Of a DNA stretch of 49,202 nucleotides, positions 1-49,202 are shown one piece after another. This DNA is from Spirochaetales bacterium. Its GTDB lineage: Bacteria; Spirochaetota; Spirochaetia; SZUA-6; JAFGRV01. Location: the NCBI GenBank assembly GCA_016934975.1, contig JAFGRV010000402.1, positions 1 to 49,202 on the forward strand, given 5' to 3'. Made by a program: the position numbers and the translations under genes. Each line of letters begins with the position of its first letter. Position 1 is the first letter of the stretch. Under the pieces are notes generated by a model. The model had not been told where the DNA came from. It did no database searches and saw nothing but the letters and a program-made list of their open reading frames with translations.

Positions 1-1488
1 ATACCAGTAGAAACAGATTATTCTTTAAATCTCGGTATTATTGGAAAAGTAAATGGGGATGGGCTTACCTTTCCTCAACTTAAACAAAAAATTGAACAAA
101 AATTCTCGTCTGCATATCCACAAGGTACTCCATCTCTCACTATTAATTCCTTAGGTAGATTTCAAGTTTTAATAACCGGAGAAGTTCCACAAATACGAAT
201 GGCAACAGCATGGGGTCTTTCCCGGCTAAATGAAATTATTTTTAATAATATTGGGCCTTATTCATCAATTCGTGATATTAAAATAAAAGATAAAAAAGGA
301 AAAATTAAAACATATGATCTTTTCGAAGGAATTTTCCAAGGGAATATAGATCAAAATCCGTATGTAAGGCCGGGAGATACAATTATTATTTCCAAAAGGG
401 GCAAAAAAATAGAATTACGTGGAGAAATATATCGTCCGGGCAATTATCAGATATTAAAAGATGATACTATTTCAGGTATTATTCAACAATATGGAGGTGA
501 TTTTACAGAAAATGCTAATAGGAATCAATTACGAATAGAAAAAACAGTAAACAGTACAGTTCAGTTATTCGATTATAAAGAAATAGCAGAAAAACAAGCT
601 GATTCTTATGTTTTAGATGGAGATGTTATCATTATAGAACAGGAAAAAAAAACAACACCTGTCCTCTATATAGAAGGAGCTATACGTGAAATAGGTGAAG
701 AAACGGTTGGTCCTACAGGAGAAGATGAAGCAGTAACTGGCATGCATAATCTTATTATCCAGCCATTTCTTATCGGAGATACTCTTTATGATGTGATGAA
801 TAAAATAAAAGATTCAATTACATCCAATGCAGACCTGGTAAATTCATATTTAGTAAAAAATACTGAGCAAGAGATAATTCCATTAAATCTTCAAGAACTT
901 CTTTATAATAGTAATTTTTCATACGACCAAGTCATAGAATCTTTTGACAGAATAATAATTCCTACAAAAGCCATGTTTGTTATAGTAAATGGCGATGTAA
1001 GAAATCCGGGAAATTATCATTATATTCCCCAAAAAAAATATAAGTATTATATTCGACTCGCAGGCGGTACCATAAATGGGAATCTTGAAGTAAATACAAT
1101 CCTTATTACCGGATATAATGGAAATATAAAAGATTTTGAAGATGATATTGAGTTGAGTGATACTATATTTGTGAAACACGCATCTGTTATTGTTTCCGGA
1201 GCAGTCTCTACTCCGGGTGAATATCCCTACTTTCCCGGAAAAACATATTCGTATTACATAAACCTTGCCGGTGGTATAGATAATACAAGGAATGATGGTG
1301 AAGTTAAAATTAGAGATAGTGAAAATAAATCTAAAAAAAAATCGGAGATCATAAACCCCGGAGATTCTATTTACATTCCTCCAAGTAGTTTTATCTATAA
1401 TGTAGAAAGGTTTATGACCATAATAACAACAGCCTTAACAATCGTTGTCTCTTCATTCATTCTCTATGACAGATTCTCTGGTCAATAA
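1..1488 (+). CDS. SLBB-domain polysaccharide export protein (Wza/KpsD-like), 5'-truncated by the window edge
   Basis: Frame is open from base 1 (IPVETDYSLNLGIIGKV...). Repeated SLBB motifs (GEIYRPGNY, GDVRNPGNY, GAVSTPGEY followed by AGG) and a C-terminal hydrophobic helix. Confidence 0.85.
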   Translation: MPVETDYSLNLGIIGKVNGDGLTFPQLKQKIEQKFSSAYPQGTPSLTINSLGRFQVLITGEVPQIRMATAWGLSRLNEIIFNNIGPYSSIRDIKIKDKKGKIKTYDLFEGIFQGNIDQNPYVRPGDTIIISKRGKKIELRGEIYRPGNYQILKDDTISGIIQQYGGDFTENANRNQLRIEKTVNSTVQLFDYKEIAEKQADSYVLDGDVIIIEQEKKTTPVLYIEGAIREIGEETVGPTGEDEAVTGMHNLIIQPFLIGDTLYDVMNKIKDSITSNADLVNSYLVKNTEQEIIPLNLQELLYNSNFSYDQVIESFDRIIIPTKAMFVIVNGDVRNPGNYHYIPQKKYKYYIRLAGGTINGNLEVNTILITGYNGNIKDFEDDIELSDTIFVKHASVIVSGAVSTPGEYPYFPGKTYSYYINLAGGIDNTRNDGEVKIRDSENKSKKKSEIINPGDSIYIPPSSFIYNVERFMTIITTALTIVVSSFILYDRFSGQ

Positions 1489-1800
1489 GACCTCATTCCG
1501 TCATTAGTCGAATCAATCCCAATCCCTTTATGCATAATACCCCTTTTTTAATCTCATTTTAATATAGACAATTTCTTCCATCGACCAGAAGTGTAATTTT
1601 AGAATACATTTTTTATTTCATTCCCGCCATCTTGGGCTGCTACTTTTATTATTGCATTTATGAAAAAAGTTAATCAGGCAGATTCATTTTATCAATTGGC
1701 GTCAACACACAACTAAAATAAACACCAGTACGTGCATACTAAAATTGAGAATTGCATAGAAAGACACCACTACTTTTTATAAAAACAATAGGAAATCCAT

Positions 1801-1826
1801 AAAAAAAAGCGGCCCTCCGGACCGCC
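1801..1826 (-). terminator. Intrinsic terminator for the ECF-vWA operon
   Basis: Minus strand reads ggcggtcc-gga-gggccgc followed by T8. Confidence 0.75.
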
Positions 1827-1858
1827 ATATTATTCATAATATACAAGTCAAATAATCA

Positions 1859-3997
1859 CTACCGAATATCCGCAAGTGCCCTGCTTATTTTCACAAGCTC
1901 AATAAATTCCTGCCTGTACCCTTCTTTATCCGAACCCTTTGCACCTTGAGCAAGTTCAAGAACCTGATCAAATGTCCCTTCCCCTTTATATTCTGAATCT
2001 CTTAACAAAAGCCCCCATTCCGCGACTGCCGCGGCAAACCGGAAATTATCAGAGGAGGCAGAAAGGGGGAGGTGTTCATCCACAACAGGGACATCGATAA
2101 GAATGCTCGTATTTTCTTTTGGTTTTTTGTACCGGAATTTCAGGGTCATTATCTCCGAACTCGAATAAGCATCTTCCTTTATAGTGGTTTGCTGATATTT
2201 AAGTTCCTGTGCATCAGTCATGGCAATTGTCTCATGTGCAGGGATAATTTCATACAGCGCCGTGACCGTATGCCCCGCCCCCAATTCACCGGCGTCTTTT
2301 GTATCATCATCAAAATCTTCTTTTGCGAGAACCCTGTTTTCATACCCGATAAGACGGTACGATTCGATATATACTGGATTAAATTCAATTTGAATTTTAA
2401 CATCTTTCGCGATGGTCACGAGGGTACTTCCTAATTCGGTTACAAGCACCTTCTTCGCCTCACTCAAAGTATCAATATAGGCATAATTGCCATTACCCTT
2501 ATCCGCGAGTTTTTCCATCTTTGTGTCTTTATAATTCCCCATGCCGAATCCCAATACTGTCAGAAAAACACCGTTTTCCCTTTTTTCTTCGATAAGCCGG
2601 GTAAGCTCTGCATCGCTTGATGCACCGATATTAAAATCCCCGTCTGTTGCCACAATCACCCGGTTATTGCCTTTGGGGTTATAATACTGCTGTGCAGTCG
2701 CGTACGCCAGTGTAATCCCCGCCCCCCCCGCGGTGGACCCGCCGGCTGAAAGCTGGTTCAAGGCATTTAAAATGGTTGTTTTTTGATTTCCCGGGGTTGA
2801 TGGGAGAACCAGTCCGGCTGCTCCTGCATAGACAACGATGGCTACCCTGTCCTGTTCACGGAGTTGATTAACAAGTAAGGTAAAGGCCTCTTTCAGGAGG
2901 GGAAGCTTATTTGCATCATTCATGGAACCTGAAACATCGAGGAGAAATACGAGATTGCTCGGGGGGAGTTGTTCCGGGGAAATAATCTTGCCCTGGATCC
3001 CAAGGTGAATAAGCTTATGGTCCTGATTCCAGGGGCACCCGGAGACCTCGGTAAAAAATGCAAAGGGATGAGTTCCTGAAGGCTCAAGGTAATCATAGGT
3101 AAAATAATTTATCAGTTCTTCTATACGTACAGCATCCTTATAGGGAAGCTGATTGCTTTTCAAAAATCTCCTTACATTCGCATAAGAGGCAGTATCCACA
3201 TCGATGGAAAAGGTAGAAACAGCATTGTCACGGACATTTAAAAATCTGTTTTCGTAAATCCGGTCGTATTCTTCGGTATTCCAGTCACCCCTGTCTGCCG
3301 CCTCTTTTTCCTCTGTGTTTGCCGTTTCATTAACAATTGGTGACGGAGGAATGAGCTCCTCTTTCTCCATGGCAGATTTTTCCCCGGCAAGGACGATCTC
3401 ATCCATAAAGACAGGATCATTGAGAAAAGTCTCTTCTGTTTCCTGCTGCTCCATACCAAGAGTGCTATAAAAGTCATCCTCCGCAACAGCCTCACTCTTC
3501 TTTTCATCCCGAACAATTAATGAATCATCCCGATCCTCTGCTTTTTTCTTATCTTTTTCAGGGGTTTTGGGTTTAACCTGAGGCTGGGACTCCCCGGGAG
3601 AATTTGATTCTTCTTCTGTTGTATTTTCTTTAGAGATTTCATCTCCTTTTTTATCATGTGATAAATATGATACTTCCTTATTTTCATTCCGGGCGAGATG
3701 TGTAATAACCGGGAGAAGAACGCCAAAGACAAGGGTTGCACTGAATATCCCCGCTGCCGCGGCGATACCTATCTTTAATTTATTATTGAATACCCAGGTG
3801 ATAAAATTAGGCTGTTTTTTTGTCATATTCTTAAGAATTTTCGACCTTAATTCGCTTTTAAAACCTTCATCCATGGTAACGTCGGGTTTTGAGGAAAGAA
3901 GCTTATCGATTATTTTTTTCAATTCCTCCTCCTTTTCTGCAAGCTCGGGATCAATCTCATAAAGATCGCGTAAAATATCTTCTATTATTATGCTCAT
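1859..3997 (-). CDS. Membrane-anchored vWA protein (YfbK-like, vWA plus DUF3520-like C-terminus) with a putative anti-sigma N-terminal domain
   Basis: MIDAS motif DVSGS, GGSTAGG, ATDGDFN, STFSIDVDTASY and FRFAAAVAEWG. One TM helix after a ~75 aa cytoplasmic domain. GGAGG Shine-Dalgarno precedes the ATG at 3997. Confidence 0.85.
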   Translation of the reverse strand: MSIIIEDILRDLYEIDPELAEKEEELKKIIDKLLSSKPDVTMDEGFKSELRSKILKNMTKKQPNFITWVFNNKLKIGIAAAAGIFSATLVFGVLLPVITHLARNENKEVSYLSHDKKGDEISKENTTEEESNSPGESQPQVKPKTPEKDKKKAEDRDDSLIVRDEKKSEAVAEDDFYSTLGMEQQETEETFLNDPVFMDEIVLAGEKSAMEKEELIPPSPIVNETANTEEKEAADRGDWNTEEYDRIYENRFLNVRDNAVSTFSIDVDTASYANVRRFLKSNQLPYKDAVRIEELINYFTYDYLEPSGTHPFAFFTEVSGCPWNQDHKLIHLGIQGKIISPEQLPPSNLVFLLDVSGSMNDANKLPLLKEAFTLLVNQLREQDRVAIVVYAGAAGLVLPSTPGNQKTTILNALNQLSAGGSTAGGAGITLAYATAQQYYNPKGNNRVIVATDGDFNIGASSDAELTRLIEEKRENGVFLTVLGFGMGNYKDTKMEKLADKGNGNYAYIDTLSEAKKVLVTELGSTLVTIAKDVKIQIEFNPVYIESYRLIGYENRVLAKEDFDDDTKDAGELGAGHTVTALYEIIPAHETIAMTDAQELKYQQTTIKEDAYSSSEIMTLKFRYKKPKENTSILIDVPVVDEHLPLSASSDNFRFAAAVAEWGLLLRDSEYKGEGTFDQVLELAQGAKGSDKEGYRQEFIELVKISRALADIR

Positions 3998-4010
3998 ATC
4001 ATTACCTCCG

Positions 4011-4577
4011 TCATTGATATTTACTTTTGAGCAGAAAGAGAAGCAGTAGCACGGCAACAGAGAGCTCTTTTCTGAGCTTTGCAATAATCCTGGAAAACAT
4101 CATTTTACAAGCACCTTCACTTTTACCGATAATGTTCGCGATTTCTTTGTATGAAAGATCCTGCCAGATCCTTAAAATAAGAATGTCCCGTTGTTCCGAA
4201 GGAAGTTTCTTTAACACTTCCCGTAATTCTTCCAGTTGTTCTTTATTCTCACTATCAAGCTCGATATTCTGTTTTCCCGCAAGGTCCCATACATCATCAA
4301 TATCAACCGTCTTTCTCGTTGACCGGTAATAATCTGTCACAAGATTTCTCGCGATCTGGTAGATCCATGCACTCATACTCCCTTTTTCAGGATTATAAAG
4401 ATGCAATTTCTCCAAAGCCCGCAAAAATGTTTGACTCGTCAAATCCTCGGCAGTCTCCTTGTGATAGGTCTTGTAATAGATAAACTGGTAAATTCGTGTT
4501 GCATAATTATCATACACTTCTGCATACTCTTCCCTGCTTACACCGGATTTTGTTTCCGGAAAGCTTATTATCTTCAT
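4011..4577 (-). CDS. ECF (sigma-70 group 4) RNA polymerase sigma factor
   Basis: Region 2 motifs AEDLTSQTFLRA and WIYQIARN; region 4 motif LSYKEIANIIGKS. GGGAG SD precedes MKIISF. Confidence 0.92.
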   Translation of the reverse strand: MKIISFPETKSGVSREEYAEVYDNYATRIYQFIYYKTYHKETAEDLTSQTFLRALEKLHLYNPEKGSMSAWIYQIARNLVTDYYRSTRKTVDIDDVWDLAGKQNIELDSENKEQLEELREVLKKLPSEQRDILILRIWQDLSYKEIANIIGKSEGACKMMFSRIIAKLRKELSVAVLLLLFLLKSKYQ

Positions 4578-4874
4578 GTATCTTCTCCCTTTATACATCT
4601 CACACGGCTCGCGAGCCTCGCATAGACACAATATATCCTTAATTATTCAATGTTACAATTAATAGTGTTTACACTATCAGTATATACGAAAAAAGAAAAA
4701 AAAGGTAACTGTTGAATTTTCTAAATAGAATTTGTATATTTCCTGATGCACACTTCATTACAGTTTTGTCTATCGGAAAAAAAGAGTGCAGAGGAGACAT
4801 GGCAGAAGGCAGGCAGGATAAAGGTTGATACAACAACAATTATCACCGAAGCAGATGAGGAATACGAGAACAAC

Positions 4875-5165
4875 ATGATTGAAATGAAGGCAATAGTTCA
4901 AAATGACCGGGGGATTCATTGCAGACCTTCCGGAATAATTTATAAGGCTATTGAAGGCTACAAAGGTGAAATAACTCTTATTTCCCGGGAAATGGAAGTC
5001 GTACTCACATCTATTATGGATATTATTGTCTTAGGTTTGTTTAAAAACGATAAAGTCATCGTGCGGGTATCCGGTGAAAACGAGGAAGGGATGTGTAAAA
5101 AACTGATTGAGCTTTTTGAAACGCACTATGATTTTCCCCCGCAGAATGGCAGCTCCCCGGGATAG
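4875..5165 (+). CDS. HPr family phosphocarrier protein
   Basis: GIHCRPS (His15 motif) and a Ser46-equivalent in TSIMDI. Start reassigned to the ATG at 4875. Confidence 0.88.
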   Translation: MIEMKAIVQNDRGIHCRPSGIIYKAIEGYKGEITLISREMEVVLTSIMDIIVLGLFKNDKVIVRVSGENEEGMCKKLIELFETHYDFPPQNGSSPG

Positions 5166-5170
5166 AGTAC

Positions 5171-6220
5171 TTAAAGAAAATTATATTCCTCTACATACTT
5201 CTTTATCACTTCCGCAAACTCATCCACATCTTTCTTTTCCGTATCAAAAGAGGTCATCCACCTGACCTGATGTATTTTTTCATCCCACATATAAAAGAAA
5301 AACTTTTTTCTGATATGAGGAATGGCTGCCGGAGGAAGTATGGGGAAGAGAGCATTTGTTGATACCGGCAGGGGAATCGAGATTCCCTTGATATCTTTCA
5401 CCCTCGTTTCAAGATAGGAAGCCATGGTATTGGCAGATAAAGCATTCTCATACCAGAGATTATCTGTAAGATACGCATTAAACTGGGCCGAAATAAACCT
5501 CATTTTAGCCCCGAGATTCATACCTTGCTTCCTGATATATTTAAAATCACCCGCCATGTTTGATGAAAAAAAGACTACTGCTTCACCGAACATCATCCCG
5601 TTTTTTGTTCCCCCGAAGGAAAGTACATCCACTCCACAATCAAGAGTGACTTGTTTCAGATTTTTTTTAAGACGTACCGCGGCGTTCGCTATCCGTGCCC
5701 CGTCCATGACAAGATACAAACCATGGGAATGAGCAAATTCCGAAAGAATCTGTATTTCTTCTATAGTATATAAAACTCCAAGTTCGGTGGGTTGGGTTAT
5801 GGCAATTACTTTTACCTGAGAATACTGCTGATTCCCCTGCCCGCTGAGGTGTTCTTTTATTTGATCGACAGTTATCTTTCCATCGTTTGACGGAAGAGCA
5901 ATGACCTTGCAACCTGTATATTTTTCCGGACTACCGCATTCATGTTCATTCAGATGTGCGGTTTGTGCACAGATAATCGCATTATAAGGCTTAATGAGGG
6001 CACTCACTCCCAGGACATTAGCCGCCGTTCCAGTAAAAACAAAAAAGGTCTCCGAATCCTCACCAAAGTGCTCTTTACATAGTTTTAAAGCCTTTTCCGT
6101 AAAAGGATCATCTCCATACCCGATAACATGTCCGCGATTCGCATCCTCAATCGCCTTCATAATAACCGGATGGACCCCTGAATTATTATCACTGGCAAAA
6201 CTCTTTCTCATTATTTCCAT
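5171..6220 (-). CDS. ltaE: Low-specificity L-threonine aldolase (PLP-dependent)
   Basis: FASDN, YGDD, GTAAN, MDGARIANA and SFGGTKNG motifs. Confidence 0.9.
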   Translation of the reverse strand: MEIMRKSFASDNNSGVHPVIMKAIEDANRGHVIGYGDDPFTEKALKLCKEHFGEDSETFFVFTGTAANVLGVSALIKPYNAIICAQTAHLNEHECGSPEKYTGCKVIALPSNDGKITVDQIKEHLSGQGNQQYSQVKVIAITQPTELGVLYTIEEIQILSEFAHSHGLYLVMDGARIANAAVRLKKNLKQVTLDCGVDVLSFGGTKNGMMFGEAVVFFSSNMAGDFKYIRKQGMNLGAKMRFISAQFNAYLTDNLWYENALSANTMASYLETRVKDIKGISIPLPVSTNALFPILPPAAIPHIRKKFFFYMWDEKIHQVRWMTSFDTEKKDVDEFAEVIKKYVEEYNFL

Positions 6221-6475
6221 ATATACTCCATTTTTACATATTTTTTGTTTCTCATAGATCATTATTCCGGATAACCCTCTCTTTTTCATGAGTCTCAAAA
6301 AAGGATACAATTTTTTAACAAGATATTTTATATCAATTCCGGAATATATTCAATATTCCGATGAATCAAGACCCCATACCCATAATAACAATAAATAATA
6401 CCCCCGATTTTTCCGGAATAGCCGGGGTAAGAATAAAAATGAGTCTGTGAAATCACACCTAAACCGGATAATTTC

Positions 6476-6504
6476 TTGACAAAAATTCGATTTATCGCTA
6501 TCAT
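6476..6504 (+). promoter_or_regulatory. Sigma70-type promoter for the oxidoreductase operon
   Basis: TTGACA-17 bp-TATCAT. Confidence 0.6.
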
Positions 6505-6710
6505 AAAATTATTATATGGTTCTTATATATTTTGAGACGATATAGAGAGAAAAAATGTCCTGTTCACTACACACCTCACAAAAGAGGTCGACACACATAC
6601 GAGATATTGATGTTTTGCCTTGATCTGACTATGAATAAGTTTTCAACTGAACTGATAAAAACAGGATAGTTATAAATTATTTTTACGATGCAAGGAAGAA
6701 TGTAAAAGAC

Positions 6711-6938
6711 ATGAAAAAAGGTAAAATAAAAATTAATATTGATAGATGTAAGGCCTGCGGATTATGTATCGAAGTCTGTACCGCGAAAGCAATAAAAATG
6801 AGTAAGAAATTTAACAAACATGGCTATAATGTGCCTGAATTTTTAAATAAGGAACAGTGCAGCGCGTGCAAACTCTGTGCTATCGTTTGTCCCGAAGCGG
6901 CAATAGAAATCATAGAATTAGTAGAAGTGGAACAATAA
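6711..6938 (+). CDS. 2x[4Fe-4S] ferredoxin (delta subunit of 2-oxoacid:ferredoxin oxidoreductase)
   Basis: CKACGLCIEVC and CSACKLCAIVCP. Confidence 0.92.
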   Translation: MKKGKIKINIDRCKACGLCIEVCTAKAIKMSKKFNKHGYNVPEFLNKEQCSACKLCAIVCPEAAIEIIELVEVEQ

Positions 6939-8011
6939 TGGGAAAAACTGTAAAGAATGAAATAGAAAAAGTCTTTATAAAAGGAAATCATGCAGTTGTT
7001 GAGGCCGCAATCGCGGCAGGCTGCCGGTTTTATGCGGGTTACCCCATAACACCGCAAAATGAAATACCTCAATTAATGTCAAAACGGATGCCGGAAATCG
7101 GAGGAACCTTTATTCAGGCGGAAAGTGAATTAATCTCCATCAATTTTATCCTTGGTGCGGGTGCTGCCGGCGCAAGAGCCCTCACGACCTCCTCTTCTCC
7201 CGGTATTTCACTCATGATGGAGGGATTATCCTACATGGCAGGAGCCGAAATACCCGGCGTCATAGTAAATGTACAGCGGGGAGGACCGGGGCTTGGTAAT
7301 ATTGCCCCTGCACAAAGCGACTACTATCAGGCAGTAAAACCGGGACACGGCGACTTTCACATGATTGTTCTCGGACCCCATAATACACAGGATATGTTTG
7401 ATTATGCATTCAAGGCCTTTGATCTGGCAGACAAATACAGAATTCCCGTTATCATCCTCGCGGACGGTTTGTTGGGTCAGCTCATGGAGAATATAACCAT
7501 ACAAAAGGAATATATTTCCGAATATCTTACAGTACAAAAAGATTGGGCCTTAACCGGCGCAAAAGGGCGGAACGGCCGAAGAGTATGTTCTCTACGGATG
7601 AAACCGGGAGGTCTTGAAGAGCATGTGAATCATCTGCAGGAAAAGTATAATCGTATAAAAGAGAATGAAATTGAATACGAAACCTTTAATGTCAACGATG
7701 ATACTGAAACATTAATTGTAGCATTTGGAACAGCCGCCAGGATATCAAAGGGCGCTATTTCACTTGCCGGAAATAGAAATATCGGTTTATTCCGGCCGAT
7801 TACACTGTGGCCGTTCCCCTCTGAAAAACTGCTGGAACTTTCGAAGCAGGTCAAACAAATTTTTGTTTTTGAACTCAACCTCGGACAAATGCTCGATGAT
7901 GTAAAAATTGCGGTAAATGATCATGATAAGATCAATTTTTACGGCAGAACCGGAGGTGGGATTTTTACTCCGGAAGAACTCTTTAATTTTATACAATCAA
8001 AGGATAAATAA
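6938..8011 (+). CDS. 2-oxoacid:ferredoxin oxidoreductase alpha subunit (VorB-like, 2-ketoisovalerate type)
   Basis: GYPITPQ, QAESE, TSSSPGISL and QRGGPGLG. TAATG overlap with the ferredoxin stop. Confidence 0.9.
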   Translation: MGKTVKNEIEKVFIKGNHAVVEAAIAAGCRFYAGYPITPQNEIPQLMSKRMPEIGGTFIQAESELISINFILGAGAAGARALTTSSSPGISLMMEGLSYMAGAEIPGVIVNVQRGGPGLGNIAPAQSDYYQAVKPGHGDFHMIVLGPHNTQDMFDYAFKAFDLADKYRIPVIILADGLLGQLMENITIQKEYISEYLTVQKDWALTGAKGRNGRRVCSLRMKPGGLEEHVNHLQEKYNRIKENEIEYETFNVNDDTETLIVAFGTAARISKGAISLAGNRNIGLFRPITLWPFPSEKLLELSKQVKQIFVFELNLGQMLDDVKIAVNDHDKINFYGRTGGGIFTPEELFNFIQSKDK

Positions 8012-8758
8012 GTGGTTATTGAAAAAATAGTATATAAAAAACCCGAATCCCTCACAGATTGTAATTTTACCTTCTGTTCAGGATGCGGACACAGTACGGT
8101 TCATAAACTTATCGCTGAAATTATCGATGAATTGGACTTAAGAGAAAAGACTATTGCAGTGGCACCTGTGGGATGCGCGGTATTCGCATACGATTTCTGG
8201 AATTTTGATATTGCCGAAGCACCTCACGGCAGAACTCCTATTGTTGCTTCGGGTATAAAACGAATTCACCCGGAAGCCTTTGTTCTTTGTTACCAGGGGG
8301 ACGGGGACCTCGTCTCAATCGGACTATCGGAAATAATGCACACGGCAAACAGAGGTGAAAATATATCGGTCATTTTTATTAATAATACGAATTACGGCAT
8401 GACCGGCGGACAAATGGCACCCACGACCCTTGTTAACCAGGTAACCATGACCTCTCCGAGAGGAAGGGATATTGAGACATATGGTCATCCTATTAAGATG
8501 AGTGAATTACTCGTTCCTTTGGAAGGTGTAAAATACCTCGAACGGGCTAAAATAACCACCCCGGCATCAATTCTTAAAGCAAAAAAAGCGATAAAAAAGG
8601 CTTTTTTAAATCAGATAAATGGTGTAGGTTTTTCTATGGTGGAAATACTCACTGCTTGTCCGGAAAGCTGGAAGAAAAGCCCCAAAGAAGCGGTTGCATG
8701 GGTAGAAGATGTAGTCTCGAAATTTTACCCGGTCGGCAAAATCAAAGATATAACATAG
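8012..8758 (+). CDS. 2-oxoacid:ferredoxin oxidoreductase beta (TPP-binding) subunit
   Basis: FCSGCGH, HGR, QGDGD and NNTNYGMTGGQMAPTT. Confidence 0.92.
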   Translation: MVIEKIVYKKPESLTDCNFTFCSGCGHSTVHKLIAEIIDELDLREKTIAVAPVGCAVFAYDFWNFDIAEAPHGRTPIVASGIKRIHPEAFVLCYQGDGDLVSIGLSEIMHTANRGENISVIFINNTNYGMTGGQMAPTTLVNQVTMTSPRGRDIETYGHPIKMSELLVPLEGVKYLERAKITTPASILKAKKAIKKAFLNQINGVGFSMVEILTACPESWKKSPKEAVAWVEDVVSKFYPVGKIKDIT

Positions 8759-8885
8759 AATCAATAAATAGGGAAGGTAACCTAAAAAATATGATTTTCA
8801 GAAAGAATATAAAGAGTTTTTATATTTTACATTCTATTTATTATACTTTTTTCCCCCAAAAATATCATTATGAATGGAGGTATGT

Positions 8886-9437
8886 ATGAAAGAAAGAATA
8901 ATTATTGCCGGAAGCGGTGGACAAGGTGTTCAAACCCTCGGTTTTCTTTTTGCAAATATTGGTATGTCCGATAAAAAGAGAGTGACATGGTTACCATCCT
9001 ATGGCGCGGAAAAAAGGGGTGGCTTTTCCACATGCCACGTTGTCATTTCCGATGAAGAAATATATTCTCCTTTAATTGAAACACCGGATACTCTTTTTCT
9101 TTTCGACCAGCGGGCTTTAGCAACATATGAAAAGTCAATTGCGAAACATACGGTTGTGATTGAAAATTCTTCATTAATATGCGAGGATACGATAGAAAGT
9201 GGAAATAAAATATCCATACCTGCAACTGATATTGCGAACAGCATTTTCTTTACCCAGGCGACAAATACCGTCATGGCCGGTGCATATTTCGGACTAAAGA
9301 CAGTGTTCAGGATTGATAAAGCAATAAATGTCATGAAACAAATCCTTTTAAAAAAATCAAAACAGATTTTTGATAAAAACGAAAAAGCTTTATACCAGGG
9401 ATTCAATTTTGTGAGAACAAATTATTCTTTTACGTGA
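8886..9437 (+). CDS. 2-oxoacid:ferredoxin oxidoreductase gamma subunit
   Basis: AGSGGQG and PSYGAEKRGG; GGAGG SD. Confidence 0.92.
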   Translation: MKERIIIAGSGGQGVQTLGFLFANIGMSDKKRVTWLPSYGAEKRGGFSTCHVVISDEEIYSPLIETPDTLFLFDQRALATYEKSIAKHTVVIENSSLICEDTIESGNKISIPATDIANSIFFTQATNTVMAGAYFGLKTVFRIDKAINVMKQILLKKSKQIFDKNEKALYQGFNFVRTNYSFT

Positions 9438-9453
9438 ATACCGATAAAAAAGG

Positions 9454-10074
9454 ATGATGAAAAAAATTAAATGGGTTGTCTGTGATTATGGCGGTGTTAT
9501 AGGGAAAAAGCAGAACAAGGGGATTATTGCCCGGATATGCAAGCTTATCGGTATTTCCATAAAAGATTTCGACTCCCTGTACAGGAAAGAACGGGATAGT
9601 TATGACGCAGGGCTGCTGGATCGGGAAACATACTGGAATCACAAGTTAGAAAGCATTAATAAAGACCCGGGATCTGTTGATATAAAGACGCTCTTTGACC
9701 TGGATATAAAGAGCTGGCTCGATATAAACAAAGAAACAACACACTACCTTTCCTCGATTAAACCCAAGGTGAATCTTGCCCTCTTATCTAATATGCCGGA
9801 AGATATCCTCCCGGAAATTCGTAAACAATCATGGTATAACCTTTTCGATACAGGCATATTTTCCTGCGAAGAAAAAATTTGTAAACCGGATAACAGAATA
9901 TACGATCTTTTATTAAAAAGAATACGATCGGAACCACACGAAGTCCTGTTTATTGATGATCTGGAAATAAATGTAAAAGCTGCACAAAAAAACGGGATCA
10001 ATGGGATACAATTTTTTGATTGCAGGAGTATGAAAAAAGAAATAAATACGAACTATTCTTTAAAGAAAGTGTAA
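9454..10074 (+). CDS. HAD-superfamily phosphatase (YihX-like)
   Basis: DYGGV, LSN, KP and FIDD motifs. Confidence 0.88.
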   Translation: MMKKIKWVVCDYGGVIGKKQNKGIIARICKLIGISIKDFDSLYRKERDSYDAGLLDRETYWNHKLESINKDPGSVDIKTLFDLDIKSWLDINKETTHYLSSIKPKVNLALLSNMPEDILPEIRKQSWYNLFDTGIFSCEEKICKPDNRIYDLLLKRIRSEPHEVLFIDDLEINVKAAQKNGINGIQFFDCRSMKKEINTNYSLKKV

Positions 10075-10110
10075 GATATTAGTCAAATCAAATTACAGGG
10101 ACAAAAATAT

Positions 10111-11523
10111 TTATTCCTGATTACAGAATCCGAAAGGACCCGAGGCGGGCAGTTTTTTATGTATTGAATTCCATATTTCTATTAATGTATTTTCGGTGAT
10201 ATTTCCATAGCTTTTATATGAAAATGAACATGGCCGGATTTCTCCGTCTGCTCCAATAACAACGCTCGTGCGTCCGCAGGTACAATAAGGAAGTAAAGTA
10301 ATAATTAAATCGGGGAAATTCTCTTTCCATTTTTTTATATTTGTACGTATCGTTTCAATATTTTTTTCAGGTATCGCTTCGAATTGAGACATTCCCCCCT
10401 TTAAGCCTGTCTTCTTAAACAGACTGATATAACATTCCTTTATTCCGAGAGAAATCATAAATTCAGGGAGATCTTTATGTTCATGAAAATTCCGATTATG
10501 GAGTGAAAAAACCATTCCGACCCTTGGAATTCCGCCCTGCTTTGCATTGTGAATTGCTTTTACGGCTTTTAAAAAGGACTCTTTACCCCGGGACAGGTCA
10601 TGAGTGATCTCTGACAATCCATCAAAACTGATCTCCATGTGATTAAGACCGGATTCACTAAATAGCTTCGCTTTTTTTTGTGTCAGGCTCATTCCATTTG
10701 ATATAATTTTTGTATATATTCCATATCCCCGTAATTCCTTAATTATCAGATGAAGATTTTCCAGAAGAAGAGGTTCTCCTCCCATAATGCTGACATAAAA
10801 AATGTGACTTTCTGCAATATTTTCTATAATCGAAAGAATTTTATTATGTTCCAAACCGGATAAAGCAAAATCCTTTAGATAGCAAATCTCACATTGATTA
10901 TTACACACCGTACAAATTTCCCACAGACAATACCAGGGAATCTTTGCCTGAAAAATTTGGGATTGCAGATAAGAAGGTTCCACACTTTTGTCAATACGTT
11001 CTTTTTTGTGATCATGATACACCGGATCGTCTTTAATAAACCCAAGGCCGGATAATTTCTTTAAGAAAGGCATGACATCATCAATACCAAAGACAGACGA
11101 GAGTCCTTCTCTTATTTTCCGTATCGATGTTTTGGTAATAATAAGTTTCCAGATGACACTTCCGTAGGAATTTAAAACTAATAAAGGATTATTCTTAGTC
11201 ATCTGTTCCGTATTAAACAGGATAAAAAGTTCCGGTGATTCTTCATACCATTTAACATAAGGACCCTCGATCTCCGGAATATGATTGAAGGAAAGTGTAT
11301 CTTCATGAAAAGCATGTTTATCCATTTCGATAATAAAACCGTTTTTTACCAGCGAATCTAATAAGGTTTTATCTTGAACCTCATTCGCGTCGTCAAACTG
11401 AATCCAAAGGTGAGATTGTTTTTTATTCAATTGTAACCGGTTATTATTTATGACATGGTGTAATATCAGACCCTCATCATTTTTCTGTCTGGTCACCAGA
11501 ATGTTGCTGAATTTATATAACAT
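10111..11523 (-). CDS. Radical SAM protein with C-terminal Twitch/SPASM domain and N-terminal PqqD/RRE-like domain(s)
   Basis: CNNQCEIC, GGEPLL and ISFDG; C-terminal CTCG...DGEIRPC...GNI...IW. The N-terminal segment LNSYGSVIWKLI...DVMPFLKKLSGLGFI resembles an RRE. Confidence 0.82.
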   Translation of the reverse strand: MLYKFSNILVTRQKNDEGLILHHVINNNRLQLNKKQSHLWIQFDDANEVQDKTLLDSLVKNGFIIEMDKHAFHEDTLSFNHIPEIEGPYVKWYEESPELFILFNTEQMTKNNPLLVLNSYGSVIWKLIITKTSIRKIREGLSSVFGIDDVMPFLKKLSGLGFIKDDPVYHDHKKERIDKSVEPSYLQSQIFQAKIPWYCLWEICTVCNNQCEICYLKDFALSGLEHNKILSIIENIAESHIFYVSIMGGEPLLLENLHLIIKELRGYGIYTKIISNGMSLTQKKAKLFSESGLNHMEISFDGLSEITHDLSRGKESFLKAVKAIHNAKQGGIPRVGMVFSLHNRNFHEHKDLPEFMISLGIKECYISLFKKTGLKGGMSQFEAIPEKNIETIRTNIKKWKENFPDLIITLLPYCTCGRTSVVIGADGEIRPCSFSYKSYGNITENTLIEIWNSIHKKLPASGPFGFCNQE

Positions 11524-11683
11524 GCAGGAATTTCTCCATTAAAATTCAAAGGAATCTCTGTTTTCACGTTCTGATTATCAAACCGGTTTAGAGTTTTTAT
11601 AAATAGTGCTTTATTCAAGTATATTGCCTGAATCTCAACGAACAGAAGAAGAGAGATTTCTTTCTTCCTTCCCCGTCTCTGGT

Positions 11684-12667
11684 TTACCAGCGAATCAAAT
11701 TTCCACCATAGGTAAGTCCACCCCCAAACCCGACGGTAATAATATAATCTCCCCGGTGTAAAAGTTTCTTTCGATTCATTTCATCCAGAGCGATGGGAAT
11801 ACTTGCAGCCGATGTATTTGCGTATTCTTCTATATTCATAAAAAATTTTTCCAAAGGAATCTTTAGCCGTTTTGAGGCGGCCCTGATTATCCGTGCATTT
11901 GCCTGATGCGGCACAACATAGGCGATATCTTCCGGGGATAAACCGGATTGTTCGAATAAATCCTTAATAATGTCACACATGGCTTTTACGGCGAAATTAT
12001 ATACTCTCTGGCCATCCATACGTACATTTGAATCATAACTTTCCTGATGTGGTCTAAAAGGATTCCTTGATCCCCCAACCTTCCGATATAAACTATCCCA
12101 ACCGGTCCCGTCTGCACGGAGGATTGATTTCACAATTTCACTCTTTTCCGGACCTGTATTCTCGCATACTAAGGCTACTCCTGCCCCGTCTCCGAATAAA
12201 ACGCAGGTACCCCTGTCTTCCCAGTCTGTAATATGGGTGAGTAACTCTACCGCCACAACCAGGATATTTTTCATAATTCCTACCTTGACTAATGAATTAG
12301 CCATTTCCAATCCGTAAATAAAGCCGGAACAGGCGACCGCAATATCCATTGCCCCTGCGTTCCGTGCTTTTATCTTTTCCTGAAGCATACACGCAGTAGA
12401 AGGAAACCCGATGTAGTCGGGTGTTGTTGTTGCAACAATAATAAGATCAATACTCTCCGGGTCAATCTGATTCTCTTCGAAGAGTTGTTTACACGGAATA
12501 TATGCGAGATCAGAGGCTGAGACATCGGATTCTGCAAGATGACGGTATTTTATACCGGTATGTGAATATATCCATTCATCCGTCGTATCCACAATCTTTG
12601 CAATATCGTCATTCGAAAGCCGCTTTTCCGGGACATGACTATGGAGTGCTTTAATGTATGTTTTCAT
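11684..12667 (-). CDS. fabH: Beta-ketoacyl-ACP synthase III
   Basis: ACSGF, LFGDGAG, PHQAN, NTSAAS and GFGGGLT. Confidence 0.95.
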   Translation of the reverse strand: MKTYIKALHSHVPEKRLSNDDIAKIVDTTDEWIYSHTGIKYRHLAESDVSASDLAYIPCKQLFEENQIDPESIDLIIVATTTPDYIGFPSTACMLQEKIKARNAGAMDIAVACSGFIYGLEMANSLVKVGIMKNILVVAVELLTHITDWEDRGTCVLFGDGAGVALVCENTGPEKSEIVKSILRADGTGWDSLYRKVGGSRNPFRPHQESYDSNVRMDGQRVYNFAVKAMCDIIKDLFEQSGLSPEDIAYVVPHQANARIIRAASKRLKIPLEKFFMNIEEYANTSAASIPIALDEMNRKKLLHRGDYIITVGFGGGLTYGGNLIRW

Positions 12668-12776
12668 CTGTATCTCCTTTTTAGATTCATTCAATTATGT
12701 GGAAGAGACGAGTATATCATCTTATTTACGGGAGTTCTATAGAGAATGAAAAAAATTTGAGGAATCCTTTGTCCGA

Positions 12777-13415
12777 TTATTCGATAATTATTTCCAGGTT
12801 TAGAAATACAGTTTTTAATCCAATTCCCTCAAGAGAAACTTTAGCCCTGTCTCCATGCTTGATATGAGCCGGTACATGAAGAACAAAAGTCCTGGAACCG
12901 CGAATCTGCCCGAATCCTGAACAGTGGGAACAGACAAATGATTCACCAAAACCCGTTCCATGGCAGTGAGGGCAGATAGATAGAACCGGTACATTAATCG
13001 GGAAATCACCACCCTTCCGGGCTTCTTCCGGGGAAAGGATAAGCTCAAGAAACAGTTCTTTATGTTGTGAAAATCCGTATTCAAAGAAACCCGGAACAAA
13101 TCCGCCGAAAAAATCATCTGTCACCGAAGAAAATGTCTTAATATGGCGTTCCCTGATTAGTTTTTGATTATTTTCCATGTGCTGATAAAAAACAGGATCG
13201 AATTGTCTCTGTTGTGAGTATTGATTAGACTTCTTTGACATTTCTCTCACCGGATTCGTCTGTCCTGATTCCTGAATTTCCATTAAGCTCTTATTTTGTT
13301 CGGATTTTGAATGAATATCGAAAGAACAGTTTTTATACCAGACACGATATGCTTTTTTAATTTTATCTACATCCGCTTCTTTTTCCATCCCAAGGGCAAT
13401 ATAATAATTACTCAT
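12777..13415 (-). CDS. DnaJ-like protein with a degenerate J domain, two CxxCxGxG repeats and a DnaJ C-terminal-like region
   Basis: NYYIALG...IKKAYR J-domain start with no HPD; CPHCHGTG and CSHCSGFG. Confidence 0.78.
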   Translation of the reverse strand: MSNYYIALGMEKEADVDKIKKAYRVWYKNCSFDIHSKSEQNKSLMEIQESGQTNPVREMSKKSNQYSQQRQFDPVFYQHMENNQKLIRERHIKTFSSVTDDFFGGFVPGFFEYGFSQHKELFLELILSPEEARKGGDFPINVPVLSICPHCHGTGFGESFVCSHCSGFGQIRGSRTFVLHVPAHIKHGDRAKVSLEGIGLKTVFLNLEIIIE

Positions 13416-13767
13416 ATACCATACCCTCCTCATTATTAATTATAGCATGGAATGATGTCTTGGTCAAATAAAATGCAGAAGAAGATAGTAACAGACATAC
13501 AATATTTCTTTTTCCCGGAGACCGGAATACAATCCGTTTTTCTGTTTCATTATGACACACCAAAGGCGTGAAAAGTCCCTTTTTTTTGTGGAATTTTGAC
13601 ACAAAAAAAAAGGGTATTAATTCTATAATGTGGTACTTTTACTCATTTTTTATTTTTATGCGCGGTTTAATTACTTTAACACAAATAAAATTAATCACTA
13701 TCTTACTCTCATTAAAATAATAAAGAATATACCGCAGCCATAAATATGATCTCTCGGGAGCACATCC

Positions 13768-13814
13768 ACGCTATATATGGGGGCTTCGTACATTAACTAC
13801 TCCATATATAGCGT
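13768..13814. promoter_or_regulatory. Inverted repeat, candidate enhancer/operator
   Basis: acgctatatatgg-N21-ccatatatagcgt. Confidence 0.55.
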
Positions 13815-13823
13815 TGTTTTCAA

Positions 13824-13853
13824 ACAATTGTGAGACAACTGTCTCACAATTGT
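13824..13853. promoter_or_regulatory. Perfect 14-bp-arm palindrome, candidate regulator binding site
   Basis: acaattgtgagaca-ac-tgtctcacaattgt. Confidence 0.65.
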
Positions 13854-13909
13854 CTTCAGAATGAGTGTAGAGGATAATCACGATCATACTAAATAAATTT
13901 TATTCGCAA

Positions 13910-13926
13910 TTGGCATATTTTTTGCT
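13910..13926 (+). promoter_or_regulatory. Sigma54 (-24/-12) promoter of the hsp20 operon
   Basis: TTGGCATATTTTTTGCT with exact GG-N10-GC spacing, about 45 bp before the hsp20 ATG. Confidence 0.78.
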
Positions 13927-13969
13927 TAAATATTATTAGTACAAAATAAATATTTTAGGAGGTATCATT

Positions 13970-14428
13970 ATGGCACTAATGAGATGGAAAAATAAAGATT
14001 CATACGATCCATGGTCCTATCTGAATCAGCTCCAAAACGAGATTAATGAGCTCTTTGATGTGGACCAAGTGTATACATCCAGGGGATTGTATGACCGGAC
14101 ATCTGCTGTAGCGATTGATGTCATAGAAACAGCAGATGACATCGTTGTTACCTGTGAGCTTCCGGGTATAAATGAAAAAGATCTGGATGTATCAATTACA
14201 TCGAATGTCCTCACAATTAAGGGGAAAAAGGCAGAAGACCAGGAGACTAAAAAAGGCAAGTATTATAGAAAAGAAACCTGGTCAGGGGGATTCCAGCGGA
14301 CGATATCCCTGCCGGGTAGTGTCGATTCGGAGAAGATTGTTGCAGGACTTAAAAACGGAATGCTGACAGTGACCCTTCCAAAAAAGGAAGAAGCAAAACC
14401 CAAGCAAATTTCCGTTAATTTAAAATAA
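13970..14428 (+). CDS. Hsp20/alpha-crystallin small heat shock protein
   Basis: ELPG, LTIKG, FQRTISLP, LKNGMLTVTLPK and a C-terminal IxV. Confidence 0.95.
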   Translation: MALMRWKNKDSYDPWSYLNQLQNEINELFDVDQVYTSRGLYDRTSAVAIDVIETADDIVVTCELPGINEKDLDVSITSNVLTIKGKKAEDQETKKGKYYRKETWSGGFQRTISLPGSVDSEKIVAGLKNGMLTVTLPKKEEAKPKQISVNLK

Positions 14429-14446
14429 GGGAAGGAGGAGACTATC

Positions 14447-14809
14447 ATGGAAAATAAGAGCGTAACAAAACCTGCAAGAAGAGCATATCCTGCTTGCTGC
14501 AATATATTCGAGGGTGACGGAACAATTATTCTGGAACTGGAAATGCCGGGAGTAACAAAGGACAACCTTGAGATAAAGATAAACGATGACCTTTTGATAA
14601 TTCATGGTATCAAAAATACACATGCAAAAGAAAACGGCACCTTCCTCATCCGGGAAATCAGAGACGCGGATTATCATCATGAGTTTACTATTGACAGAAC
14701 GATCGACCGGAATAAGATTGATGCCGCACTTGATAAAGGGATGTTAACACTGACGCTGCATATAAAAGAATCTGAAAAACCGAGAAAAATTAATGTAGTG
14801 ACTGCTTAG
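14447..14809 (+). CDS. Hsp20/alpha-crystallin small heat shock protein (second, short)
   Basis: EMPGV, LDKGMLTLTL and KPRKINV. Confidence 0.93.
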   Translation: MENKSVTKPARRAYPACCNIFEGDGTIILELEMPGVTKDNLEIKINDDLLIIHGIKNTHAKENGTFLIREIRDADYHHEFTIDRTIDRNKIDAALDKGMLTLTLHIKESEKPRKINVVTA

Positions 14810-14826
14810 TTGAAGGAAGAGATCTC

Positions 14827-14859
14827 ACCCCCGGGAGAAAACAACCGGGGGTTTTTTTT
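14827..14859 (+). terminator. Intrinsic terminator after the hsp20 pair
   Basis: acccccgg-N10-ccgggggt followed by a T run. Confidence 0.8.
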
Positions 14860-15511
14860 ATTCATTCTTTAATTGTTTTCTTTTCGAACTCACATACCGT
14901 GAAAAATCATTAATATTATGAACTATAATCTTATTCTCAATAACATTTATTCTTTGCTGTCTTTGAAAATGCTCAATGACTTTTCTGCATTCATTCGGGG
15001 GCAGACCGGCCCAATGGGCAATATCATCTATGGATGCATGGAGCTCGACTTCTTCGGTCTCTTCCGGCCGCGCAGGCTCTTTTTCCGCGAGCATAAGAAA
15101 AACATCCGCGACTTTTGCTTCTATCTCCTCCAAAGTGAGGATCATAAATCTTCGCTTTTGATCATAGATCCGTTTGGTAAATAATTTAAGGAGTTTCAGG
15201 GCGATCTGAGGATTCCCCTGCATCAATATTTTAAAGTTCTCACGGTTAAACTCTAATGCCACAACTTTATGTAAAGCGATTGCCGTTGCCGAGCGGGGAG
15301 CTCCCTCAAGGATTGCCATTTCTCCGAATATTTCACCCGGTTCCAATACATCAACGGTTTTCTCTATATCACCCATAATCTTCACTATCTGAACCTTGCC
15401 GGAATGAATAAGATAAAAAGTCTCTCCGGGTTCGAATTCACAGAAGATAATGTCCTGATCTTTAAATATTTTCCCAAAGCGCTTAAGCAGGGAATCGCTG
15501 ATGGTCATCAT
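14858..15511 (-). CDS. Crp/Fnr family cNMP-binding transcriptional regulator
   Basis: GEIFGEMAIL...PRSATA cNMP cassette and a C-terminal HTH-like region. Confidence 0.9.
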   Translation of the reverse strand: MMTISDSLLKRFGKIFKDQDIIFCEFEPGETFYLIHSGKVQIVKIMGDIEKTVDVLEPGEIFGEMAILEGAPRSATAIALHKVVALEFNRENFKILMQGNPQIALKLLKLFTKRIYDQKRRFMILTLEEIEAKVADVFLMLAEKEPARPEETEEVELHASIDDIAHWAGLPPNECRKVIEHFQRQQRINVIENKIIVHNINDFSRYVSSKRKQLKNE

Positions 15512-15515
15512 AGTG

Positions 15516-16520
15516 CTATTTCCTCTCCAGTTCCCTTATTGCCTTCATCACACGTCTGTAAAGAGAATCTGCCTCCGGGGTAAGGGAAAGGACTTTTTTA
15601 TATATATCCACTGCCCGGTCGCCGTTTCCTTTCTTTTGGTGACATTGTGCAATAAAAAACAGGGCTTCGTTCAGATCAGGATGTTTCGGATATTTTTGAA
15701 GAAGAACCGTATACATTTTAATACAGTTATCATAATTCTGAAGATAAAAAAGACACTTGCCTATCTCAAACTGTGCCTTGAGGGTGTATTCATTATTTTG
15801 ATCATTCTGAATAATCGTTTTAAAAATATCGGAAGCCTCCTGGTATTTTCCCTCTCCCATGAGATTGACTCCATAGTAATATTCTTTTCCTGAACCGGAG
15901 AGTTCTTTTGACGTATCGGGTTTATCAACTTCCTGGGGGGTGTCGTTAATATTCACTACCGGCCCTTTACCCTGTCCATATTTTTGAAGATATTCCTCGG
16001 CAGTATAGATATACTTTGTGACATCATCCGAATATTTCCCCGAAGGATAGTAGACGAGATATCTTCCGAAGGCATAGAGTGATTGTTTATATTTCTTTGA
16101 TTTCAGGTAATAAAGGCCGATTTTATACAACCCTGTCTCGGGGCTTATCTGATCCTCCATATAAAGAAGGTTCTGAACCTGCTTATGTATTCTTCTGAGC
16201 TGGTTTGAAAAAACTTTGAGCATTTTAATAATAATACGGGTGTTTTTTGATGCAAGCTGCTCAAATTCATCCACAGTAAATGCAATAACATTCGAATCCT
16301 TAAGAACCAGGGCTGTTTCTTCCCTGGGATATCTGCCGAGGGCGGATTTAACCCCGAAAAACTCCCTGGTTTTGATAAACTCATGCATCTCCTGGCCGGT
16401 TTCTATATTAATGAAATTAAGACTTACTTTGCCGTTATTGAGGATAAAAATTCTATCCGCGATATCACCTTTAAAATAGATAATTGAATTGGGTTTATAC
16501 GTTATAGATTTTGGCGACAA
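15516..16520 (-). CDS. cNMP-binding domain plus TPR protein
   Basis: EFFGVKSALGRYPREETA cassette followed by TPR helices; TTG start. Confidence 0.87.
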   Translation of the reverse strand: MSPKSITYKPNSIIYFKGDIADRIFILNNGKVSLNFINIETGQEMHEFIKTREFFGVKSALGRYPREETALVLKDSNVIAFTVDEFEQLASKNTRIIIKMLKVFSNQLRRIHKQVQNLLYMEDQISPETGLYKIGLYYLKSKKYKQSLYAFGRYLVYYPSGKYSDDVTKYIYTAEEYLQKYGQGKGPVVNINDTPQEVDKPDTSKELSGSGKEYYYGVNLMGEGKYQEASDIFKTIIQNDQNNEYTLKAQFEIGKCLFYLQNYDNCIKMYTVLLQKYPKHPDLNEALFFIAQCHQKKGNGDRAVDIYKKVLSLTPEADSLYRRVMKAIRELERK

Positions 16521-16548
16521 CTTTTATTACGACTCCTTATTAATAAGA

Positions 16549-17781
16549 CTAATCATCTAAAGGAATAAAATCAAAGACTTTTTCAAATCCGACGGCTTTT
16601 CTTATCCGTTTCATCAATCCCACGGGGTCTCCCACAATAAGTTTATTCTTTTTTCTGACTTTTACTTTTGTGTATTCCACACCGCGTCCCTTAAAAAGTT
16701 CTTCGTATTCCAAAGATCCATACACAGGATTACCTTTACAGGTGAGTAATTCAATATCTTCCATTTGCAGATTCACAAAAGCTTTATAAGGGTCCTGATC
16801 CCCGGGTTTAATAAGGAGTAGATCTGCTTGTTTCCCATTTTCAAGAGTTCCGACATCAGGTTGTATCCTGAATGCTCTTGCAGGATTAATTGTAACCATC
16901 TTATAAATTGATTCCGGGGATATCTCTTCTTTGTACATTTTACCATATACTTCCCGGGCAAATCGCATTTCTTCGAGTATATTAATCGATCCTGAATGGG
17001 TGGAATCCGTCCCGATACATACATTTATATGTGCTTCCAGAATCTTCTTAATTTTACAGGTCACATTGAACATATACATATTCGAACCGGGACACCAGAC
17101 AACGGTGGCCCCCACTTTTTGTACTTTTTTAATATCTTCATCGGAGAAGCCGATACAATGAATAAGGACATCATGATCATCGAGACATTTATTTTTCTCC
17201 AGGGTTTTAATCGCCGACTGGGTTTCTTCATCAAACCCTTCCGCACAATGAGTAATAAAGGGGAAGTTGTTTTCCACGGCCCGTTTATGCTCAACTTTTA
17301 ACGAATCACCCCATTTTAATGCGAATGAGGAAATAGCATGAACAATAGCATAATTTGTAATAAGCCTTATGGGCATACCTGAAATATATTGTTCGTTGAG
17401 GGCATGGGGATAATGATCATTCACCGTCACGACCCCCGCAAAAATATTTTTATACATACTTAAAGTATACAAATCTTCGACCGTATTTTTTTCTCTTTCC
17501 TCATACACAGGGGCGGATTTTAAATCATTATCCCAATATGACCAATTGAGATAAAAAGTCCCGTTTTTAGGCCCGACTTTGGGAAGATAATTTCCCCGGA
17601 AATGATCGTGCACATTGATAATGGCAGGATAAAGGTACAAATTGTCCTTAATTTTCATATTATTCCCGGAAAGTGAACCAATATCTTCTATTTTATCCCG
17701 GTTTATCTTTATGCTTGAGTTCTCTAAAAATGAACCTTCGGTGAGAATTGAAACGCCGCTTAATGAGTAAGACTCCTTCAT
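16549..17781 (-). CDS. Metal-dependent amidohydrolase family protein
   Basis: NVHDH, HCAEG, IHC, CPGSN, IGTDS and TINPA...GKQADL. Confidence 0.87.
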   Translation of the reverse strand: MKESYSLSGVSILTEGSFLENSSIKINRDKIEDIGSLSGNNMKIKDNLYLYPAIINVHDHFRGNYLPKVGPKNGTFYLNWSYWDNDLKSAPVYEEREKNTVEDLYTLSMYKNIFAGVVTVNDHYPHALNEQYISGMPIRLITNYAIVHAISSFALKWGDSLKVEHKRAVENNFPFITHCAEGFDEETQSAIKTLEKNKCLDDHDVLIHCIGFSDEDIKKVQKVGATVVWCPGSNMYMFNVTCKIKKILEAHINVCIGTDSTHSGSINILEEMRFAREVYGKMYKEEISPESIYKMVTINPARAFRIQPDVGTLENGKQADLLLIKPGDQDPYKAFVNLQMEDIELLTCKGNPVYGSLEYEELFKGRGVEYTKVKVRKKNKLIVGDPVGLMKRIRKAVGFEKVFDFIPLDD

Positions 17782-18066
17782 TAATTTCCCTTTCACGCTA
17801 TGAAAAATGTATTATCTGAGTCGAATTTTATCAATACCATTATATCAATTATCGGAATTTAAATGATATTCTGTATTAACTTTTTATTTGAAATATCTCA
17901 AACAGAATCTTAAGGTCTGCCTTCCTTGAATAACTGAAATAGAATTATCACTTTCGCTCATTTTATATTAATTATCATGACTTGATCTATAGACAGCTCC
18001 GGGTCCTGAAAATCAACCCTGGAACCGCGTTTTTATCAGGTTCATCATATTTTTTCTATTTAAAAG

Positions 18067-18257
18067 TTACCAGGAATAAGCATTATTCATCGCAGTTTTT
18101 AATTGCTTTTGTGGAATACTTTTTTTAATCATTTTATTCCACCTTAATAGATTTAATGCAATATGTCGAAACATAGCAAAATTTTCAGTTCCCGTCCCCT
18201 GTACGCATACAACTCCCATCTTCCTGATTGGTTATGAATTAAGATGCAATAGCCCTG
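18067..18257 (-). mobile_element. Internally deleted ISAs1-family remnant
   Basis: ISAs1-type end CAGGGCTATTGCATCTT (18257-18241). It is followed by a frameshifted transposase C-terminus, EDGSCMRTGD/ENFAMFRHIALNLLR...KSIPQKQLKTAMN. Confidence 0.72.
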
Positions 18258-18435
18258 ACATATCCTTTGTTCCACCTTTCCTTTTTATTAAAAAAGTGAT
18301 ATAATCATTCTATAAAAACGAGTCAGGAATATGATAATGCATATAAATACCTCTTTTCCAATAAGCGGATATTCTATCTATTTATTACCTCCTTTGTAAA
18401 AGAGGAAAGATGAACGATTTCCGGAACATTTCTTA

Positions 18436-18497
18436 CAACGACGTTGAAGACTACCTTATTTTTACGACAATTGTACTTCAACGACGTTGAAGACTAC
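18436..18497. repeat. Two 19-bp direct repeats with an internal palindrome
   Basis: caacgacgttgaagactac at 18436 and 18479 (period 43 bp). Confidence 0.85.
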
Positions 18498-18620
18498 TCA
18501 TTCTACGCATTTATTATTTGAGAAAAAATGTAGCAATTTAAAGTGCCGGATTACAATTGTCTTTAAATCGTGTGTGAAAAAAACCGGCCTGGAATTGATG
18601 ATTGAATTCTTCTTCACTTT

Positions 18621-18653
18621 ATGCATATTGTAAGATAATCTTACAATATGCAT
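18621..18653. promoter_or_regulatory. Perfect 33-bp palindrome over the start codon of the AAA fragment
   Basis: atgcatattgtaagat-a-atcttacaatatgcat. Confidence 0.7.
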
Positions 18654-19055
18654 GATTTTATCTATCGAAAGTTAGGAAAAACTATACTCCGGGATATAGA
18701 AACCTTTCCGGTTGTGGCTATTATCGGCCCCAGACAAAGCGGGAAATCGACATTAGCCAAAGAAATACTAAAAACCTGCAATAATGCGATTTATTTGGAT
18801 TTGGAATTACCCGTAGATTTGATGAAATTCAACCGGATATATTCCTCCAATGTTTTTACCCGGGTAGGAAAAGACCTGCAAGAGATAACAGATTTCGTCA
18901 CTCTTTTTCTGGATAAGGCTGATGAAAAAGGTATTCCAATTACCATCGAAACACACGCAATCGGAGTACATGGGTTCGACGCCACAAATGATGATGTCCG
19001 AACCAGAGAGATTATTTCTGATACTCTTAGATTTCTTAGTGAGAATCTGAAATAA
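18648..19055 (+). pseudogene. Chimeric ORF: AAA_14/DUF4143 ATPase N-terminus fused to an alpha/beta-hydrolase C-terminus
   Basis: Walker A GPRQSGKST and YLDLE with no Walker B, then GVHGFD...RTREII..TLRFL. Confidence 0.65.
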
Positions 19056-19079
19056 TAGTCAAAACTCTTATTGACATTA

Positions 19080-19562
19080 CTAAAGACCAATACCCTGTAT
19101 ATAGAAAGTGAATGTCGATTCATCCTCATCATTACTCGAAAATGTTATAATTGCTGATTTACTCCCCGGAGTAAGAGGGTCAAAGCTAATTTGAAGCTTC
19201 GCTGACCCGGAGGGATAAAGCACCTTGGTGAGATTGTGACTCAAGTCGAAATTATCAAGATTATCACTTGTAAAGCTTAGATATGAAAAAATCAGGTTTT
19301 CATCTCCGGTATTCTCCACTGTAAAAACAGATACTTCCGTGGCAGCACCATCATTTCCATCAGCCTCACAATTCCCGAAATCATAAGTCCCCTCATTCGG
19401 AATATCAAATAAATCACACGAGAGTGTTATTTCCGGTCCTAATTTATTTTCACCACCAGTATATTCAGGAGCGGTGCAGGAAAAATTTCCTATAAGACCA
19501 AGGCATACGACAGCTGCGATTAAATACAATATAAATCCTTCATGATTTACTTGACTAAACAT
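19080..19562 (-). CDS. Putative lipoprotein with an Ig-like choice-of-anchor D/ASH-like domain
   Basis: Hydrophobic signal ending NFSC; YDFG...FTVENTG...FDP...G.KSA.I...SND.DE..F.F.I.G.G. Confidence 0.7.
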   Translation of the reverse strand: MFSQVNHEGFILYLIAAVVCLGLIGNFSCTAPEYTGGENKLGPEITLSCDLFDIPNEGTYDFGNCEADGNDGAATEVSVFTVENTGDENLIFSYLSFTSDNLDNFDLSHNLTKVLYPSGSAKLQISFDPLTPGSKSAIITFSSNDEDESTFTFYIQGIGL

Positions 19563-19879
19563 CTTACCTCCATTAACTCATTTGATATACTAACTGTTGA
19601 CTATAAACCAGGGATTCTGAAATGTCAATTTTTAAGCATCATCAACGGAAGCTTCTTATTACATCAGATATCACATTGAAAACCTGAATCCTGTGCTACA
19701 GATGAGATCTATGGTTTCTGCCTGCACAAAAGTCAAGTTATGGAATTATCTGATGATAAAATTCAAGAAGAGAAATGACAGGGAAACTTTATAAAAAAGA
19801 GTTGATATGAATGGAAGTCTCATATACTCTACTCACATGGTTATTTTCCAAATACCATATAAATAGCAAGGAGAAAAAA

Positions 19880-20470
19880 ATGAACATAGTCGCGTTTAAC
19901 GGGAGTCCGACACAAGGTGGAAATACCGAGTACCTTTTAAAAAAAGTGCTTGAGGTCCTGAGTGAAAAAGGATTGGAGACGGAATTTGTTCAGCTTGGGG
20001 GCAAAAGCATTAAGGGTTGTCGTGCCTGTTTTAAATGCTTTGCAAACAAGGATAAAAAATGTTCAGTGACAGACGATGTGGCGAATGAGTGTATCACAAA
20101 GGCGATTAATGCCGATGCAATTCTCATCGGTTCTCCGACCTATTTTACGAATGTTACCGCTGAAACAAAAGCATTAATCGACAGGCTCGGTTTTGTTTCT
20201 TTGGCAAACGGAGGGCTATTAAAACGTAAAATCGGAGCCGCGATTGTCGCCGTTCGCAGGGGCGGGGCGATCCATGTATTTGATTCGATAAATCATCTCT
20301 TTCTTATGACGGAAATGATTATTGCCGGGTCAACATACTGGAATTTCGGATATGGGAGAACTCCCGGGGAGGCGGCGCAGGATGAAGAAGGCAATAAAAA
20401 CATGAAGAACCTGGGAGAAAATATCGCATGGCTTCTTGATAAGATCGGGGAGCAAAAAATCCGGGACTAA
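19880..20470 (+). CDS. Iron-sulfur flavoprotein (Isf/flavodoxin-like FMN reductase family)
   Basis: NGSP..GNT, CRACFKC...C, GSPTYF and RRGG; AGGAG SD. Confidence 0.9.
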   Translation: MNIVAFNGSPTQGGNTEYLLKKVLEVLSEKGLETEFVQLGGKSIKGCRACFKCFANKDKKCSVTDDVANECITKAINADAILIGSPTYFTNVTAETKALIDRLGFVSLANGGLLKRKIGAAIVAVRRGGAIHVFDSINHLFLMTEMIIAGSTYWNFGYGRTPGEAAQDEEGNKNMKNLGENIAWLLDKIGEQKIRD

Positions 20471-21252
20471 TCATCGACAAACACCATCTCTCCCGCAATA
20501 ACACGAACCGGAAATTTCTCCCCCTCCGGGAGAACAAGCAAGGCCCCGTCTTCATCAATTCCGGAGAGCAGACCTTCTGCAAGAACTTTTTCCGGTGTTC
20601 CGGCGATCACTTTCACTTTTTGCCCGCGGTTGTAAAGTCTCTTTTCCACCTCGAATTGAGGGTTCGTCGAATTTTGTCCGATATTCTCTATTTCCCGGTA
20701 CATGCACCCGAGAACCTTCTCACAGAGCAGTATCGGATCATTTTTCTTCCCGGTAATGGTAAAAATCGAAGCAGACGTATGTTTAAGATCTCCGGGGAAC
20801 AACTCCTGGTTACAATTCATTCCGATTCCGCAAAAAACATTCTCCCCGTCTGCTTCACACAAGATTCCGGTAATTTTTTTATGGTGATATAAAATATCAT
20901 TCGGCCATTTTATGGAAGGTGAAAACCCAAGATATTCCTCACAAAACACACAAAGGATAAACCCGATTATAACGGGAAGCCGTTCCACGGAAAAAGGAAG
21001 CATTGTTTTTTTTAAAATAATGGTAAAAAGCAGATTGCCTCCGGGATCGGACATCCATTTCCTTCCGGGGAAACGCCCCCTCCCTTTTGTTTGAAAACCG
21101 GCGCACACGACAGTCCCATGAACCGACCCCCGGGCGGCAAAATATTTGGCATCATCCATCGTTGATGTTGTCGATTCGGTGTAATAAACTTGAGCCTGAA
21201 ACCGGTTTTTTATTTTACCCGGATGATACTTTTTCTTTATTACATCAGGCAC
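20467..21252 (-). CDS. birA: Biotin-[acetyl-CoA-carboxylase] ligase (no HTH)
   Basis: STM, QTKGRGR, KWPND and KITGILCE. Confidence 0.93.
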   Translation of the reverse strand: MPDVIKKKYHPGKIKNRFQAQVYYTESTTSTMDDAKYFAARGSVHGTVVCAGFQTKGRGRFPGRKWMSDPGGNLLFTIILKKTMLPFSVERLPVIIGFILCVFCEEYLGFSPSIKWPNDILYHHKKITGILCEADGENVFCGIGMNCNQELFPGDLKHTSASIFTITGKKNDPILLCEKVLGCMYREIENIGQNSTNPQFEVEKRLYNRGQKVKVIAGTPEKVLAEGLLSGIDEDGALLVLPEGEKFPVRVIAGEMVFVDD

Positions 21253-23266
21253 CGTCTTCTTCCTGTTCTTTTGTCATCTTTAACTGGACATTCAGAATCG
21301 TCGGTACCGCCCGGATACTTTTTAACACTTTTTTAATATCGTCTTTCTTATCTATCTCTATGGTAAAATAAGCGGAAATAGTATCATAATCCTTTTCTTC
21401 AAGTTTCCCTTCGATGAGATGTCCATTGTATTTTTTTATCGCACCTTCGATCTCGGAAAAAATATCCGTTCCGGTCCGGGCAATAATTTTAACATGCCTT
21501 GTTACTTTCGAGCTGAAAGTCTCCCACTCGACATCGATAAGCCGGTCATTGATTTCTTTAATGTATTTGAGGTTGGGACAATTCTTCTTATGAATGGTAA
21601 TCCCGCGGCCCCTGGATATATATCCGGCGATGGTATCACCCGGTGTGGCATTACAGCATTTCGCGAAGCGTATCAGGAGATTACGTTCATGATCTACCAC
21701 AATCCCCACCCTGTTCTTATCGAAAAACTTCGTTGTTATCTGTTGTTTGCTTTTTTTAATATCCTGCTGTTTTTCAATACTCGGCCGGTTTCTCGCGATA
21801 ATGTTCTGCTCAAGAATGAGTCCCGGGTCATTCTGATTCAACCAATGCCTTATTTTTGCCCGCGCCCGTGCCGTTTTTGCGTATTTAAGCCAATTAAGAT
21901 GGGGCCGTGCATTTTGACCTGTCACTACCTCAATAATTTGTGCATTTTTTAATTCTTTTCTTAAGGGAATTATCACCCCGTCTGCTTTCGAGGCCATGCA
22001 ATGATTTCCGACTTCCGTATGAATATGGTAGGCAAAATCGATCGCCGACGCACCTTTGGGAAGTTCGATGACATCACCCCTGGGGGTAAAAACATAAATC
22101 GAATCTTTTAATAATTCCTGTTTAATCTCCTTAAGAAACTCACTGGTTACCAAATTACCATTATCCCAGGTTTTGAGCTTATTTATGAGTGGAATATCTT
22201 CCACCCGGAGACGTTCTTTGGTAAAACCCTTTTTGTAGAGCCAATGTGCCGCTATCCCGTATTCGGCGGTATTATTCATTTCGTAAGTGCGAATCTGAAT
22301 CTCGATGAGCTTGCCCTCATAGCACATAACCGTAGTGTGGAGACTCTGATACCTGTTCGACTTCGGCATGGCAATATAATCTTTAAACCTGCCGGAAATC
22401 GGCATCCAAAGCTTATGAACGATCCCCAGAATCGTATAACATTCTGCCTGTGTCCGGCATAAGATGCGGATTCCGAGGAGATCATAAATCTCTTCCAGAC
22501 GCTTTCCCTGCTTTTTTAATTTATAATAGATTGAAAAAAAATGTTTGGCGCGGGTTTTCAGCGTTACCTTTATTTCTTCCTGTTCCGCAGCCTTATAGAT
22601 TTCCTCTTTTACTCTTTCCAGGTACACGGCCCGTTCACTTTTTTTGCCCGAGACAAAAGTCTTAATCTGTTGATATACCTGGGGTTGCAGATATTTAAGG
22701 GATAAATCTTCGAGTTCATCTTTTAACCAGGATATTCCCAGACGTGCGGCCAAAGGGGCGTAGATGTCGAGACATTCCTGGGCAATTTTCTTTTGCTTCC
22801 CCGGATCCAGATATTCAAGAGTCCTCATATTATGGAGTTTATCCGCGAGTTTAATTAAAATAACACGGATATCCTTGACCATGGCAAAAAGCATCTTACG
22901 GATTGTTTCCGATGCCTGGACTGTTTTATTTTTTGCCCGCAATCCCGCGATTTTCGTGACACCATCGACAAGAAGCATAACCTCTTTTCCGAACTCTTTA
23001 CGAAGTTCGGATTTGGTAACCATCGTATCTTCCAGCACATCGTGGAGAAGTGCCGCAATAATAGATTTATAATCGAGTTTCAAATTTACCAATACCTGAG
23101 CAACATTCAGGGGATGAATAAAATAGGGTTCACCGCTCGCCCTTTTCTGATTATGATGAAGTCCCTCTGCCCACCGTGCGGCACTTAAGATATCCGATTT
23201 TTCATCTTCCGTATAAATATCGAGTAATTTGTTAAAATCGTCCAACAGTTTTGTTACTTGTCCCAT
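21245..23266 (-). CDS. relA: Bifunctional (p)ppGpp synthetase/hydrolase (long RSH)
   Basis: SGEPYFIHP, LLHDVLED, KLADKLHN, YQSLHT and EIQIRT, plus TGS, CC and ACT domains. Confidence 0.95.
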   Translation of the reverse strand: MGQVTKLLDDFNKLLDIYTEDEKSDILSAARWAEGLHHNQKRASGEPYFIHPLNVAQVLVNLKLDYKSIIAALLHDVLEDTMVTKSELRKEFGKEVMLLVDGVTKIAGLRAKNKTVQASETIRKMLFAMVKDIRVILIKLADKLHNMRTLEYLDPGKQKKIAQECLDIYAPLAARLGISWLKDELEDLSLKYLQPQVYQQIKTFVSGKKSERAVYLERVKEEIYKAAEQEEIKVTLKTRAKHFFSIYYKLKKQGKRLEEIYDLLGIRILCRTQAECYTILGIVHKLWMPISGRFKDYIAMPKSNRYQSLHTTVMCYEGKLIEIQIRTYEMNNTAEYGIAAHWLYKKGFTKERLRVEDIPLINKLKTWDNGNLVTSEFLKEIKQELLKDSIYVFTPRGDVIELPKGASAIDFAYHIHTEVGNHCMASKADGVIIPLRKELKNAQIIEVVTGQNARPHLNWLKYAKTARARAKIRHWLNQNDPGLILEQNIIARNRPSIEKQQDIKKSKQQITTKFFDKNRVGIVVDHERNLLIRFAKCCNATPGDTIAGYISRGRGITIHKKNCPNLKYIKEINDRLIDVEWETFSSKVTRHVKIIARTGTDIFSEIEGAIKKYNGHLIEGKLEEKDYDTISAYFTIEIDKKDDIKKVLKSIRAVPTILNVQLKMTKEQEEDGA

Positions 23267-24102
23267 AGCAATTTTCCCATGATCACCCGGTCTCTTGCCC
23301 CGAGATCTTTTATTATGGAAATATCGACGAATCCGCTTTTTTCCATGGTTTTTAAAAGCTCATCCATAGCCGGGGGGGATGATTCAAGAACAAGATAACC
23401 TCCGGGACAAAGAAAAGACGGTGCCTCCCGGATAAGCCGCCGGGTAACCTCACATCCGTCTTTGCCCCCGTAGAGCGCCAACCCGGGCTCGGGCCATCCC
23501 CGTTTCATCATATCATCAACCTCATTATCATAGACGTACGGCGGATTGGCCGCAATAATATCAAAACATCCGTCCAGGTCTCGCATCAAATCCGAACAAT
23601 AAAAGGCGAGTTCTTTTCCGAGAATCCGCCTGCAATTCAGGCGAAACACCTCTCCGGCATCAGGGGATATATCCGAGGCAGTGACTTCCAGGCCGGGTCT
23701 CGTATATTTCAGGCTGATGGCTATGCACCCCGAGCCGGTGCAGAGATCATGAACAGACCTGAAACCGGGATTTTCATCTAAAATTGTGATGAGGGTTTCC
23801 ACAAGGGTTTCGGTATCCGGTCTGGGGACCAGGACCCGTTCATCAACATAAAACTCCAGGCCGTAGAATTCTTTGGTGCGGCGGATGTACGACACGGGGA
23901 TGCCTTCGCAGCGTTTGCGCACAAATTCTTTAAATGCGGCGAAGGCATTTTCATCAACAGAATTCAATAGAGAGGCGAAAAGATTTTCTTTGGTCATTTT
24001 AAGGGCATGAGCGAGGAGAATTGTACTGTCAAGGATGGGCGTTTCAACTTCCGCATTTGTGAGAAGCGAACACCCCTCCTTAAGGGCAGCCTGAATGGTC
24101 AT
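23254..24102 (-). CDS. prmC: Release factor glutamine methyltransferase
   Basis: VPRPDTE, DLCTGSGCIA and NPPY. Confidence 0.95.
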   Translation of the reverse strand: MTIQAALKEGCSLLTNAEVETPILDSTILLAHALKMTKENLFASLLNSVDENAFAAFKEFVRKRCEGIPVSYIRRTKEFYGLEFYVDERVLVPRPDTETLVETLITILDENPGFRSVHDLCTGSGCIAISLKYTRPGLEVTASDISPDAGEVFRLNCRRILGKELAFYCSDLMRDLDGCFDIIAANPPYVYDNEVDDMMKRGWPEPGLALYGGKDGCEVTRRLIREAPSFLCPGGYLVLESSPPAMDELLKTMEKSGFVDISIIKDLGARDRVIMGKLLWDK

Positions 24103-24233
24103 GATACTCCTTATTCACTATCAAAAGGAAGCCACCGCCATTCACAGAATGGACTTTGCAGGTGGTCTTTTACTTATGGTGAAGGTAACAACCCGGATCC
24201 CGGCTTTATGAGCATCAACCGTCCCCGATGCTC

Positions 24234-25304
24234 TCAGGTGACGGTTGATTTAAGGAATGCTTCCCGGGCGCTTATTTTCAATGCGTCTATCATTTCAGTG
24301 AGATCACCTTCCATTATGTATTCAAGTTTATAAAGAGTGAGGTTTATCCGGTGATCTGTCATCCTGTTTTGAGGGAAATTATATGTCCGGATTCTCTCAG
24401 AACGGTCACCGCTCCCGACCTGGCTGCGCCGTTCTTTTGCCCGCTCTTCATGCTTTTTATTCGCTTCTTCTTCATACAAACGCGCGCGCAATACCCGGAG
24501 TGCTTTCGCCTTATTCTTGTGTTGGGATTTTTCATCCTGGCAGGTAACAACCATCCCCGTGGGGAGATATGTTACACGCACGGCCGAGTCGGTTGTGTTG
24601 ACACTCTGGCCCCCGGGCCCGGAGGACCGGAATACATCAAAACGTAAATCCTCGGGTTTCAAGACAATATCAGTCTCCTCAGCTTCGGGAAGCACAGCCA
24701 CGGTAACGGCGGAAGTATGTATCCGCCCGCCTGATTCCGTATCCGGTACCCGCTGAACCCGGTGGACACCGCTTTCATACCGTAAATCCGCGTAGACATT
24801 TTTACCGGTAACTGAAAATATTATTTCTTTGAATCCCCCGATTCCCGTCTCATGCATCGAGAGTATCTCTATTTTACGCTTGGTATTCTCCGCATACCGG
24901 GAGTACATACGATATAAGTCCGCGACAAAAAGAGCCGCTTCCTCACCGCCGGTGCCGGCCCGTATTTCCATAATAATATTTTTAAGATCCAGGGGGTCTT
25001 TCGGAATAAGAAGTAATTTAAGCTCTTCCAGAGACTCATCTTTTTTATGCTGCAGTTCTTTGAGCTCTTCCCGTGCCATCTCTTTCATCTCGGCATCGGC
25101 ACTCTCTTCGATAAGTTCCTTTGAACTCTCAATTTCTTCCGTAATGGCCTTGTACTTATGATATTCACTTACAATCTCCGAAACAGTTGCCAGTTCCTGC
25201 ATAAGTTCCTTGTACCGGTTTCTGTCTTTCATAATATCCGGATCCTGGAGTTGAGTCTGTAATTCCATGTATCGTGTTTCAATTTCGTCTAACTTGTCAA
25301 TCAT
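24234..25304 (-). CDS. prfA: Peptide chain release factor 1
   Basis: GGQ, the PDT (PxT) anticodon motif and RIRTYNFPQ. Confidence 0.97.
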
Positions 25305-25382
25305 ATAAGCTCCTCATCATGTAAACCGTTGCTTTAAATATCGTGATTTCCCATACCTCAAAATTCCGGGAGGTTTTATACA

Positions 25383-26015
25383 TTACACCGAAATGACATC
25401 TTCTACCGATTTTCCTTCTGCTTTATTGGCGCTAAAGATAAATCCGAAAATACCGCCGCAGGCTCCTCCGAGAATGTGCGCCATCTCGGCGATATTATTC
25501 TGCTCAAAAAACATCTTGTAAAACTCCTGTCCGAGGTAAAGAACGAGAACAAGAACAAAGGTAAGGGGAATTTCACCTCTTCTTACATTAACAAAAGATA
25601 TCAATAAAATGAGCATAAAGACAATCCCGCTCGCCCCAAGAAGCCCGGTTGAAAAGAAGAGCCGGTTAATAAGACCGGTTATGAATGCGGTAAGAACAAT
25701 TAATAGTAAAATCAATCCCGAACCATAACGTTCTTCCAGGATGGGACCTAAAAGCAGGATAAATGAAAAATTACCCACAAGATGCATCCAGTTCGCGTGT
25801 CCGGCTGCATGAGTAAAAAGCCTTATAATGTCCAGTGAAAACAGATGAAAAGGCACCGTATTTCCGGGAACGGAAAATAAATTCTGCATAAGAGCACCTT
25901 GCATAATATTATCTAATAACATCAGCCCCGAACAAATGAGGGCAAAAGAAAGGATTACCGGGGCATTATATTTTAACCGGAATCCACCTTTTTTATTTTC
26001 TTCCTGTTGAGCCAT
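25383..26015 (-). CDS. Rhomboid intramembrane serine protease
   Basis: HANWMHLVGN, GASG and AHILG. Confidence 0.9.
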   Translation of the reverse strand: MAQQEENKKGGFRLKYNAPVILSFALICSGLMLLDNIMQGALMQNLFSVPGNTVPFHLFSLDIIRLFTHAAGHANWMHLVGNFSFILLLGPILEERYGSGLILLLIVLTAFITGLINRLFFSTGLLGASGIVFMLILLISFVNVRRGEIPLTFVLVLVLYLGQEFYKMFFEQNNIAEMAHILGGACGGIFGFIFSANKAEGKSVEDVISV

Positions 26016-26283
26016 ACATTCTTACTCCTTTCCTTCAGGTAATGATAGTAATAATACTCTTCTTCAGATTGTTTCGCAAGCCCCAATGAGGCTGATGTAA
26101 TGGAAACACTCTCTCTAGTTCAAAAAAAACCAGAATATTTATGGAGAAATTATAAGGTTAGCTATCATTAATTAAAGACCTATTGAAAATAAATAAAAAA
26201 TGCATAGAATTATAAATACAGATAGTTATTCTGTTTGCCGGATATCTTGAGTCCGGTAAACACGCATTAACAGGAGTGTATTT

Positions 26284-26454
26284 ATGAAAGCTAAACAAAA
26301 CCAAATAGCGCAAAGAGCATATGAGCTTTTTTTAGCGCGAAAAAATCAGTCTAGTGACCATCTTGCCGATTGGTACCAGGCGGAGAAGGAAATCGTCGGC
26401 ACTACAACTAAAAAAACTGCCGTAAAAAAGACCACGAAGAAAGTCCGGAGCTGA
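26284..26454 (+). CDS. Small DUF2934-like protein with a Lys/Thr-rich tail (missing from the ORF track)
   Basis: MKAKQNQIAQRAYELFLARKNQSSDHLADWYQAEKEIVGTTTKKTAVKKTTKKVRS; AGGAG SD. Confidence 0.8.
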   Translation: MKAKQNQIAQRAYELFLARKNQSSDHLADWYQAEKEIVGTTTKKTAVKKTTKKVRS

Positions 26455-26944
26455 CACATAGGGAATAATCCGTTTAAAATCCGTTTTCATCTGTAGTAAA
26501 AAATTCTTCCCTTTTTATCATAAAACAGCAAATCGCTTGTACAAGCCCTAAATTTCCAGTGTGAACAAGAAAATGGGGCTTACGCCATGCAAACCTTCGG
26601 ATGAGAAAAATTTTAAGTATGGTCATAACGTTACAATCAATTTTTAAAAAAAACCATTTTCTTTTCGTAGAAAAAGTTCTATCTTAACCACCAATGTCAC
26701 TAATAAGCGGCTTTTAGAACAATATATTCATAAATAATTATTGAAAATTATTCCTTCCTCCCTTAAAATTTAATTATATTGTATAAGGGTTCACAAAGAA
26801 ATATGTTATTTTATAATGAAAACACATTCAAACAGGATAGGTTTCATGGTATTTATTTATAAAATGAGTTAAAAAAAATTTAAAGGTGTATTGTGAATCT
26901 TTATTTTTTTACAAAAGGAAGGAATTTGGGAATTTATACAGGAT

Positions 26945-28141
26945 ATGAATTATCAAAAAAACACGAGTAAAACCAAAGATCAATTGCTGCAAGAGATTAC
27001 GCAACTAAGAAATAAATTTCTTCTTATGACCGGAATAAGCGGGAATTACCCGACATCATATATTGATAAAGAAAACGGTATTATCACTACAGATACGAAG
27101 GGGCTGATACTCACGATTAATAAAACAGCCTCCGAGATTACCGGGTGGCCACCGGCACAGGCGGCTCACAAACCTGTCGATGAAATCCTTTCCATGGTGC
27201 AGCATAATTCCCATACGTCTTTAAAAAAAACCGTGATTGAATTGATAAATGAACAGGCGATTACCATCGCCACAATGTGCGGATCTATAAGGACAAAATC
27301 CGGAAAAAGAGAAGAGATTGAATATAGTGCGGCACCGATTATAGATGAAAAGGGGTGCGTTACCGGGACGATGTTCGTACTTCACCGGACGACTGAAAGT
27401 ATTCAGGTGGAAAAGGAACTTGTCCAGAGCGGGAAACTGAATACTCTTGCACTTATTGCAGGAAGAATCGCCCATGATTATAACAATATACTGACAATTA
27501 TCAGCGGAAATATAGCGATAGCCCGGACATGCGATTCCATAGATGACGAATTATTTAATATTTTCGCTGAAACAGAACAGGCGATAAACCGGGCAAAAAA
27601 TCTTACGGAAAAATTAAGACTTCTCTCAAAGGGGAGCAAACCGGAAAAGAAACCCTTGTGTATCCAGGAGCTTTTACAGGAGACAGTTCAGGTCATGCTC
27701 CTCGGCTCTGCCATATCCTGCACATTTTCTTTTAAAGAAGACCTGTGGCAACTGGAAGCAGATAAAATCCAGATAGAGCGGGTCATTCAGAATATTATAC
27801 TTAATGCAAAACAGGAATTAGGTGATGAGGGCAGCCTTAAGATTCAGGTCTCCAACGCCCTTGTGAAGGAGAGTGAAATCCCCGGATTAACAGAAGGACC
27901 GTATATACTCATCACCATCTCTGATAATGGTTCCGGAATACCCGGGGAACATTGTGACAAAATATTCGAACCCTATTTTTCAACGAAGCCCGGGAGCAGG
28001 GGATTGGGGCTTACGACAGCCGTAACAATTATACGAAGACACAAAGGCAATATCATCGTTCAATCGGAGAAGGAGAAAGGAACAACCTTCTGTATTTACC
28101 TCCCGGCAGCGATAAAAACCATGAATCATTTTGATACGTAA
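26945..28141 (+). CDS. Cytoplasmic PAS-domain sensor histidine kinase (no receiver domain)
   Basis: PAS (TINKTASEITGW), H-box AHDYNNIL, N-box NIILNA, DNGSG, FEPYFSTK and GLGL. Confidence 0.9.
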   Translation: MNYQKNTSKTKDQLLQEITQLRNKFLLMTGISGNYPTSYIDKENGIITTDTKGLILTINKTASEITGWPPAQAAHKPVDEILSMVQHNSHTSLKKTVIELINEQAITIATMCGSIRTKSGKREEIEYSAAPIIDEKGCVTGTMFVLHRTTESIQVEKELVQSGKLNTLALIAGRIAHDYNNILTIISGNIAIARTCDSIDDELFNIFAETEQAINRAKNLTEKLRLLSKGSKPEKKPLCIQELLQETVQVMLLGSAISCTFSFKEDLWQLEADKIQIERVIQNIILNAKQELGDEGSLKIQVSNALVKESEIPGLTEGPYILITISDNGSGIPGEHCDKIFEPYFSTKPGSRGLGLTTAVTIIRRHKGNIIVQSEKEKGTTFCIYLPAAIKTMNHFDT

Positions 28142-28249
28142 CGTTTACGGTATTGACAAGATTCACATTTGCCGCATATATGACAGGGAGATGTTCCGGC
28201 ACGGTGCGGGACAATTGTCGTACAGGATGTACGACTACCATCAACAAAA

Positions 28250-28275
28250 AAAGCAGGCCACAGATGGCCTGCTTT
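28250..28275. terminator. Hairpin terminator (A tract on the left, short T tract on the right)
   Basis: aaagcaggcca-caga-tggcctgcttt. Confidence 0.7.
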
Positions 28276-28353
28276 ATAATACATCAATCAATACTACCGG
28301 ATAATACTTTCATTCCGGGATAAAACCATGGATACGATAAAAAGGAGAAACTG

Positions 28354-28581
28354 ATGCCGATATATGAATATTCCTGCGGAGCGTGTCATAAAGATTTTGA
28401 GATACTTGTACATAAAAACAGTGACATTACATGTTCCAATTGCGGAAGTAATGAAGTATCAAAAAAAATAAGCTCTTTCGCCTTCTCTGTCTCACAGAAC
28501 TCGAAAGCACCAGGCTGCGCGTCTGATTGTCAGGAGGGTTTTCATAAAGGTGCCTGTGTAACATGCCAAAAATCTTGGTAA
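28354..28581 (+). CDS. FmdB-family zinc ribbon protein
   Basis: MPIYEYSCGAC...CSNCGS and a Cys-rich tail; AGGAG SD. Confidence 0.9.
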   Translation: MPIYEYSCGACHKDFEILVHKNSDITCSNCGSNEVSKKISSFAFSVSQNSKAPGCASDCQEGFHKGACVTCQKSW

Positions 28582-28610
28582 AATTCCAAGATTTTCAGTA
28601 TGTTACACTT

Positions 28611-28709
28611 AGCGTTGGCCCATACGTATGTCTTGACTCTAAAATAATTTCCGGGTGTCAAGAGATATATAGATTTTTTGTATTGGGTTGTGGGCCGTAG
28701 GCCAACGCT
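28611..28709. repeat. Nested inverted-repeat element between convergent genes
   Basis: Outer arms agcgttggcc/ggccaacgct; inner arms tcttgac/gtcaaga. Confidence 0.55.
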
Positions 28710-28744
28710 GCGGCAGCGGCATGTGCTGCGGAGGACATTAAAAA

Positions 28745-30082
28745 TTACTCTTTTTCCATCAGAGCTTTAATCTCCCCGGCTTTTTCCGTTGCAATATCAC
28801 CGTTTTTGGCTTCCAATCTGAGGCGTAAAAGGGGCTCGGTATTACTCGGCCGTACATTGAACCAGAAATCCCCCGCGTCTATACTCATACCGTCGAGGGT
28901 ATCAATATGATAAGCCCGGTAATGATCTTCTACATTCTTCATTGATGCTTCTTTATTTTTCACATGGATATTAATCTCTTCCGCCTGAAAATATCTCTCT
29001 TTAAGAGGTGCGATAAGACCGGAAAGAGCCTTGCCTCTCCGTACAAGAAGCTTAAGAAGCAAAAGAACGGCATAAGCGGCAGATTCGGAATAATAATGCC
29101 TGGATACCTTAAAATAAACATGCCCGGAAGTTTCCGCCCCGAAGATCGCATCGGTTTCCACCATTTTATCATAAAGATTCGTATACCCTACTTTTGATAC
29201 AACCGGAATGCCTCCGCATTCCCGGATCCTTTCGGGTAATACCCTGGAAGAGATAAGATCATAGACCACCGGTCGATTGGGATAAGATTCAAAAAGCTCC
29301 TCCGCGATCAAAGCCGCCATAAAATAATTTTGAATCATCTCCCCATTCTCATCAACAAACAGAACCCGGTCCCCGTCCCCGTCAAGGATCGCCCCTGCCG
29401 CCGCCTTCTCCTCTTTTACTGCCCGGGCTATCCGGACCCTGCTTTCTTTCTCAAGAGGATTCGGATTATGATGAGGAAAAGATCCGTCCGGTTCGGGATG
29501 CAATAAAATGATGTTTAAGCCCAGATTTTTTCCAAGGTGATAAAAAACATCACCTGCCGAGCCATTTGAAATATCAACGATAATTTTTAGGTGACAGGAA
29601 CTATCTCCCCAGGCTTTTTTAAGGAAATCGATATATCCCTGAATAGTCGCTTGTTTGTGAAAGGATCCCTTTTTAGTGACCACTTCATTTTTAAGAAGAG
29701 GAAGCATATCCCGGACCTTTGCAAGTCCTTTTTCAAGGCTGATGGAACCTCCGGTTGCATCAAACACTTTAAAACCGTGATATTCCGGGGGGTTGTGGGA
29801 TGCCGTGACCATAATACCCGCATCATAGCCCCCCTCCACCTGCAAATAATGAAGACACGGTGTGCTCGTCAGTCCTATTCCCACCACTGCGATTCCCTCA
29901 TCCACAAGACCTCGGATCAGGGCTTCGGATAAACTTTCCGAATGGATTCGCGCATCGTACCCCACCATATAGGTCTTTCCCTTCATAAGCCGGGCGATCC
30001 CCCGTCCCAGAACATAAGCGAAATCAGTATCAATTCCTTCGCCATACTTTCCCCGAATATCATATGCTTTAAAAATTTCCAT
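28745..30082 (-). CDS. Phosphomannomutase/phosphoglucomutase
   Basis: FKAYDIRG, TASHNP, DGDGDR, AETSGH and RPSNTEP. Confidence 0.93.
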   Translation of the reverse strand: MEIFKAYDIRGKYGEGIDTDFAYVLGRGIARLMKGKTYMVGYDARIHSESLSEALIRGLVDEGIAVVGIGLTSTPCLHYLQVEGGYDAGIMVTASHNPPEYHGFKVFDATGGSISLEKGLAKVRDMLPLLKNEVVTKKGSFHKQATIQGYIDFLKKAWGDSSCHLKIIVDISNGSAGDVFYHLGKNLGLNIILLHPEPDGSFPHHNPNPLEKESRVRIARAVKEEKAAAGAILDGDGDRVLFVDENGEMIQNYFMAALIAEELFESYPNRPVVYDLISSRVLPERIRECGGIPVVSKVGYTNLYDKMVETDAIFGAETSGHVYFKVSRHYYSESAAYAVLLLLKLLVRRGKALSGLIAPLKERYFQAEEINIHVKNKEASMKNVEDHYRAYHIDTLDGMSIDAGDFWFNVRPSNTEPLLRLRLEAKNGDIATEKAGEIKALMEKE

Positions 30083-30128
30083 CAATCTCTCCTTTTATCA
30101 TCAACCTCGATATATTTTTTACAGATTG

Positions 30129-32075
30129 CTATTGTAAAGACGCCAATTCGTTCAATTCCTCTTCAATCTTTTCCCACCGGGCGAGGAACTCCTCATATTC
30201 ATGTTGTTTTACCCGTATTTTTTCCTTCACTTCTTTTACTTTTTCACCGTCCGTATATATTGATTCCTCCGAAAGAAGGAGTTCCAGCGCCTCAATTTCT
30301 TTCTGTGCAGTCTCCGATCGATGCAGCACCATTTCCTCCTCTTCTTTAAGGTTTTTTAGTCTGTTTTTCCGCTTTTTATCTTCTTCATGGGTGATGGTAC
30401 TCTTTTTTATTTCTTTCGGTTTTAATTCCTCTGCCCCTGATGTAGTATCTCCTTCTCCTTTTTCCATCTCTGCTCTTCTGTAAAGATAATATTCATAGTC
30501 CCCGTAATAAAGCCGCCCATTCCCTTCCCGCAATTCAAGAACTTTTGTCGCAAGGCTTTGAATAAAATAGCGGTCATGAGAAACAAAAATCAGGGTCGCC
30601 GAGTAGTTTTTAAGGGCATCGAGAAGAATATTTTTTGATACCATATCAAGATGATTTGTCGGCTCATCCAGCAGAAGGAGATTCGCGGGGTGCATAAGGA
30701 GCTTAAGAAGAAGAATCCTGCTTTTTTCCCCGCCGCTTAAGACCGAGATCGATTTATGGATATCATCTCCTGTAAAAAGAAAGGACCCGAGGAGATTCCG
30801 GAGATGGGGAATCAGGGGTGTCGGGGCCAGGGATTCAAACTCTTCTATTATACTTAAGGTTGATGGTGTTTCTTCTATCTGGTCCTGTGAAAAATAACCG
30901 GTGGATACATTTTTACCATGGACAACGGATCCCGAATCCGGGGTCTCCAGACCGGATAATATCCGCATGAGGGTGGATTTTCCGGCACCATTAGGACCGG
31001 CAAGGACAAGTCGTTCACCCCGGGTGATGGTGAGATTGATATTATTAAGTGCCTGGATATTTCCGTACGACTTATTTACATCTTTTACTTCAAGAACAAT
31101 ATCCCCGGATCGCGGGGGGGGTAAAAACGAAAAATGAATTGACCGGGAGCCCGGGGGTTTTTCCAGGAGCTCCATATTTTTCAGGTATTGAATTCTGCTC
31201 TGAACCAGCTTGGCCTTGGAAGAATTATATCTGAACCGCTTGATAAAGAGCTCCACCTTTGCGATCTCATCCTGCTGTTGATTATAGGCATCCATGGCCC
31301 GTGCCATCTGTTCGGTCATCTTCTTCTCATACTCGGAATAATTTCCCGTATAAAACGATACTTTCCGTAAATAGATTTCCGCGATCCGGTTTACCGTGGT
31401 ATCGAGAAAAAACCGGTCATGGGAAACAATCAGGATTCCCCCGGTATATGAGACGAGGTAATCTTCAAGCCATGTCCGTGCTTCGATGTCGAGATAATTT
31501 GTCGGTTCATCCAGAAGCATGATATCGGGGCGTTCCAGGAGAACTTTTGCCAGGGCTATCCTCATCTGCCATCCGCTGGAAAATTGATTAATCGGTTTTA
31601 TAAAATCTTTTTCAGAAAATCCAAGACCTGTCAGTACTTTATGGATAATGGCATCCCGTGTATAGTAATTACTTTGCATGATTCTTTCATGCAGATAATT
31701 ATAATGTTCAAGCAAAAGAGCGGTTTCAGGTGTTTCTTTTACACTGGTCCCGAGTTTTTCCTCGCACGCTTTCATTTCTTCTATAACCGGGTTCATTTCA
31801 TCAAAGGCTTTTTCCGCCCCGGCCCGGACTGATATGTCGGGAAATGAAATCCCGGACTGGGGAAGATATGATACCCTGGTATCCTTTCCAATGGTCACCT
31901 TCCCGCTGTCAGGTTTGATTTCACCGGCGATAATCCTCATGAGAGTAGATTTCCCGCTTCCATTCGCGCCGGAAAGTGCTATCCGGTCACCTGTTGAAAT
32001 CGAGAAGTTTACCTCTTCAAGGAGTTGCCTGGGGCCAAAGGAAATTGAAATACCTGCAAGATGTACGGAAGACAT
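30129..32075 (-). CDS. ABC-F family ATPase
   Basis: Two ABC domains (GANGSGKST, GPNGAGKST, LDEPTN twice), no TM segments and a C-terminal coiled coil. Confidence 0.93.
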   Translation of the reverse strand: MSSVHLAGISISFGPRQLLEEVNFSISTGDRIALSGANGSGKSTLMRIIAGEIKPDSGKVTIGKDTRVSYLPQSGISFPDISVRAGAEKAFDEMNPVIEEMKACEEKLGTSVKETPETALLLEHYNYLHERIMQSNYYTRDAIIHKVLTGLGFSEKDFIKPINQFSSGWQMRIALAKVLLERPDIMLLDEPTNYLDIEARTWLEDYLVSYTGGILIVSHDRFFLDTTVNRIAEIYLRKVSFYTGNYSEYEKKMTEQMARAMDAYNQQQDEIAKVELFIKRFRYNSSKAKLVQSRIQYLKNMELLEKPPGSRSIHFSFLPPPRSGDIVLEVKDVNKSYGNIQALNNINLTITRGERLVLAGPNGAGKSTLMRILSGLETPDSGSVVHGKNVSTGYFSQDQIEETPSTLSIIEEFESLAPTPLIPHLRNLLGSFLFTGDDIHKSISVLSGGEKSRILLLKLLMHPANLLLLDEPTNHLDMVSKNILLDALKNYSATLIFVSHDRYFIQSLATKVLELREGNGRLYYGDYEYYLYRRAEMEKGEGDTTSGAEELKPKEIKKSTITHEEDKKRKNRLKNLKEEEEMVLHRSETAQKEIEALELLLSEESIYTDGEKVKEVKEKIRVKQHEYEEFLARWEKIEEELNELASLQ

Positions 32076-32077
32076 TT

Positions 32078-33499
32078 TTAACTCTTATTAAATGTAAAAA
32101 AGATAACAATTGGGTTCAAATCCGTATCTACAATTCTTCTTTCTGCGACCGAATCTGCTTTCACGGAGAAGAGCCTCAATCCGTTTTCCGCTATTTCATA
32201 GAGAAAATTGATGCCGCCATTTGAGGTGCCTTTAAAATAAAACGTAATCACTCCATCGTATTTATCTTTTAATGCAGAAGAAATATTATACGGAAAGTCT
32301 ATGCGTCCTCTCCCGGAATTCTCATTGGGAATGACCGCCGGGATAAGTTTATCAAATCCGCTCCAGGTAAAGGTTTTATCTTCTTTTAATACAATTGTAC
32401 CATACGCTGAACTGGTGAGGACGGAACCCCGCAGAAATATATTCTCATACCGGGCTTCCCGTCTTTTCAATTCATTCTCGATAAGGGTATCGATATCCGC
32501 TCCGATTTTTCTATAAAGGGTATTTACCTGCCCTTCGTCTGTTGTATAGGTAACGGATATCCGGTAATTCGAATAAATCTCGATCCGCAAATCGGCTCCC
32601 ACAAACGAATAAATACCGCTCCGTACTTCCGTGATAGCCGTATACTCAAAAACATACGACTTCTCTGCCGTGGAGATAATAATCCGCTTTGCTTCGGGTT
32701 CCGGAAAAAGTCCGATTGTACTTTTAAACCTCGAGAGGTTATAGGAATTGCTGTTTATCATTTCACTAAAGTAAGCAGGTCTCCACACATTCTCCAAAAG
32801 ATTCAGTAACGGATCCTCACCGCTCTCGGATTCCGATCTTTGAGCAATTTCCTGTTCCGGGTCCCCTTTCGTCTGAAAGATTTCCAGAAAATAACCGAAA
32901 CAATATCCCCTTCCCCCGAGGAGCTGATACTGCCCATCCGGTCCGATGCCCTGGTATTCCAGGAGTACCTGATACCAGTAATCCGACATTTCATCGATCT
33001 CTACCTTTTTTTCGCTTTTCCCGAGGATTTTTATAGGCTGATATGCCCTGGGTTTGCAGATAATTTTCACCCCCCCCGAGTTCTCCGCGAGTTCACGCAC
33101 CGGGGGTACACCATCTTTCAGCGAATATGCGTAGAGGGAAGAATACTGTGCGTATTCATCTGCAAATAGCGCCGCTTCCTTCTCCGAATTAAAAATCTCA
33201 AGACGCCACTTTTTTATGGCAATTTCGTCTTTCGGTTTTTCCTTAAAAACAATGTAAGCGTTCCGGATAATTGATTCTGAAAGTATCTTTACCACATCAC
33301 CGTTAACCAATCCGCTCTCTTTTTCCGCCCAGAGAACAACTCCGTACCCTTCGATATGAGGTCCGCAGCTTGTTACCATCATGAAAACGAGGAATAAAAA
33401 AAGATATATGCACACAAGAAAAGAGTGAATTCGCCTCTTTTTGCTATCGACCGTTACATTGTTATATGTTGATATACGGGAATATCGTTTCATTTTCAT
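32078..33499 (-). CDS. Putative lipoprotein with SH3-like domain(s), spirochaete type; start uncertain
   Basis: Hydrophobic stretch ending VTSC; SH3b-like motif VRE...WYQV...GYCFGY. Confidence 0.6.
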   Translation of the reverse strand: MKMKRYSRISTYNNVTVDSKKRRIHSFLVCIYLFLFLVFMMVTSCGPHIEGYGVVLWAEKESGLVNGDVVKILSESIIRNAYIVFKEKPKDEIAIKKWRLEIFNSEKEAALFADEYAQYSSLYAYSLKDGVPPVRELAENSGGVKIICKPRAYQPIKILGKSEKKVEIDEMSDYWYQVLLEYQGIGPDGQYQLLGGRGYCFGYFLEIFQTKGDPEQEIAQRSESESGEDPLLNLLENVWRPAYFSEMINSNSYNLSRFKSTIGLFPEPEAKRIIISTAEKSYVFEYTAITEVRSGIYSFVGADLRIEIYSNYRISVTYTTDEGQVNTLYRKIGADIDTLIENELKRREARYENIFLRGSVLTSSAYGTIVLKEDKTFTWSGFDKLIPAVIPNENSGRGRIDFPYNISSALKDKYDGVITFYFKGTSNGGINFLYEIAENGLRLFSVKADSVAERRIVDTDLNPIVIFFTFNKS

Positions 33500-33841
33500 T
33501 AATATTATAGACCATACTTCTCTCTTTTAGTCAATACCCCTGAAGAGAGAAAACCAACAGAATGTCAGAAGCAGTTATTTATTGCATAAAAACAGTCAAG
33601 GGTGCTGCATTTTTATATAAAATTCAATTGACATTCTAAAGATTACATGGTTTGAATTTAAGCGAAAAAAATACACGATGTGTGAAAAATTACTTTCAAA
33701 ACTCTGATAGTCGTGATGGCATGAGTTATAATATAAAAAAAAGGGACAATTGTTTGACAACCTATGCTTTACAGAAGGACGCATCCGGAAAGACAAAAAA
33801 ACAAATGCACCCGGATTTTTTATACCGGAGAGGAGCAATAA

Positions 33842-35071
33842 GTGACTGATTTAGAAAAGATTTTTCAAGTAATCGAAAAAAACAGAAACAATATGATAAC
33901 CTTACAGAAGGAGCTTACGAAAGTACCTGCCATGGCGCCTCAAAATGGAGGAGACGGAGAGTGGGAAAAAAGCCAGGTCCTTATGCAATGGCTGGACAAG
34001 TGCGGAATACCTAATGTCGAAAGAATAAACGCGATTGATGAGCGTGTCAGTTCAGGTCGCAGACCGAATATTATCGCTACAATTCCGGGAGAATCAACGG
34101 ATAAAACATTCTGGATAATGACACATCTCGATGTTGTGCCGCCGGGCGATACAAAATTATGGGATTCGGATCCCTTTACTGTCATAGAAAAAAAAGGCTG
34201 TCTTATCGGACGGGGAGTGGAAGATAATCAACAAAGTCTTATAGCGTCACTTTATGCGGCTGCATCGATATTGGAAGCAGGATTTATGCCCCATTATACG
34301 GTTAAGCTTCTTTTTGTTGCAGATGAAGAGACAGGGTCTGAATATGGTATTAAATATCTTTTAGACAATTATAAACTCTTTCGCAAAAAAGACTTTATCT
34401 TAGTACCGGATGGCGGAAATGAACAAGGGACAATGATAGAGATCGCTGAAAAGAGCATCCTCTGGTTACAATTCCGTACAGTCGGAAGACAGTGTCATGC
34501 ATCAGCCCCGGATCACGGAATTAATGCCTTTTTAGCGGCTTCCGAGCTTGTATTACAATTGAACAAGCTCAATGAAGAATATAAAGAAGAAGACCCGATA
34601 TTCGATCCGCCGGTTTCCACGTTTTCACCTACAAAGAAAGAGGCAAATGTGCCGAATGTAAATACAATCCCGGGGGATGATATTTTCTACATGGATTGCC
34701 GGATTCTCCCGTCAATCGATCTGGATCAAGTATTGCAGAGAATCACGGAAATCATGAGCCACATCGACAAAAAATACGGAGTTCAATCAGCCTATACAAT
34801 TATTCAAAGGGCTTCCTCCCCTGCAACCCCGGCTGATGCTCCGATTGTCCACACCCTCAAGCATGCGATTAAAAATATCTACAATGTCGAGGGTAAAGAA
34901 AAAGGTATCGGCGGTGGTACTGTGGCAGCGCCTTTACGAAGGAAAGGGTATGATACTGTTGTCTGGTCTAAAATAGACGATACGGCACATTCCCCGAATG
35001 AATACTGTGTTATCGATAATATGGTCGGTGATTCAAAAGTAATGGCAGATATAATGATGAAAGGCATTTAA
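33842..35071 (+). CDS. M20 family metallo-hydrolase (DapE/ArgE-like)
   Basis: HLDVVP, GRGVEDN, DEE, HAS and AHSPNE; GTG start with AGGAG SD. Confidence 0.9.
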   Translation: MTDLEKIFQVIEKNRNNMITLQKELTKVPAMAPQNGGDGEWEKSQVLMQWLDKCGIPNVERINAIDERVSSGRRPNIIATIPGESTDKTFWIMTHLDVVPPGDTKLWDSDPFTVIEKKGCLIGRGVEDNQQSLIASLYAAASILEAGFMPHYTVKLLFVADEETGSEYGIKYLLDNYKLFRKKDFILVPDGGNEQGTMIEIAEKSILWLQFRTVGRQCHASAPDHGINAFLAASELVLQLNKLNEEYKEEDPIFDPPVSTFSPTKKEANVPNVNTIPGDDIFYMDCRILPSIDLDQVLQRITEIMSHIDKKYGVQSAYTIIQRASSPATPADAPIVHTLKHAIKNIYNVEGKEKGIGGGTVAAPLRRKGYDTVVWSKIDDTAHSPNEYCVIDNMVGDSKVMADIMMKGI

Positions 35072-35235
35072 TTGTCCGGGAATTTCGATTTTTCTATAAT
35101 CTAACAAGAATTATATTCAAAGACAAAAAAGTATGGACTTTTGTACGTACTTTCAGGTTGATTTATCAGTAGTTGTTGTAGTGTGAATAATTTTAATTAA
35201 CCTTGAGTCAGTTTATTTTAAACTTTGTTCCTAAA

Positions 35236-35463
35236 TCAGCCTGCTTTTGAATTGCTCTTCCATGCAATTTTAGGTCTTAAATGACGAGTTGCACAATCAG
35301 CTAAAAATAGATTAATCAAATTTTGATACGGAATTCCCGTTTCGTTGGATAATTCCTTAAAATAATTGATTGTTTCAATATCAAGACGAATCGATATTTG
35401 TTGTTTTAGCTTTTTTGTGTATGGATTCTTAATTGAATTTGAAAAATCATATCCTTCTTTCAT
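35236..35463 (-). CDS. brnA: BrnA/CopG-like antitoxin
   Basis: MKEGYDFS...KNPY...ISIRLD...GIPYQNLIN; ATGA overlap with the toxin gene. Confidence 0.88.
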   Translation of the reverse strand: MKEGYDFSNSIKNPYTKKLKQQISIRLDIETINYFKELSNETGIPYQNLINLFLADCATRHLRPKIAWKSNSKAG

Positions 35464-35750
35464 AATATACCTCCATAATATTGTGATTCATGTTTATTTG
35501 CTTGCCGAGCAGATATTATTCTTATAATTTCTTGTTTTTTACGATAACAATGAGATACTATTATTAATCTCAATTTATAACTTAATCCCAAAAGGATGTA
35601 TCTATCTTCATTTTCCAAATGGTCCGGATCATAGATGACTCTTGCATTACAATCATAAAATGCAGTTTTTGCTTCCTCAAAAGTTATGCCATGTTTACGG
35701 ATATTTGAATGTTCTTTTTTTTGATCCCATTCAAATTGTATATATTTCAT
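35460..35750 (-). CDS. brnT: BrnT family ribonuclease toxin
   Basis: FEWD..K...N..KHGITFEEA, EDR and IRIISAR.A. Confidence 0.93.
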   Translation of the reverse strand: MKYIQFEWDQKKEHSNIRKHGITFEEAKTAFYDCNARVIYDPDHLENEDRYILLGLSYKLRLIIVSHCYRKKQEIIRIISARQANKHESQYYGGIL

Positions 35751-35756
35751 AATTAT

Positions 35757-35785
35757 ATTGTATATACAATTTTAATTATTGTCAA
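35757..35785 (-). promoter_or_regulatory. Sigma70 promoter with an overlapping palindromic operator, giving a leaderless brnT mRNA
   Basis: TTGACA-17-TACAAT-6 nt-ATG; palindrome attgtatatacaat at 35757-35770. Confidence 0.75.
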
Positions 35786-35857
35786 GAAAAGAAAGCGGTA
35801 GTATTTTTTTGATTTGGTAAAAGGCAATTCTTTAGTTAGTTTGTTATGAGTATTTCT

Positions 35858-36754
35858 TTATTGTTGAGGATCAATAATGATAAGAATTCTCCCCTGCTGG
35901 AGCATTTTCCTGTTTTTTTCGCTGGTTAAGAGTTTTTTAACAACTTCATTGGAAAGGGTAAGATCACAATTATTTTTTCCGAATACCTGATGTGCCATTG
36001 TCTTTAAGGGATAGAGACCGGTCCTCTTTATAAACTCACTCTCCCCGGTGGTTTCCGCATATGCTACCATGCCCCATTTTTTAAGATAACCGGGATCACA
36101 CATCCATTTATCCAATACGATGTTCGTTTCCTCGTCATAGAGAACAGGAAAAAGAGCAGGCTCTACAGATACACGTTTATTGGTACCATACGAAAGATAT
36201 GTGCCTTTTGCATAAATAATGAGTCCGGTGTACTCCATGGTCGGAATAAATCCGATTTCCTTATTAAGAGGTTCAGGGTAATCATGATGCAAAAACAGGG
36301 AAATAATCCCTTTTTCCGAATAAACGGGAAAAGAATAATAGACAAAGGTTTGTTTAAAATCTTGTGATTGATATGCTCCTTCGTGTAAACCATATATATA
36401 AAAATTCTTAAGAGAACGGATACTATCGGCTTTTTCAATCACCAGATCACGAATGGTATGTGCCGAATCAACATATATATCCAGGACAGAATTAAGAAAA
36501 ATATCCGGTAATTTTTCCCGTATATATCTCTCTACCAGATATTTATTATCCGGGGTAAAATTTTGTTTTATATCATTCTGTTTTACTATTTTTACATGGA
36601 GGATTCCATTCCACCAATCAATTGTTCTTTCCAGGGAAATCTCGCTTTCATCGGGTAAGGAAAGACGAGTACTCGTGCTTTCATCTGCCGTAAGAGTAAC
36701 AGCGATAAAAGACAGAAAGACAAGGATAATAAATAAAACAAATTTTTTATTCAC
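35858..36754 (-). CDS. Hypothetical exported protein
   Basis: 298-aa ORF with a signal peptide; C-terminal YTGLIIYAKG...PALFPVLYDE motif; function not recognised. Confidence 0.7.
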   Translation of the reverse strand: MNKKFVLFIILVFLSFIAVTLTADESTSTRLSLPDESEISLERTIDWWNGILHVKIVKQNDIKQNFTPDNKYLVERYIREKLPDIFLNSVLDIYVDSAHTIRDLVIEKADSIRSLKNFYIYGLHEGAYQSQDFKQTFVYYSFPVYSEKGIISLFLHHDYPEPLNKEIGFIPTMEYTGLIIYAKGTYLSYGTNKRVSVEPALFPVLYDEETNIVLDKWMCDPGYLKKWGMVAYAETTGESEFIKRTGLYPLKTMAHQVFGKNNCDLTLSNEVVKKLLTSEKNRKMLQQGRILIIIDPQQ

Positions 36755-36839
36755 CTTTTATTTTTTCGGCTCCTGAAGGATGAAATGTATTAAAATCTTT
36801 CTTAATGAGACCATAATTGCGGAGTGCAGACATCAGCTC

Positions 36840-37505
36840 TTAAACACAGGTTTTACAGCCATTATTTACAAAGACTTCTATCGCCTTAATCGCTTTTTCC
36901 GCATCCTTCCCGGTGGCGATAAACTCCAGAGCCTCACCTTTGCATGCGGCAAGGGTAAGAATCCCGAGAACTGATTTTACATTCATGTATTTCTTCCCAT
37001 TAAGAATAAAATTGTAATGCTCCATGCCATCTTTATGCACATAGACATCACAATCAAACTTACTGGTGAGGGTTGCAAGGGTTGATGAGGGCCTCATATG
37101 CAAACCTTTCGCATTTTGAACGACAGTTTGTGTTGATAAAAATCCGTTTTCCTGCAAGGATTCTTTTTCCTGTCTCCAGATATGAGCATAAATACCCATC
37201 CATTCTTCCGCGGCATCATTCTCACTTAATGTATATCCCGCCTCCTGAGACCTTGTCTGCATATATTTTTTTATCTCTTCGAGCTGCTCGTAATTCTCTT
37301 TCTTCTGCTTTTCCTTAATCCAGGTATCTTTATAATGGCTTACAAAATCCTTGATCGCATCTTCTATGCTTACTTCCTGTCCCTGCTTTTGTGACATGAA
37401 ATATTTATGATCCTCGATCGCTTTAAGTTCCGCCGGAGAAAGATCAATTTCTTTAATAGTACTAAACAACTTGCTACCTCCCCACAGGTCTACAACATTT
37501 TCCAT
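36840..37505 (-). CDS. HPr phosphocarrier fused to a duplicated DUF4032-like N-terminal region
   Basis: C-terminal GLHMRPS and NVKSVLGILTL. N-terminal repeats IEDHKYFMSQ..G.EVS..DAI.DF and IKKYM..RSQ..GY.LS..DAA.EW. Confidence 0.8.
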   Translation of the reverse strand: MENVVDLWGGSKLFSTIKEIDLSPAELKAIEDHKYFMSQKQGQEVSIEDAIKDFVSHYKDTWIKEKQKKENYEQLEEIKKYMQTRSQEAGYTLSENDAAEEWMGIYAHIWRQEKESLQENGFLSTQTVVQNAKGLHMRPSSTLATLTSKFDCDVYVHKDGMEHYNFILNGKKYMNVKSVLGILTLAACKGEALEFIATGKDAEKAIKAIEVFVNNGCKTCV

Positions 37506-37854
37506 AGTTGCCTGTGTTTAAGGACTTCCTCTAATCTTAAATTTAACACATTTTTATCATAAAAAACCAGTATCTTCTATAACAATGATCGGATTTTTCA
37601 TGAAATGTAATAAATTAAATTGCATTAAATATTATTCTGTTACCCGGCCAGGTACTTTAAATATGTTTTTTTAATAATCTCATCTCATTCTATTTACAAT
37701 CAAGTGACAAAAATCCTTTTCACTGTTAAAATATACTCAAAATAGTAAAAAAAGTGAATAAAATTATAAAAGAGATTTGTGCAAAAAAATATCAATTATA
37801 TCAATTAATAATAGATTTTTGCAGAGGCTCATAAAGAGGTAAAATCAAGAAGAA

Positions 37855-39393
37855 ATGAAAGCAGTTATTGTTATTCCGCCACTCCATGATTTCTATTTTA
37901 CACCCCACAGATTTTCCGGTTTAGGCCCCTTAAGCCTTGCCCGGATACTAAAAGATCAGAAAATTGATATCGAGTACATAAATCTCCCCCTTTTACATAA
38001 AAAAGGAACAAGGATCGGGATTCCATCACTACTTTCCTACCTCACTCCTTACGTTCTCCGGAATGAAACCGGGAAGCTCTCTTTTTTTACCCAGTATCAT
38101 CATTACGGACCGGGTTTTAGGGACTCCGCGGCTCTCATCACTTCGAAACACCCCTCTCTGGTCTTTATTTCATGTTTTGCTTTCTGTTACGGAGATCAAA
38201 CCCTGAGCTTATGCACGGAAATAAAGAAAAGAAATCCCGGACTTCCGGTGATTGTTGGCGGTCCGGGGGTGAGTGTCTATCCGGAGTATTTTTTACAGGA
38301 TACAAACATAGATTTCATTCTTACAGGAGATGCGGAGGTAAGCGTTCCCTTGTTTATAAAAGCTTTTTGTCACAAGGAAATTCCTTTTTCAGATGTACCA
38401 AATCTCATCCGGCAGGAAAACCGGCACATTTCCTCTAGCGGGATCAAAAAAAAGGGCAAAAGTGAGGAATTACTCTTCACATGGGCAGCCACAGCCGAAA
38501 CGAAAAAGAAGCTATATATCTCCACAAGTCTTATGAGAGGATGTACAAAAAAATGCCGTTTTTGCACTCATTGGGCGGAAAATGAAGTGAGAACAATTCC
38601 TGAAAAAAATATTATTTCGGGAATCGAAGATATAAAAAAAGAAACAGCAGGTAAAGAAAAAGAGATTTCACTCATTTTTGAGGATGATAATCTTCTTCTA
38701 AAACCGGATTATTTCTTTACAATATTATCACATTTTAAAAAACAACTTTCCATGAACTCTTTTTTTGTTGAACCCGGAATTGATTATACCCTTCTTACCC
38801 CTGAATTATTAAAAAAACTCATTCATTGTGGTCTTAAAAGAATCAACATCTCTCTCGGATCCACAAATACCGCGATACTTACCGCGGAAAAACGAACTTT
38901 TAACCTTTCATTGTATGAAAAGTTAATGACTATACTTAAAGAAAAAAACATCCCATCAATTACCTACTTTATTTGCGGATTTATCGGGGATACAAAAGAA
39001 ATTGTGGCTCAAAATCTTGCATATATTTCACAAAAACCGACACTCTGCGGAATCTCTTTGTTTTATCCCGTACCCGGTCTTCCGGATTTTCAGGATTATT
39101 CCCTGTTTCCCACCGGATCTTCCAATAAATGCGCCGGATCATCAGCATATCCATGGAATAATTCTCTTTCTACGGAAACACTTGTCACGGCGTTCCGGCT
39201 CAGCAGATACGGTAATTTCCTCAAGCAAGACCCGTCAACCATAGGTGAGGAAGAGCTGCTTGCTATCATAAAGAAGAATAAACAATTGCATACCATAATA
39301 AAAGAAAAAAATAAAAAACGAATTATCAGGGTTCCGAATACGGACAGGGAACTTGAGTATCTTTATTTTAATTTCATGGGAAAAAGCACGTAA
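37855..39393 (+). CDS. Cobalamin-binding radical SAM protein
   Basis: B12-binding region (VIVGGPGVS, GDAE), RGCTKKCRFC and FEDDN. Confidence 0.85.
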   Translation: MKAVIVIPPLHDFYFTPHRFSGLGPLSLARILKDQKIDIEYINLPLLHKKGTRIGIPSLLSYLTPYVLRNETGKLSFFTQYHHYGPGFRDSAALITSKHPSLVFISCFAFCYGDQTLSLCTEIKKRNPGLPVIVGGPGVSVYPEYFLQDTNIDFILTGDAEVSVPLFIKAFCHKEIPFSDVPNLIRQENRHISSSGIKKKGKSEELLFTWAATAETKKKLYISTSLMRGCTKKCRFCTHWAENEVRTIPEKNIISGIEDIKKETAGKEKEISLIFEDDNLLLKPDYFFTILSHFKKQLSMNSFFVEPGIDYTLLTPELLKKLIHCGLKRINISLGSTNTAILTAEKRTFNLSLYEKLMTILKEKNIPSITYFICGFIGDTKEIVAQNLAYISQKPTLCGISLFYPVPGLPDFQDYSLFPTGSSNKCAGSSAYPWNNSLSTETLVTAFRLSRYGNFLKQDPSTIGEEELLAIIKKNKQLHTIIKEKNKKRIIRVPNTDRELEYLYFNFMGKST

Positions 39394-39639
39394 TAAACAA
39401 TTTATAATTTTACTCATCCCGCTAAAAAAAATAGTCTTGACAGAATGAACCTGAATGCATAGGGTTAATAGTATGTAAGCTAAACAATATTTTCGAAGGG
39501 CTTTGTATAATTAATGTGTGTTCTTTATTGCTAAAGTTTGTTTTTTATTACTAAGATGTGGTCTTTCTTACGAAACAACAAAATATACGGAAAATAGTAA
39601 CGAAAGAATAACACAAGGACGATATAAAAGGAGTATGTA

Positions 39640-39744
39640 ATGTATACTCATTTCCTGCAATCTGAAAATTATTCGATATTTTTCAGGGACATCACATGCA
39701 GGTTATTACCAATAAGAAATCAAATTAAAATAAGGAGAATCTAA
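39640..39744 (+). CDS. Putative 34-aa leader/uORF coupled to the first operon gene
   Basis: AAGGAG SD; MYTHFLQSENYSIFFRDITCRLLPIRNQIKIRRI; TAATG overlap at 39742-39746. Confidence 0.35.
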   Translation: MYTHFLQSENYSIFFRDITCRLLPIRNQIKIRRI

Positions 39745-41426
39745 TGAGAAAACAATTATTTTTAATATTTATTTTATTTCTGCTTATACCCATCATCCTT
39801 TCAGGTCAGACACTGGATCCTTTCAGCTCCAGGATTAAAATATCCCCCCAAAACTACAAATCGAGTTCCTGGCTCAGGGTTCCCCTTATCACCTGGGGTG
39901 CGGACATCGTCACTATTCAGGCAAATGGGGGGAAAACGAAAACAACATCAGGCTCTCCCTTCGATAAACAGGGGCTTAAAGTTGAAATTTTCAGGGAAGA
40001 TAATTTCCAGAAACAAGTAGAAATGTATTTAAAGGGGGAGATTGTTTTTTTACGGGGAACCATGGGGATGATTAATATGGCGGCAGATGTAACGGAAAAG
40101 AACAATAAAACAAAACAGGTTGTCATTTATCAGCATTCCTGGTCTGCCGGTGGGGATGCCCTGGTGGTAAAAGCGGGAATTCGAAGCATAAAGGACTTAA
40201 AAGGTAAGACAATCGCGATTCAAAGCTACGGCCCGCATGTGGATTATATGATGAAACTGTTAAGTGACGCAAACCTCTCTATCGGTGATGTCACTATTTT
40301 GTGGACAAAAGATCTTGTCGGTCCCGAAGGCGATACTCCCATGGCCAAATTTTATAAAAGTAATGTCCAGGCGGCATTTCTTATTACCCCCGATGCCCTT
40401 GCACTTTCATCGGACGGAACAGTCGGTACCGGCGCAGAGGATTCGGTGAAAGGGGCTAAAATCCTGCTCTCTACAAAAACGGCAAACCGGGTTATCAGTG
40501 ATGTCTATTCGGTGAGAAAGGATTTTTTTGACGCGAATAAGGACAAGGTCATGAAATTTGTCCATGCCCTCTTTATCGCGGAAGAAGAAGTAAGAGATAT
40601 TTTTAAGGATTCCAAGAACGCGGCATATAGAAATCTGATGACCAACGGAGGAACGATTTTATTGGACAGTGCGTCGGCGGGAGCAGATGTTGCTGGGTTA
40701 TACTATGATGCGGAACTCACCGGATTTAACGGGAATGTGAAATACTTTAAAGATACGACATACCCGAGAAATTTTACAAAACATACCGCTGAAATTCAGA
40801 AATCCTTTATCCAGTTAAAACTCTTAAGCAAATCAATAACTCTCAGTCAGGCGAACTGGAATTATACCGATTTCAAGAGCGGCCTGAAATATGCCGATGT
40901 AAAAGAGGCCTCCAAGTTTGATTCGGATCAGGTAACGGAAGTAATCGCAAAAAAACAGATGCAGGATACCCTGGATGAATCGGCTCTCTTTTCCTTTATG
41001 ATCTTTTTTAAACCGAATCAGAATACCTTTTCCGTCGACTTATACCAGAAGGAGTTTGACAAGGTAATTGAACTTTCCGCAACATACGGAGGGGCAATTA
41101 TTACCGTGGAAGGTCATTCCGATCCCATGGAATACTTGCGTAAAAAGAAACAAGGAGCACAACCTGTCGTCCTTAACCAGATAAAACAAGCGGCTAAGAA
41201 TTTAAGCTATTCACGGGCAAATGCCGTACGGGATGAAATAATCGGATATGCATCCCATCAGGGTATTACCCTGGATCCAAACCAATTTGCATCTATCGGA
41301 TATGGTATAACCAAACCATTGTATGAAAGTCCGAAAACCGAGGAACAGTGGTTATCTAATATGAGGGTAGAGTTTAAGTTAATCCAGGTAGAAGCAGAAT
41401 CGGACGTTTTTGTTCCGCTTGATTAA
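39744..41426 (+). CDS. Exported NMT1/SsuA-like solute-binding domain fused to an OmpA-like peptidoglycan-binding domain
   Basis: Signal peptide; SAGGDALVV and DLKGKTIA; C-terminal VEGHSD...NLSYSRANAV...GYG...NMRVEF. Confidence 0.85.
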   Translation: MRKQLFLIFILFLLIPIILSGQTLDPFSSRIKISPQNYKSSSWLRVPLITWGADIVTIQANGGKTKTTSGSPFDKQGLKVEIFREDNFQKQVEMYLKGEIVFLRGTMGMINMAADVTEKNNKTKQVVIYQHSWSAGGDALVVKAGIRSIKDLKGKTIAIQSYGPHVDYMMKLLSDANLSIGDVTILWTKDLVGPEGDTPMAKFYKSNVQAAFLITPDALALSSDGTVGTGAEDSVKGAKILLSTKTANRVISDVYSVRKDFFDANKDKVMKFVHALFIAEEEVRDIFKDSKNAAYRNLMTNGGTILLDSASAGADVAGLYYDAELTGFNGNVKYFKDTTYPRNFTKHTAEIQKSFIQLKLLSKSITLSQANWNYTDFKSGLKYADVKEASKFDSDQVTEVIAKKQMQDTLDESALFSFMIFFKPNQNTFSVDLYQKEFDKVIELSATYGGAIITVEGHSDPMEYLRKKKQGAQPVVLNQIKQAAKNLSYSRANAVRDEIIGYASHQGITLDPNQFASIGYGITKPLYESPKTEEQWLSNMRVEFKLIQVEAESDVFVPLD

Positions 41427-41445
41427 AGAAAGGAAGGGGTAAACT

Positions 41446-42210
41446 ATGAATAAAAATTCCGGAGGTATTGTTTTTCTTATTATCATTGGTATTATTGGAT
41501 TCATCATTATAAGTATTATTTTAGAAGAAAATGATGCAAATAATGTGAGTGTCACCACACCCTATGATACGGACGTGACGGAAACAGAGGCAACCCAGAC
41601 AGGATGGCCCCCTGGTATCGATAATCCGAACATGGAACTTGCGGAGAATAAACTGAAAAAGAACTACTATCTTATCCTTGACGGCTCGGGGAGTATGAGC
41701 GGGGAAAAAATGAAAACCGCGAAAAAGGCTTTAAGCAGGTTTATCAACCTTGTCCCGGATGACGCGAACATCGGGTTGGCGGTTTTTGATTCCGGAGGAC
41801 TTTCCGAGAGAGCGCCCCTTGGATCATCAAAGGAACAGCTCGTGAACCAGATACAGAGAGTTAATGCCAGCGGATACACTCCCCTGGAAAGTTCTTTAGC
41901 CCTGGCGTATAAACAGATAAATAAACAGGCTGCCCGGCAGTTGGGATACGGGGAGTATAATATTGTCGTTGTGACAGACGGTGAAGCGAGTGACGGAGAA
42001 GAACCGGGCCCTATTGTGAATGAAATATTACGTGAAAGCCCGGTGGTTATTCATACCATCGGATTTCAAATCGGGGAACAGCACTCCCTGAATCAACCCG
42101 GGAGAATTCTCTATAAATCGGCAAATAATCTTGAGGAACTGAGCGCCGGCCTTGGAGACGTCCTTGCGGAGATGGAAGATTTCAGTGTTACGGAATTTGA
42201 TGGAAATTGA
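41446..42210 (+). CDS. Membrane-anchored vWA domain protein
   Basis: N-terminal TM helix; MIDAS DGSGS, GYTPL, VVTDG and HTIGF. Confidence 0.9.
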   Translation: MNKNSGGIVFLIIIGIIGFIIISIILEENDANNVSVTTPYDTDVTETEATQTGWPPGIDNPNMELAENKLKKNYYLILDGSGSMSGEKMKTAKKALSRFINLVPDDANIGLAVFDSGGLSERAPLGSSKEQLVNQIQRVNASGYTPLESSLALAYKQINKQAARQLGYGEYNIVVVTDGEASDGEEPGPIVNEILRESPVVIHTIGFQIGEQHSLNQPGRILYKSANNLEELSAGLGDVLAEMEDFSVTEFDGN

Positions 42211-42252
42211 TCCTGGAGTTTCGATTGTTTTTTGTTACTGTTCAGGTTTTTT

Positions 42253-42340
42253 GAAACCGCAGATGCACACGAATACACGCAAATATGAGGATCTATACTG
42301 TTTTTCTTATCTGCGTTCATCTGCGTGAATGTGCGGTTCC
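42253..42340. repeat. REP-like inverted repeat built from decamer units
   Basis: aaccgcagatgcacacgaatacacgcaaat ... atctgcgttcatctgcgtgaatgtgcggtt. Confidence 0.75.
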
Positions 42341-42395
42341 ATTTCCGAAGCTGAATGGATACAATTTTTTTTATAAATGAATATAAGGATTTAAT

Positions 42396-43949
42396 ATGAG
42401 TAAACATGCTATTGTGGCGATTATTATTGTCATTGTCGGGATATTGGGAATTTTTATTTTTAAACTTGCTATTCCACTGATTGAAAAACAGTTTACCTAC
42501 GGAACCTCGGATGCAAAAAATGTAAAGGGTGAAGTTACGATTGCAGTTGATAGCTGGATCGGATATTTCCCTTTACAATCCCCTGTTTTTAAAAAACTCA
42601 TGAGGGATAATGAGTACAAAGTAACGATTATTGATGATGAAGCAAATTACCCGTTACGGATGGAACGGTTAAAAAAAGATGAGATTGATTTCGCGGTCTG
42701 CACCATCGATTCATATCTTTTAAACGGGAAATCCGAGGATTTCCCGGGGACAATTGTCGCAGTGATTGATGAATCCAAGGGCGGCGATGCCATGGTCGCA
42801 TGGAAAGACAAGATCGACAGCATCGACAAATTAAAAACCCTCACGGATTATAAAATCGCCTTTACCACCGCTTCCCCATCGGAACATCTCCTGAAAGCCA
42901 TCGGCGTTCACTTTGGGATTGACAACCTTCTTGATAAAAAGGGAAAGTGGCGGGTGGAAACAGCCGGTGCCGGGCAGGCATATAAAAAGCTGATGAAAAA
43001 AGATGTGGATATTGCGGTGATTTGGGAGCCCCATGTCACGGAGAGTCTATCAAATCCCGCTATTGTAAAATTATTGGGAACGGAAGATACGGAAAAACTG
43101 ATTGTTGATATTCTCCTGGTAAACCGTCCGTTCAGTAAAGCAAAACCGGATATCACAAAGCTTGTGGTAGAAAAATTTTATGAAACCTTAAAGATTTATG
43201 AAGATGACCCTGCCCTGCTCAAGGAAGATCTTAAGCGCCATACGAAAATGAAAGAGGATAAAATAGACTCGATGCTGAAAGGAGTCCGGTGGGTAAACCT
43301 CCAGGAAAACGCTTTATGGTTCGGCCTCGATAAAAGCAGCACAAGCTACCGGGAAGAACTTCCTTTATCAATCGATTCGACCATAGAAATTCTTGTGGGA
43401 AACAAAGATTTTGATATGAATCCCCTTCCCAACAAAGATCCTTACACGATCATTAATTCATCATTCCTGGAACAAATTTATCTTTCCGGATTAGTGGCTG
43501 CCGATCCTCAGGCGACGGATTACGCAAACTCCCTGGAAAAACCCTTTTCCGCACTCACCGCCGAGCAATGGGATAAACTCAAAGTCGTCGGATCTCTTAA
43601 GCTCAGACCCATCACTTTCAGCAGCGGGACTTCGGATCTTGATGAAATGGGCGAAATGCAGCTGGATGTTATCGTAGAGAATATCAAGCATTACCCGAAT
43701 TTTAGAATTGTCGTGAAAGGCCATTCGGGCACCCGGGGAGACGATCAGGCAAACCTCCGGCTTTCCCAGGAACGGGCGGATGCCGTGAAAGCCTATATGA
43801 TACGTTATTATAATATTTCGGAAAACCGGATCAGGGCGATAGGACGGGGGAATACCGAACCCCTTGCCCGGCAGCCGGATGAATCGAGCAGGTCCTATGA
43901 AGACCGGCTTAAACGAGTGGAAATATACCTGGTCTCCGCGCGTCTTTAG
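42396..43949 (+). CDS. Membrane-anchored NMT1-like solute-binding domain fused to an OmpA-like domain
   Basis: N-terminal TM helix; WIGY, DESKGGDAMV and WEP; C-terminal KGHSG.RGD..ANL.LSQERA.AV...RVEI. Confidence 0.87.
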   Translation: MSKHAIVAIIIVIVGILGIFIFKLAIPLIEKQFTYGTSDAKNVKGEVTIAVDSWIGYFPLQSPVFKKLMRDNEYKVTIIDDEANYPLRMERLKKDEIDFAVCTIDSYLLNGKSEDFPGTIVAVIDESKGGDAMVAWKDKIDSIDKLKTLTDYKIAFTTASPSEHLLKAIGVHFGIDNLLDKKGKWRVETAGAGQAYKKLMKKDVDIAVIWEPHVTESLSNPAIVKLLGTEDTEKLIVDILLVNRPFSKAKPDITKLVVEKFYETLKIYEDDPALLKEDLKRHTKMKEDKIDSMLKGVRWVNLQENALWFGLDKSSTSYREELPLSIDSTIEILVGNKDFDMNPLPNKDPYTIINSSFLEQIYLSGLVAADPQATDYANSLEKPFSALTAEQWDKLKVVGSLKLRPITFSSGTSDLDEMGEMQLDVIVENIKHYPNFRIVVKGHSGTRGDDQANLRLSQERADAVKAYMIRYYNISENRIRAIGRGNTEPLARQPDESSRSYEDRLKRVEIYLVSARL

Positions 43950-43961
43950 GAGTGATATAAG

Positions 43962-44810
43962 ATGGAAAAAAATAAGAGTCTCATGAAGATTGATTTTTCT
44001 CAGGCAGCGATACAAAAAGCGGTCCGTGCAAAAATTATTCAGAATCCCGTGTCAGTATACACTACGGCCTTCGGTACGGTGGGAGTCATTGCTTCGTCTA
44101 TTCTCTTTCCCAGTCTGTTGCTTACTATTTGTTCTGCCGGACTCATCAGCTTCGGAATTATCAGCGGTATTGTTAATTTCGCCGCAAGAAAAAGCATATT
44201 TGAGACAAAACATCTTGCGTACTTAAATACGCTTATTGATAAAGAAAAACAGATGGTCCTTAAGCGGCTGCAGCGGGAATTAAAAAAACTCTCCGCATCC
44301 AAAGAGCTAAAAGTATTTTCGAATCAGGCGGTCAGGCAGTATGAAAAAATACAGACAAAGTTTGATAATTTCAAACGAATCCTCTCGGAAAAATTTGATA
44401 CATCGGAGATAAGCTATGGAAGATTTTTCGGTACAACCGAGCAGCTTTACCTTTCCGTACTGGACAATCTGGAGGATATCATGAACTCCCTCGGGACGAT
44501 CAGCAATATTGATGACGGATATATAAACGAACGTCTCACCTATCTCGCAAGTCTTGAATCACCGGAAGAAGCGGATAAAAGAGAAAAGGAGACGCTCCTC
44601 ACCCGGAAAGATTTAAAGGAAAAAACCCTCATACGGGTGAATGAGCTGCTGACAATAAATGAAGAAGCCATGACTCAGATCGATCTGTCTATGGCCACAA
44701 TCTCGCAGATTAAAACAAAAATGGGGCGGGCCTCCATTGATATGGAAGTTGCGCGGAAAGACCTTGAGGAGCTCATTAATAGAACAAAGAATTATTCCAT
44801 AAGTAAGTAA
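43962..44810 (+). CDS. Two-TM coiled-coil protein, XpaC-like partner of TelA
   Basis: Two N-terminal TM helices and a long helical cytoplasmic region, directly upstream of telA. Confidence 0.6.
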   Translation: MEKNKSLMKIDFSQAAIQKAVRAKIIQNPVSVYTTAFGTVGVIASSILFPSLLLTICSAGLISFGIISGIVNFAARKSIFETKHLAYLNTLIDKEKQMVLKRLQRELKKLSASKELKVFSNQAVRQYEKIQTKFDNFKRILSEKFDTSEISYGRFFGTTEQLYLSVLDNLEDIMNSLGTISNIDDGYINERLTYLASLESPEEADKREKETLLTRKDLKEKTLIRVNELLTINEEAMTQIDLSMATISQIKTKMGRASIDMEVARKDLEELINRTKNYSISK

Positions 44811-44894
44811 AAGAAGTAAAAGAGAGAACATGGTTCTTCATGAACCAGGACATAAATTTTCAAGAGATTTAAAATGCAACGAGGAGGCAATATT

Positions 44895-46094
44895 ATGGCA
44901 GAATATCAGCTGGCAACCCTTCCGGATACGAAAACCCTTAAAAAAGAAATGGGGATTGGAACAGGGGAGCTCGTCACAGTTGAGAGCAAAACTGTTCAGG
45001 TTCTGGATAAAGAAGCGGATGATTTTGTGGATAACCTTATCAACCTCTCTATGGATAAGGTTGATGATCAGGAAATCAGGAAACTCTCTGTAGAAAATAT
45101 CGGCATGAAAGTTCAGAAAGATGCTGCTGCCAAAAGTCAGATGCTTCAGAGGCCGATAAAAGAACTCTCCACACGGAGTGAAGACGGCGGTGAGGTTGCG
45201 AATGCCCTTATCGATCTGAAGATGCAGGTGGAGGCCCTTGATCCCGGAAAATTTGATTTCGGCAAACCCGGGTGGTTTACCAGAATGGTGGGAAATCTTC
45301 CTTTTATAGGGAGCACCCTCAAGCGCTATTTCAGCCGGTATGAAAAATCCCAGACGATTATAAATGCCATCATCAATTCCCTTAAAAACGGGAAAGAACG
45401 ACTTACCCGGGATAATATGATGCTTGTGGAAGATCAGAAAGCCATGCGGGAAATGACGATCCGACTGGAAAAAGCGGTGAAACTCGGTCAGCTTATCGAT
45501 GCAAAACTACAGTATAAACTGGAACGGGAAATCGAACCGGATGATCCCAAGCACAAATTCGTAAGCGACGAGCTGATCTTTCCCCTGCGCCAGAGAATCA
45601 TGGATTTGCAGCAGCAGCTTGCCGTGAATCAGCAGGGAGTACTTGCCATTGAAATTATTCGAAGGAACAATAAGGAACTTATCCGGGGTGTGGACAGGGC
45701 GGTAAATGTAACGGTAAATGCCCTCCAGGTCGCGGTCACCGTGGCACTTGCTTTGAATAATCAACGTATCGTACTGGATAAGATTAATGCGGTGAATATT
45801 ACCACATCAAACCTTATCGCCTCCACGGCGCGGCAGCTTAAAGAACAGGGCGCGGATATTCAAAAACAGGCATCCGAGAGCATGCTCAGCGTCGAGGCGC
45901 TCAAATCGGCCTTCAGTGATATCAGTACTGCCATGGATGAAATTTCAAAATACAGGCAGGATGCCCTTCCCAAAATGGCCCAAACAATAATCGAATTTGA
46001 TGATCTTTTGGGCAAAGGTGAAGCACGAATAAAAGACCTCGAAAAAGGGAATAAGACCAATCCTGCTTTTACCTTAAGTGTGGATAAGGAATAA
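44895..46094 (+). CDS. telA: Toxic anion resistance protein (TelA/KlaA/YaaN family)
   Basis: L..LDP...YFSRYEKSQ..IN.I, RQRIMDLQQQLAV..QG and NNKELIRGV.RA; GGAGG SD before MAEYQL. Confidence 0.9.
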   Translation: MAEYQLATLPDTKTLKKEMGIGTGELVTVESKTVQVLDKEADDFVDNLINLSMDKVDDQEIRKLSVENIGMKVQKDAAAKSQMLQRPIKELSTRSEDGGEVANALIDLKMQVEALDPGKFDFGKPGWFTRMVGNLPFIGSTLKRYFSRYEKSQTIINAIINSLKNGKERLTRDNMMLVEDQKAMREMTIRLEKAVKLGQLIDAKLQYKLEREIEPDDPKHKFVSDELIFPLRQRIMDLQQQLAVNQQGVLAIEIIRRNNKELIRGVDRAVNVTVNALQVAVTVALALNNQRIVLDKINAVNITTSNLIASTARQLKEQGADIQKQASESMLSVEALKSAFSDISTAMDEISKYRQDALPKMAQTIIEFDDLLGKGEARIKDLEKGNKTNPAFTLSVDKE

Positions 46095-46149
46095 TTTACG
46101 GGTATAAAACAAAAAGGTAAGATAAACTATTTTTACGGATCGGGGAAAA

Positions 46150-47154
46150 ATGGAAAATAAACTCTCGAAAATTATTCAAAAACGAACGGAAGATTCACAG
46201 AAAACATACTCTTTTAAAGAAGATCATAATCCGAGGATGCCGGCAGACTATTGGTTTCAGACATCTACTGAAGGACCTGTCCTCTTCCTGGTGTTTTTTA
46301 CCCAGGCCTGTAGATGGGCCAAATGTCTCGGATGCAACCTTCCTTCCAAGGTAACCCTGTCGCATATCGGATTCAGGGATATTATGAAGCAGACAAATTT
46401 CATCTTCATGAATCTTTTAAGCGACAGGCAGAAAATGAACTTGCGGAAAATTATTCTCTCCAACAATGGATCTGTTCTGGACGAGGAAACACTTTCCACC
46501 ACTGCCCTTCTTTATTTTATCGCCAGGATGAATATGGATTGTCCCAATATCAAAGTACTTACCATAGAAACGAGGCCGGAATATGTGGATCCGGCGGAAC
46601 TGGAGACGATCTACCGGGCGATCCGGGAAGGAGAAACTCCCACGGACCTGGAAATCGCCATCGGCTTCGAAGCCTTTGACGAAAAGATCCGGAATGAACA
46701 TTTTAAAAAAGGTCTTACCCTGGAAGTATTTGAAAAACTCGCGGAGATGCTCTCACGCTACAAATACAGGCTTAAAACCTACTTTATGCTCAAACCGGTT
46801 CCCGGTCTTTCCGAAGACGATGCCATAGCCGATATCGCGGCGGGAATACGCTACCTGGACTCAATCTCGGCAAAATACAATCTTGATATAAACATGCATC
46901 TGAACCCGACGTACGCGGCGATCGGCACACCTCTCGCAGACGCCTTCCACAATGGGACCTTTGTGCCCCCGACCCTCCAAAGCGTAAAAAAGGCCATAGC
47001 AGCAGCCGAGGGGACCCGGATATCGATCTTTGCCGGTTTAAACGACGAGGATCTCGCTGTTCCCGGGAGATCATTTATCCGGCCGGGAGACGAGGGTCTT
47101 ATCGATGTGATAGAACAATTTAACCGCACCCAGGATTTTACGTTGCTGCAATAA
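46150..47154 (+). CDS. Radical SAM protein of the RaSEA/TIGR01210-like (Elp3-related) type
   Basis: CRWAKCLGC, GSVLDE, ETRPEY, EIAIGFE...IRN...KG, KTYFMLKP and LNPT. Confidence 0.75.
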   Translation: MENKLSKIIQKRTEDSQKTYSFKEDHNPRMPADYWFQTSTEGPVLFLVFFTQACRWAKCLGCNLPSKVTLSHIGFRDIMKQTNFIFMNLLSDRQKMNLRKIILSNNGSVLDEETLSTTALLYFIARMNMDCPNIKVLTIETRPEYVDPAELETIYRAIREGETPTDLEIAIGFEAFDEKIRNEHFKKGLTLEVFEKLAEMLSRYKYRLKTYFMLKPVPGLSEDDAIADIAAGIRYLDSISAKYNLDINMHLNPTYAAIGTPLADAFHNGTFVPPTLQSVKKAIAAAEGTRISIFAGLNDEDLAVPGRSFIRPGDEGLIDVIEQFNRTQDFTLLQ

Positions 47155-47338
47155 TACCTCGGCTTCCGAACCTTTTACGTCCCGGACATAATAGTGTAAT
47201 GTAGGATCCACAAATTTAAAAAAACAGGTCCGGAGCATTTGCCCCACTACTTGTTCAGCCATTCCACCCTTATTAATAAGTAAAATTTCAGTTACAGTTT
47301 TTTCTTCTTATAACACTAAGCCGAGGATTCCTGCCAAG
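47155..47338 (-). pseudogene. Fragment of a DUF4143 (AAA ATPase C-terminal) gene
   Basis: LAGILGLVL*EEKTVTEILLINKGGMAEQVVGQMLR...LHYYVRDVKGSEAEV, with an internal stop. Confidence 0.65.
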
Positions 47339-47347
47339 TAGCTAAAT

Positions 47348-47423
47348 TATACGGTTGTTTTGGCTCGTAACTTGCTTTTTTATACGGTTGTTTTAACTAC
47401 TAACTTGCTTTTTTACAGGGTTG
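47348..47423. repeat. 33-bp tandem repeat, two copies plus a partial third
   Basis: tatacggttgtttt-N6-taacttgcttttt at 47348 and 47381. Confidence 0.85.
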
Positions 47424-48042
47424 ATACGATTGGTTTTTGTAATAAATTGTCAGTATAATTATAGGGCTCTCTGCTGATTTTTAGATAAACATCGGATTTA
47501 CCGCATGCATGCGGACGGATTCTACCGGATTTTATAAAGCGGTTATTGGGGGGAATATTTGAAAGTAAAAAGTAAGTATAAGAATAATTTGTGGTAATGA
47601 GGGGTTTACTATAAATCGGATGGTAATAATATTAAGACCTTTGTTTGAAAAAATAGTTGATATTTCTGCAACTTGTCATTATCATAAAAGGATGTGTTTG
47701 GACAGCTAAATATTGTATGATGAATTTCGTTGGTTTGGGTTTTTATGAATTTAGTATTATACAATGTTTATGACATTGCCTCGCCACCTGTAGGAAGGGA
47801 ATATATGGTAAAACAACCGGCATCCATGCCAGTTTAAACTTTAAGTTATTTTCTGGTTAAATGGAATTCTGTTTAAGCGGATATAATGCTCATATTATGG
47901 TATTATTTTTCATTTTAAAGGCATAATATATGAAAATGTATAAAATATTACTTTAAAAGATAAAATATTCCCAAATCGTTGAATGCAATTTAATAAGATG
48001 TTATACGGACCCTTTGGGCTTAGATGAATAAAAGGATTAATA

Positions 48043-49068
48043 ATGGATTACAATTTGAATGATTTGATAAAAATGACTACTTGGAATAATCCTACAATTA
48101 ATGTTTTAAAATCAGAATTTTATGATGATTATTCTCCATTAATAAAAGTAATCGATCTTGCTTTAAAGAAGAAACTCGAGGAAGCGACTTTGAATTTACC
48201 AGAAATACGTACATGTGGAAATGAAACAGTTGCTATTTTCTCAGATTATGGTGGCGAATCAGCAGATAGTAAATATCAATCATATTCATTAGTAGCTTTT
48301 GGATATAACCATAGTTATGGTTTATTTGAACAAGTAGAAGAAATAAGGAAAAAACATAAGTTAAATAAAGCAGAAATTGCATATAAGCAGTTTGGATATG
48401 GCCCTATACAAAGAGCTCTACCAGATTATTTAAAAGCAGTTGACTTTTTTGTATTCGGTTTATTATTAAACATCATTATAGATAAAAATTGTGGTAGCTT
48501 CTTTAGTATTACAAATAAAGTTGATAAAGAAATAATTGAATTACTCAAAAGTGAAAATTTGGGTTCATGGAAGCCAAAAATCGCAGAAAAGTTACTAAGG
48601 GTAATTCATATTTCTTCATATTTAATAGCATTATTAAGCAAAAACAATCAAAAAATATTCTGGATGTCTGATAATGATGCTATAGTTGCTAATCAAGAAA
48701 AACACTTACAATCTCTTACACTAATGCAACGCATTTTACCATTGTATACAGATAATAAATTTGAAATGATCGGAGGAGCCATACCCTTTGTGGAAAATGG
48801 TATTGGTTACTTAGATTTTTTAAGTATTGCTGACATATCAGCAGGAGCGATTGAACGTAGCTTTAGCTTACGAAAAGAAGATAACTCTGTTGATTTAAGT
48901 GATTCAGCAGAAAATGTTTTGTCATGGCTTGGAAAGGATGGAACAGGCATGCGAAAAATTACTTTGCTTATACAAAAACAAAAAAACAGATTATTTGCCA
49001 ATGAGGTAGTATTTAATACTGTAAATCGAGCTGGTTCAAAAAAAAGTATCACGATTAATTTGAAATAA
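48043..49068 (+). CDS. Hypothetical protein, possibly a DUF3800-like RNase H-fold protein
   Basis: Acidic motifs IFSDYGGE, MSDND and SIADISAG; AAGGA SD. Confidence 0.6.
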   Translation: MDYNLNDLIKMTTWNNPTINVLKSEFYDDYSPLIKVIDLALKKKLEEATLNLPEIRTCGNETVAIFSDYGGESADSKYQSYSLVAFGYNHSYGLFEQVEEIRKKHKLNKAEIAYKQFGYGPIQRALPDYLKAVDFFVFGLLLNIIIDKNCGSFFSITNKVDKEIIELLKSENLGSWKPKIAEKLLRVIHISSYLIALLSKNNQKIFWMSDNDAIVANQEKHLQSLTLMQRILPLYTDNKFEMIGGAIPFVENGIGYLDFLSIADISAGAIERSFSLRKEDNSVDLSDSAENVLSWLGKDGTGMRKITLLIQKQKNRLFANEVVFNTVNRAGSKKSITINLK

Positions 49069-49070
49069 AC

Positions 49071-49127
49071 GTCGAACAATGGCTTCAACCCGACTCGCAG
49101 CTGGGTGTGAAGGCGCTAATGTTATTC
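49071..49127 (+). other. attC-like recombination site
   Basis: R'' gtcgAAC, stem cttcaaccc/gggt(g)tgaag with one bulged base, R' GTTattc; 57 bp. Confidence 0.6.
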
Positions 49128-49149
49128 TGTCATATTAAAAGCTGGTAGT

Positions 49150-49202
49150 TGTAAATGTCAAGCACTTTTCCCCACATTGGGGAAAAGAAATTTACCCACC
49201 AC
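49150..49202. mobile_element. Probable IS21-family terminal repeat; the element continues past the window
   Basis: TGT terminus followed by tandem TTTTCCCCAC and TTTACCCAC sub-repeats about 27 bp apart. Confidence 0.55.

Follow-up and report, generated by a model that had tools for sequence, protein, structure and literature searches.

A TelA cassette with wall-tethered binding proteins in a spirochaete genus, predicted to belong to an importer-coupled envelope cluster

Five genes of a draft spirochaete genome (g1 to g5), together with the adjoining g6, represent what we read, with slightly better than even confidence, as the front part of a conserved envelope cluster of eight to nine genes, the back part of which, a NitT/TauT-type ABC importer, now lies on another contig (C578), the whole being predicted to encode an importer-coupled envelope complex. 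Within this complex, g1-g5 would form an envelope-spanning accessory part of the importer that is coupled to a TelA membrane-stress module. The cluster is widespread and unstudied; new here are its division into two parts, the circular permutation of a binding protein and a radical SAM gene embedded among its members.

Gene content of the window and the importer on a second contig

The window, by which we mean the whole 49-kb stretch of DNA analysed (49,202 nucleotides), is part of a draft genome (87% complete, 665 contigs). All five genes described in the initial annotation are present as co-oriented ORFs on the plus strand between 39744 and 46094 (Table 1), and family searches agreed with their reading as binding-protein/OmpA fusions, vWA protein and TelA. 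The absence of ABC genes from the operon also held, as none adjoins g1-g5 and no permease or ATPase of the cassette-linked type was found in the 49-kb window, where the sole ATPase-like matches are two domains (approximately 29% identical) of one minus-strand ORF at 30129-32075. The neighbours of g1-g5 are housekeeping or metabolic genes.

Table 1 Coordinates of the cassette genes in the window and of the importer genes on contig C578.
Gene	Coordinates	Strand	Length	Product
g1	39744-41426	+	560 aa	exported NitT/TauT-type binding-protein domain fused to a divergent OmpA-like peptidoglycan-binding domain
g2	41446-42210	+	254 aa	N-terminally membrane-anchored periplasmic vWA protein, complete MIDAS
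g3	42396-43949	+	517 aa	inner-membrane-anchored binding-protein domain fused to an OmpA-like peptidoglycan-binding domain
g4	43962-44810	+	282 aa	probable two-TM hairpin and cytoplasmic helical bundle of approximately 200 aa; orphan family
g5	44874-46094	+	406 aa	TelA-family protein, divergent subfamily
g6	46150-47154	+		RaSEA-like (TIGR01210-related) radical SAM protein; cluster member in this lineage
C578 binding protein	4270-5316			free binding protein
C578 permease	5374-6234			permease
C578 ATPase	6244-7155			ATPase

A complete binding-protein-dependent ABC importer, which the window does not contain, is encoded on C578 of the same genome, which goes against the transporter-less reading of the initial annotation. 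The binding protein, permease and ATPase of C578 are 34-45% identical to their cassette-linked counterparts, and the ATPase aligns with the cassette-linked ones over approximately 295 residues, compared with approximately 200 for the other ABC ATPases of the genome. In a quick tree search, it grouped with 34 cassette-linked ATPases (SH-aLRT 99), lying outside the clade formed by these 34 (SH-aLRT 91) and pairing on a long branch with another ATPase of its own genome. The free binding protein is circularly permuted in this lineage and matches TIGR03427, the NCBIfam model 'putative urea ABC transporter substrate-binding protein', in two permuted pieces of 152 and 86 bits, not above the cut-off of 333.9. 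Among 31 genomes compared (the source genome and 30 relatives), the g3 cassette and the C578-type binding protein occur in the same five, with neither in the other 26.

The two halves stand together in a genome of the same family but a different genus (G012), in which g1-g2-g3-g4-g5-g6, binding protein, permease, ATPase and a 474-aa gene are contiguous on one strand, g6 sitting between TelA and the importer's binding-protein gene; the 474-aa gene follows the importer trio on C578 as well. A second genome of the present genus (G011) has the cluster split likewise, so the halves are apart in two genomes of the genus. The importer genes were moved to another part of the genome in this genus, and the split of the cluster is lineage-specific. 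The g6 protein, with a TIGR01210 match at E 5.9e-31 (107.9 bits, under the cut-off of 212), adjoins the cassette in 8 of the best 80 of 241 homologous loci.

Conservation of the cassette and its linkage to the importer

TelA gene neighbourhoods were reportedly surveyed by Anantharaman, Iyer & Aravind in 2012 (Mol Biosyst). Here, 185,579 species genomes were scanned for the gene pattern, giving 257 matching stretches, 241 of which encode a relative, and the best 80 were examined. Across these best 80 of 241 loci the gene order g1-g2-g3(-g4-g5) recurs in at least eight phyla, as judged by record titles, 47 loci having g1-g5 in order and 19 having g1-g3, with the remainder cut by contig ends; given this recurrence, the arrangement is far beyond chance. 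Among the carriers are marine bacteria that are in culture and non-pathogenic, Zooshikella for example (isolate genomes L029, L037 and L038). The further conserved genes near the cassette encode NMT1, BPD_transp_1 and ABC_tran proteins: the free binding protein, permease and ATPase stand beside the cassette in 35 of the 43 loci that are flanked by at least 4 kb on both sides, and permease and ATPase both adjoin it in 47 of the best 80 of 241 loci. The initial annotation had read the module as transporter-less, and this reading fails because homologous loci mostly carry the importer and the cognate trio is present on C578.

The free binding proteins of other loci pass TIGR03427 in four out of four cases tested (484-508 bits), their closest solved relatives by sequence being TauA, SsuA and an NrtA-like protein, and for the cassette-linked permease and ATPase the best-scoring models are TauC and TauB. 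In passing TIGR03427 the free binding proteins resemble NitT/TauT importers (TauABC, SsuABC and the guanidine importer GimABC). Compared with these importers, the present cluster differs in its two additional binding-protein paralogues fused to OmpA-like domains, in having vWA, g4 and TelA, and in the permutation described above. Furthermore, no Rfam family, including the guanidine riboswitch, was found in the window, seven related loci gave tRNA only and no guanidine riboswitch, and catabolic genes (urea or guanidine carboxylase, guanidine hydrolase) were not found among the annotated conserved neighbour clusters.

Eight of the 43 well-flanked loci have no importer nearby, and among five genomes without the trio next to the cassette three encode a protein above the TIGR03427 cut-off elsewhere and two have no protein passing it anywhere; because of these loci and these two genomes the core g1-g5 may work without the importer. 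Moreover, the cluster varies least in g1-g2-g3, with g4-g5, the importer and the AAA ATPase coming and going. Together with the physical separation of the two halves in this genus, these observations would suit an alternative in which g1-g5 works by itself as a trans-envelope machine for sensing or stress, the tethered domains serving as sensors only and the importer as a separable add-on. We regard this as rather improbable in view of the importer linkage in most well-flanked loci, the strict co-occurrence of cassette and C578-type binding protein among the 31 genomes, the contiguous one-strand arrangement in the sister genus, and the free binding protein being a paralogue of the tethered binding-protein domains with invariant pocket residues in common.

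Operons of a comparable kind, made up of PspA/TM-anchored Snf7, AAA+, ABC ATPase/permease and PBPB+OmpA, were described by Ravi et al. 2024 (mSystems, PMC11237479). Like the present cluster, they combine solute-/peptidoglycan-binding PBPB+OmpA proteins with the permease and ATPase of an ABC transporter and a helical protein anchored in the membrane. They also include a classical AAA+ ATPase, which is found in 20 of our best 80 of 241 loci. However, the window has no AAA ATPase, TelA and vWA, both in the present cluster, have no occurrence in the main text of that study (PMC11237479), and g4, set against the Snf7 proteins, has a CdvB2 filament as best Foldseek match at E 0.05 (TM 0.14-0.19).

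Tethered binding proteins, the vWA protein and a candidate ligand

The g1 protein starts with a signal-peptide-like segment and matches NMT1 (PF09084) with 34.3 bits (cut-off 20.5), its OmpA match (PF00691) of 21.5 bits being under the cut-off of 27.2. At family level, OmpA is matched at E <= 0.01 by 27 of 29 members (best 3.4e-6) and NMT1 by 28 of 29, and the GHSDP...N-S-R motif columns of the OmpA region are invariant or nearly so. By ORF clustering, g1 is located upstream of g2-g3 in 69 of the best 80 of 241 loci. The g2 protein has a single N-terminal TM segment without a lipobox Cys (a lipobox-like N-terminus replaces the TM anchor in 16 of 57 homologues) and matches VWA (PF00092) at E 1.2e-15; the intact MIDAS (DxSxS...T...D) noted earlier was borne out by D79, S81, S83, T145 and D178, which are invariant in 58 of 58 family members.

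The g3 protein, which starts with a TM segment, carries an OmpA-like domain (PF00691, 65.7 bits against the cut-off of 27.2); solved OmpA-like domains are also hit by its profile, with E values as low as 3e-19. Its binding-protein part matches SsuA_fam (TIGR01728) at E 3.6e-11, under the cut-off, and TIGR03427 at E 4.1e-6 with 26.2 bits, far from the cut-off of 333.9. There are 993 g3 homologues at E <= 0.001. PADLOC gives a weak ZorB/MotB match for g3. An anti-phage defence system, for which this match could be cited, is extremely unlikely, since the match is limited to the common OmpA-like domain, three of the five cassette proteins have no PADLOC match and none has a system-specific one, and the neighbour genes are housekeeping or metabolic.

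For the ligand, GimA of Synechocystis, a binding protein of the NitT/TauT family, offers a comparison, as it is reported to bind guanidine with a KD of 97 nM, with W59, W62, F205, D135 and D233 in its docked binding-site model (PMC12704784). Mapped by residue-number arithmetic (offset 25) rather than by a GimA alignment, this site corresponds to W34, W37, W180, D111 and D208 of a cassette-linked binding protein. Both Asp columns of the pocket show no variation in all 156 sequences (52/52 g1, 64/64 g3 and 40/40 free proteins). Every g3 protein (64 of 64) has W in the W180 column, and g1 is without the aromatic cage, having I in the W180 column in 51 of 52 and D in the W34 column in 52 of 52. 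From these pocket residues, we infer a ligand from the guanidine/urea class, a small nitrogen compound that is probably cationic.

Two further explanations bear on this pocket. As a periplasmic sponge, the wall-tethered proteins would sequester a toxic cationic solute, TelA and g4 would protect the inner membrane, and the importer would remove the solute so that it can be degraded in the cytoplasm; the acidic pocket residues conserved in three binding-protein paralogues would suit this, as would the toxicity of guanidine above 5 mM reported for Synechocystis (PMC12704784) and the link of TelA to envelope-acting toxic agents (PMC6811118, PMC12791056), yet with no urea/guanidine carboxylase or guanidine hydrolase among the annotated conserved neighbours and no guanidine riboswitch in the window or at the seven related loci we consider it quite unlikely. 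Less probable still, indeed very unlikely, is a tether with a purely structural role in the envelope, comparable to Pal or the MotB plug, with the binding-protein folds as degenerate, ligand-free spacers: it would account for a pair of OmpA-like domains, of which that of g3 belongs to an inner-membrane-anchored protein, and for the loss of most aromatic pocket residues in g1, but is difficult to reconcile with Asp columns kept across three paralogue groups and with a conserved linkage to a binding-protein-dependent importer.

An orphan protein beside TelA and the proposed mechanism

The g4 gene ends 63 bp upstream of the TelA gene, and no Pfam or NCBIfam family was found for its product, which has relatives in 1460 representative clusters at E <= 0.001. 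Its AlphaFold2 model is all-helical (mean pLDDT 87.5), with helices 29-48 and 52-75, which from their sequence are probably membrane-crossing, followed by a helical bundle; the top VIA-align rows are designed helical repeats (Z 13.5), a score that does not rise above the noise for helical models. An identity of g4 with XpaC by sequence was rejected, as every sequence test failed: XpaC (PF10112, Halogen_Hydrol) was not matched at E <= 1, comparison by hhalign of the g4 family alignment with one built from 12 true XpaC proteins gave a probability of 8% over 9 columns, and PF10112 was absent among the best 25 of 53 families for 34 g4 members scanned at E <= 0.1, as were the Snf7/PspA families. 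Of the earlier label 'XpaC-like', architecture and position beside TelA therefore stand and sequence relatedness does not. True XpaC (PF10112, E 5e-25) directly follows g3 in 15 spirochaete loci without g4-g5, and g4 is an orphan family holding the XpaC position next to TelA.

The g5 protein is the sole TelA match in the draft genome (PF05816, 247.1 bits, cut-off 30, profile positions 14-330 of 332), compared with 381-405 bits for the unlinked TelA genes of five other spirochaete genomes; its model (mean pLDDT 62.5) gave no structural match at E <= 0.001. The XpaC-TelA (YaaN) pair of Firmicutes (E. faecium xpaC-telA, L. monocytogenes lmo1966-lmo1967) is alike in that the TelA gene comes directly after that of a small protein whose N-terminal part has two TM segments and whose cytoplasmic domain is helical, and the pair has been linked to cell-envelope stress: in E. 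faecium, deletion of xpaC is reported to alter daptomycin binding only with intact telA (PMC6811118), and a Listeria telA mutant to be 4-fold more nisin-sensitive (PMC12791056). In contrast to the Firmicutes pair, the pair described here has a g4 without detectable XpaC sequence relation and lies amid tethered binding proteins, a vWA protein and an ABC importer, in diderms.

In the importer-coupled complex that we favour, g3 would be anchored in the inner membrane and g1 unanchored in the periplasm, with OmpA-like domains attaching the two proteins to peptidoglycan; their binding-protein domains keep both acidic pocket residues that are found in the binding protein of the importer itself. Together with g2, the metal-dependent vWA protein, g1 and g3 may form a periplasmic scaffold that, working with the importer, captures or senses the putative guanidine/urea-class compound. 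On the cytoplasmic face, the two-TM g4 would keep TelA membrane-bound, a role proposed for XpaC in Firmicutes, and solute uptake or sensing would thereby be tied to membrane protection. The envelope-spanning assembly of tethered binding proteins, vWA, two-TM adaptor and cytoplasmic TelA put forward in the initial annotation is thus plausible, and what falls is its qualification 'rather than an uptake system', given an importer linked in most well-flanked loci and present on C578. More tentatively, and with a low probability, the cluster may be a trans-envelope system in which the peptidoglycan-tethered binding proteins and the MIDAS vWA report the periplasmic solute or the state of the wall via the two-TM adaptor to TelA, a membrane-protecting assembly on the cytoplasmic face, with the ABC importer as input or reset arm.

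To our knowledge, there is no established mechanism for TelA. It is widespread and affects tolerance to nisin, daptomycin and tellurite (PMC6811118, PMC12791056). Our analysis gives a TelA subfamily a fixed set of partners, namely a two-TM adaptor, two wall-tethered solute-binding proteins, a metal-dependent adhesion domain and an ABC importer of a guanidine/urea-type family, which by record titles is shared by at least eight phyla, and it illustrates that an operon may look transporter-less locally only because the cluster was split in one lineage. This partnership supplies concrete, testable partners for TelA and a candidate ligand class, and cultured carriers such as Zooshikella make genetics feasible. 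Should the trans-envelope reading be true, TelA would gain a defined partner set and a defined signal.

Gene content and conservation of the cassette

The five plus-strand ORFs (g1 to g5) that the initial annotation had grouped as an envelope module were all confirmed, and its observation that the operon holds no ABC permease or ATPase gene stands as well, since the window contains neither a permease nor a cassette-type ATPase, and no importer remnant was found in it even at E ≤ 0.01. g1 matches NMT1/THI5 (PF09084) with 34.3 bits (cut-off 20.5) and OmpA weakly with 21.5 bits (cut-off 27.2); in the g1 family (29 members, E ≤ 0.01) 28 members match NMT1 and 27 match OmpA, and the OmpA-like motif columns GHSDP and N-S-R are invariant or nearly so. 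All 58 members of the g2 family share the same five MIDAS residues. The binding-protein domain of g3 matches TIGR01728 (E 3.6e-11) and TIGR03427 (E 4.1e-6), both below cut-off, and its OmpA-like domain is clear (65.7 bits), while g5 represents the sole TelA match in the source genome.

Features in the window, on contig C578 of the source genome and in related loci (L handles)
Feature	Sequence	Coordinates	Strand	Characteristics
g1	window	39744-41426	+	560 aa; signal-peptide-like N-terminus without lipobox Cys
g2	window	41446-42210	+	254 aa; one N-terminal hydrophobic segment; vWA domain, E 1.2e-15
g2-g3 gap	window	42211-42395		185 bp; short inverted repeat inside
g3	window	42396-43949	+	517 aa; N-terminal TM segment, binding-protein domain, OmpA-like domain
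g4	window	43962-44810	+	282 aa; no family match
g5	window	44874-46094	+	406 aa; TelA, 247 bits
g6	window	46150-47154	+	follows TelA; RaSEA-like radical SAM, TIGR01210 107.9 bits (below cut-off of 212)
B12-binding radical SAM protein	window	37855-39393	+	PF02310 and PF04055
HPr-domain protein	window	36840-37505	-	221 aa; PF00381 at residues 124-214
648-aa ORF	window	30129-32075	-	two ABC ATPase-like domains
Binding protein	C578	4270-5316		tblastn; circularly permuted
Permease	C578	5374-6234		tblastn
ATPase	C578	6244-7155		tblastn
Binding protein	L084	5310-6296	-	circularly permuted
Binding protein	L086	3591-4646		circularly permuted
XpaC (example)	L010	11544-12149	-	PF10112
AAA ATPase (example)	L036	5842-7320		PF00004
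AAA ATPase (example)	L066	5956-7617		PF00004
Full cluster copy	pSEA2 (L082, NZ_AP019851.1)	5517-14292		Vibrio alfacsensis plasmid

Several neighbouring features were recorded alongside the cassette. In the relatives looked at, no more than about 40 bp separate the g2 match from the start of g3, or the two overlap. The B12-binding radical SAM gene lies directly upstream of the cassette, co-oriented and separated by a 350-bp gap, and was found by tblastn in none of the 80 related loci, and the HPr-domain protein carries an N-terminal extension of ~120 aa without clear family. The 648-aa ORF, whose domains are ~29% identical to cassette-linked ATPases, is possibly an ABC-F-type protein and lies outside the cluster.

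Homologues of g3 are numerous (993 at E ≤ 0.001). A survey of one genome per species across 185,579 species returned 257 pattern matches, 241 of which encode a relative, and the best 80 of these 241 loci were examined; according to record titles they derive from Spirochaetota, Pseudomonadota, Thermodesulfobacteriota, Elusimicrobiota, Nitrospirota, Verrucomicrobiota, Bacillota (Halanaerobiales) and Bdellovibrionota, with a few bins labelled as candidate phyla. Because the ORF caller picks the longest frames and thereby produced spurious antisense ORFs in G+C-rich loci, gene order was counted by tblastn with the window's proteins at a query coverage of at least 70%. By this measure g1-g5 occur in order in 47 of the 80 loci, g1-g4 in five and g1-g3 in 19, the remaining nine being shorter pieces truncated at contig ends. 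The radical SAM gene g6 adjoins the cassette in 8/80 loci from four phyla. A full copy of the cluster is present on the 306-kb, mobilizable plasmid pSEA2, where the annotation reads ABC ATPase, 'nitrate ABC transporter substrate-binding protein', VWA and 'phosphate ABC transporter substrate-binding/OmpA family protein', followed by a hypothetical protein, 'toxic anion resistance protein', 'putative urea ABC transporter substrate-binding protein' and permease; g3 homologues (37.6-38.1% identical) are found in five more Vibrio plasmid records.

Clustering of the remaining ORFs revealed three further conserved genes, assigned by Pfam to an NMT1-type binding protein of ~345 aa, a BPD_transp_1 permease and an ABC_tran ATPase. 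Of the 43 loci in which 4 kb or more of sequence flanks the cassette on each side, 35 have the permease and the ATPase beside it and eight do not; across all 80 loci, both are present in 47 and at least one in 53. The free binding proteins of other loci pass TIGR03427, the NCBIfam model 'putative urea ABC transporter substrate-binding protein', in 4/4 cases tested (484-508 bits against a cut-off of 333.9). Moreover, among five other genomes with a cassette but no adjoining importer trio (free binding protein, permease and ATPase), three encode a protein that passes the TIGR03427 cut-off at another site, in one case on the same contig at a distance of 14 kb; one has just a 142-bit match and one has none. 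The description of the module as transporter-less is thus not borne out by its homologues, and we regard a transporter-independent sensor, the model of the initial annotation, as unlikely, its absent importer genes being real for this operon and for eight of the well-flanked loci.

The cognate importer on a second contig

Cognate ABC genes elsewhere in the genome, which the initial annotation had named as evidence against its model, are present: tblastn with cassette-linked trios identified one matching trio in the source genome, on contig C578. Its ATPase aligns with the cassette-linked ATPases over ~295 residues at 41-45% identity, compared with just ~200 residues for the other ABC ATPases of the source genome. 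In a quick maximum-likelihood tree it groups with 34 cassette-linked ATPases (SH-aLRT 99), lying outside the clade of the 34 (SH-aLRT 91) beside a long-branched ATPase from C32.

The decisive evidence that this trio is the cognate importer comes from the relatives' genomes. Among 31 genomes (the source and 30 relatives), a g3 homologue and a C578-type binding protein occur in the identical five (the source genome G000 and its relatives G011, G012, G018 and G035), and neither was found in the other 26. In G012, which belongs to the same family and a different genus, g1-g2-g3-g4-g5-g6-binding protein-permease-ATPase and a 474-aa gene are contiguous on one strand of a 43,423-bp contig, placing g6 between TelA and the importer genes, and the encoded proteins are 64-78% identical to those of the source genome. 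This 474-aa gene also comes after the trio on C578, and G011, of the same genus as the source, carries the two halves on two contigs, as the source genome does. The cluster therefore appears to be split after g6 in the source genus, as seen in two genomes, both drafts; on C578 other genes precede the binding protein, and in the window others follow g6, so a contig break alone would not explain the separation.

The C578 binding protein is itself circularly permuted, TIGR03427 positions 98-288 preceding positions 3-98 within one ORF, and tblastn shows the same order swap; two other loci carry permuted copies (see table). Twelve database proteins 71-94% identical to it align with coverages of 81-100% (at least 94% in 11 of the 12), and all more distant database matches cover just 52-62%.

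Ligand class and the g4-TelA half

In sequence comparisons, the solved structures nearest to the binding-protein domain are those of TauA, SsuA and an NrtA-like protein (E 3e-8 to 3e-7), in a profile dominated by free binding proteins. The Synechocystis protein GimA, which carries the annotation of a NitT/TauT-family sulfonate-binding protein, has a KD of 97 nM for guanidine, and its modelled (docked) site comprises W59, W62, F205, D135 and D233 (PMC12704784). Subtracting 25 from these numbers would lead to W34, W37, W180, D111 (one residue off) and D208 in a cassette-linked binding protein, a correspondence that we infer from residue numbers and not from an alignment with GimA. The D111 and D208 columns both hold D in all free proteins (40/40), g3 (64/64) and g1 (52/52), suggesting an acidic pocket common to the three groups. 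At W180, W is found in 39/40 free proteins and 64/64 g3 proteins and I in 51/52 g1 proteins, and the W34 column reads W in 39/40 free proteins, Y in 64/64 g3 and D in 52/52 g1; judging from these sequences, the three paralogues probably differ in specificity. No Rfam family, including the guanidine riboswitch, passed in the window, and seven related loci yielded just one tRNA and no guanidine riboswitch. A promoter/terminator scan gave 22 promoter-like sites against 19.2 expected and is not informative.

g4 had been called XpaC-like, a designation that our searches do not support. The protein has no match to PF10112 at E ≤ 1, the families listed for 34 members of its own family scanned at E ≤ 0.1 do not include PF10112, and profile-profile comparison with 12 true XpaC proteins returned a probability of 8%. 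Its AlphaFold2 model is all-helical (mean pLDDT 87.5), and helices 29-48 and 52-75 may form a two-TM hairpin ahead of a helical bundle. Foldseek returned nothing at E ≤ 0.001; a wide VIA-align search had its best hit to designed helical repeats (Z 13.5, noise level for helical models), and ESCRT-III, PspA and XpaC-like entries were not among the 50 matches listed. The closest ESM Atlas clusters consist of unnamed hypothetical proteins; among named ones Rv2743c comes nearest, at 0.85, a lead without Pfam support. The g4 family is large (1460 representative clusters at E ≤ 0.001 in a profile search of 1.84 billion representatives), and none of its 150 strongest matches bridges to XpaC. Membership of g4 in the XpaC family is therefore not demonstrable. 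Yet in 15 spirochaete loci that have g1-g3 and lack g4-g5 (L005-L017, L019 and L020), the gene directly after g3 is a true XpaC (PF10112, E 5e-25), on the strand opposite to the cassette in 13 of them; in five of these genomes a canonical TelA gene lies at a site that does not coincide with the cassette locus. g4 would thus be an analogue of XpaC, or a relative too remote to detect, in the XpaC position.

For TelA (g5), the AlphaFold2 model has a mean pLDDT of 62.5, Foldseek against the PDB gave nothing at E ≤ 0.001, its matches being generic long helical hairpins, and a sequence profile found no solved relative (best E 0.11). Complex prediction of TelA with g4 residues 80-282 scored 0.01 against a mark of 0.32, which speaks neither for nor against binding.

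Proposed working and relation to known systems

From the observed gene content, conservation, importer linkage and importer location in the source genome, we somewhat favour reading g1-g6 as the front part of a conserved cluster whose back part is the ABC importer. As to topology, g1 would be periplasmic on the peptidoglycan and g3 would bridge inner membrane and peptidoglycan, with g2 periplasmic on the inner membrane, both termini of g4 cytoplasmic and TelA cytoplasmic. The tethered binding proteins and the vWA protein could then form a periplasmic scaffold that traps or detects a small cationic nitrogen compound in cooperation with the NitT/TauT importer, and g4 may anchor TelA at the membrane, so that transport or sensing would be coupled to membrane protection. 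A membrane-stress role of the g4-TelA half is supported by E. faecium XpaC-TelA genetics (PMC6811118) and by the report that a Listeria telA mutant is more sensitive to nisin (PMC12791056). The same binding domains might soak up ligand as a periplasmic sponge, which we consider quite improbable, and a purely structural tether, in keeping with the OmpA-like domains, appears still more doubtful. Phage defence deserves hardly any credence, as PADLOC gives just a ZorB/MotB match on the g3 OmpA-like domain and a marginal g4 match.

Ravi et al. 2024 (PMC11237479) described operons combining PspA or a TM-anchored Snf7 with an AAA+ ATPase, an ABC ATPase and permease and a PBPB+OmpA protein, and suggested membrane remodelling linked to solute transport. 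The main text of that paper contains neither TelA nor vWA. A classical AAA ATPase (PF00004, ~490-550 aa), located ahead of g1 or in the g3-g4 interval, accompanies the present cluster in 20/80 loci and is absent from the window. Our literature search found no work linking TelA with XpaC and vWA, or with OmpA, a substrate-binding protein and tellurite. Overall, we rate the cluster as of a computationally known, experimentally unstudied kind, to which the source genome adds a lineage-specific split, circular permutation of the cognate importer's binding protein and a RaSEA-like radical SAM gene as a cluster member.
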